A DNA stretch of 64,000 bases. It comes from Desulfobacterales bacterium. Lineage in GTDB: Bacteria; Desulfobacterota; Desulfobacteria; Desulfobacterales; SURF-7. The stretch spans positions 68,076 to 132,075 of the forward strand of contig JAWOIJ010000068.1 in the NCBI GenBank assembly GCA_046484745.1, written 5' to 3'. The position numbers were made by a program, and so were the translations under genes. Positions 1 through 64,000 of this stretch are shown piece by piece. Positions within the stretch are counted from its first letter, which is position 1, and every line of letters starts with the position of its first letter. A model generated the notes under the pieces. The model made no database searches, was not told the DNA's origin, and saw only the letters and a list, made by a program, of their open reading frames with translations.

Positions 1-209
1 TGTTTCCGCCATCCGGAAACAGCTAACACATCTTCTTCGGTTACGATACGGCCGTCCAGTTTACGCAGCAGATTTTCAACCAGGATCCGGATTGTAAAAG
101 GAAGGCGACCGATATCCGCAATCCCTTTTTCCTCGAGAACATGGATATCATATATAAAAAGTTCCTGACCGTCTGCCTTGACCGGCCTCCTATAATCAGA
201 TGATTTCAT
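1..209 (-). CDS. acnA: aconitate hydratase, N-terminal fragment (gene continues past the left edge)
   Basis: Own translation of the minus strand from the ATG at 209 gives MKSSDYRRPVKADGQELFIYDIHVLEEKGIADIGRLPFTIRILVENLLRKLDGRIVTEEDV. The LPxxIRILxENLLR block is the conserved aconitase/IRP N-terminus. It is absent from the ORF track because it is truncated by the window edge. Confidence 0.75.
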   Translation of the reverse strand, partial: MKSSDYRRPVKADGQELFIYDIHVLEEKGIADIGRLPFTIRILVENLLRKLDGRIVTEEDVLAVSGWRK

Positions 210-225
210 CAATCTCTCTCCAATG

Positions 226-1839
226 CTACTTCCGTTTTTGGGTCCAGAACGGATTAATCAGATCTTCAAAAATCGTCATCGCGGCACCGGCACCCTGCCC
301 GGCCGCCGTTACAATCTGTTTGAATCCGCCGACGACATCTCCGGCCACATAGATTCCCGGTACATTGGTTCGATAATTGTCATGGCGGATATACCCGTCA
401 GGAGTCAGGTCAATCGCAGCTTTTTGCGCAAGACCGACTTCAGGATCATAGCCAATGGCAATAAACACCCCGGCCACCTCAAGCGTAGACGTTTCATCTG
501 TTTTATTGTTTTTCAGGACAACCCGTTCAACCTGTTTTTCACCAACGATATCTTTTACTTCCGTGTTCAGCAGTACCGGAATATCATACTCGGGAAGCTT
601 ACGAGTCAGCACACTCTGAGCCCTGAAACCATCACCCCGATGCACCAAGGTGACATCAACCCCGATATTCTTCAGGTGAAGCGCTTCAGTTACAGCGCTG
701 TTCCCGCCCCCGACAATAATCACTTTTTTACCGGCAAAGAGGGGGCCGTCGCATGTGCTGCAATAACTGACGCCATGCCCTGCCAGTCGCAACTCGGCCG
801 GGAGTCCGATTTTTCGATGACTGGCGCCGGTAGCCAGAAGAAGCGACCGGGTTATAAACTTTCTCCTGTTTGTCTTTACGGTAAGCTTCTTTCCAGGTTT
901 GATTTCAACGACCTCTTCGCCTGGAAAAATTTTTACATATTCCAGCGCATGCGTCACCATGATGTCGACAAGCGTTTTTCCGCCCACTTGTTTCAGGCCG
1001 GGATAATTTTCCACAACAGGAGTGGTCGCCACCTGACCGCCCAGCGCGTCACGTTCAATAATTACCGTATTCAAACCGCTCCGGGCCGCGTATATTCCTG
1101 CAGTAAGCCCAGCAGGCCCTCCGCCGACAACCACAAGATCGGTTTCCACTTCGGAAGCATCGCTCTCGGGTATGAAAATCGTCTGCTGCTCCATTTTCTC
1201 AAGGGAAAGCATAAAAAGTTCTTCAGATTGTGCCCCCAGTGCAATCAGCACATCATTGGCATAGGTCTGCGGAACCGACTGGGCTGAATAGGTATCGGCA
1301 AGATCCGCATTGGCCTGAATGTCGATAATCTCAAGTGATATAAGATCCGGCTTTTCAATGGCTGCCCGAAGAGCATTCATGGCCTGCTGAGGGCAATACG
1401 GACAGGTGCTGCTGATAAAAACCTTGATGTTTTTAGGGGAATCAATCCGCTGAAGTACTTTTCCGGCCTGTTCGTTCAACCCGCTTTGCCTGCTTCCCAG
1501 AAGAAGAATTGCCTCAAGAAATATTCTTGCCTCTTCACCCAGCGGAGCGCCAAGCCACTTGATATGATACTGTTCAGGATCAAAAAGAATGGTCGGCGAT
1601 CTGTCCACTTTCCACTTCAAGGCCTTTTCGTCATCAAGGTTAAACTCCCGCAACGTAATTTTATCGGTCGTCTGACGAAAAAACCGGATTGCCTGTCTTG
1701 CATAGTCAATAAAGAGATCGTTTTTTCCCGGCTGTGCGAACAGGAATATCGGAATTTCACGGGAAAGATTCTGAAAAAGCTTTCTGATCTCCTGCTGTGC
1801 GTCCAGAACGCTTCTACCTTCTCCCTGTTGATCGTTCAT
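226..1839 (-). CDS. AhpF-like fusion: N-terminal thioredoxin-fold domains (CPYC) plus thioredoxin-disulfide reductase domain
   Basis: 537 aa. The N-terminal part carries STCPYCP. The C-terminal part has the FAD motif VVVGGGPAGLTAG, the redox-active CSTCDG and the NAD(P)H motif VIIVGGGNSA, typical of TrxR/AhpF. Confidence 0.85.
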   Translation of the reverse strand: MNDQQGEGRSVLDAQQEIRKLFQNLSREIPIFLFAQPGKNDLFIDYARQAIRFFRQTTDKITLREFNLDDEKALKWKVDRSPTILFDPEQYHIKWLGAPLGEEARIFLEAILLLGSRQSGLNEQAGKVLQRIDSPKNIKVFISSTCPYCPQQAMNALRAAIEKPDLISLEIIDIQANADLADTYSAQSVPQTYANDVLIALGAQSEELFMLSLEKMEQQTIFIPESDASEVETDLVVVGGGPAGLTAGIYAARSGLNTVIIERDALGGQVATTPVVENYPGLKQVGGKTLVDIMVTHALEYVKIFPGEEVVEIKPGKKLTVKTNRRKFITRSLLLATGASHRKIGLPAELRLAGHGVSYCSTCDGPLFAGKKVIIVGGGNSAVTEALHLKNIGVDVTLVHRGDGFRAQSVLTRKLPEYDIPVLLNTEVKDIVGEKQVERVVLKNNKTDETSTLEVAGVFIAIGYDPEVGLAQKAAIDLTPDGYIRHDNYRTNVPGIYVAGDVVGGFKQIVTAAGQGAGAAMTIFEDLINPFWTQKRK

Positions 1840-1887
1840 TTTTATTTTCCTCTCTGTTATTGATTTCTCTGCAAACCAGGATACAGG

Positions 1888-2529
1888 CTAATCGCGAAAG
1901 ACAAGCTTGCCGCCGAGAAATCCAGCGATTCCTGCGGCAAAAAGCATAACCAGATTGAGAAGAATAAATAAAAATCGATGCGGCGAACCCGCCATGGCAA
2001 CTTCCGGATTGATGACGTGCCATATCACAATCAAAAAAGCAGTTAGGGTAACAAGGGCCGCGCATATCATTTTTGTTATAAACAGCGTTGTCATGTTTCC
2101 GCCATACTTTCGCTTCCAGTCATTATACCCGGAAAAGAGAACAAGCGGCATGGACAGCAATACAAAAATGAGATTATAAAAAGCGGCCTGTGTCAGTTCA
2201 AAGAAATTAAATATCGAGGCCAGAATGACAAATGTTACCGACAGCGGCACCACACCGTTGGGTATATGCACGGATATCGGGTGAGCGTGATGTCTGGTCA
2301 TCATACTGGATACAAGGCCGTAAAGCCCTGCCGGCGATTCTGTTTCGGCCGAAGTTTCGCTGGTTTTAGCCGCTTCGGTTCTTGTTTCCGAAGGTTTCGA
2401 ATTTACAGGCTCTTCAGGCGGAAGTTCCACGAACTTGCTTTTATCCGCTCCGCATACCGGGCACGTCTCCGGAGGTTCTTCTCCTGTATGAATATATCCG
2501 CACACCGTGCATTCCCATCTTTTCATCAT
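1888..2529 (-). CDS. rubredoxin-type Fe(Cys)4 domain fused to a multi-pass membrane domain
   Basis: The N-terminus [29 protein letters not shown] has the CxxC...CPxCG rubredoxin knuckles. A Ser/Thr/Glu linker and about 4 hydrophobic helices follow. Confidence 0.7.
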
Positions 2530-2546
2530 CTTTTCCTTTCTTTATC

Positions 2547-3725
2547 TTATCTTTTATCGAGTGGAATAAAGGAACATTCATCCGGACCGCAATAGTCTCC
2601 GATATATTCCGCGTCCGGGCGATAAAGTACCGGTTTTGCGCCGGCCCCTCCAAATTGCTCTTCGATAACATGGGCTGCCCAGCCTACGACTCTGGCAACT
2701 GCAAAAACCGGTGTAAATAGATCTACGGGTATTCCCATGTAGTAATAAAGGGACGCGCTGTAGAAATCTACATTCGCATAAATCTCTTTTTCTTTTTTAC
2801 GTTTAAAGGCTTCCTTTCCCTTCTCTTCGAGAGTTTTGGAAAGTTCATACCATGTAGGATCTCCTGTCCGCTCTCCCATCTTTTTGGACATGGGAGCCAG
2901 GATACGCGCCCGGGGATCATCTGTCTGATATACGGCGTGTCCGAGCCCCATGATCTTTCCGCCGGTTTCCAGAATCCGCTCAACATAACCCTCGACCCTG
3001 TCAACCGAACCGATTTCAAACAGCATCTGCATCACACGGGTGTTTGCTCCGCCATGAAGCTCACCGGAAAGCGACCCGATTGCAGCAGCTATCGCTGCAT
3101 AAATGTGTGCCCGGGTAGAGGCAACCTGGCGTGCGGAAAAGGTTGAAGCATTAAAGGAATGCTCCGCGTGAAGAACCAGACAGGTATTGAAAAAATCCGC
3201 AATCTCATCATCCGGCTTTTCTCCTTTCAACATATATAAAAAATTTGCCGCCTGATTGAATTCAGGAGAAGGCTGAACCGGTGCCTGGCCGTTTCGAATC
3301 CTGCCCCATGCCGTAACGATTGTCGGCATTTTGGCAATAAGACGGATTGCCATGCGCAATGTCGCCTCCCGGGAATACTCTCTGATGTCCGGATCATGAT
3401 GCGCCAGCATGGTAACGGATGACTGCAGGATATCCATGGGAAGGGCATCTTTCGGACTCGACTTCAGTGCCTCGATAATGACTTCCGGAACATGCATATT
3501 CTCCGCTAATCGAGACTTGAGTTCAGAAAGCTCCTTTTTCTCCGGAAACCTTTCATATAGAAGAAGAAATATAATCTCTTCAAACTCCGCCATCCCCGCA
3601 AGGTCTTTTGCCAGGTATCCTCTGTATGACAATTTCCCTGCCGCACCATCCACATCGCTTATTTTGGTCGTTGCAACGGAAAATCCCCTTAAACCGGTAT
3701 TGAGAATAGGTCTGCACTCTTCCAT
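2547..3725 (-). CDS. citrate synthase (short, archaeal/Gram-positive type)
   Basis: 392 aa with citrate synthase signatures: HAEHSFNAST, GLGHAVY and the DFYSA context. Confidence 0.9.
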   Translation of the reverse strand: MEECRPILNTGLRGFSVATTKISDVDGAAGKLSYRGYLAKDLAGMAEFEEIIFLLLYERFPEKKELSELKSRLAENMHVPEVIIEALKSSPKDALPMDILQSSVTMLAHHDPDIREYSREATLRMAIRLIAKMPTIVTAWGRIRNGQAPVQPSPEFNQAANFLYMLKGEKPDDEIADFFNTCLVLHAEHSFNASTFSARQVASTRAHIYAAIAAAIGSLSGELHGGANTRVMQMLFEIGSVDRVEGYVERILETGGKIMGLGHAVYQTDDPRARILAPMSKKMGERTGDPTWYELSKTLEEKGKEAFKRKKEKEIYANVDFYSASLYYYMGIPVDLFTPVFAVARVVGWAAHVIEEQFGGAGAKPVLYRPDAEYIGDYCGPDECSFIPLDKR

Positions 3726-3810
3726 AATAAACTCCCTGTATGTTTGTCATGTGTTTACGGGTTTGTTCAATATTGCAGCGGAACGCTTTGATCCATCAAT
3801 GGAAATACGA

Positions 3811-4020
3811 TTAAATATCGATCCACATATCTGCTTCATTGCCACAGTGAGTACAGGTACCTGTCGCTTTTACCTTTGAGACGATCTTCGCTTCCTTTTC
3901 ATCCGTTTCCCCGGATTTTTCTACCGCTTCTTCATATTCAGACAGTGAACAGGTCAACTCCATCTCCGCTTCATTGCCGCAATGGACGCATTTGCATACT
4001 TGCTTTAAATTTTTGGTCAT
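3811..4020 (-). CDS. small Cys-rich protein with an internal duplicated CxHCGNEAxM motif (zinc-ribbon-like), function unknown
   Basis: The track ORF 3811..4143 is trimmed to the ATG at 4020, which is preceded by GGAGG (4026-4030, minus strand). The 69-aa product is MTKNLKQVCKCVHCGNEAEMELTC...TGTCTHCGNEADMWIDI. Confidence 0.6.
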   Translation of the reverse strand: MTKNLKQVCKCVHCGNEAEMELTCSLSEYEEAVEKSGETDEKEAKIVSKVKATGTCTHCGNEADMWIDI

Positions 4021-4138
4021 TTTTCCTCCACTTTTCGGAATCTCTGGTTTATGATTTTTCAGTTTTATCTTGAAGAAATGATTTGTAGAAAACCCATTAC
4101 ACGAACAGATTTTTTTTCTACCATACTTTTCACCAAAT

Positions 4139-4154
4139 ATCAATTATTGTGCCA
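4139..4154 (-). promoter_or_regulatory. sigma54-like -24/-12 element with variant -12 (TGGCACAATAATTGAT)
   Basis: The minus strand reads TTGGCAC-AATAA-TTGAT with correct GG-N10 spacing but GA instead of GC at -12. It lies about 120 nt upstream of the 3811..4020 start. Confidence 0.35.
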
Positions 4155-4167
4155 AAATAGTGATTGT

Positions 4168-4755
4168 TTAAAATGAAAGGAACGAGGTCAATGCGCCATG
4201 TTCGCGGAGTATGTTTACCCCGATAGCGATCAGTACCCCGGCACCAGCAAATTCAGCATACCGTTGAAGAAAAACAAATCTGCTCGCACGGCTTCCAAGC
4301 AGCAGCCCGGCCGCGGTAAATATCGCCGCAATGATGCCGATCACAAGAGCGGGAAACCATATTGAAATATTGATAAATGCCAAACTCAGCCCCACAGCGA
4401 GCGCATCGATGCTGGTGGCAATCGAAAGCAGCACCAGGTTCGAGCCTTTTGTGGGATCATTAGGCGATACACGCTTTTCGGATTTTTCAAGGGCGGATCG
4501 GAACATGTTCATGCTTACAAATGCAAGCAGGCCAAAAGCAGCCCAGTGGTCATATCTTTCGATAAGATCCCGTATGGACAGCCCTGCGCCATATCCGATA
4601 ACCGGCATCATTGCCTGAAATAAGCCGAAATGCCATGACAGACGGAAAAACTGCCGGGGACTGACATGTTGAAGCGTGATCCCGGAAGCAACGGCAACAG
4701 CGAACGCATCCATCGCAAGGGCGACGGCTAAAGCGAAAAGATTGATAAAATTCAA
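4168..4755 (-). CDS. mntP: manganese efflux pump MntP
   Basis: 195 aa and hydrophobic. The N-terminus LAVALAMDAFAVAVASG and the internal SIDALAVGLS repeat are typical of the MntP/DUF204 family. Confidence 0.8.
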   Translation of the reverse strand: MNFINLFALAVALAMDAFAVAVASGITLQHVSPRQFFRLSWHFGLFQAMMPVIGYGAGLSIRDLIERYDHWAAFGLLAFVSMNMFRSALEKSEKRVSPNDPTKGSNLVLLSIATSIDALAVGLSLAFINISIWFPALVIGIIAAIFTAAGLLLGSRASRFVFLQRYAEFAGAGVLIAIGVNILREHGALTSFLSF

Positions 4756-4767
4756 AATAATATTCGT

Positions 4768-5100
4768 TTAGAAAACGATTTTTTCGGGCGGCCGCCTCTC
4801 CGGAACATATTCATGCTCAATCTGATTCTCGTTCCATTCTTTAGAGACGTACAGATTGCAGTAGCAGCTGCCATATTCCTCAACATCAGGCTTGCGGTAG
4901 ATACAGGGGCATACAATATCCTTGTCGCCCTCCCGGTCTCCTGAGGCGAGCCTGCATGGGCAGGCAATGTACCCGTAACGCTCCTTGTTCACGGTAAGGG
5001 CTTCCAGCAGTTCGAAAACCTTTTCCCGGTCCCTGTTGAAATAATACCCTTTTGCTTCCTGAGATTTTTTGAGCATTTCATACAGCTTTTCAGTTTCCAT
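4768..5100 (-). CDS. ferredoxin:thioredoxin reductase catalytic-subunit-like protein (FTR/FDR family)
   Basis: The sequence CPCRLASGDREGDKDIVCPCIYRKPDVEEYGSCYCNLY gives the CPC-x-CPC-x-C(Y)C cluster and disulfide pattern of FTR-B, with CYC in place of the classical CHC. The start overlaps the upstream stop (TGATG). Confidence 0.75.
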   Translation of the reverse strand: METEKLYEMLKKSQEAKGYYFNRDREKVFELLEALTVNKERYGYIACPCRLASGDREGDKDIVCPCIYRKPDVEEYGSCYCNLYVSKEWNENQIEHEYVPERRPPEKIVF

Positions 5101-5372
5101 CAGATGCCGAGCGCCTCCTTGATCTCTTTTTCCTTATATCCAACGATGACCTTATCACCGATTATAATGGTAGGGAAAGAACATCTTTCATTCACCTTTT
5201 TCACATCTTCAATAATCGCTTTACGCTCTTCTCCTTCCAGGGTATCGACGTCGACATACTCATATTCAATGTTGCATTCGCTAAGCAGTTTCTTGGCTGA
5301 TCTGCAATGACCGCAGGTGCTCAGCGAATAGACCTTGACCTCTTCATGATTCATAGCGGTTTTCCCTTTCAT
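5100..5372 (-). CDS. glutaredoxin-like / thioredoxin-fold protein (CGHC active site)
   Basis: VKVYSLSTCGHCRSAKKLL followed by FPTIIIG is a glutaredoxin-like fold. The likely true start is the ATG at 5354 (MNHEEVKVY), which has a purine-rich RBS. It is translationally coupled to the FTR-like gene. Confidence 0.75.
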   Translation of the reverse strand: MKGKTAMNHEEVKVYSLSTCGHCRSAKKLLSECNIEYEYVDVDTLEGEERKAIIEDVKKVNERCSFPTIIIGDKVIVGYKEKEIKEALGI

Positions 5373-5587
5373 GGTTGACGGATAATCCGTTCTTCTGTTT
5401 TAATCTTTTTTTGCCGAAAAACTCCCTTCCGTTCAGAGGAGCCGGACCCCGAAGGAGGTCGTCAGCCCTGTACATACCATATCGGCATCTGGATAGCCAA
5501 GAAAATCAGAACTTCCTCAGTGGATTTAACAGACTTCCCGTTCCAGGCCATTCCCCGGTTCCGGCATTCCGGCATCCCGTCATCCTG

Positions 5588-7810
5588 CTACACAGGATGA
5601 ACAATCCCGGAGGCAGATGCGTTTGCCGCCTCCAACAGTTCGACAAGTTTTGCAGGATCCGTGACCGGTTCCCTGCAGGCATGATCAAAGCAGACATATG
5701 CTACAGGTCTTTCATTTACCAGTTGGATATGCTTCATTATTTCAAGATATCCGGACAAGCTTTCCCGTTTATCCTCTCCGTCGACCAGTAGGATCGTTTT
5801 TCCCGGCTGAAAAGTCCCTCGCGCAGCCCTTAAAAGGTTTTCTGTGTCAGCGTCTTTTTCTCTGCCGGCAATGATAATCTGTACCGGTCTGGACAAAAAT
5901 GTCCCCAGGGTAACAAGCATCTGGGGAGCGAAATCCGGATGCATGCTCATCACGAAAGCCGCAGATGCGATTGTTTTCAAGGCACTTTCTCGAAAATTCA
6001 CATTTCCCGTAATATTGAAAAGCCGAAGCAGAGAAACAGCGGCAACCGAGCCTGCTGACGGGAGGACATTGTCCGACTCCTCCTTGACGCGCAGCAGGAG
6101 ATTTCTGTCATGACCTTCGCGGGTCATATAAAAGCCGCCTTTTCCATCATCAAAGAATAGACGGATCTGCTCTTCGGCAAGGGTAATTGCCCAGTCAAGC
6201 CATCGAGGGTTGAAATCCGCCTCGTACAGGTCTATAAGGCCCTGTGTCAAAAAAGAATAATCCGAAGCCAGCCCGGGTATTTTACGCTCGCCATCCCGCC
6301 AGATTCTAAAAAGTTGACGGGATTTTTTTTCATAGAGATTCGTATATATAAATTCAGCAGCTTTTGTTGCCGCATCTTTATGGCGCTGGTTGCCGGTGAC
6401 CTGGTATGCTCGGGCCAGAGCGGAGATCATAAGGCCGTTCCAGGAGGTAATGACCTTATCATCCAGATGGGGCCTGTGCCGGCCGGCTCTATGGTCAAAC
6501 AGCTTCCCATGCGCCTGCTGCCGGTTCGAAACAATTTCAGATTCCGGTTTCTTAAACAATTCCGCAGCTTCGCTTACCGTATGCGCGGCAAAAAGCACGT
6601 TTTTGCCACTGAATTCTCCAGTCGGATCTGACATGACATTCCCGTCCGCTCTCACCCCGTAAAGAAAGGCAAAGATATCAAAAGACTCCTGCCCAAGAAC
6701 CGATTTCACCTCTTCGGCCTCCCAGACATAATACGCCCCCTCCTCCTTCTTTTCTTCCTTCTTGCCGCTTGCGGCGAATCCCGGAAGGCTGTCCGCATCC
6801 TCGGCTGAGAAAAAGGCCCCGCCCGGATGCGTCAAGTCCCTCAGGACATAGTCAATCGTTTTTTCGGCAATTTTCAAATACGATTCATCCCCTCCTGCCT
6901 GAAAAGCTTCGATATAGGCCCGGACAAGCTGCGCATTGTCATAAAGCATCTTCTCAAAATGGGGCACATGCCAGTCCGCATCCACAGAATACCGGTGAAA
7001 ACCGCCTCCGATGTGGTCATGAATCCCCCCCTTTGCCATGGCTCTCAGGGTATGGCAGGCCATATCGAGAGCCGCCCTTCCCTGATCTGATCTCCGGTTG
7101 TCTGCTTCTGAAAATTTTGAATAAAACAGCAGAAAATTGATGACCGAAGGAGAAGGAAACTTGGGCGCATTGCCGAACCCTCCCCTTCTTCCATCATGGT
7201 TTGCCGCATAGACCGCAAACGCTCTGTCCATCAGGGAGGCATCCATGGACTTCTCGTCCGGTCCCTGAGTTTGACTTTCCGTAAAATATCTTTTTAATGC
7301 TGCTGAAACAGATTCCGCGGATCTGAAAATTTTTTCGCGCTGACTGTTGTTTTGCCAGGCATTTCCGATCTGCACAAGCAGCTCCGGCCAGGAAATCATA
7401 CCGGGACGCGGCTCTTTCGGAAAATAAGTTCCACCGAAAAAAGGTTTCAGATCGCCGGGTGTCAGAAAAACATTCAGCGGCCACCCTGCAGAGCCGTTTA
7501 AAGCGGAAACAGCGGTTATGTAGACCTTGTCCAGATCCGGCCTTTCCTCCCGGTCAACTTTAACGCAGACAAACATGCTGTTCATCAGTTCAGCCACACC
7601 CGTGTCTGAAAATGATTCCGCGGCCATGACATGGCACCAGTGGCAGGTAGAATATCCGATCGATACCAGAATCGGTTTATCCTCCTTCCGTGCTTTCTCA
7701 AAAGCGGCCTCTCCCCATGGATACCAGTCAACCGGATTTTGGGCGTGCTGCAGCAGGTAAGGACTTTTTTCATGGATCAAACGGTTTGGATCTTCTTTAT
7801 GATGTTGCAT
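5588..7810 (-). CDS. thioredoxin-domain protein YyaL/DUF255 with a C-terminal (alpha/alpha)6 domain
   Basis: The track ORF is trimmed to the ATG at 7810, which is preceded by GGAGGAG. The sequence [47 protein letters not shown] is the hallmark DUF255/YyaL N-terminus. Confidence 0.85.
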
Positions 7811-8065
7811 ACTCTCCTCCCGGTTCAGTAATGGTTGTTTGTTCAAGTGCATCAATCCCAACAAGAAGAGCCGGAACCGGAATGATACTCTTTTGGTTTC
7901 GGACACTCTTGTCAATCTGATGGCTGAGCTCTCTCTTTTTTATTTGCAAAAAATCTCTTGCTGAGGCATTATTGTAACTGTTCGCCTTCCGAACTGCACT
8001 TGCTCGACCCGATGCGATATTTCGGCGTTCCGAACGTTATTGGATCCAGAAAAATCAGATCCCTG

Positions 8066-8084
8066 ACATTTCAGCCTGAAATGT
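8066..8084. promoter_or_regulatory. perfect 19-bp palindrome ACATTTCAGcCTGAAATGT in the yyaL/cooS divergent intergenic region
   Basis: Read directly: two 9-bp arms that are exact reverse complements around one central C. The one-base centre leaves too small a loop for a simple hairpin, so this is more likely a dimeric regulator site. Confidence 0.4.
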
Positions 8085-8103
8085 GTCTTAATTTTTTAAA
8101 ACA

Positions 8104-8119
8104 ATCAATTATCATGCCA
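8104..8119 (-). promoter_or_regulatory. sigma54-like -24/-12 element with variant -12 (TGGCATGATAATTGAT)
   Basis: The minus strand reads TTGGCAT-GATAA-TTGAT. It points toward yyaL but sits about 295 nt upstream of its ATG. Confidence 0.25.
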
Positions 8120-8282
8120 AATCCTATAACGACTGGAATGTTGATTGTTAAGTATATTTTATTTATGCCGATTCTATCGAAACGTCCTGTTTTCCGGCCT
8201 CCGGTAAAGACAAAAAATTTTCATTCAGATCAAACACCGGCCCGGTTTTTGCGTACAATTAACATCATGATATCCGGTTTGC

Positions 8283-8310
8283 TTGACAAATCAAACACCG
8301 TCATTATTAT
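8283..8310 (+). promoter_or_regulatory. sigma70-type promoter candidate for cooS
   Basis: TTGACA (8283-8288), a 16-nt spacer, then TATTAT (8305-8310), about 75 nt upstream of the cooS ATG. Confidence 0.35.
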
Positions 8311-8387
8311 TTACAATAGTACCACATAGTGATATAGTCAACTCACTCGGACAGAAAACACAATCCATTCCATGAAGGGAGGAAAAA

Positions 8388-10355
8388 ATGAGTAAGACAA
8401 AAGATGAGAAGGATGGCATTGAGCCGAGAAACGTAAGCATTTGTGATGCAACCATCCAGATGCTGGAAAAGGCCAAACGGGACGGCGTGGAAACCGCTTT
8501 TGACCGCGCCGCATCGATGAAGGCCTGCCCGATCGGTGCTGATTCCGCCTGCTGCAAGCACTGTTCAATGGGACCCTGCCGGCTCAATTCCAAAGACCCG
8601 TATGGCAAGGTAGGCGTCTGCGGGGCGGATATTGATACAATTATGTCTCGAAATTTTGCGAGAATGGTTGCCTGCGGCACCGCTTCCCATACAGACCACG
8701 GTATGGCCGTGCTCAATCTCTTCCGGGAGGTTGTAAACGGCGAAATCACGGACTACAGCATCAAAGATCCGATAAAGCTTCGGTCCGTTGCCAGATCGAT
8801 TGGAATAGATATCGAAGATAAAAGTATAAAAGAAATCGCTGTTGCATTGTACCAGGAGCTTGAAAAAACCTACACCCAGATCGAAGGGGAGATTCCCTTT
8901 GCAAAGCTTGTACCGGAAAAAACCCTGGAAACCTGGAGAAAACTTGGTATCGTTCCCCGGGGCGCCATGCGTGAAATCATGGAAATCATGCATCGTACCC
9001 ATATGGGCGTTGACCAGCATCATGAAAATCTCACAAAACAGATCAGCCGGACAGCCCTGGCTGATGGATGGGGAGGCTCGATGGTGGCCACGGAGCTTTC
9101 CGATATTCTGTACGGAACACCTTCACCGGTTGCTGTTGAAGTCAATATGGGCGTCCTCAAGGAAAAAAAGGTCAACGTCATTATTCACGGACATGAGCCA
9201 AACCTTTTTGAATCCATGATGGTATCCGTCAATTCGCCCGTTCTGATCCAGGCCGCAAAAGATGCGGGAGCTGATGGCATCAATCTGGTCGGCATGTGCT
9301 GTTCCGGAGCGGAAATGATGAGCAGGCACGGCGTGCCTCATGCGGGCAATTTCATGTCAACCGAGGCGGTTCTGGTTACCGGAGCTGTCGATGCCATGTG
9401 CGTCGATGTACAGTGCATCAAGCAGGGACTCGCCAAGGTAGCGGACTGCTACGGCACACGGCTCTTTACCACAAATCCCCAGTGCCGCATCCAGGGGGTG
9501 GATCACATTGAATTCAATGAGCATGAGCCTCTTGCCTGCACCGATGAAATCATCATCAAGGCGATTTCGAGATTCAAAAACAGAACCGCTGCCATAGAAA
9601 TACCGCAGATTGTCAATACCGGTGTTCACGGTTTCTCGCATGAGTATATCAACTACATGCTCGGCGGAACGTTCCGTGGAGGGTATACGCCTCTGAACGA
9701 CAATATTATCAACGGCAGAATCCGCGGGGTAGCGGGAGTCGTCGGCTGCACCAATCCGAGGGTCAAACAGGACTGGGTTCATGTGGAGCTTGTCAAGGAA
9801 CTGATCAAAAATGACGTTCTTGTCCTTCAAACCGGATGCTCCCAGATAGCGCTGGCAAAAGCGGGATTGACGACACCGGAGGCTGCGGTTCTGGCAGGAC
9901 CGGGTCTCCGGGATGTCTGCGAAGCCGTTGGAATGCCACCGGTTCTTGGCATGGGTTCCTGCATCGACAACAGCCGTATTCTGCTTGCCGCTTCGGCTAT
10001 GGTCAGGGAGGGAGGTCTTGGAGACAGCATTTCCGATCTTCCGGTTGCCGGAGCCGCGCCCGAATGGATGAGTGAAAAAGCAATTGCCATTGGTCAATAC
10101 TTTGTCGCCTCGGGTGTGTTTACCGCCTTTGGTGTATCCTTCCCCATTGTCGAAAACACGAAGTTCCACAAACTTCTCTTTGAAGGATTGGAGGAGCAGG
10201 GTTTGGGGAAATGGGCCTTTACGCCGGATCCCTATGAAATGGCGCGTCAGATGATCTCCCATATTGATAAAAAACGAAAGCAGCTTGGTATCGACAGGGC
10301 ACGCGAACGGATCCTTGTAGACATGGCTGATCGCCGGGAACTTGCGGAGGCATAG
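8388..10355 (+). CDS. cooS: anaerobic Ni-Fe carbon monoxide dehydrogenase catalytic subunit
   Basis: 655 aa. The N-terminal CPIGADSACCKHCSMGPCR cluster B/D motif and the overall CooS architecture are present. GGGAGG lies upstream of the ATG. Confidence 0.9.
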   Translation: MSKTKDEKDGIEPRNVSICDATIQMLEKAKRDGVETAFDRAASMKACPIGADSACCKHCSMGPCRLNSKDPYGKVGVCGADIDTIMSRNFARMVACGTASHTDHGMAVLNLFREVVNGEITDYSIKDPIKLRSVARSIGIDIEDKSIKEIAVALYQELEKTYTQIEGEIPFAKLVPEKTLETWRKLGIVPRGAMREIMEIMHRTHMGVDQHHENLTKQISRTALADGWGGSMVATELSDILYGTPSPVAVEVNMGVLKEKKVNVIIHGHEPNLFESMMVSVNSPVLIQAAKDAGADGINLVGMCCSGAEMMSRHGVPHAGNFMSTEAVLVTGAVDAMCVDVQCIKQGLAKVADCYGTRLFTTNPQCRIQGVDHIEFNEHEPLACTDEIIIKAISRFKNRTAAIEIPQIVNTGVHGFSHEYINYMLGGTFRGGYTPLNDNIINGRIRGVAGVVGCTNPRVKQDWVHVELVKELIKNDVLVLQTGCSQIALAKAGLTTPEAAVLAGPGLRDVCEAVGMPPVLGMGSCIDNSRILLAASAMVREGGLGDSISDLPVAGAAPEWMSEKAIAIGQYFVASGVFTAFGVSFPIVENTKFHKLLFEGLEEQGLGKWAFTPDPYEMARQMISHIDKKRKQLGIDRARERILVDMADRRELAEA

Positions 10356-10372
10356 AAAGTCAAAAACGGTAT

Positions 10373-10405
10373 GGGAGGCATTTCAGAAAGCGGGAAATGC
10401 CTCCC
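10373..10405 (+). terminator. terminator-like hairpin after cooS
   Basis: GGGAGGCATTTC (10373-10384) pairs perfectly with GAAATGCCTCCC (10394-10405) around a 9-nt loop. There is no clear U-tract. Confidence 0.45.
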
Positions 10406-10499
10406 GCACCCCTTAAATCTCCAAGGGATCTTTAACCGTTGCACCGAGATCCGTCCTTATCTTTTGTCATCCACCCTACCCAAGGGACCTGAAAAAAAA

Positions 10500-10530
10500 G
10501 ATCATATATGACCACAAGGCATATTTAGCC
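10500..10530 (+). promoter_or_regulatory. tandem palindromic boxes (putative enhancer/UAS), module copy E
   Basis: GATCATATATGACC (10500-10513), then ACAA, then GGCATATTTAGCC (10518-10530). This is the inverted-orientation equivalent of the boxes at 52178, 55826, 60679 and 63921. Confidence 0.55.
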
Positions 10531-10631
10531 TTTTTTACAGGGCTGTTGATGACCGCTCCGTAAATGCTTTTTAAGTTGATTATTCTTAAAAATCAAAATG
10601 ATGGACGATATTACACGGAGTATTGGAGCCC

Positions 10632-10647
10632 TGGCATAAAGAATGCT
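10632..10647 (+). promoter_or_regulatory. sigma54 -24/-12 promoter (TGGCATAAAGAATGCT), module copy E
   Basis: Canonical GG-N10-GC spacing. It lies 125 nt upstream of the 10772 ATG and about 105-130 bp downstream of the palindromic boxes, with the conserved AT-rich block in between. Confidence 0.55.
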
Positions 10648-10771
10648 CTATAGAAGCCAATGAGTAACTGAATCACTTGCAAAAGTATCCCGATGCCTTA
10701 AAAAATTTACAGCAAGTGTAATGAACTCAAATCAAATTTTAAAATGTAAAAATCATTTTATGAGGTGAACT

Positions 10772-11125
10772 ATGGGAATAAACGATTGGGAAGGTGATAA
10801 AACCGGAGAAACAGCGACAGACTTCCAAGGTTCGGGTAAGTCGATCGGCTTCGGGAATGTTATAACGATTATTGCTGATAAGATACATAAAATTGCTGAA
10901 ACGCTTGACGAAAAAGCGGCAGATCAGGACACGCAGTCCGGCATGGCTCAGTATGGAAAACAAGCATCCGGGTGGATGGGCCAATCAGCCGAATACATTC
11001 GGCAATTCGACTATAAACAGGCAGATGCCAGGGTCAGAGAATACTTCAGGCAGAGCCCGGGGCGAAGCCTCTTAATCGCAGGAGGAGTCGGCCTGATTAT
11101 CGGAGCTATGTTACGACGCAGGTAA
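10772..11125 (+). CDS. DUF883 (ElaB/YqjD/YgaM-like) tail-anchored membrane stress protein
   Basis: 117 aa. A helical N-terminal part is followed by the C-terminus PGRSLLIAGGVGLIIGAMLRRR, typical of the ElaB/YqjD family. An RBS GAGGTG lies upstream. Confidence 0.65.
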   Translation: MGINDWEGDKTGETATDFQGSGKSIGFGNVITIIADKIHKIAETLDEKAADQDTQSGMAQYGKQASGWMGQSAEYIRQFDYKQADARVREYFRQSPGRSLLIAGGVGLIIGAMLRRR

Positions 11126-11142
11126 GAAGGGAGTTTTTCTCA

Positions 11143-11499
11143 ATGAACAACAAAGTGGTAAACAAGGACGCTACAATACAACGAGACTCCTTTGCGGAAC
11201 TGTTGGGACAGCTTGCCGGCAACTCGGCCGCTGTGGTTCACGACGAAATTGAGCTTGTGACCCGGAAAATTCGAGAAAAGGTGACGGCTGTCCGCAGCGG
11301 AGTCTTAACGGTCGTGACAGGAGCGCTCATCAGTTTTGCCGCATTCATGTCTCTTTGCACTGCATGTATCATCGGGCTCACTTCTTATATGACACCGGTC
11401 ATGGCAGCGCTTATCACTGGAGCGGCGCTTGCTTTAATCGGTGTCGTTATTGTTTTTATCGGCTACAAGCAATTGAAGAACTCAATCTTTAAAACATAG
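11143..11499 (+). CDS. YqjE-like / Phage_holin_3_6 (DUF1469) family membrane protein
   Basis: 118 aa. The N-terminal amphipathic segment (FAELLGQLAGNSAAVVHDEIELV) is followed by two transmembrane helices. The gene order matches yqjD-yqjE of enterobacteria. Confidence 0.6.
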   Translation: MNNKVVNKDATIQRDSFAELLGQLAGNSAAVVHDEIELVTRKIREKVTAVRSGVLTVVTGALISFAAFMSLCTACIIGLTSYMTPVMAALITGAALALIGVVIVFIGYKQLKNSIFKT

Positions 11500-11534
11500 A
11501 AGACAATGCAAATATTGAAAAAGGAGGACAAGGA

Positions 11535-12011
11535 ATGGCTGATGGAAGAGAGCACCTAACCAAAGAAAAGGAAGCGTATGCCAAGCGCAGTTCCGAAAAT
11601 ATACGCCAGGATATAGCTGAAGAAAAAGAGAACCTTTCCCAGACAGTCGATCAAATCGGTGAGCGGATCAAAGAGAAACTGGATTGGCGCGAATATGTGA
11701 AGGGCTCTCCATACTGGGCGATAGGGACTGCCGCCGGCTTAGGTTATCTTGCCTCAAGGGCGTTCACAACACGCGCTACTCCCATGGAGCGAATCATGGG
11801 TACCATTGCCGAGGAAGTTCGCGACTCACTCGGTGGCCTGATTACCCTAGCCGCTGGGCCCGGCCTAATCAAGGTGACCCTGCTGGGTATTGCCACGAAG
11901 GCTGCCGCCGGCTGGATAAAGAATGCAACCACTGCAGGCGGGACAAGCGGTGGCGCCTGCCCTCGACCCCAGACAGGAAGTGATTCGACCATTGACCCGA
12001 GACGAGAATAG
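11535..12011 (+). CDS. DUF883-related membrane-anchored protein
   Basis: 158 aa. It has a charged coiled N-terminus, then GSPYWAIGTAAGLGYLASRAF, which is the ElaB-like anchor motif, and an extra Gly-rich tail. Confidence 0.5.
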   Translation: MADGREHLTKEKEAYAKRSSENIRQDIAEEKENLSQTVDQIGERIKEKLDWREYVKGSPYWAIGTAAGLGYLASRAFTTRATPMERIMGTIAEEVRDSLGGLITLAAGPGLIKVTLLGIATKAAAGWIKNATTAGGTSGGACPRPQTGSDSTIDPRRE

Positions 12012-12054
12012 ATATGTAAAAAATTACTAAAAATAATTTTTTTAGGAGGATAAC

Positions 12055-12408
12055 ATGGATACCGATAAAAAAAAATACAAGACCCCCAAACAGCAAACGG
12101 AAGGAGAGCCCGGCAGCGCCGGTGCTACAGCTCAAAACACCCTGGAACAAGACGCCGAGGCATACGAGCAAGCGAAGCAGGCGGCAAGTGATGCTTATGC
12201 TAAAACGACCCGGAAGGTAAGCGAAACGTATGAGAAGGCTAAAAGTTATAGTACCGAAAATCCGGGCAAGACGATTCTTGTCGCATTGGGGATAGGAGTT
12301 GGCCTGGGTCTTCTCTTGGGCGCAAGCACTCGTCACTCGCGTACCAGCAGGTTTGCCAAACCCGTGGTCCATGCGCTCTCCGACATTGCTCTGGAGTTTT
12401 TCCGTTAA
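12055..12408 (+). CDS. DUF883 (ElaB/YqjD-like) protein
   Basis: 117 aa. A charged N-terminus is followed by ENPGKTILVALGIGVGLGLLLG. AGGAGG lies upstream. Confidence 0.6.
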   Translation: MDTDKKKYKTPKQQTEGEPGSAGATAQNTLEQDAEAYEQAKQAASDAYAKTTRKVSETYEKAKSYSTENPGKTILVALGIGVGLGLLLGASTRHSRTSRFAKPVVHALSDIALEFFR

Positions 12409-12564
12409 CGCGATCTGTTACCGGAAAAAGCATTCAAGGTGTGGATGTATGCGGCAAAGACACGCCGATGGCACCGGGAAAAGCTTGTTCGAACATCTGC
12501 CTAACCGCCGGTTCCGTTGGGTTTGTTCTGTTCTACCCGGTCGATAACAATGGGAGAAAACGTA

Positions 12565-13797
12565 ATGTCAAACAACCCCGAGATAGAGGTGAAGCCACTC
12601 TCGATTTCTTTTTATATGATCCTGGGAGCAGCGTTATTCGCTTTCATCCAATCGTTCTCGCTGCTGTCTCCCATTCTGTTGTCTTTTCTGCTCGTTTTGC
12701 TGATTTCGCTCGCAGTCAATCCAGTGATCTCCCGGATGCGGGCTTTGACAGGTGGCAGAAAAGTACCGACGGGGATAGTCGCGGGAGGATTCATCGTGAT
12801 CATTGTCTTGACGGGCTGGGCTTTATCCGGACCGATGAAGGAGTCGGTCACAAACCTCTCGAAACAGTTGCCCGGTTACTGGGAACGCCTCCAAAAACCC
12901 CTGATAAAAATGGAGCAACAAGCCTTGTCCTCAGAGGAAAAACTCCAGGCGGAAGTCACCGCTGAAATTGCACAGACCGAGATGGCAACGGGCAAACCCG
13001 AAGCCGTGCAGCGAACCACCGAACCGACTCCACCCAAATCACTTGAAAAATCCGGATCTCTTCGTTCCAGTTTGAGCGGGATGATTCAGGGGGTGATCGG
13101 CAGCTTCACCGCGGTGGCGTTCAACGGGGCTCAGATATTGTTCGTTTTGGTGACGGTCTTTTTCGGCGTCTCCTTTACGCTAATGAATCCCCGCCCGATC
13201 TTAGGAGCAATGTTTTCCCTTTTACCCGAACGCCACCATGATCAAGCTCTGGTCATCATGCAACGTATTGGAAAATTTGTACCCAGGTGGGCCGGGTCTA
13301 TGCTGGTGGGGATGGTAACGATTGGCCTTCTTGTTTTTCTGATCATGTGGCCGATCTTCGGTTTAATAGACGCCCTGGTTCTGGGACTGATCGCGGGCGT
13401 CATGGAAGCTGTACCCTTTGTGGGCCCGATCCTCAGCGCCGTACCCGCACTTTTGCTGGCCATAGGCATAGGAGGTATGACGCCGTTGTGGGTCTTGCTC
13501 GCTTATATCGTGATCCAGGCGTTGGAGAACAATGTAATTCTCCCTTCCATCATGGCGCACAGTATGAAACTGCATCCGGTGGCAGTAATCTTTTCAATGC
13601 TCTTATGCGTGGTCGCTTTCGGTATGCTGGGCGTTTTGGTCGCAGCCCCCCTGGTCGCCATTGCGGGTATCCTGCACGACGAGCTTTATCGAAAGCGCTT
13701 TCTTTCCAAGGTAACGAACAGAGACCTGAATCGTCTCGCAGGAAACGCACTGTGCGAAAAGCCGTCCACCCTGGCAAATGGAGATCAAGCCTCATAG
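12565..13797 (+). CDS. AI-2E family transporter (PerM/YhhT, UPF0118)
   Basis: The track ORF 12517.. is trimmed to the ATG at 12565 (GGGAGAAAA upstream). It has about 8 transmembrane helices and the conserved C-terminal half (VPRWAGSMLVG...AVPFVGPILSAVPALLLA). Confidence 0.75.
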   Translation: MSNNPEIEVKPLSISFYMILGAALFAFIQSFSLLSPILLSFLLVLLISLAVNPVISRMRALTGGRKVPTGIVAGGFIVIIVLTGWALSGPMKESVTNLSKQLPGYWERLQKPLIKMEQQALSSEEKLQAEVTAEIAQTEMATGKPEAVQRTTEPTPPKSLEKSGSLRSSLSGMIQGVIGSFTAVAFNGAQILFVLVTVFFGVSFTLMNPRPILGAMFSLLPERHHDQALVIMQRIGKFVPRWAGSMLVGMVTIGLLVFLIMWPIFGLIDALVLGLIAGVMEAVPFVGPILSAVPALLLAIGIGGMTPLWVLLAYIVIQALENNVILPSIMAHSMKLHPVAVIFSMLLCVVAFGMLGVLVAAPLVAIAGILHDELYRKRFLSKVTNRDLNRLAGNALCEKPSTLANGDQAS

Positions 13798-13842
13798 GGA
13801 GGCTCAAAAAAGATCATATAACCAGTATATTGGAAAATTTCA

Positions 13843-14283
13843 ATGCCGACACCAAAGAGTGAACTTTATCGAGAAGCAATACGAAGATCGCTGATGAGCC
13901 GTGCCGGAAAAATCCCCGATGCAAGCGTGGTCGCCGAAACCACCCTCAACATATGGCAGCAGATGTCCGCCTTGCTCACACCGATTATCGGCATGCGAGG
14001 TGTAGATACTCTCTTCAACCGCTCGCTGCACCTGACGGGCAAAGCCTTCCCGTGGCTTGCTGTTGCCGAGGATGACGAGGATGACACCGCTCTGCTTGTA
14101 TTTTTCAAGGCTCGCCTCGCGGGCAGCGGAACGAATGACGCCATAGAGGCGAGCTGTGCCCTGTTCGTAACCTTCATCGAACTGCTGTCAGCCCTTATTG
14201 GAGAATCGTTGACCAGGCGACTGTTGCGTCCGGTCTGGAAGTGGAAGTTCCCATCACAAAAAATTGAGCCGGAGACCAAATAG
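13843..14283 (+). CDS. hypothetical protein (146 aa), first gene of the KaiC-like operon
   Basis: An ORF with no family I recognise. It ends 11 nt before the KaiC-like start. Confidence 0.5.
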   Translation: MPTPKSELYREAIRRSLMSRAGKIPDASVVAETTLNIWQQMSALLTPIIGMRGVDTLFNRSLHLTGKAFPWLAVAEDDEDDTALLVFFKARLAGSGTNDAIEASCALFVTFIELLSALIGESLTRRLLRPVWKWKFPSQKIEPETK

Positions 14284-14294
14284 GAGACCAAATC

Positions 14295-15785
14295 ATGAAC
14301 ACCAAAATAACCATAAACCAGCTTCCTACCGGCGTTCCGGGACTCGACCAGATCCTGGGCGGGGGTCTTCCGGAATTTTCCTTCAACCTCATCATGGGGC
14401 TTCCGGGTTCCGGCAAGACGACACTGGCGCACCAAATTATGTTCTCCTTGGCGACTCGGGATCATCCGGCGATATTTTTTACCACGCTCGGAGAACCGTC
14501 GGTGAAAATGTTACGTTATCAGCAGCAGTTCTCGTATTTCCAACTCGACAAAATTAATGAGTCGATCCGCTACATCAATTTGAGCGACGACATCGCAACA
14601 AACAAACTGGAACAGGTGCAGGCGCGCATTGAGCAGGAGGTCAAGACATTCTCTCCGGCGCTGGTCTTCGTCGATTCGGTCAGCTCCGTCATGCGGGAGT
14701 CGCAATACCAACCCGAGAGCCGGACAAACCTGCAACAGTTCATCCAGCAGCTCGGAATACTGCTGAGCGGATGGGAAATCACCACCTTCCTGATCGGGGA
14801 ATATGTGGCTGAGAGCAGCGCTAATCCGGTGTTAACGTTGGCCGACGGCCTGTTGCTGCTGGAACAAAACATCTACCGGAATTCAATGGTACGCAAGATG
14901 CAGGTAATAAAAATGCGCGGCCAGGCATCCCGCCCGGGGATGCACACGTTCCGCATCACAAGCACCGGAATCGAAATCTTTCCGACGGCGACGATTCACG
15001 CCGATGCTGGGGACGAGACGGCGGCTTCCAGGCCGGTGCGCAGCAAAACGCGGCTGTCTATGGGTGTGCCGCGCCTCGACGAAATGATGGGCGGCGGCTT
15101 GCCGTCGGGCTATTCCCTGCTGGTTGCGGGGCCGTCCGGATCGGGCAAGACCGTCCTTGCCACGGCATTCCTGAGCGAAGGGGCACGCCGGGGCGAACCA
15201 GGCGTGATCGTCGCATTTGAACAGACGCCGAGTCGGTCTTGGCCCCGCACGCTCGATGATATGATCAGCAAAAATCAGATCGGCTTAATCAATACCCGAA
15301 CCCTGGATTTGTCAATCGACGAAATCATTTTGCGTCTGCGCAATCTCATTCATCAGATGAAAGCCACCCGGGTGGTGATTGACTCGCTGTCCGGGTTCGA
15401 ACTGGCGGTGGCGCCGACCTTCCGCGAGGATTTTCGCGAGTCCCTGTTTCGCATGATCACCGTATTGTCCGGCCTCGGCGTGACGGTGCTGATGACGTCC
15501 GAAATCGAAGACCGCTATATCGATCTGCGGTTCAGCCCCTATGGGTCGGCATTTCTCACCGACGCGATCATCGTCCAGCGTTACATCGAAATGGATAGCC
15601 GCCTGAAGCGCGTCATGGCGGTCGTCAAGATGCGCGCCAGCGACCATAGCAGCGATATTCGGCAGTTCGAAATCATCAGTGATGGTATCGTCATCGGCGA
15701 CCCTGTGCTCAACTACGAAGGACTTCTCTGCGGGCAGCCGACGCAAAAACTGAAGGCCGATAGTGTCGTTCAAGGAAAACTGTGA
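14295..15785 (+). CDS. KaiC-like double RecA-fold ATPase
   Basis: 496 aa with two tandem domains. Each has a Walker A motif (GLPGSGKTT; GPSGSGKTV) and KaiC/RadA-like blocks (VVIDSLSG, KMRGQ/KMRAS). Confidence 0.85.
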   Translation: MNTKITINQLPTGVPGLDQILGGGLPEFSFNLIMGLPGSGKTTLAHQIMFSLATRDHPAIFFTTLGEPSVKMLRYQQQFSYFQLDKINESIRYINLSDDIATNKLEQVQARIEQEVKTFSPALVFVDSVSSVMRESQYQPESRTNLQQFIQQLGILLSGWEITTFLIGEYVAESSANPVLTLADGLLLLEQNIYRNSMVRKMQVIKMRGQASRPGMHTFRITSTGIEIFPTATIHADAGDETAASRPVRSKTRLSMGVPRLDEMMGGGLPSGYSLLVAGPSGSGKTVLATAFLSEGARRGEPGVIVAFEQTPSRSWPRTLDDMISKNQIGLINTRTLDLSIDEIILRLRNLIHQMKATRVVIDSLSGFELAVAPTFREDFRESLFRMITVLSGLGVTVLMTSEIEDRYIDLRFSPYGSAFLTDAIIVQRYIEMDSRLKRVMAVVKMRASDHSSDIRQFEIISDGIVIGDPVLNYEGLLCGQPTQKLKADSVVQGKL

Positions 15786-17449
15786 TGCGCAAGAAAAACT
15801 TACCTCATCGGAAAGATACGACCGGGCAGACACGTGAGGCAAACAAAAGCGCGGTGTCTCCAGACTCGGCGGCCGTGAATACCCTCGCCGAGCGCGAGAC
15901 CGCGGTTTTTAACCAAGAACAGGCCGTTCTTAATCGTGAAGAGGCTGCCACTCTCCGAGAAGATGGTGCCAGCCAGCGTGAAGAGGCCGCCGACCTGCGC
16001 GAGAAGGTCGCCGAAATTGACGCCAAGGCTAAAAACACGCAAAGGAGCGCGGGCACCGAGGAGCAGCTGCGCGAGGCGAACGAGCACCTCGTCGTCGCGA
16101 CGGTTCGCGCCCAGACGATGACCGATGCAGCCGAGCAGACCGCCGCGCAGATGACCCATATGGCCGAGCACGACTTTCTCACGGGTTTACCGAACCGTAT
16201 GCTGCTGACCGACCGCTTAGAGCAGGCGATCACAATCGCACAGCGTCATGGCAAACAGGTCGCCCTGATATTTCTGGACCTCGACAACTTCAAGCATATC
16301 AACGATTCGCACGGGCATGAGGTCGGCGATCAATTGCTGCAGTCGGCCGCAAAGCGCCTGCAGGCGTGTGTTCGCCACTCCGATACCGTCAGCCGCCAAG
16401 GAGGCGACGAATTCGTGGTGCTGCTGCCCGAAGTCGATAAGGTGCAGGGCGCTGTCCTCATCGCCGAAAAGTTGATGGAGGCCATGGCCGAACCGCATCT
16501 TATCAACGGACACCGGCTCCACGTCAGCCTGAGCATCGGCATCAGCCTCTACCCTGATGACGGCAAGGACGTCGAAGCGGTAGTCGGGAACGCCGACACC
16601 GCAATGTATCACGCCAAGAAGAGCGGGCGCAACAACTACCAGGTGTTCACTCCGAACATGAATGTCCGTGCGGTTGCGCGGCAAGCCATCGAGCAGGGGC
16701 TGCACCAAGCGCTCGATCAGTTCAGGTTTGTTTTGCATTACCAGCCTAAGGTGAATCTCGAAACCGGCACAATTACCGGTGCGGAAGCCCTTCTCCGCTG
16801 GAAGCGATCCGATCATCGTCTCGTTAGCCCGAAACAGTTCATGAGTATCGCCGAAAACTGCGGCCTCATTCTGCAGATCGGAAAGTGGGTGCTGCGCGAA
16901 GCCTGCCGTCAGACACAAGCCTGGTTGCATGCCGGCCTCGAACTCGGTCAGATCGCGGTCAACGTTTCGGCCAAGGAGTTCCTTTGTAAAGATTTTCTTG
17001 CCGACGTCCGTACCATATTGGGTGACACCGGCCTGGAACCGCACTACCTCGAAATCGAGCTGACCGAAAGCGGACTCATACACGACATCCAAAAGACAAC
17101 GACGTCTTTGTATGCGCTCAAGGACCTCGGCGTTCAAATTGCTGTCGATGACTTTGGCACCGGCTATTCCAGTCTGAACAATCTGTGGAGTTTCCCAATC
17201 GACACGCTCAAGATCGACCAGTCGTTTGTCCAGGATATCAACAATGATGCCGGCAAGGCCATCGTCAATACAATCATTGCGATGGGCATGAGCCTCAAAC
17301 AGCGAGTCGTGGCCGAAGGCATTGAAACTCGGAAACAGCTCGCATTCCTGCAAGCCCATCGCTGCGCCGAGGGACAAGGCTATTATTTCGGAAGGCCCGT
17401 GGCTGCCGAGGAATTCGCCACATTGCTGACAGAAACCGACAGGAATTAA
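15785..17449 (+). CDS. GGDEF-EAL protein with N-terminal coiled coil (diguanylate cyclase/phosphodiesterase)
   Basis: The ATG overlaps the KaiC-like stop (TGATG). The GGDEF motif is intact (RQGGDEFVVLL) and EAL-domain blocks are present (EIELTES, DDFGTGYSS, KIDQSF). The N-terminal 110 aa is a repetitive RE-rich coiled coil. Confidence 0.9.
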   Translation: MRKKNLPHRKDTTGQTREANKSAVSPDSAAVNTLAERETAVFNQEQAVLNREEAATLREDGASQREEAADLREKVAEIDAKAKNTQRSAGTEEQLREANEHLVVATVRAQTMTDAAEQTAAQMTHMAEHDFLTGLPNRMLLTDRLEQAITIAQRHGKQVALIFLDLDNFKHINDSHGHEVGDQLLQSAAKRLQACVRHSDTVSRQGGDEFVVLLPEVDKVQGAVLIAEKLMEAMAEPHLINGHRLHVSLSIGISLYPDDGKDVEAVVGNADTAMYHAKKSGRNNYQVFTPNMNVRAVARQAIEQGLHQALDQFRFVLHYQPKVNLETGTITGAEALLRWKRSDHRLVSPKQFMSIAENCGLILQIGKWVLREACRQTQAWLHAGLELGQIAVNVSAKEFLCKDFLADVRTILGDTGLEPHYLEIELTESGLIHDIQKTTTSLYALKDLGVQIAVDDFGTGYSSLNNLWSFPIDTLKIDQSFVQDINNDAGKAIVNTIIAMGMSLKQRVVAEGIETRKQLAFLQAHRCAEGQGYYFGRPVAAEEFATLLTETDRN

Positions 17450-17521
17450 CCGGATGCGGTCAGGCTCTTTTTGGATAGAGTAAATGAAACCATTGAAAAA
17501 CCAACCGACAGGAGGAGAAGA

Positions 17522-17599
17522 ATGATAGCACAAACACTGTTGAAAGAACTGAAAAAAAGTCATGCAAAGGAAAAATCAAACAAGGAGAATAACCGATGA
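17522..17599 (+). CDS. possible 25-aa upstream micro-ORF overlapping the lipase start
   Basis: AGGAGG lies 6 nt upstream of the ATG. The product is MIAQTLLKELKKSHAKEKSNKENNR. Its stop overlaps the lipase ATG (ATGA). Confidence 0.25.
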   Translation: MIAQTLLKELKKSHAKEKSNKENNR

Positions 17600-18567
17600 A
17601 AACCAAATCATGTCTGGCTATCCTTATTCTTTTAACGGTATCTCTCTTGCTGGGTGCATCGATCACTCTGGCAGGACCCTTTGGTGAAATCGTCGTATTC
17701 GGTGACAGCTTGTCGGATAACGGGAATCTCCTGCTGATTGACAACCAGCCTGATCCTGATCCGGAATTATACTGGGAAGGCCGTTTGTCCAACGGACCGG
17801 TTTGGGTCGAATATTTAACCGACCCAGCCCATTTTGACACTACCTTAACCGACCGAGCCCTCGGTGGTGCCCAAACCAATGGATTGATACCGCCGGGGCT
17901 GGTCGAGCAGGTGACGATGCATATCGTGGCGACCGGCCCCCCGCTTTCGCCGAATAACCTGTATGTGATCTGGATCGGAGGAAACGACTTTCTGAACGGG
18001 AATGGGGATTTTCAAGAGGCCGTTGACAATATCAACAACGCCATGACAAACCTAGTCGACAATGGGGCCATGTCTATGCTGATTCTGAATTTGCCCGATC
18101 TGGGTGTCATACCGGACATGCTGGGATCAACCGAAGCACCTCAAGCCACTGCATATTACGTCAACTTCAATGCGGCGCTGGCAAGCATGATCGACATATT
18201 CAGGACCGCTAACCCAGGTATCGAAATCTATGAATTTGACGTCGATGCTCTCTTCCTGGAAGTCCTGAATGATCCAAGCGCCTTCGGCTTTATTAATGTG
18301 ACTCAACCTTCACCCAATTTCAGTGTCCCGAATAATTTTGATGGCGCAGGCTACCTTTTTTGGGATGATATCCACCCGACAACCCATATGCACGCCCTGA
18401 TTGCAGACCGGGTATCTGCCGATTTAAACGCACAACTCCCATCCGATATGCCCGACACCCCTGCGGAAGAGGATGAAAGCTCTTCATGCTTTATACAGGC
18501 AATTGCCTGGGAGTGTCCGTTATCTATCCGGCACGTACAACTCAGATGGATTTTTGGACATCAGTAG
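17596..18567 (+). CDS. secreted SGNH/GDSL-family lipase/esterase
   Basis: It has a signal peptide, block I VVFGDSLSDNGN, the GGND block and the C-terminal FWDDIHPT (DxxH). Confidence 0.85.
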   Translation: MKTKSCLAILILLTVSLLLGASITLAGPFGEIVVFGDSLSDNGNLLLIDNQPDPDPELYWEGRLSNGPVWVEYLTDPAHFDTTLTDRALGGAQTNGLIPPGLVEQVTMHIVATGPPLSPNNLYVIWIGGNDFLNGNGDFQEAVDNINNAMTNLVDNGAMSMLILNLPDLGVIPDMLGSTEAPQATAYYVNFNAALASMIDIFRTANPGIEIYEFDVDALFLEVLNDPSAFGFINVTQPSPNFSVPNNFDGAGYLFWDDIHPTTHMHALIADRVSADLNAQLPSDMPDTPAEEDESSSCFIQAIAWECPLSIRHVQLRWIFGHQ

Positions 18568-18582
18568 GAGACCGAGATAGGG

Positions 18583-18596
18583 GGTCATATATGACC
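18583..18596. promoter_or_regulatory. isolated perfect GGTCATATATGACC palindrome
   Basis: An exact copy of the idealised box of the five-copy module, 100 nt upstream of the ATG at 18696. I see no second box and no -24/-12 element nearby. Confidence 0.4.
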
Positions 18597-18695
18597 CTGC
18601 TTATCTGATTGTTAATGACAGCCCTTCTAACACGAAACAATGTGAAAACTGCAATCAAAAGAAAGTACCAACAACAACCAAGAAAGGAGAAGAAC

Positions 18696-19172
18696 ATGAA
18701 AAAACAAACGCATACGAACCTTATCATCCGTTCCGGTTTTGCCTTGGCTTTGGCCCTGACCATGGTCATTTGGTTTCCTGTCCAATCTCAATCCGCTGAG
18801 CCTGCGAAGGTGACAAACATGACGGAGGCTAACATAATGGAACGATGCCAGGAGATGAAGGAACGGAGACAGAAAATGATGGTTGAAATGAAGGCGCAGG
18901 ACGCCGAACTCACCGCGCAGGTCGCCAAGATGAACAGCGCACCGGAGGACAAAAAGTTAGACCTGATAGCCGCCGTCATCACCCGCATGGTTGAGCAACG
19001 GGCGGTCATGCATGCGCGCAAAGCAGAGATGCAGGAAGAGATGATGCAGCACATGGGGCAACACATGCAGATGGGTAAGGAATCCATGATGAGGTGTCCA
19101 ATGATGAAGGACATGAAGGACATGAAGGGCATGGGCCACAAATCGATGGATACTAAAAAACAAAAGAAATAG
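18696..19172 (+). CDS. periplasmic Met/His-rich helical protein (Spy/CpxP/ZraP-like, one LTxxQ motif), putative metal or envelope-stress protein
   Basis: Trimmed to the ATG at 18696 (AAGGAGA upstream). It has a signal peptide, ELTAQ, and the C-terminus MQHMGQHMQMGKESMMRCPMMKDMKDMKGMGH. Confidence 0.45.
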   Translation: MKKQTHTNLIIRSGFALALALTMVIWFPVQSQSAEPAKVTNMTEANIMERCQEMKERRQKMMVEMKAQDAELTAQVAKMNSAPEDKKLDLIAAVITRMVEQRAVMHARKAEMQEEMMQHMGQHMQMGKESMMRCPMMKDMKDMKGMGHKSMDTKKQKK

Positions 19173-19201
19173 AATTTCATACCACCGCAGGTTGAAACCC
19201 G

Positions 19202-19240
19202 TATGGGAGGCATCTCAAAAAGATAGAGACGCCTCCCATA
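19202..19240. terminator. bidirectional terminator-like hairpin between convergent genes
   Basis: TATGGGAGGC (19202-19211) pairs with GCCTCCCATA (19231-19240). ATCCATTTTGT follows. Confidence 0.5.
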
Positions 19241-19303
19241 TCCATTTTGTCTGGATACTGTCTCGGAAAAAACCGTTCGCCATACCCCTTGGCGGATGGT
19301 TGT

Positions 19304-20830
19304 TTACTCTGGAATAAGGCTCTTAACCGGACCCGCAGCGACAAGATAAAGAAGAGCGGAATTACGGTCCAGGCCGAGTATCTTCCGGATTTCATCATCG
19401 TAGTAGGCGCCGATTCCGCAACACCCGATCTGCAGCGAAGCCGCCCCGAGATAAAGGATCTGCCCCAGCCTGCCGGCAGTCATCATGGCATACCGATAGC
19501 CCCGGATTCCCCATTTCCGGTCGATAAAATTGAGATTGGCCATAAAAAGAAAATGAACCGCTGCATTCTCAAGCCATTCCTGATTCAGGCAAGCCGCGGC
19601 CGCGGAACCGGTCAACCTTCCGGTTTCAACCAGACCGGTTTTTCGATTCAACGGGTCCAGCAGATGGAAGCCGGGCTGAAAGCCGCTGATATCATTCACC
19701 AGAAATCCGATCTGAAGGGATGCTGAACACAATCTCTTCTCTTCGTGACGGGAGTACGAACTGCAGATCAGATCCAGCAGGGTTTCAAGATCCTCTCCCT
19801 GCATGGCTCTTTTCACGAAATTGCGCCTTGATCTTCGCCGAAAGAGGACTTCCGGATATCCAGGACCGGATGACTTTTTCCTTCCCTGTGTTATCTCCTT
19901 CCAAATTCTGGAAGATATCCCAACACTCTTTTCAAAACCGGACTCCGTTTCCGGATGACTGGAAGGGTCTATCCCGCCCCAATGCGTTTCTTCAATCTCC
20001 GGATACACCATTTCCTTACCGGAAACCCGACTCGCCTCAACAACCTCATTTGGCAAGGGGAGCAGCTCCTTTTCCATTTCACGCACCTCTTTGGATTGTC
20101 CGGCATAGACATTCACATATGCAAGACAGGCTTCCTGTCGGATATCGATTCCAATCAGGTCAGACACCATCAAATCATTGAAATCATAATGAAATAAAAA
20201 TGGAAACCTGAAATGTTTCAAAGAAAGAATCAAATTTTCAAGCAGGTGGCCCGCGTCCAGAAGCACATATCGGTATGCCCTTTTCCGATATTTCCAGGCA
20301 CTCCTAAAAAAAATACCGGTAATAAAAAAAGTGGCGGCCAGGTCATCCTTTTCGGAAAAGCCGGCAGCTTTTGCCGTAAAACTTTTTACATTCTGCCTCC
20401 GAAGCGGCACAAGCTGCCTTTTCATAAGGTTATGGTGATACAGTCCCGGTTCGAGGTCCGAAACATCGTGAGCAGCCAGATAGATCTCGTTTGGATAGAG
20501 CGCCCCGGCAGAGGCCGCGCTTCGGTAATAAAAATCCTGGCCTGGATACCGGACCTTTGCCGTTAAACAGTTCGTCAGTTCCAAAACACCGGCAAGCTTC
20601 TCGATACTGAAATCCGATCGAGAGATTCCCGCCTCCTTCAATCCGGACAACTGCCAAAGGTCCTGTTGATCGAGGCCTCCCACCTCCGGAAGAGGGACCG
20701 GTTCAACCCCCTCATACACCTTGTAAACAGAAGGCTGATTCTCCCAGTCAAGAGGATGGCCTCCCAGTGTGTGCCGATCATATTCCGTGGCACGATGATA
20801 GTCTTCAGCGGAGTGAATCATATCGGCCAT
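19304..20830 (-). CDS. SagB-type dehydrogenase / double nitroreductase-fold protein
   Basis: Trimmed to the ATG at 20830 (AGGAGGG upstream). The N-terminus is EDYHRATEYDRHTL. Two nitroreductase-like halves are present (RSAASAGALYPNEIY; YRYAMMTAGRLGQILYLGA). Confidence 0.7.
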   Translation of the reverse strand: MADMIHSAEDYHRATEYDRHTLGGHPLDWENQPSVYKVYEGVEPVPLPEVGGLDQQDLWQLSGLKEAGISRSDFSIEKLAGVLELTNCLTAKVRYPGQDFYYRSAASAGALYPNEIYLAAHDVSDLEPGLYHHNLMKRQLVPLRRQNVKSFTAKAAGFSEKDDLAATFFITGIFFRSAWKYRKRAYRYVLLDAGHLLENLILSLKHFRFPFLFHYDFNDLMVSDLIGIDIRQEACLAYVNVYAGQSKEVREMEKELLPLPNEVVEASRVSGKEMVYPEIEETHWGGIDPSSHPETESGFEKSVGISSRIWKEITQGRKKSSGPGYPEVLFRRRSRRNFVKRAMQGEDLETLLDLICSSYSRHEEKRLCSASLQIGFLVNDISGFQPGFHLLDPLNRKTGLVETGRLTGSAAAACLNQEWLENAAVHFLFMANLNFIDRKWGIRGYRYAMMTAGRLGQILYLGAASLQIGCCGIGAYYDDEIRKILGLDRNSALLYLVAAGPVKSLIPE

Positions 20831-20831
20831 T

Positions 20832-21059
20832 TCAGCCGCCCTCCTGCTGCGGCCACTCCATATCATGGTGTTCCTTCACAAAATAACAGAAACGGTTCCA
20901 TTCAAACTCCCTGAAGGATATGGGGCACCGGAGCTTGACCTTGCTTTCGCTGGTTCCGATAACCTCCCAGTCTCCCCTGCGCGGGCCGTCGTCAATATGT
21001 ATTTTCTGTCCGGTTTTAAAGGGATAGGGTTTGAATCTTGCCACATCGTGTTTTGCCAT
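20832..21059 (-). CDS. hypothetical 75-aa protein, tightly coupled upstream of the SagB-type gene
   Basis: Its stop at 20832 abuts the SagB-type start at 20830. I recognise no family. Confidence 0.5.
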   Translation of the reverse strand: MAKHDVARFKPYPFKTGQKIHIDDGPRRGDWEVIGTSESKVKLRCPISFREFEWNRFCYFVKEHHDMEWPQQEGG

Positions 21060-21224
21060 CTTCCATCTCCTTATATGGATTCATAATGAATTCAATCCGG
21101 TCTGTTGCCGCGATTTTCGATGCTCCGGGTGTTACCCTGTTTGCCTCATCAACATCAGGAGCAGATATGATCATTGTAAAATAAACTTTAGCATGGTAAA
21201 AAAAATAAATCCAACACCTTCCTG

Positions 21225-21240
21225 TGGCACACATTTTGCT
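21225..21240 (+). promoter_or_regulatory. canonical sigma54 -24/-12 promoter (TGGCACACATTTTGCT)
   Basis: An exact TGGCAC-N5-TTGCT, 70 nt upstream of the HdrC-like start. Confidence 0.6.
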
Positions 21241-21309
21241 CTGCATATTGATAAAATTAAAATTGTACATGACCGGAAGCAGATCAACAATCATGTTTTG
21301 GAACAGCTT

Positions 21310-21855
21310 ATGATATTATTAAAAAAATCCGATTTTTTTAAGGAGGTCGTTCAAAAAACCGGGGACAACTTCATGCGATGTCTTCACTGCAAGACCTGCG
21401 CAAGCGGGTGCCCGGTAGGGGATGCCATGCCCAACCGGCCAAATGGCATCATTCGTCTCATACAATTCGGATTTAAAAAAGAAGCTCTGGAATCGACCGA
21501 TATATGGCTTTGTATGGGCTGTAACACATGCTCAACAGCATGTCCGCAGGCAATTGATATTGCGGCTGTCATGGATGCGCTTCGAGAAATCGCCATCACC
21601 GAAGGGGTTGAAATCGCTGAACCGAAAATTTTAGACTTTCATCAGGCGGTCTTAAGCTCGATCCAGCGCTACGGACGAACCCACAAACTGGAAATTATGC
21701 TGAGATACAAACTGAAACAGCGGGATCTGTTTTCTGACATGGATATCGGACTCAGGATGCTGGCAAAACGCAAACTGGATCTATTGCCTTCAAAAATCAT
21801 CCAGTCCGAGTCTATCCGAAACCTTTTTAACGAATTCGGAGCAAAGATGCCGTGA
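21310..21855 (+). CDS. heterodisulfide reductase subunit C-like (2x[4Fe-4S]) protein
   Basis: CLHCKTCASGCP and CMGCNTCSTACP motifs. The start at 21310 is chosen by the HdrC-like N-terminal length but has no obvious RBS, so it is uncertain. Confidence 0.7.
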   Translation: MILLKKSDFFKEVVQKTGDNFMRCLHCKTCASGCPVGDAMPNRPNGIIRLIQFGFKKEALESTDIWLCMGCNTCSTACPQAIDIAAVMDALREIAITEGVEIAEPKILDFHQAVLSSIQRYGRTHKLEIMLRYKLKQRDLFSDMDIGLRMLAKRKLDLLPSKIIQSESIRNLFNEFGAKMP

Positions 21856-22703
21856 AAAAAAAAGACCTCATCGACATATCCTATTTTCCCGGATGCTCTC
21901 TTGCTACAACAGCCAGAGAAAACAACCAGTCCCTCCAGATGGTAAGTGAACATATGGGGTTTCGTCTGATTGAACTCAGCGACTGGAACTGCTGCGGGAG
22001 TTCTTCTGCTCATAGCATCAACTCCGATCTGGCTTTTCATTTAGCGTGCCGCAACCTTTCATTGGCTCCAAGCAACAGGCCGCTTCTGGTGGCCTGCCCG
22101 AGCTGCATCCTGCGCCTGAAATCAGCATATAATCACTTAACAACCGATGAAAACGCCCAGCAGGATTATGCGCGAAGGTGGGGACGACCAGTTGATTTTA
22201 AACTTGAAATAATTCATTTTTTTGAAATCATGGCGGACATTCATCTTACGAATACAGAAAAAAAAGGCTCGCTCAACGGGCTTCGATTTGTCCCTTACTA
22301 CGGATGCATGCTTGCCCGGCCGCCGGCGCTGAGGTTTGAAAAAAACTACTTTGGCCTGATGGAAAACCTGCTGGAATCCTGCGATGCCGAGAAGGTTTTC
22401 TGGAATCATACATCCAGATGTTGTGGCACGTTTTTGTCGGTCGCCAAACCGGATGTCGCCACGTCCATGGTCAACCGGATCATGCAGGGCGCAGTTGATG
22501 CCAACGCTGAATGCATTGTAACCGCATGTGCCATGTGCCATATGAACCTGGAAATCCGGTGCAGCCTGAAAAAAAAACTGCCGATCTTCCATTTCTCGGA
22601 ACTTCTGGCAATCGCTTACAACATACCGATTCGAAAAGAATGGTTTACAAGGCATCTGATCGATCCGTATCCGATATTACAGACCAGACGAATTGTAACA
22701 TGA
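21852..22703 (+). CDS. heterodisulfide reductase subunit B-like (two CCG domains)
   Basis: YFPGCSL, WNCCGSS and SRCCGTF are the CCG-domain signatures. It overlaps the upstream stop by 4 nt. Confidence 0.75.
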   Translation: MKKKDLIDISYFPGCSLATTARENNQSLQMVSEHMGFRLIELSDWNCCGSSSAHSINSDLAFHLACRNLSLAPSNRPLLVACPSCILRLKSAYNHLTTDENAQQDYARRWGRPVDFKLEIIHFFEIMADIHLTNTEKKGSLNGLRFVPYYGCMLARPPALRFEKNYFGLMENLLESCDAEKVFWNHTSRCCGTFLSVAKPDVATSMVNRIMQGAVDANAECIVTACAMCHMNLEIRCSLKKKLPIFHFSELLAIAYNIPIRKEWFTRHLIDPYPILQTRRIVT

Positions 22704-22784
22704 GCGTATGGAAGTTGTCCGGGATAAAAAGATGGCGGTAGATCAGAGAGTTTTGAATATATAAAACACCTTACAAAAAAGTTT

Positions 22785-23258
22785 TTATTTGAAACCCGAT
22801 AATTTCTTTCCGATAATTTTAATATGCTCCATTTCCTCTTTGATAATATCATCCAGCCGTGTTTTTCCCAGCTTTTCGGGCACCAAATCTTTCATCCCCA
22901 GATAAAAAACAATGGAATCTTTTTCCGCTGTCAGCGCTTCCTTGAAAATTTCCTTCATGGAAGTGACATCGACCTCCTTTTTGAAGAACACCCTGGTATC
23001 GACCAGGGCGCGAAGGTAAAGTATCGCGTCGTCCTGAGGATCAAAAACAGTGGTTTCCTTTTCTTTTCCCGTCAGCTCCAAGCGCATGGCAGCAAATGTT
23101 TTTTCATGTTCATCTTCCATTTCAGCCAGTTGCATCAGCATCTTTCGGTTCTGATCCTCTGTTGCAGCTTCTGCCGCTTTCCGGTAAAAGGCAGCGCCAT
23201 TTTTCTCCATCTGTTCGGCCATTTCAAAAATTTCATCCGCGTTAAAATCGTAACTCAT
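22785..23258 (-). CDS. ferritin-like diiron protein (rubrerythrin family, no rubredoxin domain)
   Basis: 157 aa. ExxH pairs (EMEDEHEKTF; EEMEHIKII) sit in a four-helix-bundle pattern. Confidence 0.7.
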   Translation of the reverse strand: MSYDFNADEIFEMAEQMEKNGAAFYRKAAEAATEDQNRKMLMQLAEMEDEHEKTFAAMRLELTGKEKETTVFDPQDDAILYLRALVDTRVFFKKEVDVTSMKEIFKEALTAEKDSIVFYLGMKDLVPEKLGKTRLDDIIKEEMEHIKIIGKKLSGFK

Positions 23259-23297
23259 TTTGCAACATCCTTTTCCCTGAATATTATTCTGTAAATC

Positions 23298-23320
23298 TAT
23301 AGGTATGGTTACTACCTATA
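23298..23320. promoter_or_regulatory. inverted repeat TATAGGTA-N7-TACCTATA upstream of the rubrerythrin-like gene (candidate operator)
   Basis: Perfect 8-bp arms at 23298-23305 and 23313-23320, 40-60 nt upstream of the ATG at 23258. Confidence 0.35.
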
Positions 23321-23449
23321 AAGTATTGCACCAATTGTAAAGAAAATTTTAAACAGGACAGAAAGCCCATCCGCATGAAATTATCTATATTTCAAATCCA
23401 ATGTATCAATCTCAATATTCCGGCTGCAGCTCCAATGACGGTTCAACCG

Positions 23450-24328
23450 TTACAATCCAATCCGGTACTTCTTGTTAAATTCAAGAGGGTGATAGGACAT
23501 CTTTGCCTTGCGCAAGCCCTCGTCACCAAGATCCTGCTCGCGGTTTACCCGCTTGTAATCCCATTTTCCATGTTCCAGGAAAAGCTGATTGATTGCCTGA
23601 TAAACCCCCTTGTATTCCGAATCCCCTTTTTCAAAATGAATCAAGAGCGTATCATCGTCAAGGCCCTCGGCAACCGTATAGGCGATCAGTTTGTCATCGG
23701 TCAGAATTGCGCCGCCATGAATCCCGTCCAGTTTTTCCCAATCGTTTAACACTCTCGCAATCACGCGATTTTCTGCCGCGAGAGCTTCGACTGACTCACA
23801 GTCTCGCCACGTGCACCAGCTTTGCTGCATTGCAAGGGCTTTCCCGATAATATCCGTGTTCAAGGGGGAAAATTGAAATTCGATTTTTTTCGTGAACTGA
23901 ACCAGCAAATTTTTTTTCTTGTGAAAACGGTTTCCCTTCAACTCAACCAGCTCATTCAAATCATAAATATAATCCCAGTGTTCTCTTGCCTCCTGAACGG
24001 ACAGGGGGCGATCAATATTTTTTTCCCAGAGAGCAAGCAGGTTCTCCGGGACCCGAATAAAAGTTGAACTCATACCCGGAAATTCCATCAGGCGCCGGTT
24101 CCAGTCCACCATATCCCAGAACCCTACCGGAGCCCAATATTGAACAGCCGGTCTCATCTGTTTGATCCAGACCAGCTTTTCCGTCCACGCCCAGGAAAGA
24201 CCGTATTCCTCGGCCCATCCCCATAAATTTATAAAACTGTAATCCGAAGTTTTCTGCGGACATCCTTCAAAATATTTCAGATATTCAGCCTGTCCATCCA
24301 GGCTTATGGGTTCAAAATTTAATAACAT
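23450..24328 (-). CDS. DUF2156 (lysyl-PG synthase C-terminal-like, GNAT fold) protein
   Basis: 292 aa. Recognised from the N-terminal SDYSFINLWGWAEEYGLSWAW pattern and its length. Confidence 0.55.
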   Translation of the reverse strand: MLLNFEPISLDGQAEYLKYFEGCPQKTSDYSFINLWGWAEEYGLSWAWTEKLVWIKQMRPAVQYWAPVGFWDMVDWNRRLMEFPGMSSTFIRVPENLLALWEKNIDRPLSVQEAREHWDYIYDLNELVELKGNRFHKKKNLLVQFTKKIEFQFSPLNTDIIGKALAMQQSWCTWRDCESVEALAAENRVIARVLNDWEKLDGIHGGAILTDDKLIAYTVAEGLDDDTLLIHFEKGDSEYKGVYQAINQLFLEHGKWDYKRVNREQDLGDEGLRKAKMSYHPLEFNKKYRIGL

Positions 24329-24369
24329 ATGGCATACAAGAAACCGGTTCCGCTGTATTGAAATCCATT

Positions 24370-26025
24370 TTATGATTTTTGCGCGGCATCATATAAAAAC
24401 AATCCACCGCTGAGATTTTTTACGGTAAAGCCGTTTTGGACAAGAATACGATATGCGAGGTATCCCCTGTATCCCACCGCGCAGTATACAATATAGATTT
24501 TATCCCGCCGCAGCTCGTGAATCCGGTCCCGCAACTGATCCAATGGAATGTGCAGGGAGCCTTCAATCATGCCTGTCTCTTGCAGTTCCCCTGCTGTTCG
24601 AAGATCGACAAGCACGGTTTCATCGTCTTCAACAGTTTCCAACTCATGCCAGTGCGCGACCTCGACATCGCCTTTCAGCATGTTGGATGCCACAAATCCG
24701 GCGATATTGATCGGATCTTTTGCGGATGAATAAGGAGGCGCGTAGGCAAGCTCCAGTTTTTCAAGGTCATACACCGTCATGCCGCCATGAATCGCCGTTG
24801 CGAGGATATCAATCCGCTTGTCAACTCCTTTTCCCCCGACAATCTGTCCTCCCAGTATTTTTCCGGTCTCCGGAGAAAAAATGATTTTTACGGCCATCAT
24901 CTCCACGCCGGGATAATAGGAAGCATGGGAACCGGAAAAGGTATAACTTTTCAAGCAGGGAATCTTCTTTGCTTGAAGCTTTTTTTCACACTGGCCGGTT
25001 GCGGCGATGGTTTTATCGAACAATTTGACCACAGCGGTCCCCATGGTGCCCTCGTAAACCGCTTTTCTCCCCATGATATTGTCCGCGGCGATTCGCGCCT
25101 GTTTGTTGGCAGGCCCCGCAAGAGGTAAAATTCCGACTGAACCGGTTATGAAATCTGTTGTTTCAACCGCGTCCCCGACAGCATAAATATTCGGATCGGA
25201 TGTTCGCATGGTTTCATCAACCTTGATTCCGCCGCAGTTGCCGATTTCCAGCCCGGCCTGCCTTGCAAGTGCGGTCTCCGGGCTTACGCCGATAGACAAT
25301 ATCACCATGTCACAGACGATATCATCCCCCTTTTCCATTGAAACGATGATTCTGTCTCCATTCCGGCCAAACGCTGTGACCCTGTTTCCTATCTCCAGCG
25401 AAATGCCGCCTTCACGCAAAAACCCGTGAACCATTGCGGCCATCTCCGGATCAAAAGGCGCCATGACCTGATTCAACATTTCAACGATGGTTGTTCTGAC
25501 GCCTCTTTTTGTAAGATTTTCCGCCATCTCCAGCCCGATAAAACCGCCTCCTACAACAACGGCGGACTCCGGCTTTCTGAGATCGACAAAACCTTTGATG
25601 TTGTCCATATCCGGAATGTCGCGAAGGCAAAAAATATTTTCCTGGTTCACGCCTTCTATCAGCGGTCTTATCGGAACAGCCCCGGGAGAAAGCAGAATCC
25701 TGTCATAACTCTCCGTGTAGATCCTCCCTTCCCTGCTCTCTTTTACTTCCACGGTTTTGTTCTTCCGGTCGATTGAAAGCACTTCGCTGAAGGTTCGAAC
25801 ATCGACATGATAATGCGCTTTAAACTCCCCGGCAGTCGTTACCAGCAGATCATCACGATCTTTTATGCTTTCCCCGATATAATAAGGCAGTCCGCAATTT
25901 GCAAAAGAGATGAATTCTCCTCTTTCAAAAATAATGATCTCGGCTTTTTCGTTCAGTCTTCTGGCTCTAGCTGCTGCCGTTGCTCCGCCGGCCACTCCTC
26001 CAACGATTAAAAGCTTAACAGACAT
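24370..26025 (-). CDS. CoA-disulfide reductase / NADH oxidase fused to a rhodanese domain
   Basis: GGVAGGATAAARARR is followed by SFANCGLPYYIG, the active-site Cys of CoADR/Nox. The C-terminal rhodanese domain has YCAVGYRG. Confidence 0.85.
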   Translation of the reverse strand: MSVKLLIVGGVAGGATAAARARRLNEKAEIIIFERGEFISFANCGLPYYIGESIKDRDDLLVTTAGEFKAHYHVDVRTFSEVLSIDRKNKTVEVKESREGRIYTESYDRILLSPGAVPIRPLIEGVNQENIFCLRDIPDMDNIKGFVDLRKPESAVVVGGGFIGLEMAENLTKRGVRTTIVEMLNQVMAPFDPEMAAMVHGFLREGGISLEIGNRVTAFGRNGDRIIVSMEKGDDIVCDMVILSIGVSPETALARQAGLEIGNCGGIKVDETMRTSDPNIYAVGDAVETTDFITGSVGILPLAGPANKQARIAADNIMGRKAVYEGTMGTAVVKLFDKTIAATGQCEKKLQAKKIPCLKSYTFSGSHASYYPGVEMMAVKIIFSPETGKILGGQIVGGKGVDKRIDILATAIHGGMTVYDLEKLELAYAPPYSSAKDPINIAGFVASNMLKGDVEVAHWHELETVEDDETVLVDLRTAGELQETGMIEGSLHIPLDQLRDRIHELRRDKIYIVYCAVGYRGYLAYRILVQNGFTVKNLSGGLFLYDAAQKS

Positions 26026-26061
26026 GGTCCTCCTTTTTCTTACGAACCGAATTCAACACAG

Positions 26062-28527
26062 CTAGATCTTTTTGTTATAAAGGCGCAAACTGTTGCTTAC
26101 GACGGAAATGCTGCTGCCGGCCATCGCAAGCGCGGCAAGAATCGGATGCAGCTGCCTCAAGAAGACAGGAACAATCTCAAACGGCGCCAGTACTCCGGCA
26201 GCCACCGGAATAAGGATAAGGTTATAAAAAAACGCGAAAAAAAGGTTCTGCTTCACGGTGCGCATGGTTTCCCTGCTGATCCGGATTGCAGTGGATATGC
26301 CGGTCAGGCTTCCGCCCGAAAGAATCACTCCGGCAGTCTCAATTGCCACATCGGTTCCGGTTCCGATCGCGAAACCGACATCTGCCTGCGCAAGTGCGGG
26401 GGCATCATTGATGCCATCCCCGACCATTCCGACCTGTTGACCCGTGCCCTGAAGTTCCCTGATCTTGACTGATTTTTCTTCCGGGCGCACTTCCGCAAAG
26501 ATTTCATCGATATCCACTTCAGAAGCGATGGTCTGGGCGGTTCTTACATTGTCTCCCGTCAGCATGAAAACGCCAAGCTTCAACTCATGAAGCTGCTGGA
26601 TTGCGCGTTTTGAATCAGGCTTAAGAAGGTCGGAAACGGCAATCAGGCCGCATATCGCATTTTCCCGCATCACAACCATTACGGTCCTGCCTTCTGCCTG
26701 AAGCTCCCCGATCTGCGATGACGGAAACCCTGCGATACCTTTTTCGGCATTATCCGCATCAATATCCTCGCCCGAAAACCATTTCGGTTTCCCGACCCGA
26801 ATCCATTCACCATCAATCCGCGCCTCCACACCGAAACCGCTTACAGCTTTAAAATCTTCCGGTTCGGAAAGATCGATATTTCTTTGAACCGCTTCCCTGA
26901 CTACCGCCTTTCCAACAGGATGCTCCGATCCTTTTTCAACAGACGCCGCAATCCTGAGAAGATGCGTATCGGTTTCACAAGCCGTTTTAAACGGATATAT
27001 GCCTGAAACAGAAGGTTTCCCCATGGTGATGGTTCCGGTCTTGTCCAGGACAATCGTGTTGAGTCTTGTCGCTTTTTCAAGCGCCTCGCTGTTCTTGAAC
27101 AGAATCCCTTTTTCCGCGCCCTTGCCGGTTCCGGCCATGATCGCCGTCGGTGTGGCAAGCCCTAAAGCACAGGGGCAGGCAATAAGGAGAACCGCCACCA
27201 GCCGTATCATCGCCGGAACAAACTCGCCTGCAAGGCTCCACCATAAAACAAAGGTTATGACTGCGATGCCGATAACGGCGGGGACAAAAACGGCAGCGAC
27301 ACGATCCGCCATTTCCTGAACCGGAGCCTTGCTTCCCTGTGCCTCCTGCACCAGCCGTATAATCTGAGCCAGGGCGGTTTCTTTTCCTACCCGGGTGGCC
27401 CGAAACTTGAGCCTCCCTTCACCATTGACGGTTCCGCCGACTACCGGATCATTCACCGTCTTATCCACCGGCAGAGGCTCTCCGGTCAGCATCGATTCAT
27501 CCACCGAGGACGAACCCGCCAACACCGCACCGTCCACGGGAATCTTCTCGCCCGGACGGACGACAACCGTATCCCCGACCTTGACAATGGTCAGCGGAAC
27601 CTCTTTTTCCACACCATCTTCGATGATCGTGGCAAATCTGGGACGGAGGCCGATCAATTTCCGGATTGCGCCCCCTGTTTTTCCCTTGGTGCGGGATTCC
27701 AGCATTTTGCCCAGTTTGATCAAGGTAATGATAACGGCTGATGTCTCAAAGTAAACATGGCCGTCCAGCATGGGAAGGACAAGAATGGCAACCGAATAGA
27801 AGTAAGCGACCGACGACCCCATCGCAACAAGGAGATCCATATTGGCACTTCCATTTTTAAGACTTTTTATGCCGCCGGTATAATAATCCCATCCGGTATA
27901 AAACTGAACCGGTGTCGCCAGCGCGCAAAAAACCCAGTTCACAACCGGTGAATGACTCCAGGCTCCGATCAAACCAAAGTCACGCCCCATGCTCAACAGA
28001 AAAAGAGGCAGTGAAAAGAGCAACCCGACGGCAAACTTACGGGTCTGTTCTTTTATCTCTCTATCCCGTGCGGCTTGTTCAACATCTTCTTCTGCCGGAT
28101 CATCCGAAAGAATGGTTCCATATCCGGCATTTTTTATGGCTTCCGCAATATCATCCAGGCTCGAAAGTCCTGGAACAAACTCCACCGTCAGCCGCTCAGT
28201 CGCAAAATTAACAGATGCTTCAAGAACCCCCGGAACTTTTTTATTGACCGCTCTTTCGATGTTTGCCGCACAGTTGGCGCAGGTCATCCCGGTTACCGGA
28301 AATTCCTTTTTGATCCTTGGGACATGGTACCCGGCGCCTTCAATCTTTCCGACAATCTCTTTGATTTGAACCTGTTTCGGAAAAAATTCGATTACCGCAT
28401 GTTCTGCGGCGAAATTAACGGTTACCCGTTGAATCCCATCCAGCTTTTTGACATTTCTTTCAACCGAAAGCGCGCAATTGGCACAGGTCATCCCGGTGAT
28501 CGGCAATGTAATCGTATGGTGTGTCAT
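26062..28527 (-). CDS. copA: copper-translocating P1B-type ATPase
   Basis: Two N-terminal HMA domains (GMTCANC twice), [15 protein letters not shown] and GDGINDAP. Confidence 0.92.
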
Positions 28528-28667
28528 AATACGTCCATTTATTTTGCATCGGTTGCGGGAAGACGAAAAATCCGGTCACGCCAACAGGTGATGAACACTT
28601 TGATACAACCCGCAGTAAGGTTGTTGAGTCCTTGGAAGGGATTTTGAAACCGCAGGAAAAAACAGCA

Positions 28668-28874
28668 TCACTGTTCCGCAGGATAGTTAATCTCCTTCAG
28701 TAAATCCTTGATCGTCTCCAGAGTGGCCGGGGATTCCCATTCAACCTCAATGCTTCTGTTTTCCGGACTGCCCTCAACAGCCTTCACACCTTCAAGTTCC
28801 CGCAATTCATTTTTAATGGTCATGACGCAATGACCGCATGTGATATTCGGGATTGAAAAACGCTGTTTTTCCAT
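28668..28874 (-). CDS. copZ: copper chaperone CopZ-like HMA protein
   Basis: 68 aa with the ITCGHCV metal-binding motif. Confidence 0.8.
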   Translation of the reverse strand: MEKQRFSIPNITCGHCVMTIKNELRELEGVKAVEGSPENRSIEVEWESPATLETIKDLLKEINYPAEQ

Positions 28875-28914
28875 GAGTCACACCTCCACGAAAAACTATT
28901 AAACCCAAAATCGA

Positions 28915-29517
28915 TCAGCCTGCCCGACCGTCATCGCAGACACCATCCTCATTTCCGGCTCTGGAATGCTCGGCTGTGGAGGAGGTTGTACAGACATCCT
29001 TTTTTAACTTCACATCACCCCTTAAAACATCGAGCACCGATTCATAGTCCGGCTCATTTTTCAACTCCGATACCAGTTTTGAAAAAATTACTTTCCCCTT
29101 TTCATCCAGCACAACAACCGCCCGTGCCAGAAGACCTGCCAGAGGTCCCTCCACCATCCGAACACCGTAATTGTTTCCAAACTCGCGGTTCCGCAGCTCC
29201 GAAACCAGGACCACATCTTTCAGCCCTTCTGCTTCGCAAAAACGGGAATGCGCAAAGGGTAAATCAAGAGAAACGCACAGTACCACCGCATTGGGGAATT
29301 TACTGATCTCCGCGTTAAACCTGCTGACAGATGCCGAACATACCGATGTATCCACGCTGGGAAAAATATTCAGCACCACTTTTTTTCCGACAACATCCTT
29401 TAAGGAAATGTCGGTCAAATCCGTTTTTGTCAACAGAAAATCAGGAGCTTTCGATCCGACTTTCGGCAACTCACCGATCGTATGTACCGCTTCACCGCCA
29501 ACTGTTATTCTTGCCAT
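28915..29517 (-). CDS. tpx: thiol peroxidase Tpx with about 34-aa Cys-containing C-terminal extension
   Basis: APDFLLTKTDL...NIFPSVDTSVCSAS has the peroxidatic Cys context, and HSRFCEAEG has the resolving Cys. The extra tail is KKDVCTTSSTAEHSRAGNEDGVCDDGRAG. Confidence 0.85.
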   Translation of the reverse strand: MARITVGGEAVHTIGELPKVGSKAPDFLLTKTDLTDISLKDVVGKKVVLNIFPSVDTSVCSASVSRFNAEISKFPNAVVLCVSLDLPFAHSRFCEAEGLKDVVLVSELRNREFGNNYGVRMVEGPLAGLLARAVVVLDEKGKVIFSKLVSELKNEPDYESVLDVLRGDVKLKKDVCTTSSTAEHSRAGNEDGVCDDGRAG

Positions 29518-29629
29518 CTTCTTCTCCTTCTCAAACCTGTTTCCATTTCGATCGATTCAATATTGTTATAATGAATTCAATCACGTTCATACCAGAATTA
29601 AGGGATATCCTGCTCCGTAAAATATTCAA

Positions 29630-30484
29630 TCACAAGGATGAAAGCACTTCCTGAAGCTTTCCAGGATCATATTTTCGATTAACAAGGGGGCCGTCTTTCA
29701 GCATGCCGATTCTTTCCGTAAAGGAGGGGGCTTCCTTCCGGTATATGATTCCGGTCGGTATCCTATCCCCCCACTGGAAAGACAGGCTTATGGCTTTTTG
29801 AAGATCATCCGGCATGTAGTCTTCTTCCTGCAAATCATAGACCCGCTTTTTATACCACGCAAATGTGTTAATTTGATTAAATGAAACACAGGGCTGCAGA
29901 ATATCAATCAAAGCAAGCCCGTTAAACTTCATTCCCGCCTGTATCAATCTGCTGAGCTGCGCTTCGTTTCCGGGAAAGCCCCGTGCCACGAATCCGGCTC
30001 CCAGTGATAGTGCGACTGCCAGAGGATTAAAGGACTCCATTACAACACCGTGTGGCTGAACTCTTGTCACCATTCCCATGTCCGACGTCGGCGATGCCTG
30101 TCCCTTGGTAAGGCCGTAAACCTTGTTGTTGTGAACCAGAAGCGTCAGATCCACGTTCCGCCGGATCGCGTTCATAAAATGATTGCCGCCTTCTCCATAG
30201 CAGTCGCCATCACCCGAATTCACGACAATATTCAAATCATGGTTTGCCATCTTGGCGCCTGTAGCCAGGGGTAAGGCCCGGCCGTGAAGAGCATGAAACA
30301 GGTTACACTTTAAAAAATGAGGTGTTTTGGCAGCCTGTCCGATTCCGGAAACGATAAGGAGCTTTTCCGGTGGAATATCGAGATTTACAAAGGCATCCTT
30401 CATGGATGCGAGAATACCAAAATTCCCGCACCCCGGGCACCATTTGTTTTCATAGTCGCACTCATAGTTTTCTACGGTTACCAT
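29630..30484 (-). CDS. korB: 2-oxoacid:ferredoxin oxidoreductase beta subunit (TPP-binding)
   Basis: WCPGCGNFGIL and GDGDCYGEGGNH are TPP-binding and cluster motifs of KorB/PorB-type subunits. Confidence 0.85.
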   Translation of the reverse strand: MVTVENYECDYENKWCPGCGNFGILASMKDAFVNLDIPPEKLLIVSGIGQAAKTPHFLKCNLFHALHGRALPLATGAKMANHDLNIVVNSGDGDCYGEGGNHFMNAIRRNVDLTLLVHNNKVYGLTKGQASPTSDMGMVTRVQPHGVVMESFNPLAVALSLGAGFVARGFPGNEAQLSRLIQAGMKFNGLALIDILQPCVSFNQINTFAWYKKRVYDLQEEDYMPDDLQKAISLSFQWGDRIPTGIIYRKEAPSFTERIGMLKDGPLVNRKYDPGKLQEVLSSL

Positions 30485-30510
30485 GATGTCACTCCCTATG
30501 GTTCAATTTT

Positions 30511-32208
30511 TTAATTCAAATGCCCTTTGACCCCTCTGACAATTTCATCCGGGAAAAACGGACGTCCGTCATATTTCAAAACCGAACCTTCGCTGACAAG
30601 CCCGGTTTGCTCTCGAATCAGTCTGCCGAGCTGGCCGGTGGAATTCTGCTCGACAACAAAAAAGGTTTTACAGGAGGAAAGCGCCTGCTGAACCAGATCC
30701 GACCGGAAAGGCCAGATGTCCGCTATATGAACACACCCCGCGCTGATTCCATCGGCCCTCAGCAGATCCACGCTCTCCCTTATGGGCCCCTTGCTGGAAC
30801 CCCAGCCTACAAGAAGCATTTCGCTTTCACCATGAACGGTTTCAGGCGGCCGCATCTCCTCCAGCATCGCCGGAATCTTGGCGTTTCTTTTGTTCACCAT
30901 ATTCACGCGATCTGTGATGGCTTCACTGATATGGCCGTCCTCGCTGTGTTCATTGCCGGATACCAGCACAAGCGCTTTTCCGCTGCATGGCAATGCACGG
31001 GGGGAAATTCCGCTCGAAGTCTTGGCATACCTTCGGTATTCGGAAGGTGAACCGATCTGATCGTCCTGGACCACGTAGCGCTCAATTTCACTGGGAGCGG
31101 AAAGCGGGCGTTCGACGATATAGAGAGAATCATTTAAGGTTTGATCGGTAAGGACAATGGCCGGAACCTGGTACTTATCCGCCAGATGAAAGGCTCTTGC
31201 CGTCATCTCAAATGCTTCCTCCGGCGTTCCCGGAGCAAAAACAAATCGCGGAAACTCATCCTGAGAGGCATGGATCACAAACAGGAGATCCCCCTGCGCG
31301 GTACGGGTTGGAAGACCGGTCGCAGGCCCGGGCCTCTGGGCGTTTACAATGACAATCGGGATTTCGGTAATTCCCGCAAGGCCAAGGCCCTCGGTCATGA
31401 GACAAAAACCGCCTCCGGATGTTGAAGTCATGGCGCGCACTCCGGCAAAAGAAGCACCGATCACCATGTTGACTGCAGCGATTTCATCTTCAGCCTGCTC
31501 CACAAAAAGCGGAAAATTATCCGACAAGGATACAAGGTGGGTCATAATGCCTGTTGCCGGTGACATGGGATAAAAAGCGGCTACCCGGCAATCACCTGCC
31601 AGAGCTCCCAGGGCAATCGCTTTCGAGCCATCCAGTACCGAACCCTTTGGATCGCCGAGCTTCCAGGTAAACGACCAGGGGAACTCCGCATCCTTGACAA
31701 AATCGTATCCGAGTTTCGCGGCGGAGAGGTTCATCTCCAGCACATCATCGTTTTTACTTTCGAAACGATCTTTCAGAATGGACTCAAACAGCTCAAAAGG
31801 CGCGCCCAGAAGTCCCAGACATGCCCCCGCGGCAACTGTATTCGCGGTAATCTTCTTTCCGGCCTTGACAGCAAGATCGTCCATGGGAACGGACAGCAGA
31901 TTTTCTTTCGATTCTCCCTTGGCATCCATCATGGATATCCCGCCCGGCACAAGCTCATCTTTGTACGAATCATATATTGTCTGATTCAACGCGACGAGCA
32001 GATTCACCCCGTGATGGGGTGCATGTACTGGCGTATCGCTGATACGAATCTGGAAAAAACTTTTTCCTCCCCGGATCCGCGATTCAAAATCGTTTATGGC
32101 CATAACATAAAGCCCGGCTTTATGACACACGAGGGTAAGGAGATCTCCAACGGTCTGAATCCCCTGGCCCGCTTCGCCTCCTATCTTTACCGTAATATCT
32201 ACCGCCAT
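30511..32208 (-). CDS. korA: 2-oxoacid:ferredoxin oxidoreductase alpha subunit (gamma-alpha fused)
   Basis: 565 aa. The N-terminal gamma-like domain (GGEAGQGIQTVG) is followed by the alpha domain (FYPMSPATG). Confidence 0.85.
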   Translation of the reverse strand: MAVDITVKIGGEAGQGIQTVGDLLTLVCHKAGLYVMAINDFESRIRGGKSFFQIRISDTPVHAPHHGVNLLVALNQTIYDSYKDELVPGGISMMDAKGESKENLLSVPMDDLAVKAGKKITANTVAAGACLGLLGAPFELFESILKDRFESKNDDVLEMNLSAAKLGYDFVKDAEFPWSFTWKLGDPKGSVLDGSKAIALGALAGDCRVAAFYPMSPATGIMTHLVSLSDNFPLFVEQAEDEIAAVNMVIGASFAGVRAMTSTSGGGFCLMTEGLGLAGITEIPIVIVNAQRPGPATGLPTRTAQGDLLFVIHASQDEFPRFVFAPGTPEEAFEMTARAFHLADKYQVPAIVLTDQTLNDSLYIVERPLSAPSEIERYVVQDDQIGSPSEYRRYAKTSSGISPRALPCSGKALVLVSGNEHSEDGHISEAITDRVNMVNKRNAKIPAMLEEMRPPETVHGESEMLLVGWGSSKGPIRESVDLLRADGISAGCVHIADIWPFRSDLVQQALSSCKTFFVVEQNSTGQLGRLIREQTGLVSEGSVLKYDGRPFFPDEIVRGVKGHLN

Positions 32209-32244
32209 AAAATCTCTCCTTGCATTATGATATTTTGTCTGGAC

Positions 32245-33426
32245 TCATAGGATCGCTTTTCCAATCTTTCTTCCAAACTCGATACAGGCATCAATCCCTT
32301 CCGGATCGGGCACATACTGAATTTTGATACCCGGATCAACGATTTCAAATTTCATCTTCTCCAGTTCGTCTCGAATAAGACCTACGGATTCACCGCTCCA
32401 CCCGTAAGATCCGAATGCCGCAGCGATTTTATTTTTCGGTTTCAGGCCTTTCATATATGTCAAAAAATCGCTGACTGTCGGGTACAGGTTGTTGTTCAGG
32501 GTCGGTGATCCGACAATAACCGCCTTTGAATCCATGACCTCCGTCATCACATCGCTTCGATGACACGTGCGAAGGTTCATTGGGCGGGCATCAACCCCTT
32601 CATCCGCGATTCCCTGTACAATTTTATCAGCCATGATCTCCGTGCTGTGCCACATGGTATCGTAGATGACAACGGCTTTTCTTTTCGGCTCCTGCCTGCT
32701 CCACCGGGAATACGCCTCTATAATCTTTCCGGGATCCTTTCGCCAGATGATGCCGTGATCCGGACAGATCATGCTGATTTCCAGGCCCAGTTTCTGAACC
32801 GTTTCGATCAGCTTCAGCACTTTGGCTGAATACAGCAGGAGAATATTGGCAAAATATTTTTTTGCGTGGGGCATGATGGCGTCGCCGATCTGATCATCGA
32901 ACTTTTCAGGCCCGGCATAGTGCTGTCCAAAACCATCCGATGAAAACAAAATTTTGTCTTCCGGAAGATAGGTAAACATGCTGTCCGGCCAGTGGAGCAT
33001 TCGGGTTTCCAGAAACTTCAATGTTCTTTTCCCGAGACTCAATTCCCCTCCGTTTTCCACAGCGCGGTAGTCCCATTTCTGAGCAAAATGCTGAGCAAGA
33101 TTTTTCTGCCCCATCTGCGAGCAGTATATGGGTTTGTCTTCTCCGATTCTATGCATAACCCGTGGAAGCCCTCCGGAGTGATCCATTTCCGTATGGTTGC
33201 TGATAACAACGTCGATCTTTCCGGGGTCAACGATTTCAGAAATGTTATCCAGCAGTTGTTCGGAGAACTCTTTTTTTACGGTATCGATCAGGGCGATCTT
33301 TTCATCGACGATCAAATACGCATTGTATGTCGAGCCGTTGTAGGTTGAATATCCGTGAAAATCACGAATATTCCAGTCTACAGCGCCGACATTGTAAATC
33401 CCTTCCGCTATTTTAAGTCGTTTCAT
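32245..33426 (-). CDS. flavodiiron protein (FprA / rubredoxin:oxygen oxidoreductase type)
   Basis: Trimmed to the ATG at 33426. It has the metallo-beta-lactamase-like diiron motif SNHTEMDHSGG and a C-terminal flavodoxin domain (VIVGSPTLNN). Confidence 0.85.
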   Translation of the reverse strand: MKRLKIAEGIYNVGAVDWNIRDFHGYSTYNGSTYNAYLIVDEKIALIDTVKKEFSEQLLDNISEIVDPGKIDVVISNHTEMDHSGGLPRVMHRIGEDKPIYCSQMGQKNLAQHFAQKWDYRAVENGGELSLGKRTLKFLETRMLHWPDSMFTYLPEDKILFSSDGFGQHYAGPEKFDDQIGDAIMPHAKKYFANILLLYSAKVLKLIETVQKLGLEISMICPDHGIIWRKDPGKIIEAYSRWSRQEPKRKAVVIYDTMWHSTEIMADKIVQGIADEGVDARPMNLRTCHRSDVMTEVMDSKAVIVGSPTLNNNLYPTVSDFLTYMKGLKPKNKIAAAFGSYGWSGESVGLIRDELEKMKFEIVDPGIKIQYVPDPEGIDACIEFGRKIGKAIL

Positions 33427-33513
33427 TTTAAATCCTTTTACAGAAAATTCAGGACACAGACCGATCCTTGGGATGATTTCAAGGATCAATCTGTGCCCTA
33501 TAGGGATAACCTG

Positions 33514-33675
33514 TTATTCTTCTTTTGAAAAATCATCCTTTGAAGCGCCGCATATCGGGCACTCCCAATCATCGGGCAGGTCTTCAAACGACGTCCCCGG
33601 AGCAACCCCATTATCCGGATCCCCTGCGGCAGGGTCGTAAACATATCCGCAAACATCACATACATACTTGTCCAT
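33514..33675 (-). CDS. rubredoxin (53 aa; missing from the ORF track because it is under 60 aa)
   Basis: Own translation: [53 protein letters not shown], with AGGAGG 6 nt upstream. The CxxCG...CPxCG signature is classic rubredoxin. Confidence 0.9.
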
Positions 33676-33756
33676 TCGTTACCTCCTTTTGGGTTGGGAT
33701 TGTTAACTGCTACCATACCATCAATTGTCTGAACCTTTCTGCCGTATCGAGAGTAT

Positions 33757-33772
33757 ATCAAAAGGCATGCCA
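33757..33772 (-). promoter_or_regulatory. sigma54-like element with variant -12 (TGGCATGCCTTTTGAT), or an extended -10 sigma70 promoter (TGaTATACT)
   Basis: The minus strand reads CTGGCAT-GCCTT-TTGAT-ATACT, about 85 nt upstream of the rubredoxin ATG. Both readings are possible. Confidence 0.3.
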
Positions 33773-33969
33773 GAATTGGTTCAAAAATTGTGAATTCAGG
33801 ATTTCCGGAGATAAATGGCTTCTATCCTGCTGAAAATGAAGAAGTCCTTTAATCCATCGATCCCTGAATTCTTGAATTTCGCGCTTCCTCGATCTTCTGT
33901 TTGTGATACAAGGCTGTCTCAAAAGAGATCTTTTGATTCTTTCATCATCGGTTTAATCCACGGTGCGAT

Positions 33970-35190
33970 TTAACCAAAATCATCAAAAGCGATTGCTTCC
34001 GGATCAACCCCCAGGCTGTCCAGCATTTTCATAATTGCTTTGAGCATCATGGGCGGTCCGCAAAGATAGTACTCGACTTCCGATGGGTCCGGGTGAGTAT
34101 TCAGGTATTCGTCATGAAGGCACTGATGAATAAAACCGGTCAGTCCTTCCCAGTTATCCTCGGGCTGAGGATCGGACAGGGCAACATGGTATGAAAAATT
34201 TTCAAACTTCTCCTCCAGCGATCGAAAGTTTTCGTCATAAAACATTTCCTGTTTTGATCTGGCGCCATACCAGAAAGTCATCTTCCGTTTTGTTCCCACC
34301 GCGTTCAACTGGTTGAAAATATGAGACCGCATGGGTGCCATGCCGGCGCCGCCACCGACAAAACACATCTCCTTTTCCGTATCTTTTACAAAAAACTCAC
34401 CGTACGGACCACTTAACGTCACCCTGTCACCTGATTGCAGACTGAACACATAGGACGATCCGACTCCGGGTGGGGCTTCCGGAGCATCAGGCGGCGGTGT
34501 CGCAAGTCTGACGGTAAACCGGAGAAATTCTGTTTCATAAGGAGCGCTGGCAAGGGAATAGGCCCGGTAAACCGGTTCTTCGGACTGTGCTTTCAGCTTT
34601 CGAAGGTCAAACTTTTCCCAGGCAGCGTTAAAGCGTTCCGCCACATCAAACTCCTTAAACGTGACTTCATATTCAGGGATATCAATCTGCATATATGCAC
34701 CGGCCTGGTAAGTTAATTCTTCCCCCGGATCAAGCTTCAAAACAAGATCTTTAATAAAGGTTGCCACATTCTGATTAGAGACGACGGTTGCATGGTATTT
34801 TTTGATGCTGAAAATTTCATCCGGAATCCGGATCTGCATTTCTTCTCTGATCTTGACCTGGCAGGCCAGACGAATATTCTCCTTTATTTCCCTTCGTGAA
34901 AGATGCGGCAGTTCGGTGGGAAGCAGATCTCCTCCCCCTTTCTCCACCCTGCACCGGCACTCGCCGCATGATCCGCTTCCTCCGCAGGCGGAAGGAAGGA
35001 AAATATCGTTGCTCACCATGGCTGCCAGAAGGGTTGATCCGAGTGCGACCGTAATACTTTTATCCCGGTCATCGTTTATGGTAACCAGGATATCGCCTTT
35101 TTTTACAATTCTGGCTTCAACAAAAAAAAGTATGCCTAAAAGAGAAAAAACAACCATTGAAAAAACAGCGATACCGATCAGATATGTCAA
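33970..35190 (-). CDS. nqrF: Na+-translocating NADH:quinone oxidoreductase subunit F
   Basis: An N-terminal transmembrane helix, the 2Fe-2S ferredoxin motif CGGSGSCGECRC, and FAD/NADH-binding blocks (RAYSLAS, GGGAGMAP). Confidence 0.9.
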   Translation of the reverse strand: MTYLIGIAVFSMVVFSLLGILFFVEARIVKKGDILVTINDDRDKSITVALGSTLLAAMVSNDIFLPSACGGSGSCGECRCRVEKGGGDLLPTELPHLSRREIKENIRLACQVKIREEMQIRIPDEIFSIKKYHATVVSNQNVATFIKDLVLKLDPGEELTYQAGAYMQIDIPEYEVTFKEFDVAERFNAAWEKFDLRKLKAQSEEPVYRAYSLASAPYETEFLRFTVRLATPPPDAPEAPPGVGSSYVFSLQSGDRVTLSGPYGEFFVKDTEKEMCFVGGGAGMAPMRSHIFNQLNAVGTKRKMTFWYGARSKQEMFYDENFRSLEEKFENFSYHVALSDPQPEDNWEGLTGFIHQCLHDEYLNTHPDPSEVEYYLCGPPMMLKAIMKMLDSLGVDPEAIAFDDFG

Positions 35191-35247
35191 TTATGCCTCC
35201 AGAAGCCTGTTTTTTTCTTTACTACCTGACCCATCAAACCTCCGCTG

Positions 35248-35856
35248 TCACAGTGTAATCCCTGAAAACAACATAAACGCCATGGCCATCAGCCCGGTAA
35301 CAATCATGGTAATACCGTAGCCTTCGAGCCCTTTGGGAACATTCGCATACCGGAGTTTCATCCGTATCGCCGCCATGGCCACGATGGCAAGCATCCAACC
35401 CACTCCTGATCCGAATCCAAAAACCGTCGACTCCCAGAAGGTATGATTTCGTTCAACCATAAATAGAGAAGTCCCAAGAATCGCACAGTTTACGGCGATA
35501 AGCGGCAGGAACACCCCCAGCGCCGTATAGAGAGCCGCGGAAAACCGGTCGATCATCATCTCAATTGCCTGAACCATGGTCGCGATGACAACGATAAACA
35601 TCACCAGCTTCAGATAACTCAGATCGATGTCCGGAAAACCGGCCCACGAAAGTGCTCCCGGTGCCAGCAAGAAATGATAGATCATCCAGTTTACGGGCGT
35701 TGTTATGGTAAGCACAAAAACAACCGCGAATCCGAGACCGATCGCTGTATCAATATTTTTTGAAACGGCGACAAAAGAGCACATGCCCAGAAAATAGGCC
35801 AGCAGAATATTGCCCACAAAAACCGAATTTAAAAAAATATTGACCAGGTCACTCAT
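35248..35856 (-). CDS. nqrE: NQR subunit E
   Basis: A 202-aa polytopic membrane protein of the NqrE/RnfA family, in nqr gene order. Confidence 0.85.
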
Positions 35857-35907
35857 CCTTGTCTCCCTGAAAAACCAACCGGCAGTTCCTCAACTGCATC
35901 GAACCAA

Positions 35908-36537
35908 TCAATCTCCGGCCAGATAGCGCTGAAGCCAGACCAGAAGGCCGATAATGATAAACGCCGCAGGCGCCAGGAGCATAAAGCCCATATCCTCATA
36001 CCCGGAAGCGTAAAAGGATTCCGGTATAATCTTGACACCAAAAAAATTCCCGGAACCAAAAAGTTCACGAATAAAGGCAACCGTAACCAGAACGGCGCCG
36101 TAGCCGGCCCCGTTGCCGATTCCATCGATGAATGCCAGATGCGGCGGATTGGAAAGGGCGAAAGACTCGGCTCTTCCCATGATAATACAATTTGTTATGA
36201 TCAGGCCTACAAACACGGAAAGCTGCTTGCTGATCTCGTAGTAATAGGCGCGCAAAAACTCATCCGCCAGAATAACTAGGGTTGCGATAACGGAGAGTTC
36301 GATCAGGATACGAATGTTCCGGGGCACATAATTCCGCATCATGGAAATGATCAGACTGGAAAACGCAACGACGAAAGTCATGGCCAGGCTCATCACGACG
36401 GCGGTTTTAAGCTGTACCGTAACCGCAAGGGCGGAACATATACCCAGCATCTGAATGGAAATGGGATTCGCGCCCCAAATGGGTTCGATCAGTGTTCTAT
36501 AGCTTTTTCGTTTTGTTATCTTCATCTCTGGCACCAC
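35908..36537 (-). CDS. nqrD: NQR subunit D
   Basis: 209 aa of the NqrD/RnfE family (NPISIQMLGICSALAVT), in nqr gene order. Confidence 0.85.
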   Translation of the reverse strand: MVPEMKITKRKSYRTLIEPIWGANPISIQMLGICSALAVTVQLKTAVVMSLAMTFVVAFSSLIISMMRNYVPRNIRILIELSVIATLVILADEFLRAYYYEISKQLSVFVGLIITNCIIMGRAESFALSNPPHLAFIDGIGNGAGYGAVLVTVAFIRELFGSGNFFGVKIIPESFYASGYEDMGFMLLAPAAFIIIGLLVWLQRYLAGD

Positions 36538-37277
36538 GGAGTGTTTTGATTTGTCTTGCAGTAGCTGCGTATATTCCTGAATTTCACCGATACCGCCTCA
36601 TAGTTCAGGAGAATATCCTTCAACCCTGTTGTTAAAAATTGTCCGGTCAGCGTTGCACCGCTGATACCATCCACATAATTGCTGCTTCGCTCCTCCGGAA
36701 CGTTGTCCTCTGCTTTTCCTTTTGCGATTGAAATGGACGCGAAGTCTCCGGAAGGCCCAATGATTTTCTTGCCCACAAAATTATTCTGAAACCAGCCCTG
36801 TTCGATCTCCCCCCCCAGTCCGGGGGTTTCGGAATGCTTATAGACCGTAAATCCGGTAATGGTTACGCCATCATTCTTGATCGCGATATAGCCTAAAATT
36901 TTTCCCCACAGACCCCGGGTATCAACCGGAATGATATAAGCCTCTATTAAACCTTTCGGGTTGATGTAAAGATAGACCGGCAGTCCCTGCTTTTTCTGCG
37001 GGGTACCCTCACGGTTTTCTCCCAGCAGATCCCCCTTTTCATCGACCAGCAGCCGGGAAATATTTTTCTCATAGATGCGATCGATCTGAGCGGCAGAGTA
37101 CTGCTCCTGCTTTTTTATCAGTCCCACTGATTTCAGGATATTCTTCCTTCGATCACTCATGATATTTTGCTGCTGAATTTTCTTCAGACCATTCGATGCG
37201 GCGGTAAGCAGCGTGCCGCACACCAGACATAAAACCGTGGCAAATATTATGGATCGAGACCTGTCAGACATTTGCAA
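36522..37277 (-). CDS. nqrC: NQR subunit C (FMN-binding)
   Basis: 251 aa. An N-terminal anchor is followed by the FMN attachment context DGISGATLTG. Confidence 0.85.
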   Translation of the reverse strand: MQMSDRSRSIIFATVLCLVCGTLLTAASNGLKKIQQQNIMSDRRKNILKSVGLIKKQEQYSAAQIDRIYEKNISRLLVDEKGDLLGENREGTPQKKQGLPVYLYINPKGLIEAYIIPVDTRGLWGKILGYIAIKNDGVTITGFTVYKHSETPGLGGEIEQGWFQNNFVGKKIIGPSGDFASISIAKGKAEDNVPEERSSNYVDGISGATLTGQFLTTGLKDILLNYEAVSVKFRNIRSYCKTNQNTPWCQR

Positions 37278-38448
37278 TCCTCTTTTTAAGCGTCAGCTTG
37301 ACCTCAACATGGTCCAGCAATGGCGAAAACAGGTTCATAAAAAGAATAGCCATCATAACCCCCTCCGGATAGGCAGGATTGAAAACCCGAATCAAAACGG
37401 TCAACACACCGATGGCAAAACCATAAACCCATTTCACATGATCCATTCCCGGTGCTGAAACCGGGTCTGTTGCCATATACGCAATTCCAAAGGCAAAACC
37501 ACCCATAATCAGATGATAGAATGCCGGCAGGGCCATCCATGGATTTGCCTGCGGTCCCGCGAAAAGATTCAACACCAGGCCGGTCAGGAGTACACCCAGG
37601 ATTCCTCCTGCAATGATCCGGTAGGAAGCGATTCCCACCAGAACCAGAATAATCGCACCGACAAGGCAGCACAGCGTTGAAGTGCCTCCGATGCTTCCCG
37701 GATATCCTCCAACAAAAAGCTTAGCAGCCGTAAAACCTGCTTTTTCAAGAGCGTCTTGTACATTATCTCCGACAACGGTCAGATTTGAAAGAGCAAGGGG
37801 AGTGGCTCCGGTGACTGTATCCACGGCCTCTTTTGCCAGACTTCCGGTCGCGACCCAGACGGAATCACCCGACATTTTTGTGGGATAAGCAAAAAACAAA
37901 AATGCCCTCCCGGTAAGGGCCGGATTAAAAATATTACGCCCGGTACCGCCGAATACTTCTTTTCCGATGACAACACCGAAAGAAATTCCAACAGCAGCCT
38001 GCCAAAGCGGGATAGCCGGGGGCAGTGTCAGCGGAAACAGGAGTCCGGTTACGAGGAATCCTTCACTGATGGGGTGTTTCCGCAAAGACGCGAACAGAAT
38101 TTCCCAAAAAAAACCAACCGCATAGGATACAATTATTAGCGGAAGAACCAGTAAAACGCCCTGAAAAAAAACCGTTGGAAAATCAAGAGACATGCCTGTC
38201 GCTTTGCAGAACTGCCATCCGGTATTATAAATTCCGAAAATAAGCGGCGGTATCAATGCGAGGATGACGAAACTCATAAAACGCTTTAAATCGAGACTAT
38301 CCCGGACAAAAGGACTGTTCGTTGTGAGATTGCCCGGAAAAAAGAAAAACGTTTCCGTTGCCTCAAACAGCGGACGAAGCATTCTGAGTTTCCCTTTCTC
38401 TTCAAAATGCTTTCGCTGAGAATCGAAAATTTTCTGAATCTGTTTCAT
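37264..38448 (-). CDS. nqrB: NQR subunit B
   Basis: 394 aa of the NqrB/RnfD family, with the FMN site context VDTVTGATPL. Confidence 0.85.
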   Translation of the reverse strand: MKQIQKIFDSQRKHFEEKGKLRMLRPLFEATETFFFFPGNLTTNSPFVRDSLDLKRFMSFVILALIPPLIFGIYNTGWQFCKATGMSLDFPTVFFQGVLLVLPLIIVSYAVGFFWEILFASLRKHPISEGFLVTGLLFPLTLPPAIPLWQAAVGISFGVVIGKEVFGGTGRNIFNPALTGRAFLFFAYPTKMSGDSVWVATGSLAKEAVDTVTGATPLALSNLTVVGDNVQDALEKAGFTAAKLFVGGYPGSIGGTSTLCCLVGAIILVLVGIASYRIIAGGILGVLLTGLVLNLFAGPQANPWMALPAFYHLIMGGFAFGIAYMATDPVSAPGMDHVKWVYGFAIGVLTVLIRVFNPAYPEGVMMAILFMNLFSPLLDHVEVKLTLKKRIANV

Positions 38449-38459
38449 AGGGGTTCCGT

Positions 38460-39803
38460 TTACACTTTTTCCTTATAATAGTCATGCTTTGCTTTTTTCA
38501 AGGCCTCACAGATTTCAATCTTGGAAGGGCAGACATAGGTACACAGCCCGCATTCCACACAATCAAGAAGACCGTGAGACAATGCTTCTTCAACGGAATC
38601 CGCTCCAACACACTTCAAGGTAAACTGCGGCAGGATATCCACCGGGCAGATTTTCGCGCACGTGCCGCAATTCACGCAGGCCCTCTCTTCACCATGCATC
38701 CCGCTGTCGGAATCAACATTTTTTTTATAAAACACAGACAGGAAGGTTCGAGAAAAGCTGGGTTTTTTAAATCCGGGCCGCAAGAATCCAAACAATTCCG
38801 CTTCATCGCCATCGGGAATCCGAATGAGCGAGGTCTCATACAATCCAAGGTAAGAGCTGCTTTCCAGCGCATATCCGGTGAACAGACCCCCTGCAATGCA
38901 TCGCTCCCCCGGAAGGATCTCCGCTACCAGATCCTGAACCGGGACTCCAATCCGGGTCAAAAAATGTCTTCTCTTATCCATGAGGCTTCCGCCTGTCGCG
39001 ACGATTCTTTCCGTCACATATCTTCCGGTCTTGAGAAATCCGGAGATCATCAGAAGATCCTGGCCGGACAGATACCAGCTCAGATTTTCATCAGAAGATT
39101 TTTTGGTATGGTATAAAAGAACACCCGGGTCATTTGCCGGATATCGGCCGGAGACCTGATGGGTTATCCAGTTTTCAACTCCCTTACCCGCGAAGTCACA
39201 TGCGGTTACATGGACATGTTCCACCAGTTTTTTGAGGATCTCCAGTCCAAACGCGAAAAGATCCTCCTTTCCCTTCAGATAGACGGACGGGGAGGGCTGA
39301 AATGGATCCTGGCCGCCCAGGGTAACCCAGATGGAAGACGGACGGACATCCGGGTTTGCGATATCCCGGAAAGGGAGTTCCCGGATCAGGGGCCATACAC
39401 CGCTCTGCCGTAAAATCCGTATCAGCTCTTTCCTGTCCAGCGCATCAAAATCTTCTCCCGTTATCTTCCGGAATTCTTCAACCTGCTCTTCGGCATCCAG
39501 TTTGATCAAAATTTCTCGAATAACCCGCCGGGGACCATAATTGATTTCAACAATCTCTCCGCCTCCGGGAGAAAGAAACTTCAAATCCGTGTTGCGTTTA
39601 TCTTCAAACAAAGCCGTGCCGATTTTAACGAAATCTCCAACTTTTACCAGCAGCCTCGGCTTGATAAACGCGATGCGGTCGGGCAATACAGCCACATGAA
39701 GAGGGCGTTTCAGGGTTTCCAGTTCTAAGGAAGGGGCCCCGGTTATATTCAGATTATACCCTTTGGAAACCTTTACAGCGATCATAAAAACCTGTTTTTT
39801 CAC
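38460..39803 (-). CDS. nqrA: NQR subunit A
   Basis: 447 aa, first gene of the nqrABCDEF order. The start is uncertain: a GTG at 39803 or an ATG at 39785, and neither has a strong RBS. Confidence 0.8.
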   Translation of the reverse strand: MKKQVFMIAVKVSKGYNLNITGAPSLELETLKRPLHVAVLPDRIAFIKPRLLVKVGDFVKIGTALFEDKRNTDLKFLSPGGGEIVEINYGPRRVIREILIKLDAEEQVEEFRKITGEDFDALDRKELIRILRQSGVWPLIRELPFRDIANPDVRPSSIWVTLGGQDPFQPSPSVYLKGKEDLFAFGLEILKKLVEHVHVTACDFAGKGVENWITHQVSGRYPANDPGVLLYHTKKSSDENLSWYLSGQDLLMISGFLKTGRYVTERIVATGGSLMDKRRHFLTRIGVPVQDLVAEILPGERCIAGGLFTGYALESSSYLGLYETSLIRIPDGDEAELFGFLRPGFKKPSFSRTFLSVFYKKNVDSDSGMHGEERACVNCGTCAKICPVDILPQFTLKCVGADSVEEALSHGLLDCVECGLCTYVCPSKIEICEALKKAKHDYYKEKV

Positions 39804-39945
39804 GTTTCAGTTTGAAGATGATTTTTTCAAAAAAAAGCGGCATTTTCAGCCGGAACAGCCGGAATCATAAACACCGTTGAACCAAAAAATCCAAATCCCC
39901 TCTTCGTCGTTCTAATTTTCTTGCAGCATCATCAGGAATTAACGC

Positions 39946-41409
39946 TTAAAACTGGATCTCAGGTTGATTTCCCACAAAAAGTCCGACTGCTCTTCCGACA
40001 TCGGAATACGCCTTTTCCCGATCATAGTAGGCGGCAGTTGACCTTGTTCTTGCAGAATTCCTTGTCAATTCCGCTTCCAGGTATCGGGTGATCGTCACGG
40101 AACCGCCGTCATACTGTTTTTTTACCAATTGAAGCGATTCTTCGGCCATCTCTACACTGCTCCTTGCGACTTCCAGCCTTGCTTCCGCTTCTTCCAGTCT
40201 CAGATAGGCGGTTTTTACATCGAGCTTCACTTCCAGAAGCGTTTTACGGTCAGCGGCCAGCAACTCTTCAAGGGCGGCCGACGCTGTTTCTTTATTCGAT
40301 TTGGTCGAGAACCCCGTAAAAATATCCCAGTTCAGGACAATTGCGGCCATCCAGTTTTCTCGATCTTTTTCATATTCAAAATCCGAATCGTCAAAATAGT
40401 ATTTTCCCTGGATATCCACCGTTGGAAGATAGCCGGACCGCGCGATATCCAGAGACATCCGTGCCTTCTCCAGGTTTTTACGGACTTTTTTCAGTTCCGG
40501 CCGGTTTTTTATCGCTTCCAGAACACAGAAAGAAAAATCATTTGGTAGTGGAATGGATGATGGGGATTCTTGACGCAGAATAATATCCTTTTCCACGGAT
40601 ACACCCAGAAGATTGGCGAAAACAGCACGAGCGATCTTCTGCTGATTGTTGCTTCGGACCAGATCCTCATTCGCCTGCGCAAGCCGGACTTTGAGCGAAA
40701 GGATGTCCGACTTCAATACGCTGCCCCCTTCAAAGCGAATCATCATAATCCTGAGCTGTTCGGAAACGGTGGCTACGGATTCTGTTGCAATCTTGATGTA
40801 ATCCTGCGCGGCAAGCAAATTATAATAGCTCTGTATTACGGAGGCCACCAGGGCATTTTCAACAGCCCTTCTGTCCATGCGCTGAATATCAAGGTCGTTT
40901 CCGGCTATCCTTCGTTGCAGGATATCCCGGCCGCCATTGTATACATTCATTCCAGCCCGGACTCCGGTTTCAAAATTGTCATAATGACCTGGATAATTGA
41001 AATCGGTTCCTGCCGCAAACATGCGCTGGTCAATTGTTTTGAAAAGATAGGAGGAGGGCGCGTCACCCTGGGAGTATTCGGTGTAAAATCCGAGGTAAGG
41101 GTAAAAAAGAGAATCCGTTCTGCTGAACATGGCTTCTGCCTTGCGAATTCTTGCAGCAGCCATGTTGTTATCCGGGTTGTTGGCAAGAGCGATCTGGACA
41201 GCTTCTTTCAGGGTTATCGGTCCGTCCAGGATACAGCTGCCTTTTTCAGAACTGTTTTCTGCCGCACTTAACCTGCAAACCATATCCGCATATTCATTCT
41301 GGATATGATCGTATGAATACTTTTTTCCGGAATAACATCCGGAAATCACCAACAGGGAAAATATAAAGATATATGTCCGTAACAAATAGAGATGAATCAG
41401 TATTTTCAT
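39946..41409 (-). CDS. TolC-family outer membrane efflux lipoprotein
   Basis: 487 aa. It has a lipobox (LLVISGC) and two OEP repeats with long coiled-coil segments. Confidence 0.75.
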   Translation of the reverse strand: MKILIHLYLLRTYIFIFSLLVISGCYSGKKYSYDHIQNEYADMVCRLSAAENSSEKGSCILDGPITLKEAVQIALANNPDNNMAAARIRKAEAMFSRTDSLFYPYLGFYTEYSQGDAPSSYLFKTIDQRMFAAGTDFNYPGHYDNFETGVRAGMNVYNGGRDILQRRIAGNDLDIQRMDRRAVENALVASVIQSYYNLLAAQDYIKIATESVATVSEQLRIMMIRFEGGSVLKSDILSLKVRLAQANEDLVRSNNQQKIARAVFANLLGVSVEKDIILRQESPSSIPLPNDFSFCVLEAIKNRPELKKVRKNLEKARMSLDIARSGYLPTVDIQGKYYFDDSDFEYEKDRENWMAAIVLNWDIFTGFSTKSNKETASAALEELLAADRKTLLEVKLDVKTAYLRLEEAEARLEVARSSVEMAEESLQLVKKQYDGGSVTITRYLEAELTRNSARTRSTAAYYDREKAYSDVGRAVGLFVGNQPEIQF

Positions 41410-41683
41410 TACAGCACCTAGTCCGGATCATCATTGCTTTTGAACGGTGGAACGGTGAGTGTATATTTTTAATGGAAGACTTTACTAAAAAGTCTATACC
41501 ATATCAACCATCTTTTTACCAATCTTTCCTTGATTCATTTCCTCTGAAACAGGCGTAAGGCCCCTTTCCATCGTCAGAGAGAAGAATACCGTTCATAAGC
41601 TGTTTGAAGAAGCCAGGAAAAATTCGGAAAAAGAAAAGGTGAAACGTGGGTGTAAAACCTTTCATAAAATTCTCTTAAAATGA

Positions 41684-43162
41684 TTACGCTACTGCATGCA
41701 TATGGTTAATCAATTCTTTGGCTTCAACCGTTGCTATGCCGGAATTGATATCAGACATGGCGTAGGGTATGATTAATTTGTTATTATGAATTATCGCACC
41801 GCAAGTATAAACAACATTGGGAACATATCCCTCGCGCTCCTTCTCACGCGGGACAAGCAATGGTTCATCCAGGCGGGCGATGATTTTTGAAGGCTCTTCA
41901 AGATCAAGCAGCATAGCGCCAATGCAATACTGACGCATGGGCCCGACACCGTGGGTGAGAACGATCCAGCCTTCATTCGTTTCGAGGGGGGAACCACAGT
42001 TGCCGACCTGGAAAAATTCCCATGGATATTCAGGCTCCTGGAGGATTTGGGACTCTTGCCAGAAATGGATATTGTCTGAAAACATGATATGATTGTTTTC
42101 ACCGTCCTGACGCGAGAGCATGGCATAGCGGCCGCCGATTTTCCGCGGGAAAAGTGCCATGCCTTTGTTATGTACTGCCTTCCCGTTGAGCGTTAACACA
42201 TTGAATTTTATGAAATCCCTTGTTTCAATCAACTGCGGTAAAACCGTAATGCCGTTATAGGCTGTATAGGTTGCATAATAAGTGACTTCTTGCCTGTCAT
42301 CGAAAAATTGAACGAACCGGGCATCTTCAATGCCCCTGCTTTCGTTTTTCGAAACGGGAAAGATCACCCGTTCGGATATGCGGTGATCGGCGTGAAAACT
42401 GACCTCATAATTGGAATTTGCCAACCACCACATGACCTCAAAGATTCTGTTCTGGAGCGCTTTGGAAAACAATGGTTTTGTGCGAAGCAGCCCAATTTTT
42501 TCCAATAACTCTTTATACATAAAATCTTCCGGCAACTGGTTAAGAATATGGGTGGTTATCTCATTATCGGTCCCCATCTCGTTCAGCTTGCGCTGGAAAA
42601 CATTGCGTTTGTAAACCGGGTCTAACTGGAGATCCGGTGTTTCCACAAAATCACTGATCGGATCGAAAAGGCACGTATTGTGCCGGTCAAGGACACCACT
42701 GCGAAATACAATTGACGAAACGTGGCCTTCACCGGTAGCCCGCAGGCTCATGACAAAACGCAAACTGCCTTTTTTCAGATTACGTTGATCCGGATGGGGG
42801 ACAATGGAAGGGTTGAAAAGCGCGGCTGATTCAATGGCATACTCCTTTGTAAAGTAGGCTCCGATGAGAGCCCTTTGAACATCGCTGAGCATTGTATTCC
42901 GGGGAAGATACTTTTTCACCGCATTCAGGGACCGCTCAAAAACATGCCCGATATTTTCGTGCCTTCCATAAAAATCAGCCATGATTTGCGCCATCAGATT
43001 TTCGGCTGCCCTGTCCGGCAAGCTCATGATTCGCTGAATTATTTTCGCGATGCGATGCCTCTCAACGGGAAGATGAATCTGGGTGATTACCCGTGATGTA
43101 TCTCTTAAGATCCTATTTGCCTTTCTTTCAACTTTCAGTCTTCGTTTTTTTTTTGCTCGCAT
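41684..43162 (-). CDS. GH130-family glycosidase/phosphorylase-like protein with about 170-aa N-terminal extension
   Basis: RGIEDARFVQF...YYATYTAYNG and VPNVVYTCGA are five-bladed propeller GH130 (PH1107-related) blocks. Confidence 0.65.
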   Translation of the reverse strand: MRAKKKRRLKVERKANRILRDTSRVITQIHLPVERHRIAKIIQRIMSLPDRAAENLMAQIMADFYGRHENIGHVFERSLNAVKKYLPRNTMLSDVQRALIGAYFTKEYAIESAALFNPSIVPHPDQRNLKKGSLRFVMSLRATGEGHVSSIVFRSGVLDRHNTCLFDPISDFVETPDLQLDPVYKRNVFQRKLNEMGTDNEITTHILNQLPEDFMYKELLEKIGLLRTKPLFSKALQNRIFEVMWWLANSNYEVSFHADHRISERVIFPVSKNESRGIEDARFVQFFDDRQEVTYYATYTAYNGITVLPQLIETRDFIKFNVLTLNGKAVHNKGMALFPRKIGGRYAMLSRQDGENNHIMFSDNIHFWQESQILQEPEYPWEFFQVGNCGSPLETNEGWIVLTHGVGPMRQYCIGAMLLDLEEPSKIIARLDEPLLVPREKEREGYVPNVVYTCGAIIHNNKLIIPYAMSDINSGIATVEAKELINHMHAVA

Positions 43163-43267
43163 ATCATTGTGCCCCGATTGCTATAGGTCTTTCATTACGA
43201 TAGCGCTTCAATTCCAGCCTATCCCCGAAATTGGTTTTTCGGTCTGCGATTAGCCGTCAATGGTTAT

Positions 43268-44209
43268 CTACAGCGGCGGCCGTGCCGCCGAGAGACAGAG
43301 CGTCACCAATTCATCGATCACCGCCGTACCGGCGCACATGACCGTATCCGCGCCGCCCCAGTATATTTTTACCGTACCGTCGTCTTCCGGAACAGCACCG
43401 CAGGTAAATACGACATTCGGAACATAGCCGGTTACCTCCCAGGGATCCTCGGGCTGTAATATCCATTGATCGGAAACGCCGATGATATTGGCCGGATCAT
43501 CAAGGTCATGCAAGGCCGCGCCGAGTCGATATACGGTTCCGGACATTGTCTTAAAAACGCCGTGGTAAATATGAAGCCAGCCCTTTTCGGTTCTAAATGG
43601 CGTTGCGCCGGGACCGATTTTCATTTCATCCCAGTGATAGGCCACCGGCTTCATAATCACCCGGGAATCGCCCCAGTGTATGAGGTCGGGAGAATAGGAA
43701 ATCCAGATCGACCAGGGAGAAATTTCGGAATGCGGCCGGTCCAAACGCACATACCGGTCGCCGAACTTTTCAGGAAAGATGACCACGTTTCGGAGGTCAG
43801 CCTGGGTGATCAGAGAAACACGTTCCACTGTTTGAAAATCATTCGTTCGCGCCAGGGCAATCCGCACGCCATGCCGAGAATAGGCGCTGTAGGTCAGCAG
43901 ATACTCTCCCTCAACAGGGCAAATCCTCAAGTCCTCAACCCCGAATTCCTCATATTCCGCAAAAATGCCGTCCACTGACGGCAATAGAAAAGGCCGTGGA
44001 TGAACCGAAAATGAAAACCCATCCTCGCTGTCAGCCCGGCCGATGATGGAACGTCCGCTCAGCAGATGCGATCTGAACAGCATAATGTAACGGCCATTGT
44101 GTTTGACGATGCCTGCATTGTGAACCGTGGCTACCGGGTATGGCACATCTTTTTTGGTCAGTACGGGGTTTTTTTTAAAACGGGTTATTATCGGATTATG
44201 CGTTTTCAT
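43268..44209 (-). CDS. GH130-family glycosidase/beta-mannoside phosphorylase-like protein
   Basis: 313 aa with FKKNPVLTKKDVPY, FNAG-like VHNAGIV, EDLRICPV and VPNVVFTCGA. Confidence 0.7.
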   Translation of the reverse strand: MKTHNPIITRFKKNPVLTKKDVPYPVATVHNAGIVKHNGRYIMLFRSHLLSGRSIIGRADSEDGFSFSVHPRPFLLPSVDGIFAEYEEFGVEDLRICPVEGEYLLTYSAYSRHGVRIALARTNDFQTVERVSLITQADLRNVVIFPEKFGDRYVRLDRPHSEISPWSIWISYSPDLIHWGDSRVIMKPVAYHWDEMKIGPGATPFRTEKGWLHIYHGVFKTMSGTVYRLGAALHDLDDPANIIGVSDQWILQPEDPWEVTGYVPNVVFTCGAVPEDDGTVKIYWGGADTVMCAGTAVIDELVTLCLSAARPPL

Positions 44210-44278
44210 AGCGATCTGTCCTGTAAAATTATTTTAAAATCTTATGCCGCCTGTTTCGGTTATCTGTTTGAAAAATTT

Positions 44279-45310
44279 TCAAGGCGATTTTCTCAGCTTT
44301 TCAACGTCCAGAATCATTTCATAAACGTTTATGTATTCATGGATCATGCGGTCGACTGTGAAATGCCGTTCAACATGGCGACGGCAGGTTGCGCGGTCAA
44401 TCTCTTTAATACGTGCAAAAGCATCAATGGCCTCGTCCACGTTGCCCACCAAAAAACCGTTTTTACCGTTTTCGATCAGTTCAGGCATGCTGCCCCGATC
44501 AAAGGCGATCACGGGCGTACCGCAGGCCATGGCTTCGATAACAGAAAGACCGAAAGGCTCATCAAACTGTATTGGGTGCAATAGCGCGCACGCTTTTCCG
44601 AGAAGCCGATTGCGGTCTGCCGGTCCGACGCTGCCGGCATAGATTACCTTGTCGTTGTCGATGTGCGGAACGACATATCGGTCATGGTAGGCCTGATCCT
44701 GGACAATACCCGCCAATATCAGCTTTTTATTGCAGGCCCTGGCGATTTCAATCGCTTGTCGGGGACCCTTGTCTTCGTGGATGCGCCCGAAAAAAAGCAG
44801 GGTATCGTCCGGGGAGGGTTGAAAATCAAACTGCTTGATGTCAATGCCATGATGGATGGTTTTGATATAATCAAGATCCAGGGAACGGTCGGCATCGCTG
44901 ATGGAAACATAGAATACGCCGGCGTTGTATTTCTTGTAGACCGGGAGAATCCCGGACGATGAAAACCCGTGAATGGTGGTCACCACCGGTGTGGTGGTCA
45001 GGCCTGTATAGGTCAACGGCAGGTAGTCAAAGTGGTTATGGATCAAGTCATACCCATCGGCATGCTCAAAGAGTTCTGAAATATGCAGGCTTTCCCAGAC
45101 TTTTGGTATGAGTGAGCGGTCTTCTTCATAACCCCTCGGGCAAACGGCGTGCAGCGTTCCCCTGGTAAGCGAATCCGCGGTTGCAAACAAGGTTACATCA
45201 TGACCACGTGCTACCAGTCCCTCGGTTAAAAGGGAGGCTACATTTTCCCAGGGCCCGTAATGTCGCGGCGGTGTGCGCCAGGCAATGGGTGAGAGCATGG
45301 CAATGTGCAT
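44279..45310 (-). CDS. glycosyltransferase family 4
   Basis: 343 aa. It has the GT-B fold with the C-terminal EPFGLSVIEAMACGTPVIA (EX7E) motif. Confidence 0.8.
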   Translation of the reverse strand: MHIAMLSPIAWRTPPRHYGPWENVASLLTEGLVARGHDVTLFATADSLTRGTLHAVCPRGYEEDRSLIPKVWESLHISELFEHADGYDLIHNHFDYLPLTYTGLTTTPVVTTIHGFSSSGILPVYKKYNAGVFYVSISDADRSLDLDYIKTIHHGIDIKQFDFQPSPDDTLLFFGRIHEDKGPRQAIEIARACNKKLILAGIVQDQAYHDRYVVPHIDNDKVIYAGSVGPADRNRLLGKACALLHPIQFDEPFGLSVIEAMACGTPVIAFDRGSMPELIENGKNGFLVGNVDEAIDAFARIKEIDRATCRRHVERHFTVDRMIHEYINVYEMILDVEKLRKSP

Positions 45311-45324
45311 GACTGATCCTTTTA

Positions 45325-47631
45325 TTAATCGGTTTTCTGTGACGACAATTGATTTAAAACCTCGTCGGCATAGAGCTTCTGCAGTGTCATCACTGAAAGC
45401 AGCCAGGCAAGGGACGATTCAGCACCTTCATTCTGGTTGATGCCGTTCGCCATCAACCCATCCCGGCAGCCCCCGGTCTTGGGATCATAGAGCGGCATAT
45501 TCAGATCATTTTGTCCGAGAAACCAGTTAAAGCACATGGCCGCGTTCTCAAACCATGTATGATCCCGGGTAATATTAAACGCTTCGACACAGGCTTCAAT
45601 CATGGCATTGGCTTCGACCGGCTGCTGGTCGAAACGGGCTCTGGGTCCGCCTTTTTCATACCAACCGTTGCTGCCGATAGGCACAAAGTGTTTATCTTCG
45701 GTTTGGATGGCAAGCAGCCACGTAAGGGATTTGAGTCCCATATCGATCATATCGCTTCTTTGCATCCGGCGGCCGGACAGCAGCAGGGCATGTGCCAGTT
45801 TGCCGTTCGCATAGTTTAGCGCGTTCTCAAGCCACGGCCAATCATCGGTTGCATTGTTTTTAAACTGATTGAAAAGCCTGTCGGCAAGAACTTCCCGAAT
45901 CATGCGCACCTCACTATCGCCGGAAAATCTATGCAGGTAAGCATGCATGCCCACCAGGCAAAAAGCGATTGCGCGGGGCGAATAAAAATTTTCGACCACT
46001 CTCAGAGCCTTTTTAAAAAGGGTTGTGCTCATTGCAAGATGCCCAGGATTGTCAAGAAAAACCACTGCTTTACCAAGGCACCAGATCGCTCTGCCATGCG
46101 CGTCCTCGGACCCGATCTCCTCCATCCACTGCCGGGAATACGTCATGAAATTACGAAAGCGTCCATTTTTTTCATTATAGGCATACAGTAGAAATCCCAG
46201 ATAATGACCGCTGAGAATATCAAGTCCCAGTCCGTTTGTCGGCAGGTATTTTTGACTCATGACAGCAACCAGCAGCGCCCTGGCATTATCATCGGTGCAG
46301 TAGCCATGGGAGCGATCGGGAATGGTATAGTTGGCATGTTGCAGGATGCCGGTATCATCGGTAAAGGCTTTCAGGTGATCAAGCTTGATCTCCGGGAGTT
46401 CGAAATTCGTGATGGCCTTGATGTTTTCAACATAGGAATGCCGGGGACGGGGGTTCCTTGTTCGGTTTTGCCGCACTTCACTGAAGACCTGGAGGTATTT
46501 ACGGGATACCTCCTTCCAGACTGAATCACGGCTGAACATATAGGCTTTTTTGCGCATGGCGTGCCGTTCGACATCGTTGCCCAAAAGTCCGATGATCTCT
46601 TCCGCTATGGCGTCCGGATTGCGGAAAGGTACAATTCGGCCCCGGCCTTCGGCAAGCATCTCGATGGCATACCAGTATGGTGTTGAAATGACGGCTTTGC
46701 CTGTGCCCATGGCATAGGCAAGGGTCCCGGAGGTAATCTGGGCTTCATCCAGATAAGGAGTTACGTAGATATCGGCGATGCCGAGAAACTCACACAACTC
46801 TTTTATTTCAACAAAACGATTTTGAAAAATGACATGCCTGCCGATATCGAGTTTGTGCACGAGTTGCTGCAGCATGATACGGTATGCATCCCCCTGTGAC
46901 TTTAGAACATGCGGGTGCGTTGCTCCCAGGATGATATAGACCACATCAGGGTGTTTTTTGATAACCGCCGGAAGTGCTTGCAGCACATTTTCGATGCCCT
47001 TATTTGTGGAAAGCAAGCCGAATGTGAGCAGCACCTTTTTGCCTTCCACACCAAACTTGTCTTTGTAGAAGCTTGAATCAATGAATGCCGTATCCGGAAT
47101 GCCGTGATGGATAAAGGCAATCTTCTCTTCGGGGACCGCATAGATATCTTTAAGGAAATCATAAGCTTTAAGACTCATCACCACCAGCTTGTCGGACAGA
47201 TCGGACAATTTGCACATGACATCACGATATTCCGGAGCCGGATCTTCCAAAACGGTGTGCAGCGTTGTCACTACCGGCATGCGCAGATCACCTAATAGTT
47301 TCAGGAGGTGGCTGCCGGCCGGACCTCCGAAAAGACCGTATTCATGCTGCAAGCAGACAATATCCGTCTGACTGATGTTGAGAAATTGAGATGCGACATC
47401 ATAATCGGTCAACTTGTTCTGGTTGATCTCAAAGCGCACTTTTCCCGGATATGGATACCCCTCAGGTTTGTCATTCATGGCAACCGCCCAGCAGTGAATA
47501 TCAGGGGCTTCCGCTGATAAGCCTTCAACCAGATCCGTAGTGAAGGTTGCGATCCCGCACCGGCGTGGCAGATAGTTGCCGATTACGGCAACCGAGTCGA
47601 TCCCCTCATAATACTTAATAACAGATGTCAT
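45325..47631 (-). CDS. GT4 glycosyltransferase fused to a C-terminal alpha/alpha-toroid-like domain
   Basis: 768 aa. The N-terminal half has GT4 blocks (GTLAYAMGTGKAVISTP). The C-terminal roughly 370 aa is helical-repeat and glycoside-hydrolase-like. Confidence 0.65.
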   Translation of the reverse strand: MTSVIKYYEGIDSVAVIGNYLPRRCGIATFTTDLVEGLSAEAPDIHCWAVAMNDKPEGYPYPGKVRFEINQNKLTDYDVASQFLNISQTDIVCLQHEYGLFGGPAGSHLLKLLGDLRMPVVTTLHTVLEDPAPEYRDVMCKLSDLSDKLVVMSLKAYDFLKDIYAVPEEKIAFIHHGIPDTAFIDSSFYKDKFGVEGKKVLLTFGLLSTNKGIENVLQALPAVIKKHPDVVYIILGATHPHVLKSQGDAYRIMLQQLVHKLDIGRHVIFQNRFVEIKELCEFLGIADIYVTPYLDEAQITSGTLAYAMGTGKAVISTPYWYAIEMLAEGRGRIVPFRNPDAIAEEIIGLLGNDVERHAMRKKAYMFSRDSVWKEVSRKYLQVFSEVRQNRTRNPRPRHSYVENIKAITNFELPEIKLDHLKAFTDDTGILQHANYTIPDRSHGYCTDDNARALLVAVMSQKYLPTNGLGLDILSGHYLGFLLYAYNEKNGRFRNFMTYSRQWMEEIGSEDAHGRAIWCLGKAVVFLDNPGHLAMSTTLFKKALRVVENFYSPRAIAFCLVGMHAYLHRFSGDSEVRMIREVLADRLFNQFKNNATDDWPWLENALNYANGKLAHALLLSGRRMQRSDMIDMGLKSLTWLLAIQTEDKHFVPIGSNGWYEKGGPRARFDQQPVEANAMIEACVEAFNITRDHTWFENAAMCFNWFLGQNDLNMPLYDPKTGGCRDGLMANGINQNEGAESSLAWLLSVMTLQKLYADEVLNQLSSQKTD

Positions 47632-47795
47632 AACCGCTACCTTTTTGTTTTATGTTTCTCTTCCATTTTCTTAAATCGATTTCATGTTATCTTTTTTTTG
47701 CTTCCGTTTCTCCTTTAGCGTGTCCTTACCTTTTTTCTGTTCTTCTCGTTTGTCTTTATCTTTGTTTTTAGTATGAGTATGTTCTTGTTCTCATG

Positions 47796-48182
47796 TTAAA
47801 TTGAATCAAAAACTTTCCTTAACTTCTTTTCGATTGCAGAGGCAATTTTCTCTAATTCAACATTGCCGATCATTTTCATAGCTACTGTTGGTTTGATAAT
47901 TGAAACAACGGTTTTCTTTTGCTTTTCGTAAATCACAACATTGCAGGGAAGCATCAACCCGATATTTTCCTCAACAAGAATAGCTTCATGGGCGCTTGGC
48001 GGGTTGCATGCACCCAATATTATGTACTTTTTAAAGTCAATCCCAAGTTTCTCTTCGAGTTTTTCCGCTACGTTAATTTGTGTCAGAATACCAAAACCTT
48101 CGTTTTTCAATTCGTTTGTAACTTTATCCAATGTTTCTTCAAACGAAGCATCAATTTCTTTTGTAAATCCGTAAGTAATCAT
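47796..48182 (-). CDS. DUF302 domain protein
   Basis: 128 aa. The pattern FGILTQINV...ILGACNP is typical of DUF302. Confidence 0.6.
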   Translation of the reverse strand: MITYGFTKEIDASFEETLDKVTNELKNEGFGILTQINVAEKLEEKLGIDFKKYIILGACNPPSAHEAILVEENIGLMLPCNVVIYEKQKKTVVSIIKPTVAMKMIGNVELEKIASAIEKKLRKVFDSI

Positions 48183-48259
48183 TTTTCAATCAGCAACATG
48201 GTCTTTTTCCTCAGAAATGAATAACCTGCTCATTGTCTCAGCAGCCGCACAGACATGAA

Positions 48260-50407
48260 CTACTCTTTCAGCATCTTTTGAATACTCTTGGAATAGAACT
48301 TATCTATGTATTCCTTGACCATCCGGCGGGCGGAAAATCTGGCCGCGTTGCTTTTCATTGCCGCCTTCATCACCTTGACCCAATCCTGCGGAACGCCGCT
48401 TTCAGACGTCTTGTAATAAAGCGGTATGATCTCATTTTCCAGAATACGGTAAATCTTTTCGGCATCACTTCCATCCGGGCTCGCAGAACTCGCGTCATGC
48501 TCCACAGCCCAACCGTTTCCCCCGTTGAAACCCTCCACCCACCAGCCGTCCAGTATGCTTAAATTCGGCACACCGTTTAAAGCGGCTTTCATGCCACTCG
48601 TCCCGCAGGCCTCAAGAGGAGGGAGAGGGGTGTTCAGCCATATATCAACGCCATGCACCAGGTACTGAGCCAATTGCTCGCCATAATCCTCCACAAAGGC
48701 GATTCTGCCCCCAAGCTGCGGATCACGGGCCAGGTTGATCAGGTTTTGAAGAAGCCGTTTGCCGGGGTCATCGGCGGGATGGGCTTTGCCTGCAAAGATA
48801 ATCTGTATAGGGCGCCAGCGATCCTTGAAATGTTTTTTAAGACGATCCAGATCCTGAAAGATCAACAAGGCTCTTTTGTAAGTGGCGAACCTGCGGGCAA
48901 AGCCGAGTGTAAGAACCGAGGGGTCCAGAAAGGCACCCCCGGTAAGCATGATGGAGGCGCTGGCATCCCCATTGGCCCAGCGTTGGCGTGTGCGCTCCCT
49001 TATAGCATCGATCAGTTTTACCTTGAGCCAGTGATGCGTTTGCCAAAACTCGGTGTCGGGGACGTTGTCAAGCAGCTCCCAACACGCCGGATCATCATGC
49101 TGATCCAGCCAACCGGCTCCGAGGTGTTTGTTCAGCAGAAGTTTTATTTTCGGTTCGATCCAGGTGGGCACGTGGACTCCGTTGGTGACGTAATCGATAG
49201 GGACCTGATCCTCTGGCACTTCAGGCCACAGGCTTCGCCACATCTTCCGGGAGACCTCTGCGTGCCGTTGGCTTACACCATTCCGGCAGCCGGATAAGCG
49301 CAGTGCAAAAGCCGTCATATTGAATCCGGCGTCCGGCTTTTCCGGATGAACTCCCATTTTTAAAAAAGTATCGCGATCAAGACCCAGGGCAGGCCAGTAG
49401 GAATGGAAATACCGTTCGATCAATTGGAAGGGAAACACATCGTGGCCTGCTGGAACAGGGGTGTGTGTTGTAAAGATTGTGGAATTGATAATTTTTTCGC
49501 GAGCTGCGGCAAATTCGCTGCCCGTTTCCACATGTTCCCTGATACGTTCCAGAAGCGCGAAAGCCGCATGGCCTTCGTTCAAGTGTAAAAGGTAATGATC
49601 GATCCCCAGCATCTTGAGCATCTCGGCCCCCCCGATCCCCAGAACAATTTCCTGGCGCAGGCGTTGTTCAAGATCGCCGGTGTAAAGCCGAGCGCTGATT
49701 CCTCTGTTCCAGGGGTCGTTGATCTCGACATCCGTGTCCATCAGGTAGAGGGAAACACGTCCGACGGCTACCTTCCAAACCGCGACATGGATGGGCGGAT
49801 CGGTCAGTGGAATTTTTATGACGAGTTGCTGTCCATTCTCACCCAATACCTTGGAAATGGGCGCGGCCTCGCGGTTTATGGACTCGTCGAGATTCTCCTG
49901 CCAGCCGTCATCCCGGATCTGCTGCCGGAGATATCCTTCCGGATACATAAAACCCACTGCCACCAGCGGGATACACAAGTCGCTGCATTCCTTGATGTAA
50001 TCTCCCGCCAAAAAGCCCAATCCTCCGGCATAGAAGGGTAATGAGCGATGGAGACCGTATTCAGCGGAAAAGTAGGCCACGGCAAACTTATGGTCCCGCG
50101 AAACAGGTTCCAGCAGATGGCACTCTTTTTGTTTCATGTACTTACGGAACACATCCATCACATCATCGTACCTGCGAATGTAGTCGGCATCGGCGCCGGC
50201 CTTTTTCAGGAGTTCGCGGGGAAACTCCCTGAGCATCTTGTCCGGATTGTGACCGCTTTCCTTCCACGCCTGCCGATCGAGTGTTTTGAAAAGCATCCGC
50301 GCACCGGGATTCCAGCTCCACCAGAGATTTTCCGCCAGTTCCTCCAGGCCCGCGAGGCGTTCCGGTAAATGGGGAAAAAGAGGTTGCCTGGTATTCATTT
50401 TTTCCAT
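48260..50407 (-). CDS. glgP: alpha-glucan family phosphorylase (GT35)
   Basis: 715 aa. The N-terminus is LPERLAGLEELAENLWWSWNP. The pyridoxal-phosphate site context is EACGTSGMKAALNG. Confidence 0.9.
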   Translation of the reverse strand: MEKMNTRQPLFPHLPERLAGLEELAENLWWSWNPGARMLFKTLDRQAWKESGHNPDKMLREFPRELLKKAGADADYIRRYDDVMDVFRKYMKQKECHLLEPVSRDHKFAVAYFSAEYGLHRSLPFYAGGLGFLAGDYIKECSDLCIPLVAVGFMYPEGYLRQQIRDDGWQENLDESINREAAPISKVLGENGQQLVIKIPLTDPPIHVAVWKVAVGRVSLYLMDTDVEINDPWNRGISARLYTGDLEQRLRQEIVLGIGGAEMLKMLGIDHYLLHLNEGHAAFALLERIREHVETGSEFAAAREKIINSTIFTTHTPVPAGHDVFPFQLIERYFHSYWPALGLDRDTFLKMGVHPEKPDAGFNMTAFALRLSGCRNGVSQRHAEVSRKMWRSLWPEVPEDQVPIDYVTNGVHVPTWIEPKIKLLLNKHLGAGWLDQHDDPACWELLDNVPDTEFWQTHHWLKVKLIDAIRERTRQRWANGDASASIMLTGGAFLDPSVLTLGFARRFATYKRALLIFQDLDRLKKHFKDRWRPIQIIFAGKAHPADDPGKRLLQNLINLARDPQLGGRIAFVEDYGEQLAQYLVHGVDIWLNTPLPPLEACGTSGMKAALNGVPNLSILDGWWVEGFNGGNGWAVEHDASSASPDGSDAEKIYRILENEIIPLYYKTSESGVPQDWVKVMKAAMKSNAARFSARRMVKEYIDKFYSKSIQKMLKE

Positions 50408-50525
50408 ATTTTATATTCTCCTAAACAATGAAGTCGCTATTCTAAGCTCCTCTTTCTGCACACTTTCCTTCTGCGAAAGGAGATGGGCCAAATCATCAAG
50501 GACAGTTCGCCGCTCCAAAAGAATT

Positions 50526-50871
50526 CTACGCACGCATCGAGGACGCGTTCACCTTGTTTTTTTGAATTTCCGGCAGCCCCATTTTCATCATTTCAGAGTG
50601 AATGCGCCCAAAGGGCCGATACGGGTCTAGGAGTAACCCCCTTAAATCATGGTCAAATGTTGACTCGACGTCGAGCTGCGGAAAATGACCGAACGTTGGA
50701 TACGTCGTAAGGGTGATTCCGGTGGACTGGGCCAGGACGGTGCGCCCGTGCTTCACCGGCAAGATGGAATCTTTCTCTCCCCAGAACAGGGCCATGGGGG
50801 GGCAGCCCTTGCCCAGATGCGATGCGAATCCTGGAAGCCGTGATGAGCACGAGCGGCGCGCCCGAACCCAT
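50526..50871 (-). pseudogene. alpha/beta-hydrolase remnant (internal deletion plus frameshift)
   Basis: One frame gives GSGAPLVLI, the N-terminal oxyanion region of alpha/beta hydrolases. Only about 20 codons later, another frame gives the C-terminal ALFWGEKDSILP...FGHFPQLD. The catalytic core is missing. Confidence 0.6.
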
Positions 50872-50942
50872 CTCGCTCCAAGCTATTGATAACCGTGTAC
50901 GGTGGTTTTGTGGGATTGTCCAATCATCTCCATATGTGTTGG

Positions 50943-51845
50943 TTATTTCCTTTTTCCTCTCATTCTGATTCCTGCCAAGCCTGCTATTCCAGTGCCGAAG
51001 AGGAGAATGGTGGTGGGTTCCGGGACCGACGCCGGCGCATCGTCGTCGCTGCCGCCGCCGCTGCCGCCGCTGAAGCCGTAGCTGCCGAAGTCTGAGCGGC
51101 CGCTACCGAAGTCTTCAGCTGTGTTATTATTGGAAATAAAATTATCTGTCAATGCCACTGCCCCGGTTAGCGCGAAGGCCCTTCCGCACAGAATCTCTGC
51201 CCGGGGATCAAGGGTAATGCTCGCAAGAGCAAAAATATTTCCTGCAAACGTTGTGTCTGTCCCCAGAGTCGCGGAGCTGCCGACCTGCCAATACACGCCG
51301 CTAAGTGGACCTCCATTTATGATGTCAACAGAAGAGCCGCTTCCGGTCGTGAGCGTACTCCCGATCTGGAAAATGAAGTCCGCATCGGGGTTGCCATCGA
51401 AATCGAGAGTGAGTGCTCCTGTCAACTGAGCCGATGAATCAAAATGATAGACACCCGGCGTGAGTGTGGTGTATCCCGCTGAACCCAAATCAACACCAGT
51501 ATAGTCGTAAACGAAAGGCAAGCCTGATAGTGTATTGTACGCAGATGTTGCATCCGCCAGAGCAAGTTGCGCGACCCCATCATTTATGTGTATCGTTCCT
51601 CCGCTGACGGTCCCGTCAGGATAAAAGCCAGTGACCGAAGTCCCTGGCGTCACACCCAAATCCCCGTAGATTTGAGTGGTCGGGTTCGGAGCGCTATGAC
51701 CATTGGTCACCGTTTCGTAACCCAGGACCGCGAAGCTCTGCGCCGAATCCAGCATTGGCGTGGCCAATCCTGGGGTGGAGGGGAAAAGAAACGCGGCGAA
51801 TGCCACGATGCCCCAGATAATCAAATAGTTGTGTTTGTGTTTCAT
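50943..51845 (-). CDS. DUF3494 (ice-binding-like) beta-solenoid protein with PEP-CTERM sorting signal
   Basis: Signal peptide. FAVLGYETVTN...IYGDLGVTPGTSVTGF...LTPGVYHF...FIFQIGSTLTT...YWQVGSSATLG matches the IBP/DUF3494 pattern. The C-terminus VPEPTTILLFGTGIAGLAGIRMRGKRK is a PEP-CTERM signal. Confidence 0.8.
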   Translation of the reverse strand: MKHKHNYLIIWGIVAFAAFLFPSTPGLATPMLDSAQSFAVLGYETVTNGHSAPNPTTQIYGDLGVTPGTSVTGFYPDGTVSGGTIHINDGVAQLALADATSAYNTLSGLPFVYDYTGVDLGSAGYTTLTPGVYHFDSSAQLTGALTLDFDGNPDADFIFQIGSTLTTGSGSSVDIINGGPLSGVYWQVGSSATLGTDTTFAGNIFALASITLDPRAEILCGRAFALTGAVALTDNFISNNNTAEDFGSGRSDFGSYGFSGGSGGGSDDDAPASVPEPTTILLFGTGIAGLAGIRMRGKRK

Positions 51846-52000
51846 TTTGACTCTCCTTTCCTCAAGTTTTTTTCGCCTTCAGTCCATCTGACTGATCGGC
51901 TCAATTTTTTTTACTTTTAAAGGTTAGCCGGTATTCTAAGCCCCGGCCGGCTGTTTAGGAGAAGAATGCTGATAAAATCAGCACTGGTAAATGACTGATT

Positions 52001-52019
52001 AAAAACCGGACCCCCGGTT
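52001..52019 (-). terminator. short hairpin plus U-run in the leader of the PEP-CTERM gene (attenuator or small-RNA terminator candidate)
   Basis: The minus strand reads AACCGG-GGGT-CCGGTT followed by TTT. It lies about 45-60 nt downstream of the 52062-52077 promoter element. Confidence 0.3.
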
Positions 52020-52061
52020 CTCTTAAAACGAGAATAATAGTGCCGTTATTCACCCTATAAG

Positions 52062-52077
52062 TTCAATCTTTGTGCCA
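52062..52077 (-). promoter_or_regulatory. -24/-12-like element TGGCACAAAGATTGAA, module copy A
   Basis: Read on the minus strand. It is identical to the copy at 63806-63821 and lies about 215 nt upstream of the ATG at 51845. Confidence 0.5.
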
Positions 52078-52177
52078 TGTTTCCGACACTCAGAGGCGAA
52101 TCACCCATCTTTCTGATTTATAAGAATAATTAGTTTAAAAAGCTCATTCAGGGCAGTCATGAACAGCCATATAAGAG

Positions 52178-52208
52178 GGTCATATTTAACCGGTGGTTAT
52201 ATATGACC
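52178..52208 (-). promoter_or_regulatory. tandem palindromic boxes (putative UAS), module copy A
   Basis: GGTCATATTTAACC (52178-52191), then GGT, then GGTTATATATGACC (52195-52208). Confidence 0.55.
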
Positions 52209-52256
52209 CTTTTCCGGCGGTTTTGCTGCTCATGTATAAAATTTGAATCGCTCAGA

Positions 52257-52772
52257 TTAAAATTTAAAACCAATGCCTAAAAGATAGACGAACCGTCCAT
52301 CATTATAATTATCATCTATTTCATCCGTATCTTCGAAGAGAAATTGATATTCTATACCTCCGGTAATGAACGTCGTGTCATTGACAAAATATTTTACGCC
52401 GCCTTCCAGTCCTGCAATAAATTGCTCTTCGACCGACTCACCGTATAAATAGCCGATACTGGCTCCAAGATATGGATGCCAGCGCCCCAAATCAAAATTA
52501 TAATCGAACGCTAACCGGGTAGAACCATTCCAACTGTCGCGGCCGGGGAGATCGGCATATGAAATCCCTTGCCGCCAAATTGATTCTAAGTTTTGGGTCA
52601 AGAAAAGCCCCAGACCGGCTTCGATATTGAACACTGTGCCATCAAAACTTTCATCGCTGGACCCGTTTCCACCCAGTGTCAATTCCAAATCCCCCTGCTT
52701 GTATGCCGCCATAGCCGTTGGAACAACAAACAACATAGATACTACCATCAACATGAACATTAATTTTTTCAT
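52257..52772 (-). CDS. small outer-membrane beta-barrel protein
   Basis: 171 aa. It has a signal peptide, alternating beta-strand pattern and a C-terminal GIGFKF. Confidence 0.65.
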   Translation of the reverse strand: MKKLMFMLMVVSMLFVVPTAMAAYKQGDLELTLGGNGSSDESFDGTVFNIEAGLGLFLTQNLESIWRQGISYADLPGRDSWNGSTRLAFDYNFDLGRWHPYLGASIGYLYGESVEEQFIAGLEGGVKYFVNDTTFITGGIEYQFLFEDTDEIDDNYNDGRFVYLLGIGFKF

Positions 52773-52950
52773 TTTTTAGACTCCTTAAATATAAATGAAG
52801 AGTTGTTTTAAGTTAAATCAAAAAAATGGAATTAAGTTTGCTTGACTCCGGTTACACCTCCCTTCACTGTGTCAGTATTTATTATAAAAATTACTGCCTG
52901 AGTTCATTTTCTAAAACAAACCCTGATAAAATTCTTTTATATATGCCTCT

Positions 52951-54126
52951 CTATACCCTGCCGGACCGTTTCTCCTGGGCATACCCCGCTATTCCGGTCA
53001 TGAATCGAACCAATTCATAACAGAGCCAACTCACCAGACGCAGCCCAATGGGCTGAATTTTCCAGCTAGTTTGAAGTACTCGCCGTGCCCCGATATCAAT
53101 GGCACGCTCCAGGCTATACCTCAGTGTTTTGGCAAAGGCTTCATCATCAACAACAACATTTGCTTCAAGAGAGAGCAGCAGACTGAAAGGGTCAAGATTT
53201 GAGGAACCCACCGTAGCCCAATGTTTATCAATCACAGCAACTTTAGCGTGCATGAGGCTCTGGTGGTATTCGTAAATCTCAATTCCCGCATCCAGAAAAC
53301 TGCCATATAGGGCATGCGAGGCATAATGCAGCAATCGATAATCCGCCTTTCCTTGCAACAGCAGTATCACCCGGACACCGCGCCCGGCTGCATCCAAAAG
53401 CGCATGACGAAAATTCAATCCGGGTAAAAAGTAGGCATTTGCCAGAATGATTTCAAATTGCGCCTGTTCAATCGCCTGTAAATAGGCATCTTCAATATCG
53501 CGGCGATGGCGGACATTATCCCTTACCAGAAAAGCCGCCCGCATGTGACCCTTGGATTCGGTTGAGGGAGATTGTCTGTCGTTTCCCGGGCCCCAGCCAG
53601 GACGCAGGCGGGTCCAGACCACCCGCGACCACACCCGGCGGGCGGAAGCATGTATTTTTTTCACCAGCGGCCCCTCCACACTTACAGCGTAGTCATAACG
53701 AGGCGATGTTTGGCCAGGCGTATCCATGTCATCGATAATGTTAATCCCCCCGACAAATGCAAACTTCCGGTCCACGACCACAACTTTCCGGTGCAAGCGA
53801 CGCAACCTCCGGCGCCGCAGCGTCCAGGGCGATATCTTGGGCCGAAACTTCAGCACCATTACGCCGGCCGCCTCAAGATAATCAATCATGGTTTTCGATA
53901 AACCTTGCGAGCCGAATCCATCGATCAGAACATGGGTTTTTACACCTCGAAAGGCTGCCCGCCGGAGCGATTCCGCAATGCGTAATCCAATATTATCCTT
54001 TTCGAAAATATAACTTTCCAGATAAATTTCATGCACTGCCCGGTCCAGCGCCGCTTCGAGTGCCGGAAAATACGCTTCACCGTTTTGCAACAGGCGAATC
54101 TGATTGTCTGGAACAGTTTGAATCAC
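52951..54126 (-). CDS. clsB: cardiolipin synthase B-like phospholipase D family protein
   Basis: Two HKD motifs (HRKVVVVD...GGINI; HAKVAVID...GSSNLD) and no N-terminal transmembrane segment. Its short C-terminal tail is mildly hydrophobic. Confidence 0.8.
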   Translation of the reverse strand: MIQTVPDNQIRLLQNGEAYFPALEAALDRAVHEIYLESYIFEKDNIGLRIAESLRRAAFRGVKTHVLIDGFGSQGLSKTMIDYLEAAGVMVLKFRPKISPWTLRRRRLRRLHRKVVVVDRKFAFVGGINIIDDMDTPGQTSPRYDYAVSVEGPLVKKIHASARRVWSRVVWTRLRPGWGPGNDRQSPSTESKGHMRAAFLVRDNVRHRRDIEDAYLQAIEQAQFEIILANAYFLPGLNFRHALLDAAGRGVRVILLLQGKADYRLLHYASHALYGSFLDAGIEIYEYHQSLMHAKVAVIDKHWATVGSSNLDPFSLLLSLEANVVVDDEAFAKTLRYSLERAIDIGARRVLQTSWKIQPIGLRLVSWLCYELVRFMTGIAGYAQEKRSGRV

Positions 54127-54180
54127 AGCAGGGTTATCCCTTTTTTCCGTTCAGTGATTTGCTGAATCAACTGATATTTT

Positions 54181-54429
54181 TTACATCCGATCAATATTGG
54201 AACGGAGTTGAGCGATCTGAATTCCCAGACCAACACATTGTTTTCCGGCCATACACACATCGGCATCTTCAGGCTCCAGATAGGTTTTCAATTCATGATT
54301 GCCCTTCTTCAGATCTACCACCCAGGCTTTTTGAGTATCATCATAGTCGACATTAACATGAATGCCGCATTCGCCGATATCCGGATATATTGATTTGATT
54401 TTTTTACATAGTTCGCTTTTATTGTGCAT
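54181..54429 (-). CDS. hypothetical 82-aa protein
   Basis: An ORF with GGAGGT upstream, located between the BON gene and cls. I recognise no family. Confidence 0.5.
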   Translation of the reverse strand: MHNKSELCKKIKSIYPDIGECGIHVNVDYDDTQKAWVVDLKKGNHELKTYLEPEDADVCMAGKQCVGLGIQIAQLRSNIDRM

Positions 54430-54552
54430 GATATACCTCCTTCTGGTTTGAATATCAGATCAATTGGTACAAATAGCAGGCGCAGGAGCACAAGAATCAT
54501 CAATACAACAGCCCAGCCACTCCTTTCGGGTGCATGTCCCAGCAACCGGCTA

Positions 54553-54624
54553 TTAGTTCAGATTGATGATTATTCCCACAAAAGCCAGTATCAGAAATAA
54601 TATAAACATTGTGCCAAATGACAT
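54553..54624 (-). CDS. candidate 23-aa hydrophobic micro-protein
   Basis: Own translation: AAAGGAGG, then 7 nt, then ATG, giving MSFGTMFILFLILAFVGIIINLN. It is a single transmembrane helix located just downstream of the BON gene. Confidence 0.35.
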   Translation of the reverse strand: MSFGTMFILFLILAFVGIIINLN

Positions 54625-54715
54625 TATCCGTCCTCCTTTTCATAAATACATGATAGACATACCGCCGGAGCTGTCGGCAGCGAACCGGCGGCCAGCTGAT
54701 CCTGGGATAAGTCTC

Positions 54716-55498
54716 CTATACGGTCATGTTGTTGATCACCTTCTTTACGCCATGGACATCGCTCACGAGTTTGGCGGCCAGGTCCTTTTCAGCCTTGTTC
54801 CCGGCTTTGCCGCCCAACGTGACCACGCCATCCTTCGTATTTACAGTGGTGTCGAGACCGCTGGTCGAGCGGTGATACAGCAATGTCGTCTTGACCAGGG
54901 CAGTGATCGAGGCGTCATCAACCGATTCGATCACGGAATCCATCTTTTGGCCTATCGTGGTTCCGGCCGGCTTCGCTTTGGCTGTCTTGACTGTCATCTT
55001 GTTGTTAACCTTTTTGACGCCTTCCACATCCGCGGCGTATTCGGTCGTCAGATCCTTCTGGGCCTCGCTGTCGGCTTCGCCTAGCAAGGTGATGTTCCCG
55101 TCTTTTGCATTAACCTCAGTTCCGGTGGCGCTCACGTTCCGATGAAACAACAGTGTGGTTTTCACTTTGGTAATGAGCCACGCATCCGAGTTCTCGGCAG
55201 GGGCTTCATCTTCTACTTCCAGCTTGTTGTACACACTTTTAACTCCGGGAAGACTCGCTACGGTCTCTTTGGCCAATGATTTGTGGGATTCTTCGTTTAC
55301 AGTCCCTGTCAGGGTGACGGCGCCATCCTTGGATGAGACCTCAACGTCATCGCCCTTGAGGTAGGTCTTGAACACATACGACTTCATGGCGGCTGACTCG
55401 ATGCGGTCATCCGTATCGGATGCGAACACAGGGACATTGATCAGAAACATAGAAACCACAGCTGCTATCAGCGTTACGCAATACATTGTTTTTTTCAT
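54716..55498 (-). CDS. periplasmic BON-domain protein (OsmY-like, three BON repeats)
   Basis: Signal peptide plus three repeats of the pattern V...KDGxVTLxGxV......A......GVKxVxNxxxV. Confidence 0.85.
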   Translation of the reverse strand: MKKTMYCVTLIAAVVSMFLINVPVFASDTDDRIESAAMKSYVFKTYLKGDDVEVSSKDGAVTLTGTVNEESHKSLAKETVASLPGVKSVYNKLEVEDEAPAENSDAWLITKVKTTLLFHRNVSATGTEVNAKDGNITLLGEADSEAQKDLTTEYAADVEGVKKVNNKMTVKTAKAKPAGTTIGQKMDSVIESVDDASITALVKTTLLYHRSTSGLDTTVNTKDGVVTLGGKAGNKAEKDLAAKLVSDVHGVKKVINNMTV

Positions 55499-55709
55499 GG
55501 TGCTTTTCCTCCTTTTATGATTGTTGTTGTGTTACCGTTTCCGGAAACCTTTTCCGGACAATTCATTCGATTCGTACTTTCAGATCACAGGCAGGACAGG
55601 ATTTCTCTTCTTTGGGCCCTGGGAGGGATTGCGGCAGCAAGGTGCCCAACAAGAACAATAGCTCCGTTATTCACTGTTTTTCATATCCGAATCTATATCA
55701 ACCTTACTA

Positions 55710-55725
55710 TTCAACCTTTGTGCCA
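55710..55725 (-). promoter_or_regulatory. -24/-12-like element TGGCACAAAGGTTGAA, module copy B
   Basis: Read on the minus strand, about 215 nt upstream of the BON gene ATG. Confidence 0.5.
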
Positions 55726-55825
55726 CTTTTTGCCAGGCTTCCAACATTCCACCCATGGTCTCAATTTATAAGAACAATTTAGTTTCAGAGCATCTGAAGG
55801 GCGGTCTTAACCGCCATGAGAATAA

Positions 55826-55858
55826 GGTCATATTCACAATCCGTGATCATATATGACC
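55826..55858. promoter_or_regulatory. tandem palindromic boxes (putative UAS), module copy B, in a divergent region
   Basis: GGTCATATTCACAA (55826-55839), then TCCGT, then GATCATATATGACC (55845-55858). Confidence 0.55.
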
Positions 55859-56036
55859 TTTTTTCCCTGCTTTTATGGAATGGTGTGCCATCAAGACCCA
55901 TCACAACCAGTTCGATTTGATGTAGGTTGCTTATCGGTGCCGGACTCTTGATTCAGCGCGAGCTTAAGGGATAGACGAGCGGTATTCGTTCGTTATCCAA
56001 GCGCAAGTCCATACTTCTGATCGATTTTTCGGCTAT

Positions 56037-56052
56037 TGGCAGGCCTTTTGCT
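56037..56052 (+). promoter_or_regulatory. canonical sigma54 -24/-12 promoter (TGGCAGGCCTTTTGCT) for mlaEFD
   Basis: Correct GG-N10-GC spacing. It lies 175 nt upstream of the mlaE ATG and 180-210 bp from the copy B boxes. Confidence 0.55.
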
Positions 56053-56225
56053 TTAACATGTGTATGATCCTTGGAATCATATAAAGGCCCTTTCTGAGAA
56101 GTGCATGAAATTGCCGCAGACAATTGCTTCTCTGTCCGGTTCCATAAAGATGGAAGAGGACGGTTCCGGCAATACCGGATACGGCATATGTCTTTGAACC
56201 CCTATAATCTTCAGGAGTCTTAACC

Positions 56226-57074
56226 ATGGCGCTTGATACGAACATTCCGCCTCCCTCTGTGAATGAAGCCGGATGGAAGCTTTTTACGCTCTTGTCGCGG
56301 CCATTTGCCGCTATGGGGAGAGTTGCAATCAACGGGATCGACAATTTAGGCGCTGCGGGTATTTTCCTTATTCTGGCGTTGGTCAAGATCGTAAGGCCCA
56401 ATCAGCTGTCCAAGATTGTTCATCAAATTTATTACATCGGGACGCGGTCTACGCCGATCATCATGCTCGTCGGCCTGTTCACCGGTATGGTCATAGGCCT
56501 CCAATCCTATTATGCATTGAATAAAGTCGGCGCTCAAGGAGCACTCGGAACTCTTGTAGCCCTGACTCTGGTCAGGGAATTGGGGCCTGTCCTCGCAGCC
56601 ATCATGATTGCAGCCAGGGCAGGGTCCGCCATCAGTGCAGAGATCAGCGTCCAGCGTATCTCCGAACAGATTGACGCGCTTTATACCATGCGCATTGATC
56701 CGATTGGGTATCTTGTCAGCCCGAGAGTTGCCGCTGCCATCATCAGCTTTCCCATGCTCACCGCCCTGTTCGATCTCATCGGTATAATCGGCGGGTATAT
56801 CTCCGGTGTACTGATTCTGGGTGCGAATGCCGGTACCTATTTTTATCGTGTTCAAACCAGTTTAGACATGAAAGATGTCTTCGACGGTTTCATCAAATCC
56901 ATCATTTTTGCCTTTATCGTCGTCACCGTCTGCTGTTATCAGGGTTATTTTGCGCATTTGCGTACGGATAGTCGTGGGGCCGAGTCCGTCGGACTTGCCA
57001 CCACCTCCGCCGTTGTCATCTCCTGTGTTCTGATTTTGGTGTCGGACTATGTCGTAACTTCCCTTCTGATGTAG
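56226..57074 (+). CDS. mlaE: MlaE-family lipid ABC transporter permease
   Basis: 282 aa with conserved MlaE/Ttg2B blocks (VGAQGALGTLVALTLVRELGPVLAAIMIAARAGSA). Confidence 0.85.
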   Translation: MALDTNIPPPSVNEAGWKLFTLLSRPFAAMGRVAINGIDNLGAAGIFLILALVKIVRPNQLSKIVHQIYYIGTRSTPIIMLVGLFTGMVIGLQSYYALNKVGAQGALGTLVALTLVRELGPVLAAIMIAARAGSAISAEISVQRISEQIDALYTMRIDPIGYLVSPRVAAAIISFPMLTALFDLIGIIGGYISGVLILGANAGTYFYRVQTSLDMKDVFDGFIKSIIFAFIVVTVCCYQGYFAHLRTDSRGAESVGLATTSAVVISCVLILVSDYVVTSLLM

Positions 57075-57082
57075 AGAGAGCC

Positions 57083-58327
57083 ATGGATACGCCATTGATT
57101 GAATTTAAAGAGGTCACAAAGAGGTTTGGAACCGAAACCGTCCTCGAAGGTGTAAACCTCAAGATATACGAGAAGCAGGTCACGACCATCATCGGTGTGA
57201 GTGGCGGCGGCAAGAGTGTCCTCCTGAAGCTTATCATCGGGCTGCTTAAACCTGATGAGGGAACCATTCTTTTCCGGGGCAAATCTTTTGCTGAAATGAA
57301 AAAACACGAAATAACCGCCTCTTTTGCCCGGATGAGTTACATGTTTCAAGACAATGCCCTGTTTGATTCCATGACTGTTTATGAAAATATTGCGCTGCCG
57401 CTTCGGGAAACAACGAAACATGGAAAGACTGAAATAAACCGGATGGTAATGGCCGGAATCGAACAGACGGAACTGGTCGACGCGGCCGACAAGTTTCCTT
57501 CCGAACTCTCCGGCGGTATGCAGAAGAGGGTGGCCCTGGCACGGGCACTGGTTATTGACCCTCAGATTGTCCTCTTTGACGAACCCACTTCCGGGCAGGA
57601 CCCTGTCCGGAAAAATGCAATTCTGAGCATGGTTGCCCAGTACCAACGAAAATTCGGCTTTACTGCGGTTCTGGTGAGCCATGAGATTCCGGATGTGTAT
57701 TTTATCTCAAACCGTATTCTCGCCCTCTATCATAAAAAAATCGTTTTTCAGGGCACTCCGGAAGAGCTTGATAGTTTCAATCACCCTTTCAAAGACGAGG
57801 TCATCCTCAGCCTGGAAGGATTGCAGGATGAATTAACGGGCCTGCACTCCAGGCGGATGTTTAATGTCATGTATCATTCCCAGCTGAAACATAAAACCAA
57901 CAGTGAGACATACTCCGTGGCGGTTTTTACCCTAAATACGCAGGATGCTATTTTAGGAGGTCTGGGCTTCGAGGAGGCACAGCGGGTGATCAATGCCATG
58001 GGGGTATATATCGATAAACACTTCGGCGCCATCGGGGGTTTTTCCACACGCCGCAAAATCAATGAATTTGTGTCGGTTCTCCCGTATTCGGATCTGGCTG
58101 AGGCTGAAGAAATCATGAAGGTTTTTGTCAAGGATTTCCAGGAACAGGGAATTCGTGACATTCGCTTCGAGGATCGCAGGCGAAGGGTTTCACGGGAATG
58201 CATTGAGATGTCGATCCACGCCGGTTTTGCCCAGGGTCAACCCATTGCCGAAATAGATACCGTCATCGAATCTGCCAAATCTCAACAAAAAAAAATAGGC
58301 CGGATTCTGTGTTCCAACAAGGAGTAA
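57083..58327 (+). CDS. MlaF-like ABC ATPase fused to a C-terminal degenerate GGDEF domain
   Basis: The N-terminal 245 aa has Walker A GVSGGGKS, the signature LSGGMQKRV and Walker B VLFDEPTS. From residue 249 it reads DELTGLHSRRMF...GGFSTRRKINEFVSVLP...SIHAGFA, a GGDEF fold in which GGDEF is replaced by KINEF. Confidence 0.8.
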   Translation: MDTPLIEFKEVTKRFGTETVLEGVNLKIYEKQVTTIIGVSGGGKSVLLKLIIGLLKPDEGTILFRGKSFAEMKKHEITASFARMSYMFQDNALFDSMTVYENIALPLRETTKHGKTEINRMVMAGIEQTELVDAADKFPSELSGGMQKRVALARALVIDPQIVLFDEPTSGQDPVRKNAILSMVAQYQRKFGFTAVLVSHEIPDVYFISNRILALYHKKIVFQGTPEELDSFNHPFKDEVILSLEGLQDELTGLHSRRMFNVMYHSQLKHKTNSETYSVAVFTLNTQDAILGGLGFEEAQRVINAMGVYIDKHFGAIGGFSTRRKINEFVSVLPYSDLAEAEEIMKVFVKDFQEQGIRDIRFEDRRRRVSRECIEMSIHAGFAQGQPIAEIDTVIESAKSQQKKIGRILCSNKE

Positions 58328-58331
58328 AACC

Positions 58332-58787
58332 ATGAAAAAGTACTCAAAAGAAACTACAGTAGGAATTTTTCTCGTATTCGGCTTGCTCTGCATCGGGTAC
58401 ATGACGGTCACACTTGGCCATGTTTCCTTTCTCGGCGGCAATTCCTACCCTCTTTTCGCCCCTTTCACCACGGTAGCCGGGTTGAGAGTCGGCAGCCTCG
58501 TATATATGAACGGCATTGAGATCGGACGGGTGGAACGGCTTTCCATCGATCAGAAAAACCAGAAAAGCATGGTGGAAATGCGGATTCATAAGGGTATTGA
58601 AATTTATGATGATGCCCTCGCTTCCATTAAAACGGAAGGGCTGATCGGCGATATGCATGTCAGCATAGACGCCGGAGGCGCGGGCGCGCTCCTTCAACCA
58701 GGCGGTATCATTACCGAGACGATGCCGCCTCTGGATATCGCGGACCTCATCAGCAAGTATGTCTTCGGTGATTTAGATAAGCCATAA
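58332..58787 (+). CDS. mlaD: MlaD (MCE-domain) substrate-binding protein
   Basis: 151 aa. An N-terminal anchor is followed by MCE-domain blocks (GLRVGSLVYMNGIEIGRV). Confidence 0.8.
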   Translation: MKKYSKETTVGIFLVFGLLCIGYMTVTLGHVSFLGGNSYPLFAPFTTVAGLRVGSLVYMNGIEIGRVERLSIDQKNQKSMVEMRIHKGIEIYDDALASIKTEGLIGDMHVSIDAGGAGALLQPGGIITETMPPLDIADLISKYVFGDLDKP

Positions 58788-58851
58788 GTTTCCAGGACAT
58801 TAATGGTAGAACACTCCAAATGCCGGTATCAACGAACGAGGAGGCTCTTGA

Positions 58852-59172
58852 TCACCGTTCAATCGGAATAGATTGATGACAATCACTATAAATGTTCTCC
58901 ATGGGATCCAGCTGGGCCTTATAATCTCCGGTTATCTGAATCTCATGATTGAGACCTTTCACACCCTTGAAGTTTTTTAGAAAAACACTTTGACCAAACG
59001 GATGAACGTTTGAAATCCCGCACGTATGGATAAAAACCTTTCGAGCTTTTTTGCATTTATCCTGCAATGCATGAATCAGTTCAAAAGCAGAATTGCCATC
59101 AAAAGAGCCAGTAAGGTTAAGGTGAACATTTTCGCTGTTTCGGTGAATCTGAATTTTAAAATTTGATGCCAT
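58852..59172 (-). CDS. small STAS-like (anti-sigma antagonist-like) protein, tentative
   Basis: 106 aa. The pattern VHLNLTGSFDGNSAFELIHAL...KVFIHTCGISNVHPFG resembles a STAS fold. There is no phosphorylatable-Ser context that I can verify. Confidence 0.35.
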   Translation of the reverse strand: MASNFKIQIHRNSENVHLNLTGSFDGNSAFELIHALQDKCKKARKVFIHTCGISNVHPFGQSVFLKNFKGVKGLNHEIQITGDYKAQLDPMENIYSDCHQSIPIER

Positions 59173-59294
59173 ACCTTTCTCCCTTTTCCCTGAAACAAAA
59201 TCAATGCATCGGGACGAAACTCATATTAGCAGTTATCTCAACGATACCTGGGTTTAAATTGCAACCTATTCATCAGACATCAGGTTAAACCGCA

Positions 59295-59690
59295 TCAATC
59301 TATAGAAGATCTATCAGGTCCTGATGCATGGTTTCTGATGCACGCTTCCACCCAAAGTTTCTGATAATAGGATAAATCCTGAAACTCCATACGGCAACAT
59401 TGAACGCCATTTGAATTGTTCGGATTTTCATACGCAATCTTTGCATCAGAAATAATATGCGTACTGAATTTAAAAGGACCGTATTTTAAATTGTCTGTTG
59501 TATTGTCGAACATAAATGATACTTCGCATGCATCGCTCATGATTTCTTTTTTCCCCTTATAATGGAAAGATAATCCACCATGACTGATATCGACAATCTT
59601 CCCGATTAGATCAAAATAGGGTTCGAGTACAACTAACGTTCCATCTGTAACGTTATGCCTTTGATGTCTTCTAGACTCTTTCTGATTCAT
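59295..59690 (-). CDS. PilZ-domain c-di-GMP binding protein
   Basis: Trimmed to the ATG at 59690 (AGGAAGGAGA upstream). It has the RRHQR (RxxxR) and DISHGGLSF (D/NxSxxG) motifs. Confidence 0.75.
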   Translation of the reverse strand: MNQKESRRHQRHNVTDGTLVVLEPYFDLIGKIVDISHGGLSFHYKGKKEIMSDACEVSFMFDNTTDNLKYGPFKFSTHIISDAKIAYENPNNSNGVQCCRMEFQDLSYYQKLWVEACIRNHASGPDRSSID

Positions 59691-59718
59691 GATTCTCTTC
59701 TCCTTCCTCAAACTGAGA

Positions 59719-59737
59719 GGTCCTGGTCATCAGGACC
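59719..59737 (-). terminator. hairpin between micro-ORF copy 2 and the PilZ gene
   Basis: GGTCCTG-GTCAT-CAGGACC with perfect 7-bp arms and no U-tract. Confidence 0.25.
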
Positions 59738-59817
59738 GGTACTGACGAAATATAAACTTCTCCTCCAACGGTATCGATCTATTGTTCCCTTTGGACGGAC
59801 ATATGCTTTAAATAAAT

Positions 59818-59979
59818 TTAGTATGTATTTCTTTATCCGGGTTGTTCAGAGATGGCTTTTCTCGAATCTCTATTTCGCATTCAGGAAACAGCATGCTTAA
59901 ATTCTTCATCAGAAGATAGCTATCTGTAAAATCTGTGAAAGGCTCCTTTAGAATCACTATTTTTTTCAATTTCAGCCTC
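59818..59979 (-). CDS. 53-aa micro-protein, paralog 2 of a tandem pair (TTG start)
   Basis: Own translation after GGAGG-CTGAAA-TTG: (M)KKIVILKEPFTDFTDSYLLMKNLSMLFPECEIEIREKPSLNNPDKEIHTKFI. It is not in the ORF track. Confidence 0.4.
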
Positions 59980-60131
59980 CTTTCTTTTCCGGCGCTGACT
60001 CTTCCATCTATTTCGATGGATAAGCCATAAGTTTCCGGGACTCAAAAGCGATATTTTCTCTCCATCATCTGTTATGTATCCAATGACCGTCTTCCGTTGA
60101 CCATCTTCAACCTTTCCTGATTCGTTAAAAG

Positions 60132-60314
60132 TTACTTCAAAAATATGCACTTTTTAAACCACGGAAATGGGATTTCTTCTTCCGGGTTATATACAGGTGG
60201 ATTTTCTCGAATCTCGATTTCACATTCAGGAAACAGCATTCTTAAATATCCCTCCATATGATCGCTATGCAGAGAATTTGTGAAAGGCCTCTTTAGAATG
60301 ACTATTTTTTTCAA
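60132..60314 (-). CDS. 60-aa micro-protein, paralog 1 of a tandem pair (TTG start)
   Basis: After GGAGG-TTGAAA-TTG: (M)KKIVILKRPFTNSLHSDHMEGYLRMLFPECEIEIRENPPVYNPEEEIPFPWFKKCIFLK. This is the 3' part of track ORF 60132..60365. Confidence 0.4.
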   Translation of the reverse strand: MKKIVILKRPFTNSLHSDHMEGYLRMLFPECEIEIRENPPVYNPEEEIPFPWFKKCIFLK

Positions 60315-60325
60315 TTTCAACCTCC

Positions 60326-60430
60326 TTTCTTTTCCGAATCTCCATCTCCACCAAAGATTCCCCACAGCGCCTCCAGGCCTGTGAGGCTCTCCGGCAAACG
60401 GGGGAAAATGATATTCCTCATATTTTTCAT
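60326..60430 (-). pseudogene. 5' remnant of an alpha-glucan phosphorylase paralog (frameshifted, truncated)
   Basis: The minus strand gives MKNMRNIIFPRLPESLTGLEAL, then a frameshift, then GNLWWRW. This parallels the glgP N-terminus (48260..50407) FPHLPERLAGLEELAENLWWSW, and the DNA also aligns by eye (GGCCTGGAGG, AATCTxTGGTGGAG). Confidence 0.55.
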
Positions 60431-60562
60431 TACACGTTCGTTACAAGACATGGTATTTCACGGGCAACCAGTGACAAATTTTTAAGCGTTGAAAAGTCGC
60501 TCGCGGGTTCGGTGGCCAGGTCCTTTTTGCCCTCTTTGTCCTTTTTGTCCTTATTTTGTTAT

Positions 60563-60578
60563 TTCAATTTTTGTGCCA
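60563..60578 (-). promoter_or_regulatory. -24/-12-like element TGGCACAAAAATTGAA, module copy C
   Basis: Read on the minus strand, about 135 nt upstream of the phosphorylase-remnant ATG. Confidence 0.45.
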
Positions 60579-60678
60579 GATTTCTGACACGCAGGGCTCC
60601 GTCTTCCATCTTTTCGATTTTTAAGAAAAATGAGTTTGAAAAGCCCTTTCAGAGCCGCCATTAACAAGCATAAAAAAG

Positions 60679-60710
60679 GGTCATGTGCAACCAGAAGGTC
60701 ATATATGCCC
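60679..60710 (-). promoter_or_regulatory. tandem palindromic boxes (putative UAS), module copy C
   Basis: GGTCATGTGCAACC (60679-60692), then AGAA, then GGTCATATATGCCC (60697-60710). Confidence 0.5.
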
Positions 60711-60820
60711 TTTTCCCGTCCCCTTTGTGTTATATCGAAATGTCGACTTTTTACGAATGCGTCTATATTGATCTTGAAAAAATAATCGGCTGAAAGATGT
60801 TCAACTGTTCGGTCCTGTTT

Positions 60821-61036
60821 CTATTTCTTAATCGTTTTGCGTCTGCTCGACGTTGTCACTGAGGCAAGGATACCTATGAATATGCCGATCAGAAGGGTGA
60901 GCCCGAGCCATATGGCATTCGACATGGTGATCTTGATGAACAGGAACCTGATTTCAACGGGTTGCGTGTTCTGAAGTATCACAATTACGCATAGAACGAC
61001 CGCTGTGAGCGCACCAATGAGTTTCGCTCTTTTCAT
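60821..61036 (-). CDS. LapA-like (DUF1049) inner-membrane protein
   Basis: 71 aa with two transmembrane helices. The pattern ILQNTQPVEIRFLF is typical of the LapA/YciS domain. Confidence 0.65.
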   Translation of the reverse strand: MKRAKLIGALTAVVLCVIVILQNTQPVEIRFLFIKITMSNAIWLGLTLLIGIFIGILASVTTSSRRKTIKK

Positions 61037-61071
61037 CCGATGTTTGTCCTCCTCTTAATCATGATTTTCTA

Positions 61072-61329
61072 TTATCCGGTAGTGCTTTTCTTTCCGTCCA
61101 TGAACTCTGGATGCTCTTTTCGCAGATTTTCGTAGGCTTCCTTGAATTCATCAGCGTCATAATTCATTTCGCCGATACCGTCTTCTATTGAAGAAATCAG
61201 CTCTTCCGCTTCCAAAAACCTGGTGTTCCCATGCGGATTGAAAGTATCCGGAAAAATTGCTTTGTTTCCCGCCCATATTCTACTCAGCGTTTGTTCAAGC
61301 ATTGTTCCCCACTGGATATTTTTTGCCAT
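61072..61329 (-). CDS. hypothetical 85-aa acidic protein
   Basis: Trimmed to the ATG at 61329 (GGGAGA upstream). I recognise no family. Confidence 0.45.
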   Translation of the reverse strand: MAKNIQWGTMLEQTLSRIWAGNKAIFPDTFNPHGNTRFLEAEELISSIEDGIGEMNYDADEFKEAYENLRKEHPEFMDGKKSTTG

Positions 61330-61369
61330 GGTGCATTCTCCCTTTTTATTCCAAGGCATTCGATGGAAA

Positions 61370-61636
61370 TCAGGAAAGATATTTTGTCAACTCCCGAGCA
61401 GCCTTCACAATGTCCAGGATCGCCTCGTACACACCCTCTGCGCCGTGATTTGTTTTCTTTTTAATCTTATCCTGAACTTCGGATTTGATTTTTTTCAAGT
61501 TTTGAGCATGTTTTTCAAACTGCAGGCGATGCTCTTCCTCCATGTCGTTGATGACACCGGAATCAAACTGTTGAATGAGTTCATCGGCCTCAGCCAGCAG
61601 TTGCTCAATATTTTTGGATTCTAAATTCTTTGTCAT
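61370..61636 (-). CDS. hypothetical 88-aa coiled-coil protein
   Basis: Trimmed to the ATG at 61636. It is lysine- and glutamate-rich and helical. I recognise no family. Confidence 0.45.
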   Translation of the reverse strand: MTKNLESKNIEQLLAEADELIQQFDSGVINDMEEEHRLQFEKHAQNLKKIKSEVQDKIKKKTNHGAEGVYEAILDIVKAARELTKYLS

Positions 61637-61760
61637 AATGTTCCCTATTGCCACCCGGAAAGCGATTTGACTCCTGAAGTTTCAATCAGACGGTTGATGT
61701 CAGTGGCCTCATTTTCCTTTAATAATGATGTCGCATACAACGGCGTCGGTGATGTCCGTC

Positions 61761-63239
61761 TTAATAAATATAAAGTTCGCATATTCTACGGTAATGATAG
61801 CCGTATATGGACAGGGTTATTGCCACAGGCATAAGTCTAGGTTTGCGGAGCAGGGTCCAGAGCATCAGTTGCCAGTAACGGAAACGCTCCTTCCCCAAAA
61901 CCCCGAGCCGAAATACGGATCGAAACAATGAAAGGAACCGCTGAATATCTACCGGCTGTCTGATTTCAGGCGTCTTTAGTTCCTTCAGTAACGTTCTGAC
62001 CCGCCGGTAGTAGTTTTCAGGAGAATATATATGTTTCATAATCGATTGATATCCGTCCAAAAGCCTGGCCATGCCCATTCGAGGGAGAATATTGGTTGTC
62101 CCGTCAACATTATCTCCGGAAAAGGTATTTACAACCCGACATTCCCGTTGGAGACGGTCAAAGAGACGAGTTCCCGGAGGCGCCTGGAGCATTCCGACCA
62201 TTGCGGTTACGATTCCGCTCTTCTGAATGAAATCGATCTGACGCTGGAAAATAGAAGGCGTGTCGCTGTCAAAACCAACAATAAAACCTCCCATCACCTG
62301 CAGCCCTGAGCGGTGGATAATCGCAACACTTTCTAGGAGATCCCGGTTCTTGTTTTGGGTTTTATGGCATTCCGTAAGACTGCCCTCATCGGGTGACTCA
62401 ATGCCGATAAAAACGGAATCGAATCCAGCCATTACCATCATATCCAGAAGTTCAGGGTCATCAGCGAGATTAATGGAGGCTTCCGTGAAAAAAACGCATC
62501 CCTTTTTATCTTTACGCCATTCGATCAGAGCGGGAAGTAAATGTGTTTTAAGATAGACCTTATTTCCAATAAAATTGTCGTCAACGAAAAATATACCGCT
62601 GCGCCAGCCGGAAGCATAAATACGATCCAGTTCCGTGGTAACCTGCTGAGGTGTTTTGATGCGTGGTTGGTGACCGAATAAAGCCGTTACATTACAGAAT
62701 TCGCAGTTAAACGGACATCCTCTGGAAAACTGAATATTCATGGACGCATATCGTTTTGTTTCTATCAGATCCCAGGATGGAATGGGGGTGTCGCGAAGAT
62801 CGCAGAAGCCGGAAGCCCTGTAGATCTTTTTTAGCTGTCCGCTTTGCAGGTCCGATAGAAAAGCGGGAAGCGTCAATTCCGCTTCGTCGAGAACGAGATG
62901 GTCCACCTCTCCAAATTCATCGGGTTCAGATGTAAAAAGCGGCCCGCCGGCAATGACTCTTAAATTCGAAGCCTTGCAACGGGCGATAATTTGTTTGGCC
63001 GATTTCCGCTGAACTGCCATACCCCCTATAAAGGCCATATCCGCCCATAAAAGATCTTTATCCGTAAGGCTATCCACATTCATGTCTACAAGGCGCTTGG
63101 ACCAATCCTCCGGCAACAGGGACGCGACGGTGATCAGGCCAAGAGGCGGAAAGGCCGCTTTCTTTCCGATAAAGCTTAAAGCGTATGTGAAAGACCAGAA
63201 AGTATCCGGTAATTTTGGATAAACCAGTAGAACGTTCAT
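61761..63239 (-). CDS. B12-binding-domain radical SAM protein with DUF4070-type C-terminus
   Basis: The N-terminal cobalamin-binding fold is VLLVYPK...PPLGLITVASLLP. The radical SAM cluster motif is SRGCPFNCEFC. A long helical C-terminal domain follows. Confidence 0.8.
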   Translation of the reverse strand: MNVLLVYPKLPDTFWSFTYALSFIGKKAAFPPLGLITVASLLPEDWSKRLVDMNVDSLTDKDLLWADMAFIGGMAVQRKSAKQIIARCKASNLRVIAGGPLFTSEPDEFGEVDHLVLDEAELTLPAFLSDLQSGQLKKIYRASGFCDLRDTPIPSWDLIETKRYASMNIQFSRGCPFNCEFCNVTALFGHQPRIKTPQQVTTELDRIYASGWRSGIFFVDDNFIGNKVYLKTHLLPALIEWRKDKKGCVFFTEASINLADDPELLDMMVMAGFDSVFIGIESPDEGSLTECHKTQNKNRDLLESVAIIHRSGLQVMGGFIVGFDSDTPSIFQRQIDFIQKSGIVTAMVGMLQAPPGTRLFDRLQRECRVVNTFSGDNVDGTTNILPRMGMARLLDGYQSIMKHIYSPENYYRRVRTLLKELKTPEIRQPVDIQRFLSLFRSVFRLGVLGKERFRYWQLMLWTLLRKPRLMPVAITLSIYGYHYRRICELYIY

Positions 63240-63277
63240 ATCAGCAAACTCCTTTCCGCATTACAATATGGGGAAAA

Positions 63278-63607
63278 TCAGATTCTTTTTTGTCTCGCGG
63301 AATTGACAGCTTCGATTCCTTCAGAATCCGAAACTTTAAGAATTTGGATTATCAGTGGTTCGCACAAGAGGCTCCGGGTTCCAAGCAAAACACTAAATCT
63401 GGCGGACTTCATATGCTGGTTCAGTTGTTTTCGGGTTTTCCACTCCGAAATCAGGTTGAAAACATTTTTGTCTTCAATATCACTGAAAATGCCATAGCTC
63501 AGATATCCGATTTCTTTTCCCTGTGGCTCAATCAATGATACAAATGTTTGAAGCGCTTCTTTCTGCTTTTCCGGAAGCACATTCATGATTGTTCTAAGTA
63601 TGATCAT
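63278..63607 (-). CDS. ABM (antibiotic biosynthesis monooxygenase-like) ferredoxin-fold protein
   Basis: Trimmed to the ATG at 63607. GYLSYGIFSDIEDKNVFNLISEWKTRKQLNQHMKSARF matches the ABM pattern (G...Y......d.n.f...E.W.s...l..H..s..f). Confidence 0.6.
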   Translation of the reverse strand: MIILRTIMNVLPEKQKEALQTFVSLIEPQGKEIGYLSYGIFSDIEDKNVFNLISEWKTRKQLNQHMKSARFSVLLGTRSLLCEPLIIQILKVSDSEGIEAVNSARQKRI

Positions 63608-63805
63608 TTCGGCCGCCTTTCGGCAATGCCCGCCTTTGCAGGTTGGCAGAACCATCCGTAATTTTGGAACCCTTTGCTTATAAAGTATTTTTACAAAACC
63701 GTCCTTATATCCTTTTTTCGAATAAACCCTGGTAAGGATGGCGGCAGTGAGGCACCCAACGAGAACAGTAGTGCCATTATATAACCTTCAACAACCTTTA
63801 GTGTA

Positions 63806-63821
63806 TTCAATCTTTGTGCCA
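63806..63821 (-). promoter_or_regulatory. -24/-12-like element TGGCACAAAGATTGAA, module copy D
   Basis: Read on the minus strand, about 200 nt upstream of the ATG at 63607. Confidence 0.5.
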
Positions 63822-63920
63822 GATTTTCAACACACAAGGCCGCATCGCCAAACAATAGATTTGTAAGAATAATTAGCTTGAAAAGGAGTTCCGGGGTTGT
63901 TGGTAACAGCCAATTAAAAA

Positions 63921-63951
63921 AGTCATATTTAACCGGTAGCCATATATGGCC
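63921..63951 (-). promoter_or_regulatory. tandem palindromic boxes (putative UAS), module copy D
   Basis: AGTCATATTTAACC (63921-63934), then GGT, then AGCCATATATGGCC (63938-63951). Confidence 0.5.
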
Positions 63952-64000
63952 CTTTTTGGGTCTTCGTGGTGTTATGGGGAAAATGATAAAGGCAGATTGA

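Follow-up and report, generated by a model that had tools for sequence, protein, structure and literature searches.

What KaiC homologues do outside the cyanobacteria is a long-standing question, and the locus described here raises it in a particular form: what might govern a c-di-GMP enzyme whose gene directly follows those of a small protein of no known family and a KaiC-like ATPase? The locus lies in a 64,000-nucleotide stretch of DNA from a Desulfobacterales bacterium (the window), and its three genes, all on the plus strand, are listed with their features in Table 1. We consider it fairly probable that the triad is a copy of a signalling cassette that is widespread and laterally mobile, in which orfA and a clade of KaiC proteins would control, through the state of the ATPase, a docked and exchangeable output. 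The TAG stop codon of orfA is followed by an 11-nt gap containing GGAG and then by the ATG of the kaiC-like gene, and the GTGATG at the start of the output gene overlaps the TGA stop of its predecessor. The three-gene operon read from the letters is present as described. In a set of 21 related loci, orfA and kaiC overlap by 4 nt in 15; kaiC and the third gene overlap by 4 nt or 1 nt in 12 and are separated by 8-13 nt in 6. Because the junctions are alike across these loci, the tight packing of the triad exceeds what chance would produce.

Table 1. Positions in the window of the three genes, of the segments of the output enzyme and of the acquired cassette.
Feature	Position	Strand	Length or basis
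orfA	13843-14283	+	146 aa; ORF list
KaiC-like ATPase gene	14295-15785	+	496 aa; PF06745 twice
GGDEF-EAL output enzyme	15782 (GTG) or 15785 (ATG) to 17449	+	555 or 554 aa
Basic N-terminal tail, probably disordered (residues 1-36)	15782..15889	+	AF2 pLDDT <50 for residues 1-39
RE-rich heptad repeats (residues 37-85)	15890..16036	+	heptad listing; AF2 helix 29-85
Conserved signalling helix QLREANEHLVVATVRAQTMTDAAEQ... (residues 93-127)	16058..16162	+	AF2 helix 92-128
GGDEF diguanylate-cyclase domain (residues 128-285)	16163..16636	+	PF00990, E 3e-55
EAL phosphodiesterase domain (residues 307-539)	16700..17398	+	PF00563, E 2e-66
Horizontally acquired cassette	13838..17439	.	GC, tblastx

The product of the kaiC-like gene contains two PF06745 domains (E value 2e-78; 263 bits, gathering threshold 26.6), CI at approximately residues 1-238 and CII at approximately residues 247-470. 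Its best PDB matches are KaiC chains (E values 1e-47 to 3e-59), and it scores below the NCBIfam equivalog cut-offs of NF006799 (241.4 bits; cut-off 408) and TIGR02655 (157.4 bits; cut-off 546.25). The Walker A motifs read GLPGSGKT (G35-T42) and GPSGSGKT (G279-T286), and the clade alignment conserves both Walker A and Walker B, including the Walker B Asp, together with the Arg fingers; one catalytic Glu is retained in CI (E67, in G-E67-P) and one in CII (E309, in F-E309-Q). The second Glu of the pairs E77/E78 and E318/E319 is lost in both domains, E78 being replaced by P and E319 by Q. The positions of KaiC S431 and T432 are occupied by A419 and F420, and neither residue varies among 22 clade members or the kinase-type relatives. 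The CI B-loop is deleted, with approximately 7 residues gone where PDB KaiC reads PDPEGQEV. S414, which aligns with KaiC T426, is invariant in the clade, and position 418 is Ser, Thr or Ala, its hydroxyl residue not being conserved. A Pfam search of the 95%-complete genome gave no match to KaiB (PF07689) or KaiA (PF07688), while the Synechococcus control was positive. Both the double ATPase and the absence of KaiB and KaiA named in the original prediction are confirmed, the latter genome-wide; the phospho-timer, in its canonical form, is not supported in view of the Ala419/Phe420 pair, the lost second Glu and the deleted B-loop. Judged by these alignments, the KaiC clade of this locus lacks the sites that a KaiC clock needs.

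The first gene, orfA, encodes a protein with no match in Pfam, NCBIfam, PADLOC or the PDB. Its AF2 model (pLDDT 88.7, pTM 0.81) is all-helical, with five helices. Foldseek comparison of this model with the PDB returned nothing below E = 1 (best E value 1.4), and a profile search of the PDB gave zero matches at E<=10. Homology to KaiA or KaiB was considered and rejected on the lack of any Pfam, PDB-profile or Foldseek match. The protein had been called unknown from the letters, and it does belong to no known family; what had been overlooked is that a very large uncharacterised family stands behind it, comprising 3,881 clusters at 50% identity. The most conserved motif is L45-x-P47-x-I49-G50...R60-S-L-H63-L64.

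Taken together, the two proteins bear on the alternative that slow phosphorylation and dephosphorylation of the KaiC-like protein, tuned by orfA as an analogue of KaiA or KaiB, would time c-di-GMP in the manner of an hourglass. We regard this as unlikely, although it is the best surviving of the alternatives. The double-domain architecture, the intact CII Walker A and the general-base equivalent E309 are what such a timer would require, a dedicated partner protein exists, and an hourglass is proposed for kaiC-HK pairs in the available portions of two publications (PMC3164672, PMC11847603). With a Ser conserved at the T426 position, a non-canonical autophosphorylation might occur, and position 418 may be Ser or Thr. 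However, the Ala/Phe replacement is found in every clade member, E319 has become Gln, the hydroxyl at position 418 comes and goes, KaiA, KaiB and the B-loop are all absent, and orfA resembles neither KaiA nor KaiB in fold or in sequence.

Evidence for the preferred reading, that of a cassette controlled by ATPase state, comes first from gene linkage. Related loci were sought using a 12-sequence alignment as query. In approximately 45 loci, orfA is directly followed by the KaiC clade of this locus; these belong to Beta- and Gammaproteobacteria, Geobacterales/Desulfuromonadales, Myxococcota, metagenomes and a Caballeronia plasmid. Across 201 Burkholderiales genomes, all 18 loci of the clade KaiC (at least 48% identity) have orfA directly upstream, as do none of the 21 KaiC homologues at 35% identity or below, and the two cases of orfA alone in this survey sit at contig ends. 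The order orfA, KaiC (492-515 aa) and a protein bearing the N-terminal module was found in 4/4 metagenome contexts, in every GTDB locus that spanned enough sequence, in 3/3 contexts reached independently through kinase-type outputs and on the Caballeronia plasmid. Cultured carriers of the triad include Oryzomonas japonica Red96 and Caballeronia sp. SBC2. The co-occurrence across genomes that had been called for is thus plainly present, the outcome of no conserved linkage being clearly absent, and the translationally coupled unit of the original prediction is conserved across phyla with its overlapping junctions. On this pattern, orfA is predicted to be the obligate upstream partner of the orfA-linked KaiC clade. 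An annotation rule follows: an upstream gene of the orfA family marks the KaiC clade and identifies its output. A full-text literature search found neither the orfA family nor the triad described.

The output enzyme scores 186.8 bits with PF00990 (cut-off 23.8) and 224 bits with PF00563 (cut-off 31.3). The GGDEF motif at residues 207-211 and the RxxD I-site (RHSD) at residues 198-201 are both invariant in 29 orthologues. The EAL, N, ELTE, DDFGTG, KID, EGIE and QG blocks are all present, with catalytic columns invariant in the same 29. The nucleotide-binding and catalytic motifs of both domains are, as predicted from the sequence, intact. Residues 1-127 have no Pfam or NCBIfam match. The description of this region as an RE-rich repeat without PAS, GAF or REC proves accurate, as does that of a c-di-GMP enzyme complete in both domains, with heptads running from residue 37 to approximately residue 85.

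Three elements precede the catalytic domains. The basic tail carries a first EAN[KEQ]S motif at approximately residues 19-23, which is also present in orthologues L008, L017 and L022. The heptads that follow have Ala at position a, Leu or Val at d, Arg at e and Glu at g, and their copy number among orthologues ranges from 0 to approximately 25, with long repeat insertions in the alignment of L007, L020, L022 and L023. At the DNA level, a gapless repeat finder revealed three 21-nt repeats at 15935-16002, a periodicity visible only with that tool, since Tandem Repeats Finder returned nothing for the RE-rich region. As the repeat length varies by whole heptads, the register of the coiled coil would be kept. 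The AF2 monomer gives the heptad helix moderate confidence only (pLDDT 45-75), and parts of the repeat may be a single helix or disordered, as the ADQRQDT repeats of some orthologues have no hydrophobic residue at d. The third element, the signalling helix, enters the GGDEF domain directly; L95, R96, A98, N99, E100, L102 and A105 within it are invariant in the 29 orthologues. In the kinase-type versions the same helix precedes the histidine-kinase DHp, and its motif stands before every output domain.

The third gene of the cassette is of several types, encoding a GGDEF-EAL protein, a GGDEF protein alone, a GGDEF-kinase fusion or a hybrid histidine kinase, all with the same N-terminal module. 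Of 16 Burkholderiales loci, 7 encode HK(-REC) proteins, 5 GGDEF-EAL proteins and 4 GGDEF-HK fusions, and two loci in this set have two outputs in tandem. One genome contains two paralogous triads; their outputs differ in type and are identical over approximately the first 60 residues. One N-terminal region is common to GGDEF-EAL proteins and hybrid kinases. The tail shows no conservation from GGDEF-type to kinase-type outputs. The output domain is evidently swapped behind a single N-terminal module, and this putative input module is specific to KaiC-linked proteins. Both the partner family orfA and the swappable outputs appear to be undescribed. This exchange of outputs had escaped the first reading of the locus, as had the foreign origin of the cassette.

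In the proposed mechanism, the output would dock through the shared module of tail, variable Ala/Leu/Arg/Glu heptads and 'LREANExLVVATVRAQ' helix, and the KaiC-like protein would form an ATP-dependent ring acting together with orfA. The nucleotide or conformational state of the ring would be passed along the dimeric coiled coil, setting the register of the two GGDEF domains, and a shift of register would tip the balance between c-di-GMP synthesis and hydrolysis by EAL. From this relay of ring state through the coiled coil, we infer that the input could be the state of the ATPase itself, for instance energy charge, temperature or a slow ATPase cycle, and neither a ligand-binding sensor domain nor a Ser/Thr phosphorylation oscillator. 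That the KaiC-like ATPase, orfA or both supply the input had been suggested at the outset, and this fits with an output that has no standard sensor domain and a coiled coil shared with other outputs.

The same module admits a mechanical reading, in which the KaiC-like ring, with orfA as adaptor, would grip the basic tail and use ATP to unzip or thread the heptad helix, so that the output is switched by force and not by allostery. A helix of variable length preceded by a disordered basic tail, a heptad number as free to vary as that of a track or handle, the duplication of the EANE-type motif in the tail and before the output, and the membership of the ATPase in the RecA-superfamily hexamers are all in keeping with such a remodeller. 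We nevertheless judge it improbable, more so than the hourglass, on the difference in tails between GGDEF-type and kinase-type outputs, and KaiC-family rings are not known to translocate polypeptides.

The cassette reading also draws on the composition and surroundings of the triad in this genome. Its GC content is 56.3%, as compared to 46.1% for the genome (99.7th percentile of 3.6-kb windows). A tblastx comparison with the related genome G014 covers 13838-17439 only, the flanks being unrelated. Furthermore, orfA is found in 2/61 relatives and in neither of the two congeneric species searched. The triad is, on composition and comparison, a foreign, GC-rich cassette that was acquired horizontally and moved as a unit. 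No repeats or signatures of mobile elements were found in its flanks. It is very improbable that these are genes of a conflict or defence island, or mere co-transferred neighbours that share no signalling pathway, as the patchy distribution, atypical GC and plasmid copies might suggest, for the same gene order and overlapping junctions recur in different phyla, the outputs are ordinary signalling enzymes, flanking mobile-element repeats are lacking, and PADLOC has no match for orfA or the output and only generic, partial P-loop matches for the ATPase (best mad8, 46.7 bits over approximately 90 residues). A defence system was rejected on the PADLOC results and on the flanks.

As regards expression of the cassette, scanning for sigma-70 promoters detected none upstream of orfA, with a site count no higher than in shuffled sequence, and no sigma-54 site was found there either; a promoter of its own was rejected on these scans. 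The nearest sigma-54-like promoter, which has a palindrome, lies 3.2 kb upstream. The cassette probably has no room for its own promoter here and rides on the upstream sigma-54-type stress operon, a co-transcription inferred solely from the cassette boundary and from a gap of just 45 nt. Of the two c-di-GMP receivers proposed for the window, the degenerate GGDEF on MlaF was recovered (approximately 57824-58285) and the PilZ protein was not, as none of the 18 Pfam PilZ domains of the genome is on this contig. In a genome with 14 GGDEF and 18 PilZ matches, the proximity of such receivers weighs little.

What emerges is a very large and sharply delimited clade of KaiC that would be unable to run the canonical phosphorylation clock, is always accompanied by one dedicated partner, and would use a recognisable adaptor helix to drive standard outputs of the second-messenger or two-component kind. 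A broader proposal, which we advance as a tentative and rather doubtful one, is that orfA and the 'AF-type' KaiC form an ancient input device, common among bacteria and independent of KaiA and KaiB, with orfA as a regulator of new fold that does for the KaiC ring what KaiA or KaiB does elsewhere and the heptads as a plug-in readout, and that this is the main non-clock occupation of KaiC. If so, the ATPase state of the ring would be a metabolic, thermal or slow-timer variable, read by a c-di-GMP enzyme, a histidine kinase or both. The triad offers a concrete three-protein system for these ideas, with c-di-GMP levels as readout, or kinase activity in the kinase-type versions.

Among known systems, cyanobacterial KaiC (Synechococcus elongatus; PDB: 1tf7, 2gbl, 3k0c and others) has the same CI and CII RecA-like layout as the ATPase, and both keep the Walker A and B motifs, the Arg fingers and, in each domain, the first Glu. 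The ATPase differs in having only approximately 27% identity and a shorter C-terminal tail, in its partner, which is orfA, and in outputs that would dock by a coiled coil and not by a KaiB-like domain. With the C-terminal four-helix bundle of KaiA, orfA has in common that it is small, helical and directly upstream in a kai-type operon, a likeness in position and size only. The closest NCBIfam models to the output enzyme are DibA, PdeR-type PRK10060 and DosP, with the same GGDEF-EAL tandem (488 and 421 bits over the catalytic region); the enzyme is below every equivalog cut-off and, in contrast to these, has no PAS, GAF, REC or HAMP domain. As in cyclases controlled by dimer register, a helix leads straight into its GGDEF domain.

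That KaiC can stand beside HK or GGDEF/EAL genes has been noted since 2011. In the available text of De Luca et al. 2011 (PMC3164672; restated in PMC11847603), kaiC is paired with a downstream HK or GGDEF/EAL gene, co-transcription is shown for the Ramlibacter pair, and a KaiC group with non-phosphorylatable residues, 'AF' included, is recorded (PMC3164672). As in those pairs, kaiC here directly precedes a signalling gene whose product has an N-terminal region specific to its family. The two sources, so far as their available portions extend, present a two-gene pair and a phosphorylation hourglass, and those portions give no account of an orfA family upstream, of heptads in the N-terminal module or of swapped outputs. 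The triad can also be set beside the outputs of the cyanobacterial clock itself. SasA binds the CI B-loop through a KaiB-like domain of thioredoxin fold. The KaiC of the triad has no B-loop, and its outputs bear a helical heptad module instead. As in SasA-KaiC and CikA-KaiB, a KaiC-family ATPase would steer by contact a histidine kinase or, at this locus, a c-di-GMP enzyme.

The three genes are closely packed in the window (see the table). They comprise orfA, a gene for a KaiC-like double ATPase and a gene for an output protein with GGDEF and EAL domains. The TAG stop codon of orfA is followed by 11 nt that contain GGAG and then by the ATG of the KaiC-like gene, and at the next junction GTGATG overlaps the TGA stop. 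ORFs, junctions and domains all agree with the original prediction. The latter had also described the first gene product as an unknown protein and the c-di-GMP enzyme as having an intact GGDEF motif and EAL blocks but no N-terminal PAS, GAF or REC sensor domain, and this was confirmed. Neither orfA nor residues 1–127 of the output protein gave a match in Pfam or NCBIfam, and the same databases place GGDEF at residues 128–285 and EAL at residues 307–539. Across 29 orthologues, no substitution occurs in the GGDEF motif, the RxxD I-site or any of the EAL catalytic blocks.

Features of the three-gene cassette and its surroundings in the window
Feature	Position	Strand	Basis or remark
Three ORFs together	13843–17449	+	ORF search
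orfA, 146 aa	13843–14283	+	ORF search
KaiC-like protein, 496 aa	14295–15785	+	ORF search; PF06745 twice
Output protein, 555 aa	15782–17449	+	GGDEF + EAL; 554 aa if started at ATG 15785
Tail motif EAN[KEQ]S	15836–15850		output residues 19–23
GDSL-family lipase/acylhydrolase	17596–18567		N-terminal signal-like segment; directly downstream of cassette
Small-membrane-protein genes	10772–12408
Sigma-54-like -24/-12 element	10632–10647		TGGCAT-N5-ATGCT
GATCATATATGACC palindrome	10500–10513
GATCATATATGACC palindrome, second copy	18583–18596

The same arrangement recurs in many other bacteria. On all four long metagenome contigs with orfA relatives, orfA is followed by a KaiC gene (496 aa) and a gene for a GGDEF protein, with unrelated flanks. 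A scan of GTDB genomes revealed 17 loci, in Burkholderiales, Rhodocyclaceae, Methylotenera, Steroidobacteraceae, Contendobacter, Oryzomonas (including the isolate O. japonica Red96), Geobacter, Desulfuromonadales and Polyangiaceae, and every locus with sufficient downstream DNA contains the three genes. The triad is also borne by a Caballeronia plasmid, pSBC2-6 of Caballeronia SBC2, where its products are annotated as hypothetical protein, ATPase domain-containing protein and diguanylate cyclase. Among 21 loci, orfA and kaiC overlap by 4 nt in 15; kaiC and the output gene in most cases overlap by 4 nt or 1 nt or are separated by 8–13 nt. The linkage was quantified in 201 evenly sampled Burkholderiales genomes, of which 19 have orfA. 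The KaiC matches in this sample form two classes, 18 loci at 48–70% identity and 21 at 35% or less; orfA lies directly upstream in 18/18 loci of the former class and in 0/21 of the latter. In the two genomes with orfA and no KaiC of the orfA-linked clade, orfA is at a contig end. Together, the metagenomes, GTDB loci, plasmid and Burkholderiales genomes display the conserved gene linkage whose absence would have refuted the original prediction, and show a strictly conserved unit whose three genes are translationally coupled and move laterally.

On one metagenome contig (L009, 8540–10359), the KaiC gene is in fragments and the output gene is shortened; this may be a pseudogene, or the assembly may contain frameshifts. 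Three of the more remote triads have a Crp/Fnr-type regulator (cNMP_binding + HTH_Crp_2) beside them: in L032 (3109–3831) and L033 (3015–3737) it is immediately upstream and on the same strand, and in L010 (4714–5490) it is on the opposite strand. In these lineages it may serve as a dedicated transcription factor; no such regulator is found near the triad of the window.

A word-index search with orfA retrieved 35 relatives, all of them metagenomic hypothetical proteins. The corresponding profile, run against 1.84 billion cluster representatives, matched 3,881 clusters at E ≤ 1e-3, of which 2,063 also pass E ≤ 1e-10; almost all are stand-alone proteins with lengths of 130–210 aa. The AF2 model built from 32 sequences is a confident five-helix structure (pLDDT 88.7, pTM 0.81). 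A Foldseek comparison of this model with the PDB gave no match below E = 1, a profile search of PDB sequences none at E ≤ 10, and the individual scanning of members against Pfam yielded noise alone. Because thousands of clusters exist and Pfam, the PDB and Foldseek offer no match, orfA represents a large and so far uncatalogued family.

The closest PDB matches of the KaiC-like protein are KaiC chains (E value 1e-47 to 3e-59), although the identity is only about 27% and the score is well under the KaiC equivalog cut-offs of NCBI. The protein was aligned with one PDB KaiC and 21 members of the orfA-linked clade. It retains the two Walker A motifs along with the Walker B Asp and the Arg fingers; of each pair of catalytic Glu residues only the first is left (E67-Pro in CI, E309-Gln in CII; CI and CII are the two RecA-like domains). 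In cyanobacteria, the B-loop of CI is the binding place of KaiB and SasA; here it has been deleted. The equivalents of S431 and T432 are Ala419 and Phe420, which are invariant in the clade, kinase-linked relatives included. The genome of the window, which is 95% complete, contains just one double-domain KaiC and no match to KaiA or KaiB. Judged from these alignments, clade KaiC cannot run the canonical S431/T432 cycle or bind KaiB in the known way, and the phospho-timer that had been envisaged lacks support in the canonical form. Ser414, aligned to KaiC T426, is invariant in the clade. An hourglass has been proposed for kaiC-HK pairs by De Luca et al. (PMC3164672) and restated in a 2025 Ramlibacter review (PMC11847603). 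De Luca et al. also describe a group of KaiC proteins in which the phosphosites are poorly conserved, with "AF" as one variant. For the system described here, we consider a non-canonical phospho-hourglass unlikely.

A search with residues 1–127 of the output protein alone retrieved both GGDEF-EAL proteins and hybrid histidine kinases (HK). Three of these kinases were examined in context and again follow a small protein and a KaiC, and the small proteins match the orfA profile (E value 1e-32 to 1e-34). At 16 Burkholderiales loci, the output is HK(-REC) in seven, GGDEF-EAL in five and a GGDEF-HK fusion in four. Two kinase-type loci have tandem outputs, HK-REC and then GGDEF-EAL (L060, 61–3468; L061, 8–3472), each with the N-terminal module. 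One Burkholderiales genome, G152, has two paralogous triads (L064 and L065), with GGDEF-EAL as one output and HK-REC as the other; the first ~60 residues of these different outputs are identical, which suggests that recombination at the coiled coil has recently exchanged the output domains.

The N-terminal module consists of a poorly conserved tail, 0 to ~25 heptads (a, Ala; d, Leu/Val; e, Arg; g, Glu), and a conserved helix, L-R-E-A-N-E-x-L-V-V-A-T-V-R-A-Q, which runs directly into the GGDEF domain or the DHp helix of the kinase. In the AF2 model of the window's output, residues 1–28 are disordered and helices 29–85 and 92–128 lead into GGDEF. Module length differs by whole heptads, so that the helix keeps its register with respect to the output. 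In the GGDEF-HK fusions the LxEANExL helix is doubled, with one copy ahead of each domain (L010, 9915–11627; L062, L067, L069, L072). The H-box of L010 reads TQELRSP, with His replaced by Gln; the His is retained in L069 and L072. The disordered tail in the window carries a second short motif, EAN[KEQ]S, also present in L008, L017 and L022, which resembles the EANE of the signalling helix and may be a docking motif. Mechanical remodelling, directed at the tail and helix of the output, is considered improbable.

These results show a modular design, in which different outputs follow one shared helical adaptor. Because GGDEF-only versions exist (L025, L027 and P0048), the cyclase is suggested to be the directly controlled part. 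We infer that the KaiC-like ring and orfA would jointly form the input, which would act on a dimeric output via the coiled coil; in the window's copy, such control would set c-di-GMP synthesis against hydrolysis. The PilZ receiver predicted in the window was not recovered, Pfam PilZ having 18 matches in the genome and none on the window's contig.

The GC content of the triad is 56.3% (GC3 0.62–0.71) versus 46.1% for the genome, a value at the 99.7th percentile for stretches of 3.6 kb. Of the close relatives, just one carries the triad (G014); it belongs to another genus of the same family and is homologous to the window over 13838–17439 only, with unrelated flanks. Among 61 related genomes orfA occurs in two, and a search of the genus's two other sampled species did not find it. 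This atypical GC, confined homology and sparse occurrence show that the cassette was acquired as a unit. Mere co-transfer, or a defence function, is considered very improbable. The GDSL gene is outside the conserved triad and is not beside it in G014.

The cassette starts 5 nt ahead of orfA, at a point 45 nt past an AI-2E-family transporter gene, with no promoter-like site in this 45-nt gap. Farther upstream are small DUF883, holin-X and DUF3618-type membrane stress genes, which are preceded by the sigma-54-like element and the palindrome at 10500. Expression of the cassette by read-through from this stress operon would be plausible. GATCATATATGACC / GGTCATATATGACC palindromes flank the region, and the cassette lies between two such units.

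The three-gene system is real and more general than could be seen from the window; it is abundant, sharply defined and open to direct testing. A full-text literature search turned up no earlier account of the orfA family upstream, of its one-to-one association with the KaiC clade, of the heptad adaptor or of output swapping. For one kaiC-HK pair, co-transcription was demonstrated by De Luca et al. (PMC3164672). Signalling pairs with KaiC homologues are already known; what is added here is an obligate third component, orfA, and a defined adaptor.

Follow-up and report, generated by a model that had tools for sequence, protein, structure and literature searches.

General stress regulons governed by RpoS, SigB or EcfG have several protein families as members, among them OsmY/BON, ElaB/YqjD (DUF883), CsbD, YflT, YmgE/GlsB (Transgly_assoc) and PRC-barrel proteins. 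Desulfobacteria are major participants in the cycling of carbon and sulfur in the sea and in sediments, and to our knowledge almost none of their sigma-54 activators have been assigned targets. Up to 69 activator genes are found in members of this class, the largest sigma-54 activator sets known (PMC12316311). A precedent within the phylum is provided by the orp operons of D. vulgaris, which are described as being controlled by sigma-54, IHF and an activator (PMC8359166). Also in D. vulgaris, DVU3305 is a two-component response regulator whose targets are UspA-type and kdp genes (PMC3333781). The present analysis concerns a module of approximately 170 bp that occurs in five full copies within a 64-kb window, the whole stretch of DNA analysed. 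Each copy is probably an enhancer-dependent sigma-54 promoter built on one fixed plan, and the copies would together make up a dispersed regulon of the envelope or general stress type under a PAS-containing activator.

Anatomy of the module

The preliminary description had reported an ordered module, repeated five times, in which two palindromic boxes are followed by an AT-rich block and a -24/-12 element. All five copies were found at the coordinates it gave, together with a partial sixth:

52195-52208, minus strand: box 1 of copy c52k, GGTCATATATAACC, centred at about -150 from the predicted start
52178-52191, minus strand: box 2 of copy c52k, GGTTAAATATGACC, centred at about -133 and forming with box 1 an inverted repeat with 19-nt arms
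52106-52130, minus strand: AT-rich block of copy c52k, ATTATTCTTATAAATC, running into the IHF-like AATCAGAAAGATG
52062-52077, minus strand: -24/-12 element of copy c52k, TGGCAC-AAAGA-TTGAA, with a predicted start at about 52051
55710-55858, minus strand: full module c55k, with box 1 at 55845-55858, box 2 at 55826-55839, the AT block at 55763-55778, TGGCAC-AAAGG-TTGAA at 55710-55725 and a predicted start at about 55699
60563-60710, minus strand: full module c60k, with box 1 at 60697-60710, box 2 at about 60679-60692, the AT block at 60616-60631, TGGCAC-AAAAA-TTGAA at 60563-60578 and a predicted start at about 60552
63806-63951, minus strand: full module c63k, with box 1 at 63938-63951, box 2 at 63921-63934, the AT block at 63858-63873, TGGCAC-AAAGA-TTGAA at 63806-63821 and a predicted start at about 63795
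10500-10647, plus strand: full module c10k, with box 1 at 10500-10513, box 2 at 10516-10530, the AT block at 10579-10594, AATCAAAATGATG at 10591-10603, TGGCAT-AAAGA-ATGCT at 10632-10647 and a predicted start at about 10658
18582-18626, plus strand: partial sixth copy, one perfect GGTCATATATGACC plus TGTTAATGACAGCCC (profile scan E 6.9e-7)

When the five full copies are aligned, mean column identity is 63% over approximately 170 nt. A profile built with these five copies included, when run against the window, recovered exactly five full copies (E 7e-28 to 4e-49) and the partial one, from which the AT block and the -24/-12 element are both absent. The boxes are 14-bp palindromes with the consensus GGTCATATATGACC / GGTYAAATATGACC, and box 1 of c52k corresponds to the best-conserved block across 103 dereplicated modules. 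With up to three mismatches allowed, the palindrome occurs nine times in the window against 1.7 expected, a count that none of 100 shuffles reached, and for the AT block there are 11 occurrences where 3.0 would be expected. Taken alone, TGGCAC-N5-TTGM is not rare, with 14 matches in the window against 8.6 expected, and the significance of the module therefore rests on the ordered combination of its elements.

The finer points of the preliminary description also held. Every copy in the window is intergenic and aimed at the next gene start, the boxes are spaced 17-19 bp centre to centre, and the spacer within the -24/-12 element is conserved, reading AAAGA, AAAGG or AAAAA. Not mentioned there is that the two boxes jointly make up one long inverted repeat, with an A-run on one side and a T-run on the other. 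A third inverted repeat, GGCTGT-N5-ACAGCC, appeared by eye to carry compensatory changes; however, counts show none (72% paired versus 71% in shuffled sequence), and it was rejected.

Coupling of boxes and promoter in public DNA

Two scans of public DNA were carried out, each with a part of the module as its search key. The genome scan used the AT block and the -24/-12 element only, the palindromes being left out, and returned 51 loci, of which 34 are of Desulfobacterales type. The palindrome pair is present at constant spacing in every one of these 34 that reaches far enough upstream (L047 ends at a contig edge before the box region, and L006 shows box 2 only), whereas the remaining 17 loci, which come from unrelated taxa, have no palindromes. 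The gene arrangement of the window was not encountered at any locus in the genome scan, and look-ups of the exact radical-SAM and BON protein sequences gave no hit. The metagenome scan used the palindrome pair alone and yielded 119 testable pairs, 116 of which have a sigma-54-type -24/-12 element approximately 100 nt away. A strict TGGCAY-N5-WTGH at 97-103 nt accompanies 86 of the 119, and a relaxed -24/-12 match accompanies 108 of them as compared with about 6% of background windows, although family-wide frequencies from both scans are skewed toward consensus-like copies, as the patterns were taken from the window. Whichever element serves as the search key, the boxes are thus coupled to the promoter at a fixed distance of approximately 100 nt in more than 150 independent instances.

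This spacing is narrow, as the distance from box to -24 is 99-102 nt in 87 of 95 unique modules. The same 95 include 68 with an IHF-like motif, [AT]ATCA[AG]N4[AT]T[AG], at a distance of 40-41 nt from TGGCAC; within the window this motif has its best match in c10k and a poor match in c55k. Divergent modules have unrelated spacers but retain the box pair at its spacing, the -24/-12 element and the IHF-like site, and it is at these elements that the per-column information peaks. A further eight pairs have the promoter approximately 100 nt away on the opposite side of the boxes, with the box order swapped, and at two loci (L066 and L109) a single box pair lies between two divergent TGGCAC-AATGA-TTGC promoters, each approximately 100 nt off. 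The swapped order and the divergent promoters support a reading in which the boxes would behave like an orientation-independent enhancer. The c63k module and its orthologue at L023 are 67% identical, versus 68% for 4-fold degenerate positions in the adjacent radical-SAM gene, and this pair accordingly failed as a test of purifying selection. As the module is no better conserved there than 4-fold sites, we infer selection from the paralogues and the divergent modules instead.

It has to be considered whether the main role of the box pair is that of a bidirectional intrinsic terminator or insulator for the gene upstream, conserved through travelling with the promoter cassette, while the activator acts elsewhere or without binding DNA. 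This appears unlikely. On RNA folding the boxes do form a single long hairpin with an A+T-rich stem, the computed energy being -24.7 kcal/mol in c52k (z -6.4) and -19.1 kcal/mol in c55k; however, the hairpins of c60k, c63k and c10k are weak, and a simple terminator scan of positions 50000-64000 flagged none of the four minus-strand copies. Most consensus-type copies have an A-run before the boxes and a T-run after them, and the boxes of c52k, c60k and c10k lie 47-145 nt past the stop codon of a co-directional gene. Against this, the T-run is missing from 35 and the A-run from 49 of the 95 unique modules while the boxes are kept, and the pair in L066 and L109 stands between outward-facing promoters where no gene ends. 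Weak covariation can be seen in the outermost stem pairs, but conservation reaches 90-100% among paralogues and between genera at the level of the sequence itself, beyond pairing, and the near-constant distance to the -24 element would be needless for a terminator. Because the box pair is a terminator-like hairpin, part of its conservation could serve termination, and it may act as an additional hairpin against read-through from the upstream gene.

Promoter type and candidate activator

The preliminary description had recognized in the module the geometry of a sigma-54 promoter with an upstream activating sequence and an IHF bend, and the predicted positions agree with it: boxes at about -150 and -133, an IHF-like site at about -65, and TGGCAC-N5-TTGA/ATGC at -24/-12. 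The predicted activating dyads would thereby fall within the range of about 80-150 bp from the promoter that is expected of enhancer-dependent sigma-54 promoters, with a putative IHF-type bend site between boxes and promoter. Binding at a centre-to-centre distance of 17-19 bp would put two dimers on different faces of the helix, an arrangement atypical of well-studied activators. Across modules, TGGCAC/T at -24 and the spacing to -12 are invariant. In four of the five copies in the window, and likewise in 65 of the 86 strict metagenome matches, the -12 element reads TTGA, in which A replaces the usual C; the canonical GC, present in the ATGC and TTGC variants only, is found in c10k and in 21 of the 86.

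As had been observed previously, no enhancer-binding-protein gene is encoded within the 64 kb. Of 116 related modules, 32 have on the same strand a gene for a PAS–AAA+–HTH sigma-54 activator that ends 63-280 bp before the boxes, and the modules of ABM-operon type, to which c63k belongs, have it directly upstream in 18 of 22 cases. Its orthologues across relatives share 60-99% identity. The protein is approximately 505-515 aa in length and consists of an N-terminal PAS domain, a coiled-coil linker, an AAA+ domain with a GAFTGS loop and a C-terminal Fis-type HTH; Pfam assigns Sigma54_activat (PF00158, E 7e-69), AAA_lid_14, HTH_8 and PAS, and no Response_reg. Among proteins of solved structure NifA and ZraR are its best relatives, none of the curated NCBIfam cut-offs (including those for FhlA, NifA, NorR, PrsR and PspF) is reached, and the PAS region has no informative solved relative from which a ligand could be proposed. 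Judged by this adjacency, the PAS–AAA+–HTH protein is likely the cognate activator of the module, and in the source genome its gene would be expected immediately past base 64000, upstream of c63k.

An alternative scenario would make the resemblance to TGGCAC...TTGA incidental, the promoter being of sigma-70 or ECF type and the palindromes being operators of an ordinary repressor or activator. The canonical C is indeed missing from -12 in most copies, and TGGCAC-N5-TTGM is common in the window; however, modules that were found by their boxes alone never depart from GG at -24 and TG at -12, nor from the exact spacing between the two. Neither by scan nor by eye was a conserved -35/-10 pair with 16-18 nt spacing found in or after the module, the sigma-70 scan having listed only a wrong-orientation plus-strand match in c63k and a weak TTGTCA/TACCAT downstream of c60k. 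In addition, an operator 130-150 bp away with an IHF-type site in between is a sigma-54 pattern, and the neighbouring regulator in relatives is a sigma-54 AAA+ activator. A promoter of another class is thus quite improbable.

Target genes and relation to known regulons

The genes served by the modules in the window are as follows:

10772-12408, plus strand: operon behind c10k, encoding DUF883_C (weak, E 0.004, below the Pfam cut-off), a holin-X/YqjE-like protein, a weak DUF3618/DUF883_C and a 117-aa protein
50943-51845, minus strand: gene behind c52k, ice-binding-like PEP-CTERM protein
52951-55498, minus strand: operon behind c55k, encoding a triple-BON OsmY-like protein (54716-55498), an 82-aa protein and a PLD-type cardiolipin synthase (52951-54126)
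52257-52772, minus strand: OMP beta-barrel gene after the c55k operon, on the same strand
59295-60451, minus strand: genes behind c60k, small ORFs and then a weak PilZ (59295-59711, E 0.0012, below the Pfam cut-off)
60821-63655, minus strand: operon behind c63k, encoding ABM (63278-63655), B12-radical-SAM/DUF4070 (61761-63239), two small proteins and a LapA-domain protein (60821-61036)

These identities had been proposed beforehand, and Pfam agrees with them, though the DUF883_C and PilZ assignments fall below its cut-off; the small ORFs behind c60k match no Pfam family. The same families return elsewhere. DUF883-type first genes recur behind modules at other loci, BON is the first gene behind 21 modules outside the window, and ABM is the first gene behind 27, mostly followed by the same radical-SAM gene. 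At L010 an OMP barrel gene lies directly behind the module, and at L063 cls comes after it. Overall, the families that recur downstream of modules are BON/OsmY, CsbD, DUF883, YflT, GlsB-like, PRC-barrel, LapA, OmpA and cardiolipin synthase. The suggestion of an envelope or general stress regulon is in keeping with these results, as the downstream genes belong mostly to families from such regulons, a label given by family names alone.

It could be argued that the module belongs to the repeats that move or spread by recombination, similar to a MITE or REP element with an outward promoter, and that the copies are alike through recent spread. Four of the copies are clustered in 12 kb of the window, whole-module identity is 63-78%, which is high for promoters, and the near-identical modules L006, L012 and L046 lie at contig ends of one MAG, showing that the module breaks assemblies. 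However, 154 of 163 modules are intergenic, and the scan of related DNA for orientation and spacing that the preliminary description had called for shows that 132 of the 135 with enough downstream sequence precede a same-strand ORF starting within 450 nt. The pairings with ABM, BON, OMP barrel and LapA genes are kept between genomes whose proteins are 65-88% identical, so that the positions are orthologous, and conservation is concentrated in discrete elements. Target-site duplications had been named as a mark of mobility, but no bracketing TIR or TSD was found at the copies. No module match was found in 2.9 million viral contigs, which speaks against a phage origin. A mobile repeat is for these reasons very improbable. 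Hardly credible is a structured RNA (an sRNA or a cis-regulatory leader) that the module would be or encode in place of control at the DNA level. The conserved stretch is long and the box hairpin is stable in some copies, but there are no Rfam matches across the whole window, RNAalifold finds no consensus pairs among 35 copies, and divergent modules retain nothing other than the box pair, the -24/-12 element and the IHF-like site.

Under the preferred reading of an enhancer-dependent sigma-54 promoter, we infer the box binder, the dependence on sigma-54, the role of IHF and the inducing signal as follows. The two boxes would constitute the upstream activating sequence, while TGGCAC-N5-TTGA/ATGC would hold RNA polymerase-sigma-54 in a closed complex. 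A signal sensed by the PAS domain would then free the AAA+ domain of the activator, dimers at both boxes could build a hexamer, the spacer of approximately 100 bp would be bent by IHF, and the promoter would be opened by ATP hydrolysis. The output would comprise BON/OsmY, DUF883/YqjD-like, holin-X/YqjE-like, CsbD, YflT, GlsB-like, PRC-barrel, LapA, OmpA and cardiolipin synthase proteins, and in addition the ABM and B12-radical-SAM operon and the PEP-CTERM protein. Such a mechanism appears ordinary, and the regulon appears to be undescribed.

A wider proposal is offered tentatively, as a possibility that we do not yet favor. General and envelope stress in Desulfobacterales might be run by a single PAS-sensing sigma-54 activator acting on dozens of near-identical 170-bp cassettes, with no dedicated stress sigma factor, and the ABM and B12-radical-SAM operon might be its core activator-linked target. 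If true, this would amount to an independent, enhancer-based route to a general stress response that employs the same small proteins as the RpoS, SigB and EcfG regulons. Its tuning would differ, with a tight off-state, ATP-dependent activation and a single sensor. As sequence evidence by itself can link one activator family with a candidate site, a common promoter layout and a recurring target set, the regulon would become legible in metagenomes. It would also offer a first functional handle on the ABM and B12-radical-SAM operon and on several DUF proteins. The cassette, being compact, strongly conserved and, as proposed, tightly regulated, is a candidate promoter part for the genetics of sulfate reducers.

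In the literature searched, the coverage of which was incomplete, no description of the module site or regulon was found. Within the phylum, DVU3305 of D. vulgaris is similar in being a sigma-54 activator tied to stress (PMC3333781), and OrpR in being one that acts with IHF (PMC8359166). However, neither a regulon of BON, CsbD or DUF883 genes nor a GGTCATATATGACC-like site is reported in the work consulted on them. The PrsR/PrsK system of the PEP-CTERM box (TIGR02915) likewise joins a sigma-54 activator to PEP-CTERM genes, and among the five copies in the window c52k stands before a gene for such a protein; the candidate activator differs in having no receiver domain and scores 319.1 against a cut-off of 502.6 bits, and most targets of the module are not PEP-CTERM proteins. 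With NtrC at glnAp2, NifA at nifH and XylR at Pu, the module shares a predicted dyad upstream activating sequence at -100 to -150, putative IHF looping and the exact spacing of -24 GG and -12. In contrast to those promoters, its dyads are 14 bp long and 17-19 bp apart, its -12 element is mostly TTGA, and nearly the whole 170 bp is alike among paralogous modules.

The psp system of E. coli under PspF is similar in having a sigma-54 promoter, two upstream activator sites with an IHF site in between, an activator of a class other than response regulators and an output concerned with membrane integrity (PMC3709507). However, the candidate activator has a PAS sensor and falls below the PspF cut-offs (291 versus 443.55 bits for TIGR02974, and 250 versus 529 for PRK11608), and its control is probably exerted via PAS and not by an inhibitor of the PspA type. 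The box sequence of the module also differs, its regulon is dispersed and has many more members, and pspA was not encountered. Finally, RpoS in E. coli, SigB in Bacillus and EcfG in Alphaproteobacteria govern the same output families, as assigned by Pfam; in contrast to those regulons, the module genes would answer to one activator at sigma-54 promoters and not to the replacement of a sigma factor.

Five ordered copies in the window

Five copies of the module, a probable promoter cassette of two 14-bp palindromes (box 1 and box 2), an AT block and a -24/-12 element, lie where the preliminary description had placed them, with identical element order in each (four on the minus strand, one on the plus strand).

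Module copies, named by position, from reading of the sequence
10500-10647, plus strand, c10k module
52062-52208, minus strand, c52k module
55710-55858, minus strand, c55k module
60563-60710, minus strand, c60k module
63806-63951, minus strand, c63k module

Alignment of the five copies gives a mean column identity of 63% over ~170 nt, with 58 invariant columns clustered in box 1, part of box 2, the AT block and TGGCA. Palindromes with at most three mismatches occur 9 times in the window vs 1.7 expected and the AT block 11 times vs 3.0; TGGCAC-N5-TTGM alone (14 vs 8.6 expected) is not rare, so the signal resides in the ordered combination of elements. Every copy lies between genes and points toward the following gene start, as claimed earlier. 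If the A or C of TTGA/ATGC is the -12 base and transcription begins 12 nt beyond it, starts are predicted at 10658 (c10k), 52051 (c52k), 55699 (c55k), 60552 (c60k) and 63795 (c63k), which places the centre of box 1 at -150 to -152 and box 2 some 17-19 bp nearer the promoter, an unusual spacing between activator boxes. The AT block starts at -79 or -78 in 5/5 copies and continues into AATCA(A/G)-N4-ATG, a near-match to the IHF consensus WATCAA-N4-TTR that would bear out the partial IHF-site likeness noted earlier. A weak point of the sigma-54 reading is that most copies have TTGA as their -12 element.

A profile search of the window returned exactly these five full copies and one partial copy (18582-18626, plus strand), comprising one perfect GGTCATATATGACC and TGTTAATGACAGCCC, with the second box, AT block and -24/-12 element all absent; it lies upstream of an ORF (18696-19172) that has no family hit, and could be what remains of a decayed module, or a site for one dimer. 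Box-less sigma-54-like matches at 4140-4154 (minus, TGGCAC-AATAA-TTGA), 8105-8119 (minus, TGGCAT-GATAA-TTGA) and 21225-21239 (plus, TGGCAC-ACATT-TTGC) may be promoters for other activators.

Coupling of the elements in public DNA

Two scans of public DNA were both seeded from the window, so that their frequencies are biased toward consensus-like copies. The genome scan (one genome per species; TTCTTANAAAT-N30-45-TGGCAYAAARNWTG, no palindrome part included) gave 51 loci, 34 of them from Desulfobacterales, Desulfobacteraceae or 'delta' MAGs. The palindrome pair recurred at constant spacing in all of these 34 that reach far enough upstream, the exceptions being L047, whose contig stops short of the boxes, and L006, with box 2 only; palindromes were absent from 17/17 matches in unrelated AT-rich taxa. 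The metagenome-contig scan used the palindromes alone (TCATATATGACC-N6-11-AATATGACC) and gave at least 120 loci. Among the matches listed, 119 box pairs had enough flank, and a strict TGGCA[CT]-N5-[AT]TG[ACT] followed box 2 by 97-103 nt in 86 of them, the distance peaking at 100-101 nt; a relaxed -24/-12 score was passed by 108/119, vs ~6% of background windows, and in 8 of the 11 remaining pairs the boxes were in swapped order and the promoter lay ~100 nt off in the opposite direction. In total, 116/119 listed pairs are thus coupled to a -24/-12 element ~100 nt away.

The spacers themselves are less uniform. Among 95 unique spacers in the matches listed, 87 are 99-102 nt long and 68 carry the IHF-like motif at a distance of 40-41 nt from TGGCAC; the strict AT block survives in only 24, and many modules (e.g. 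L085, L102, L107, L113, L131, L145, L149, L165) preserve the boxes, the spacing, the IHF-like site and the -24/-12 element in an otherwise unrelated spacer. In a set of 103 modules after dereplication, the columns richest in information are those of box 1, the right half of box 2, AAATCA..ATGATG, TGGCAC and TTG; the columns in between carry little. Orthologous modules are 67% identical vs 68% at 4-fold degenerate sites, so selection is read from paralogues and divergent modules only. As in the window, modules are clustered in several loci, with two or three of them in a few kb of DNA. In MAG JAWOIY01, three near-identical modules (L006, L012, L046) lie at contig ends with an identical small ORF behind each; the repeat interrupts short-read assemblies. 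In L066 (730-1000) and L109, a single box pair sits between two divergent canonical TGGCAC-AATGA-TTGC promoters, each ~100 nt away, and together with the swapped box order this arrangement would point to enhancer-like behaviour.

It is improbable that the box pair serves primarily as an intrinsic terminator or insulator for the upstream gene. The two boxes do form one long inverted repeat with an A-run and a T-run, which folds well as RNA in c52k (-24.7 kcal/mol, z -6.4) and c55k (-19.1 kcal/mol) and shows slight covariation at the outermost stem pairs; however, the c60k, c63k and c10k hairpins are weak, and among the matches listed the T-run is missing in 35/95 modules and the A-run in 49/95. 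Conservation of the boxes at sequence level, their fixed distance to -24 and their presence between divergent promoters argue against termination as sole function, although blocking of read-through, e.g. after the activator gene, is plausible as a secondary role. Dependence on sigma-70 or an ECF factor instead of sigma-54 is likewise improbable, as no conserved -35/-10 pair was found and the regulator adjoining modules in relatives is a sigma-54 activator. A mobile, MITE- or REP-like repeat is very unlikely: neither TIRs nor TSDs were seen to bracket the copies, no matches occurred in viral contigs, 154/163 listed modules are intergenic, 132 of the 135 listed modules whose downstream sequence is long enough are followed within 450 nt by the start of an ORF on the same strand, and module-gene pairings are maintained between genomes whose proteins are 65-88% identical. 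A structured RNA is scarcely credible, given that no Rfam family matched, no consensus base pairs were predicted and the third inverted repeat did not covary.

A candidate activator in relatives

No sigma-54 activator is encoded within the 64,000 nt of the window, as the preliminary description had said. A search of the retrieved loci by AAA+ activator signatures found a 476-587-aa activator immediately upstream of the module in L014, L021, L023, L036, L044 and L051, and at greater distance in L018 and L030. It combines PAS, Sigma54_activat (E ~1e-69), AAA_lid_14 and HTH_8 domains with a GAFTGS or GSFTGS sigma-54 contact loop; its best solved relatives are NifA and ZraR, and it scores under all curated NCBIfam cut-offs (FhlA 391 vs 830, NifA 375 vs 529, PrsR 319 vs 503, PspF 291 vs 444). 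Across all loci, such an orthologue, where present, is 60-99% identical, lies on the same strand and ends 63-280 nt upstream of box 1. Among the matches listed, it precedes 32/116 modules with enough upstream sequence and 18/22 of those whose first gene encodes an ABM protein. Because c63k is the window's ABM-type copy, with box 1 reaching 63951 and so stopping 49 nt short of the window end, we predict from this arrangement that the activator gene of the window organism would lie just beyond base 64000. The protein that binds the boxes, the requirement for RpoN and IHF, and the inducing stimulus are all inferred. A large hybrid histidine kinase in L079, L064, L010, L099 and L068, downstream of the module in the first two, has an N-terminal PAS 45-65% identical to that of the activator; the signal sensed via this type of PAS may feed a second pathway through the kinase.

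Genes behind the modules and known systems

Pfam upheld most gene identities first assigned in the window, namely Ice_binding with PEP-CTERM, triple BON, PLD-type cardiolipin synthase, OMP beta-barrel, ABM, B12-radical-SAM with DUF4070, LapA and a solid holin-X/YqjE-like match (E 3.9e-15); DUF883_C (E 0.004) and PilZ (E 0.0012) fell under Pfam cut-offs, so that 'DUF883-like' and 'PilZ' are tentative labels. The B12-radical-SAM/DUF4070 protein (61761-63239, minus) is below every curated family cut-off, with PhpK-type P-methyltransferases and a lipid-biosynthesis B12-radical-SAM protein as nearest models; our guess is that this activator-linked protein modifies a membrane lipid. Two neighbouring small ORFs (59920-60365, minus) have no family hit and share a C-terminal RKRKE(A/V)EIEKNSxSKxAFHxF in different frames, a pattern resembling a tandem duplication in which a frameshift may have occurred. 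Plus-strand ORFs of 282, 414 and 151 aa (56226-58787), diverging from the c55k boxes and faced by no module, look by eye like an Mla-type lipid-transport ABC operon.

Minus-strand leaders after c52k (51955-52053), c55k (55585-55674) and c63k (~63700-63775) have GTGAATAAYGGCACTAYTGTTCTYGTTGGG in common, in a frame NNGT(I/T)VLVGxL(T/A)AAI whose differences from L105 are mostly synonymous, as would be expected of a hydrophobic micro-ORF of ~28 aa that begins at the predicted transcription start or close to it; no start codon is present in c63k, and the c52k version departs from the others early on. A terminator-like hairpin, GAGAACCGGGGGUCCGGUUUUU (52005-52027, minus), lies ~25-45 nt past the predicted c52k start and 160 nt ahead of the PEP-CTERM gene, and could be an attenuator or delimit a short transcript. 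A 9-nt unit, which on the minus strand resembles AAAAAGGAC, occurs in four tandem copies in the leader just past the c60k promoter (60518-60555).

Downstream ORFs of 145 modules among the matches listed were clustered and representatives scanned for families. The commonest first genes encode ABM (27 modules, usually followed by a B12-radical-SAM gene) and BON/OsmY-like proteins (21 modules). Also recurring are CsbD, DUF883, holin-X/YqjE-like, YflT, Transgly_assoc (GlsB/YmgE-like), PRC-barrel, DUF3309, LapA, OmpA-VWA, OMP barrel, SPFH, PLD/cardiolipin synthase, an SbmA/BacA-type ABC protein, GT2 glycosyltransferase, DsrD and the hybrid histidine kinase with activator-homologous PAS. OsmY and ElaB/YqjD of E. 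coli are RpoS-dependent, CsbD and YflT belong to the Bacillus SigB regulon, and EcfG regulons typically include PRC-barrel and CsbD proteins. As a label drawn from family names, the stress reading proposed earlier therefore seems reasonable.

Score against the family models and domain content exclude identity of the activator with PspF or the PrsR PEP-CTERM system; the D. vulgaris DVU3305 system is likewise excluded, DVU3305 being a response regulator with different targets. In full-text literature searches of incomplete coverage, neither the site nor the activator family nor the regulon was found described. We rate the regulon, on sequence, as an undescribed, unusually stereotyped and widespread regulon of sigma-54 type in Desulfobacterales with a candidate cognate activator. 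The mechanism of the module would be that of a textbook enhancer-dependent sigma-54 promoter; in function it comes closest to the PspF/psp envelope-stress system, and in output to the RpoS, SigB and EcfG general-stress regulons.

Follow-up and report, generated by a model that had tools for sequence, protein, structure and literature searches.

The open reading frame at positions 57083..58327 of the forward strand (414 aa) codes for the ATPase that powers a phospholipid ABC transporter of the MlaFED (MCE) type in a bacterium of a sulfate-reducer lineage, and carries in the same frame a true, degenerate GGDEF-fold domain at its C-terminus (residues 249–414 plus the stop codon; 57827..58327, + strand). 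Positions refer to the window, by which we mean the whole 64,000-nucleotide stretch of DNA that was analyzed. Since the catalytic residues as well as the known residues for c-di-GMP and GTP are lost from this domain, a built-in dimerizing or regulatory role appears most likely. We hypothesize, with roughly even confidence, that the domain is a built-in module standing in for two elements of the Escherichia coli system, namely the handshake tail of MlaF and the separate protein MlaB.

The ATPase domain (residues 1–248; 57083..57826, + strand) comprises a complete ABC nucleotide-binding domain and, behind it, a short linker helix. Walker A (GVSGGGKS, residues 38–45), Q-loop, signature (LSGGMQ, residues 142–147), Walker B (IVLFDEP, residues 162–168) and H-loop (VSHEI, residues 198–202) are all present, in agreement with the complete MlaF-type ATPase that the initial annotation of this DNA had read from Walker A, signature and Walker B. 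A Pfam profile search yields 115.9 bits for PF00005. The top NCBIfam model is MlaF (NF008809), and its 196 bits miss the equivalog cut-off of 441; hence the protein is an MlaF-type ATPase but does not count as an equivalog of MlaF from enterobacteria. The best PDB matches by sequence are the MlaF proteins of A. baumannii, E. coli and P. aeruginosa, and Foldseek also returns MlaF as the best structural match (E. coli MlaF 6xgy, E 1.5e-28, rmsd 2.4, 36% identity).

The gene lies 8 nt downstream of mlaE (56226..57074, + strand; 282 aa), which encodes the permease subunit (PF02405 MlaE, 258.7 bits) and is 65–97% identical in 32 of 32 related loci. It is followed after 4 nt by mlaD (58332..58787, + strand; 151 aa) for the MCE-domain subunit (PF02470, 60.7 bits), the last gene of the operon. 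Neither mlaC nor mlaA follows mlaD in the window, and the only mlaC and mlaA genes of the genome are located on another contig (C2), so that the physiological role of the window operon may differ from that of the canonical system.

For the C-terminal domain, sequence comparison with PDB chains is unconvincing by itself, as the best match, SadC, reaches an E-value of only 0.85; profile and fold comparison were needed. The profile search with PF00990, which the initial annotation had proposed for residues 249–414, gives 30.8 bits for the domain alone and 29.3 bits for the whole protein, above the cut-off of 23.8 and spanning profile positions 3–157 of 161. Alignment by hhalign of a profile of the domain family with 8 canonical GGDEF domains from this genome yields a probability of 97.3% (E 1.9e-11). 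The AlphaFold2 model of the domain (pLDDT 74, pTM 0.72) displays the order a0-b1-a-a2-b2-b3-a3-b4-a4-b5, and the best 50 Foldseek matches of this model in the PDB are all GGDEF domains, headed by SadC (4wxw, E 5e-6, TM 0.63). In the full-length AlphaFold2 model the inter-domain geometry is uncertain (pTM 0.57), and the linker at residues 243–252 falls below pLDDT 50. The placement of residues 249–414 on the GGDEF template, proposed from the sequence alone, thus holds with exact coordinates (57827–58327), and the strings on which it was based are found at residues 249–260 (DELTGLHSRRMF), 277–285 (YSVAVFTLN), 318–329 (GGFSTRRKINEF), 377–387 (SIHAGFAQGQP) and 398–407 (AKSQQKKIGR).

An artefact of the fusion, by a chance match or a missed stop codon, was considered and is ruled out, since hundreds of proteins share the same length and the fusion occurs in 32 genomes. 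With a threshold of E<=1e-3, at least 733 database proteins contain the domain, almost always in a chain of 414 aa. The survey of MlaF homologs suggested in the initial annotation finds the extension conserved, with the gene order mlaE-mlaF(GGDEF)-mlaD kept in 32 of 32 related genome loci. mlaC and mlaA follow in 28 of these 32, and independent gene calls read MlaE / ABC_tran+GGDEF / MlaD / MlaC / MlaA. Across the 32 loci, identity to the window protein amounts to 77–98% in the ATPase domain and 44–98% in the C-terminal domain. Of 401 genomes sampled from the phylum, about 45 encode the window-type domain. The initial annotation knew of no such fusion: no description of an MlaF-GGDEF or ABC-ATPase-GGDEF fusion was found in the literature searched, which covered few subscription journals, but precomputed annotations already show the PF00005+PF00990 architecture for hundreds of database proteins.

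A tree of ATPase domains contains a large clade of mostly fused proteins (SH-aLRT 97; 49 rows, 41 of them fused) that includes both MlaF-GGDEF paralogs of this genome (see below). One clade holding both paralogs and mostly fused members is consistent with a single old fusion that has since been retained. The same clade contains seven "short" proteins; should these be complete, some lineages can do without the domain, which would count against the preferred reading, and alternatively they may be truncated metagenome calls. A near-canonical fused protein (P0193, with GGKEF and RxxD) was considered as the family ancestor, which the tree does not support, as it falls outside the fused clade; it is probably a separate fusion.

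The entry or hinge motif DELTGLHSRRMF (57827..57862, + strand) retains the pattern DxLTGL..R.F and forms the connection between linker helix and domain; among 29 orthologs its positions G5, R10 and F12 are invariant, and E2, L3, L6 and S8 are conserved to at least 90%. The catalytic residues, on the other hand, are lost. The GGDEF pentad reads KINEF in the window protein and x-x-N-E-F across the family, and the metal ligand D327 is replaced by T (T, K or S among about 100 family members listed). Judged by these residues, the domain is catalytically dead and cannot be a cyclase; the initial annotation had called a cyclase unlikely from the loss of catalytic and metal ligands. Its call of a lost pentad was right as well, but the GG of GGFST, which it had taken for the GG of the pentad, lies just past the former I-site in the strand towards R366, and the pentad aligns with KINEF.

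The contacts for GTP are replaced among the same approximately 100 listed members (K332->D, N335->I/V/L, D344->Q; PleD numbering). At PleD position 442 the family has K, E or R, and at 446 it has K (both mapped by eye). For the I-site we looked for RxxD five residues before the pentad, together with R390. RxxD aligns with G-A-I-G in the window protein, and R390 is V; the listed family members have G-a-i-G with V or D. Given the loss of metal, guanine and I-site ligands and of R390, canonical sensing of c-di-GMP or GTP by the window protein is unlikely, and the input of these nucleotides suggested by the initial annotation is not supported via the known sites.

The domain is nevertheless far from unconstrained. 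Its most conserved block, MGVYIDKHFGAIGGFSTRRKINEFVSVLP (57998..58084, + strand), comprises the end of helix a2 and the b2-b3 hairpin, including the former I-site (GAIG) and the former pentad (KINEF). Among 29 orthologs, 37 positions of the domain are invariant, including this 29-residue block, and the strongest conservation lies in the rewritten consensus MGVYIDKHFGxIGGFSTRxxxNEFVTVLP and in AGxAQGQP, not in the generic core. R366, E371, F372 and the basic residue at 446 have been retained while their neighbors changed. The window protein contains two cysteines in total, Cys373 just before strand b4 (58199..58201, + strand; conserved to at least 90% in the 29 orthologs) and Cys410 just after strand b5 (58310..58312, + strand; invariant). 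Among representatives at 50% identity, 9 carry both cysteines, 4 and 3 carry a single one and 21 neither (Fisher p 8e-4, kinship ignored). A reading of the domain as an evolutionary relic without present function, to which the loss of catalytic and known binding residues might point, is disfavored by these invariant positions, by the length of 414 aa fixed in hundreds of proteins, and by the identity of 44–80% that the domain maintains over lineages in which mlaD is 58–83% identical; we regard it as very improbable.

New in this analysis is a second MlaF-GGDEF paralog of 403 aa, encoded on contig C2 within the only complete mlaEFDCA operon of the genome. Its domain has kept the I-site (RIID, with R at position 390), and 6 of 8 further orthologs also have RxxD; the C-terminus of this paralog family has a Cys, too, as FR[IV]C. 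Based on the retained RxxD and R390 position, the 403-aa paralog fits better as a c-di-GMP candidate than the window protein does. Like the paralog, several lineages that branch deeper in the fused clade have retained RxxD, which suggests that the ancestor of the clade probably bound c-di-GMP. The profile of the paralog domain is unspecific, as ordinary cyclases match it in 369 of 401 genomes, and only the 9 matches below E 1e-35 were counted as orthologs; counting the paralog across the phylum with this profile was dropped for that reason. The genome encodes 11 canonical GGDEF domains and by this measure has a working c-di-GMP network. A third MCE system, on contig C28, combines a STAS domain fused to MlaE with a plain 258-aa ATPase. 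No mlaB or STAS gene is found within either fused operon of the genome, so that the accessory domain of each of the three systems is either STAS or GGDEF-like.

The transporter family and the operon logic of mlaE, mlaF and mlaD, plus mlaC and mlaA in most relatives, are shared with E. coli MlaFEDB. The E. coli MlaF protein has a C-terminal "handshake" tail of about 25 residues and requires MlaB, a STAS protein (Kolich et al. 2020, PMC7367683; PDB 6xgy, 6xbd). This tail stabilizes the dimer, and function is largely restored when a GCN4 dimerization domain is fused in place of the tail (PMC7367683). The window MlaF has a folded GGDEF-fold domain of 166 residues instead of an extended 25-residue tail, and its operon is devoid of mlaB. 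The STAS-MlaE fusion on contig C28 likewise has a cytoplasmic accessory domain fused to an MCE/Mla subunit and no free MlaB, but there the fold is STAS, the partner is the N-terminus of the permease, and the ATPase is plain.

Several ABC ATPases carry C-terminal regulatory domains, such as the C2 domain of MetN (involved in trans-inhibition of MetNI), the regulatory domain of MalK, the TOBE domains of ModC and the CBS domains of OpuA. MetN, MalK, ModC and OpuA resemble the window MlaF in that a folded C-terminal domain stands behind the ATPase domain in one chain, and MetN is the only ATPase in the PDB aligned to our full-length model over both domains (6cvl, 3tui, 3tuz, 3dhw; 360–368 columns). 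They differ in that the window domain is of the GGDEF/palm type, with a pairing of the two domains that we only infer, and in that Mla is an MCE-type lipid transporter and not a solute importer. Degenerate GGDEF receptors are known as well, namely PelD, PopA and SgmT, which act via RxxD, and the GGDEF domain of Caulobacter PdeA, which acts via GTP. With PelD, PopA and SgmT the window protein shares the GGDEF fold, a dead active site and a non-synthetic use; however, these proteins depend on RxxD, whereas the window protein has G-A-I-G and no R390. By its sequence, the 403-aa paralog does match their type.

Based on this dataset, the preferred reading of a dimerizing or regulatory module may be pictured as follows. 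The domain is attached to the ATPase via the short helix and the retained DxLTGL hinge, and the two copies in an MlaF dimer would be positioned under the ATPase domains, pairing mutually or with the ATPase domains. By such an association the ATPase dimer would be kept on MlaE, and the ease with which it closes would be set. The near-invariant block of a2 and the b2-b3 hairpin, together with the conserved Cys pair, may represent a contact or switch surface. Isolated GGDEF domains are often monomeric in the absence of an accessory dimerizer, which speaks against this reading. The near-invariant polar block (D-K-H ... S-T-R ... N-E) and the two cysteines likewise seem to exceed what a passive dimerizer needs, and a ligand or redox site is equally possible.

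These features also suit a clamp gated by a ligand or by redox state, an alternative that we hold tentatively and as clearly less probable. The former I-site and A-site would then form a new pocket (for a cytoplasmic metabolite, a lipid precursor or some phosphorylated compound), or Cys373 and Cys410 a thiol or metal switch. Depending on occupancy, the two C-terminal domains would be locked or set free, and transport thereby switched on or off, similar to trans-inhibition in MetNI and ModBC. The concentration of conservation in the rewritten block and in AGxAQGQP, the residues retained amid changed neighbors, the conserved and co-occurring cysteines and the closest two-domain structural match, MetN with its ligand-binding ferredoxin-like C2 domain, are in accordance with this idea. 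However, the co-occurrence of the cysteines may reflect shared ancestry, and conservation of a surface suits a protein-protein interface equally well. In an extended version, to which we assign a rather low probability, the 403-aa or ancestral form would be cross-linked by c-di-GMP under the ATPase dimer, resembling the product inhibition that immobilizes cyclases, the window form would have acquired a new site for another metabolite or redox signal in the GGFSTR/NEF hairpin block and the Cys373/Cys410 pair, and the cell would possess two differently gated inner-membrane MlaFED complexes sharing one MlaC/MlaA pair. These two complexes might even operate under different conditions or move lipids in different directions. 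If true, this would tie lipid homeostasis of the outer membrane to the biofilm second messenger in Thermodesulfobacteriota.

Two further proposals draw on the genomic neighborhood, where a PilZ gene (RxxxR and DxSxxG) and a STAS-like ORF of 106 aa lie just downstream of the operon on the other strand, and a PLD-type cardiolipin-synthase gene is found nearby. The adjoining PilZ gene, the 11 canonical GGDEF domains, the existence of degenerate GGDEF receptors and the RxxD motif kept in the paralog and deeper branches could be taken to indicate that the window domain couples the level of c-di-GMP or GTP to Mla transport. This appears unlikely in view of the replaced I-site, R390 and guanine and phosphate contacts in the window protein and the approximately 100 listed orthologs, and the PilZ gene was rejected as a conserved partner, since it is retained only in a locus that is 98% identical (L002). 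Degenerate GGDEF domains are also known interaction modules, and the window domain might accordingly be a platform that recruits another protein, for instance an active diguanylate cyclase (with which it would pair GGDEF to GGDEF), a protein of the STAS or PilZ type, or an enzyme of lipid synthesis; the cardiolipin-synthase gene stands directly upstream and on the same strand in one related locus (L006). We consider such a docking role doubtful, as no neighbors beyond mlaE, mlaD, mlaC and mlaA are conserved across the 32 loci. The 106-aa ORF is not supported as an MlaB, having no Pfam match, an insignificant match to RsbV (E 0.64) and a position on the opposite strand, and being missing from L002.

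The regulation of Mla, and even the direction of transport, is still debated. To our knowledge, the MlaF tail and MlaB are the only known handles in E. coli, and the signal to which MlaB responds is unknown. A signaling-type domain replacing tail and MlaB across a bacterial phylum would constitute a natural experiment on what such accessory modules have to provide. The presence of the I-site in one paralog and its loss in the other within the same cell would render control of outer-membrane lipid transport by c-di-GMP directly testable, and the range of jobs attributed to dead GGDEF domains would gain the context of an ABC transporter.

A sigma54-type -24/-12 element, TGGCAGGCCTTTTGCT (56037..56052, + strand), is located 190 nt upstream of the mlaE ATG, in line with the sigma54 promoter that the initial annotation had placed before the operon; the pattern has 2 matches in the 64-kb window versus 0.43 expected. 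The element recurs as TGGCAGGCC[A/T]TTTGCT upstream of mlaE in three related genomes (L002, L007, L008), and none of the other 28 loci reached 10 of 11 scored positions. A sigma54 promoter as a trait of the whole family was hence discarded, with the element present in only 4 of 33 loci, all of a Desulfobacterales-like subclade. Adjoining the element is a stress-promoter module (55648–55983), again as proposed, which repeats at 52027–52296. Within it lies a pair of palindromes of the type GGTCATAT...ATATGACC (55826..55860, no strand assigned) that is common to two divergent promoters and may represent a candidate site for an enhancer-binding activator protein.

The mlaE (56226..57074, +; PF02405, 258.7 bits), mlaF (57083..58327, +; 414 aa, with the GGDEF tail) and mlaD (58332..58787, +; PF02470, 60.7 bits) genes are separated by gaps of 8 nt and 4 nt, respectively, and therefore form a tightly packed operon. 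Residues 1–248 of the window MlaF constitute a complete ABC nucleotide-binding domain, with the motifs located in the sequence: Walker A GVSGGGKS (residues 38–45), signature LSGGMQ (142–147), Walker B IVLFDEP (162–168), and H-loop VSHEI (198–202). This domain is MlaF-type. Its top curated model is MlaF (NF008809, 196 bits, far under the equivalog cut-off of 441), the top PDB sequence matches are MlaF of A. baumannii, E. coli, and P. aeruginosa along with the mycobacterial Mce ATPase, and the AlphaFold2 model can be superposed on 6xgy, an E. coli MlaF structure, at 2.4 Å (E 1.5e-28).

The interval 57827–58327, described in the initial annotation as a degenerate GGDEF domain, corresponds exactly to residues 249–414, and every peptide quoted there is present in the protein. 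Profile, topology and structure comparisons all bear out this assignment. PF00990 (cut-off 23.8 bits) matches the whole protein with 29.3 bits and the tail alone with 30.8 bits, covering profile positions 3–157 of 161. Alignment by hhalign of a profile of 29 orthologous tails with 8 canonical GGDEF domains of the same genome yields 97.3% probability (E 1.9e-11). Modelled by AlphaFold2 (pLDDT 74, pTM 0.72), the tail displays the order a0-b1-a-a2-b2-b3-a3-b4-a4-b5, and GGDEF domains account for all 50 of its best Foldseek hits in the PDB (TM about 0.6), among them SadC, DgcB, PleD, SiaD, FimX, WspR, and DgcZ. A plain sequence search of the tail against PDB chains gave nothing significant alone (E 0.85).

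About 150 fused tails were aligned to an HMM of the canonical GGDEF domains of the source genome, with hhalign and phmmer alignments as checks; the residue states below refer to about 100 listed members of the 414-aa family, in PleD numbering. The metal ligand D327 is replaced by T/K/S, the GTP contact K332 by D, and the guanine contacts N335 and D344 by I/V/L and Q, respectively. The I-site R359-x-x-D362 reads G-a-i-G, and its R390 is V/D. The pentad positions G368-G369-[DE]370 have become x-x-N, and R366, E371, F372, and a basic residue at the phosphate contact 446 are retained; with E371 and F372 kept, the pentad of the window protein is thus KINEF. The GG of GGFST is not that of GGDEF; it sits just past the old I-site, in the strand toward R366. 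The tail cannot synthesize c-di-GMP, and the residues known for GTP or c-di-GMP binding in GGDEF domains are absent from it as well. Conserved in the 414-aa family are an entry or hinge motif (ELTGL.S.R.F), a re-written block (MGVYIDKHFGxIGGFSTRxxxNEFVTVLP) spanning the end of helix a2 and the b2-b3 hairpin, AG.AQGQP past b4, and QQKEIGR..C at the very end of the tail.

The source genome encodes four MlaE-type systems, on contigs C2, C77 (that of the window), C28, and C17. The C77 system consists of mlaE-mlaF-mlaD only. The C2 operon (L038:1993–6160, minus) comprises mlaE, mlaF (403 aa, GGDEF match of 51 bits), mlaD, mlaC, and mlaA; it is the only complete Mla operon of the genome and holds its only mlaC and mlaA. 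As in the window, neither gene was found beside mlaD in three loci of relatives (L002, L003, L006). In the C28 system (L039:2059–5749, minus), the 384-aa MlaE bears a STAS domain fused at its N-terminus and the ATPase is plain (258 aa); the system also contains an MCE protein of 352 aa and a lipoprotein of 207 aa. Where an MCE system of this genome possesses an accessory cytoplasmic domain, that domain is either STAS or GGDEF-like, and an mlaB gene is absent from both fused operons. The tail of the C2 paralog contains VQKHLRIIDFCSRCGLNKL. Its pentad is dead (GLNKL), an RxxD motif (RIID) is correctly spaced from this pentad, and the R390 position is occupied by an Arg (TRLS). RIID is invariant in 8 paralog orthologs from the protein search; in 8 further orthologs from other genomes, RxxD is present in 6, and position 390 is mostly K, or R displaced by one residue. 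PelD, PopA, and SgmT are I-site c-di-GMP receptors, and the C2 paralog, unlike the window MlaF, has their sequence make-up. Another genome of the phylum (G147, contig C15) carries a 403-type and a 414-type tail separated by about 4 kb (480–953 and 4740–5225, both minus), which suggests tandem mla operons.

A search with the tail alone matched 733 proteins at E<=1e-3; among the best 120, nearly all have 414 aa, and most carry precomputed PF00005 and PF00990 annotations. A full-length tail match in a frame of roughly 400–520 aa occurs in about 45 of 401 evenly sampled genomes of the phylum. Loci of 32 relatives were recovered (Desulfobacterales, Desulfosudis oleivorans, Syntrophaceae/Smithella, Syntrophales, Desulfomonilia, Deferrimicrobium, and Thermodesulfobacteriota, along with a few doubtfully labelled MAGs), and the order mlaE-mlaF(GGDEF)-mlaD is kept in all of them, with mlaC and mlaA directly downstream in 28. 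L002 is near-identical to the window (97–98% throughout); in the other loci, identity is 77–90% for the ATPase domain, 65–85% for MlaE, 58–83% for MlaD, and 44–80% for the tail. Independent gene calls and precomputed Pfam matches of one member read MlaE, ABC_tran+GGDEF, MlaD, MlaC, MlaA, followed by phospholipid-synthesis genes. In a Syntrophales-type locus (L071:10025–11190), CTP_transf_like and CDP-alcohol phosphatidyltransferase genes, both of phospholipid synthesis, lie downstream of mlaEFDCA.

When 1.8 billion proteins are reduced to representatives at 50% identity, these include many MlaF-like ATPases of 360–430 aa with a C-terminal extension. PF00990 matches 18 of 37 such extended proteins tested, the remainder being too diverged for detection. 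In a maximum-likelihood tree restricted to the ATPase domain (83 rows), one clade (SH-aLRT 97) of 49 rows, 41 of them fused, includes the window MlaF and the C2 paralog, and fused proteins group together much more strongly than after shuffling of the labels (0/500 shuffles). This tree is consistent with a single old fusion that was kept while the tail diverged. RxxD is kept in the representatives P0168, P0172, P0182, and P0215 and in the paralog family; given its presence in several branches, the I-site was probably ancestral and lost in the 414-aa family. The metagenome representative P0193 (426 aa) combines an MlaF-like ATPase with an almost intact GGDEF domain (GGKEF, DxD, RxxD), in which all GTP contacts, including N335 and D344, are present. 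In the ATPase-domain tree it does not fall within the main fused clade, and it probably represents a separate, independent fusion.

The identity of both domains, the disappearance of the known sites, the place in the operon, and the conservation are observed directly; beyond these, we infer that the tail most likely acts as a built-in dimerising or regulatory domain, taking over the job of the C-terminal extension of E. coli MlaF and of MlaB. In E. coli, the 25-residue extension of MlaF engages in a reciprocal "handshake" by which the dimer is stabilised on the complex; deletion of the extension abolishes function, which is largely restored by a GCN4 dimerisation domain in its place (PMC7367683). 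The window GGDEF-like domain begins at the same point of the chain. It also retains the hinge motif that joins GGDEF domains to the preceding helix. Furthermore, MetN is the only PDB ATPase that aligns with the full-length window model across both domains (360–368 columns). In MetN, ferredoxin-like C2 domains are paired beneath the ATPase domains and mediate trans-inhibition. These points argue for a dimerising or regulatory role; since the full-length monomer model leaves the inter-domain geometry uncertain (pTM 0.57, pLDDT below 50 in the linker), we hold this mechanism with only moderate confidence, at about even odds.

The main rival explanation, which we regard as a possible but clearly less probable one, is that a new ligand or redox site, made up of the re-written block and a cysteine pair, gates the transporter. 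C373 and C410 are the only two cysteines of the window MlaF, both within the tail and both conserved. They tend to co-occur in a set of 37 representatives (50% identity): both are present in 9, a single one in 4 and 3, and neither in 21 (Fisher p 8e-4, n=37, shared ancestry not corrected for). The initial annotation had proposed c-di-GMP or GTP input. Such input via the known sites is not supported for the window MlaF, the I-site and GTP-contact residues being replaced, and a receptor function of this kind appears quite improbable there; it is considerably more plausible for the C2 paralog.

The full-text literature searched yielded no description of MlaF-GGDEF or ABC-ATPase-GGDEF fusions; the architecture is already visible in automatic annotations (precomputed PF00005+PF00990). 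ABC ATPases with a C-terminal accessory domain are a known kind; the context of the dead GGDEF domain is new here. Also new are the second paralog of this genome, which retains the I-site, the single mlaC/mlaA pair that is shared, the tree of the ATPase domain, the residue states at the GGDEF positions, the sole-cysteine pair, and the two-domain match to MetN.

A sigma54-type element (TGGCAGGCCTTTTGCT, 56037–56052, +) with GG-N10-GC spacing lies 190 nt upstream of the mlaE ATG. The pattern has 2 matches in the window versus 0.43 expected, a count that alone is weak evidence. The element is of the -24/-12 type, and mlaE is preceded by the same element in L002, L007, and L008; the other 28 loci gave no comparable match. 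A repeated intergenic module (55648–55983; other copy at 52027–52296) contains, in its copy before mlaE, TGGCACAAAGGTTGAA on the minus strand (55710–55725), facing a three-BON-domain gene (54716..55498). Two palindromes (55826–55860) between this and the plus-strand mla element could serve both divergent promoters. On the basis of the promoter element and the repeated module, the operon is plausibly part of a sigma54 envelope-stress regulon in this subclade.

No conserved flanking genes were found around the operon among the 32 loci. A PLD-type, cardiolipin-synthase-like gene lies near the window operon (52951–54126, −), and in a Desulfosudis oleivorans MAG a 75%-identical homolog (L006:3193–4338, +) immediately precedes mlaE in the same orientation, about 60 nt away, which hints at a link to lipid synthesis. 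Convergent with mlaD are a 106-aa ORF (58852–59172, −) with non-significant RsbV resemblance (STAS, E 0.64) and a stand-alone PilZ ORF (59295–59711, −) with RRHQR and DISHGG (Pfam 19.6 bits, below the cut-off of 22.5); the latter is kept in L002, and the former is absent there. Elsewhere in the window, a 561-aa open frame encodes a canonical GGDEF domain at 16163–16636 (C77:84238–84711; 189.6 bits), with both GGDEF and RxxD intact.
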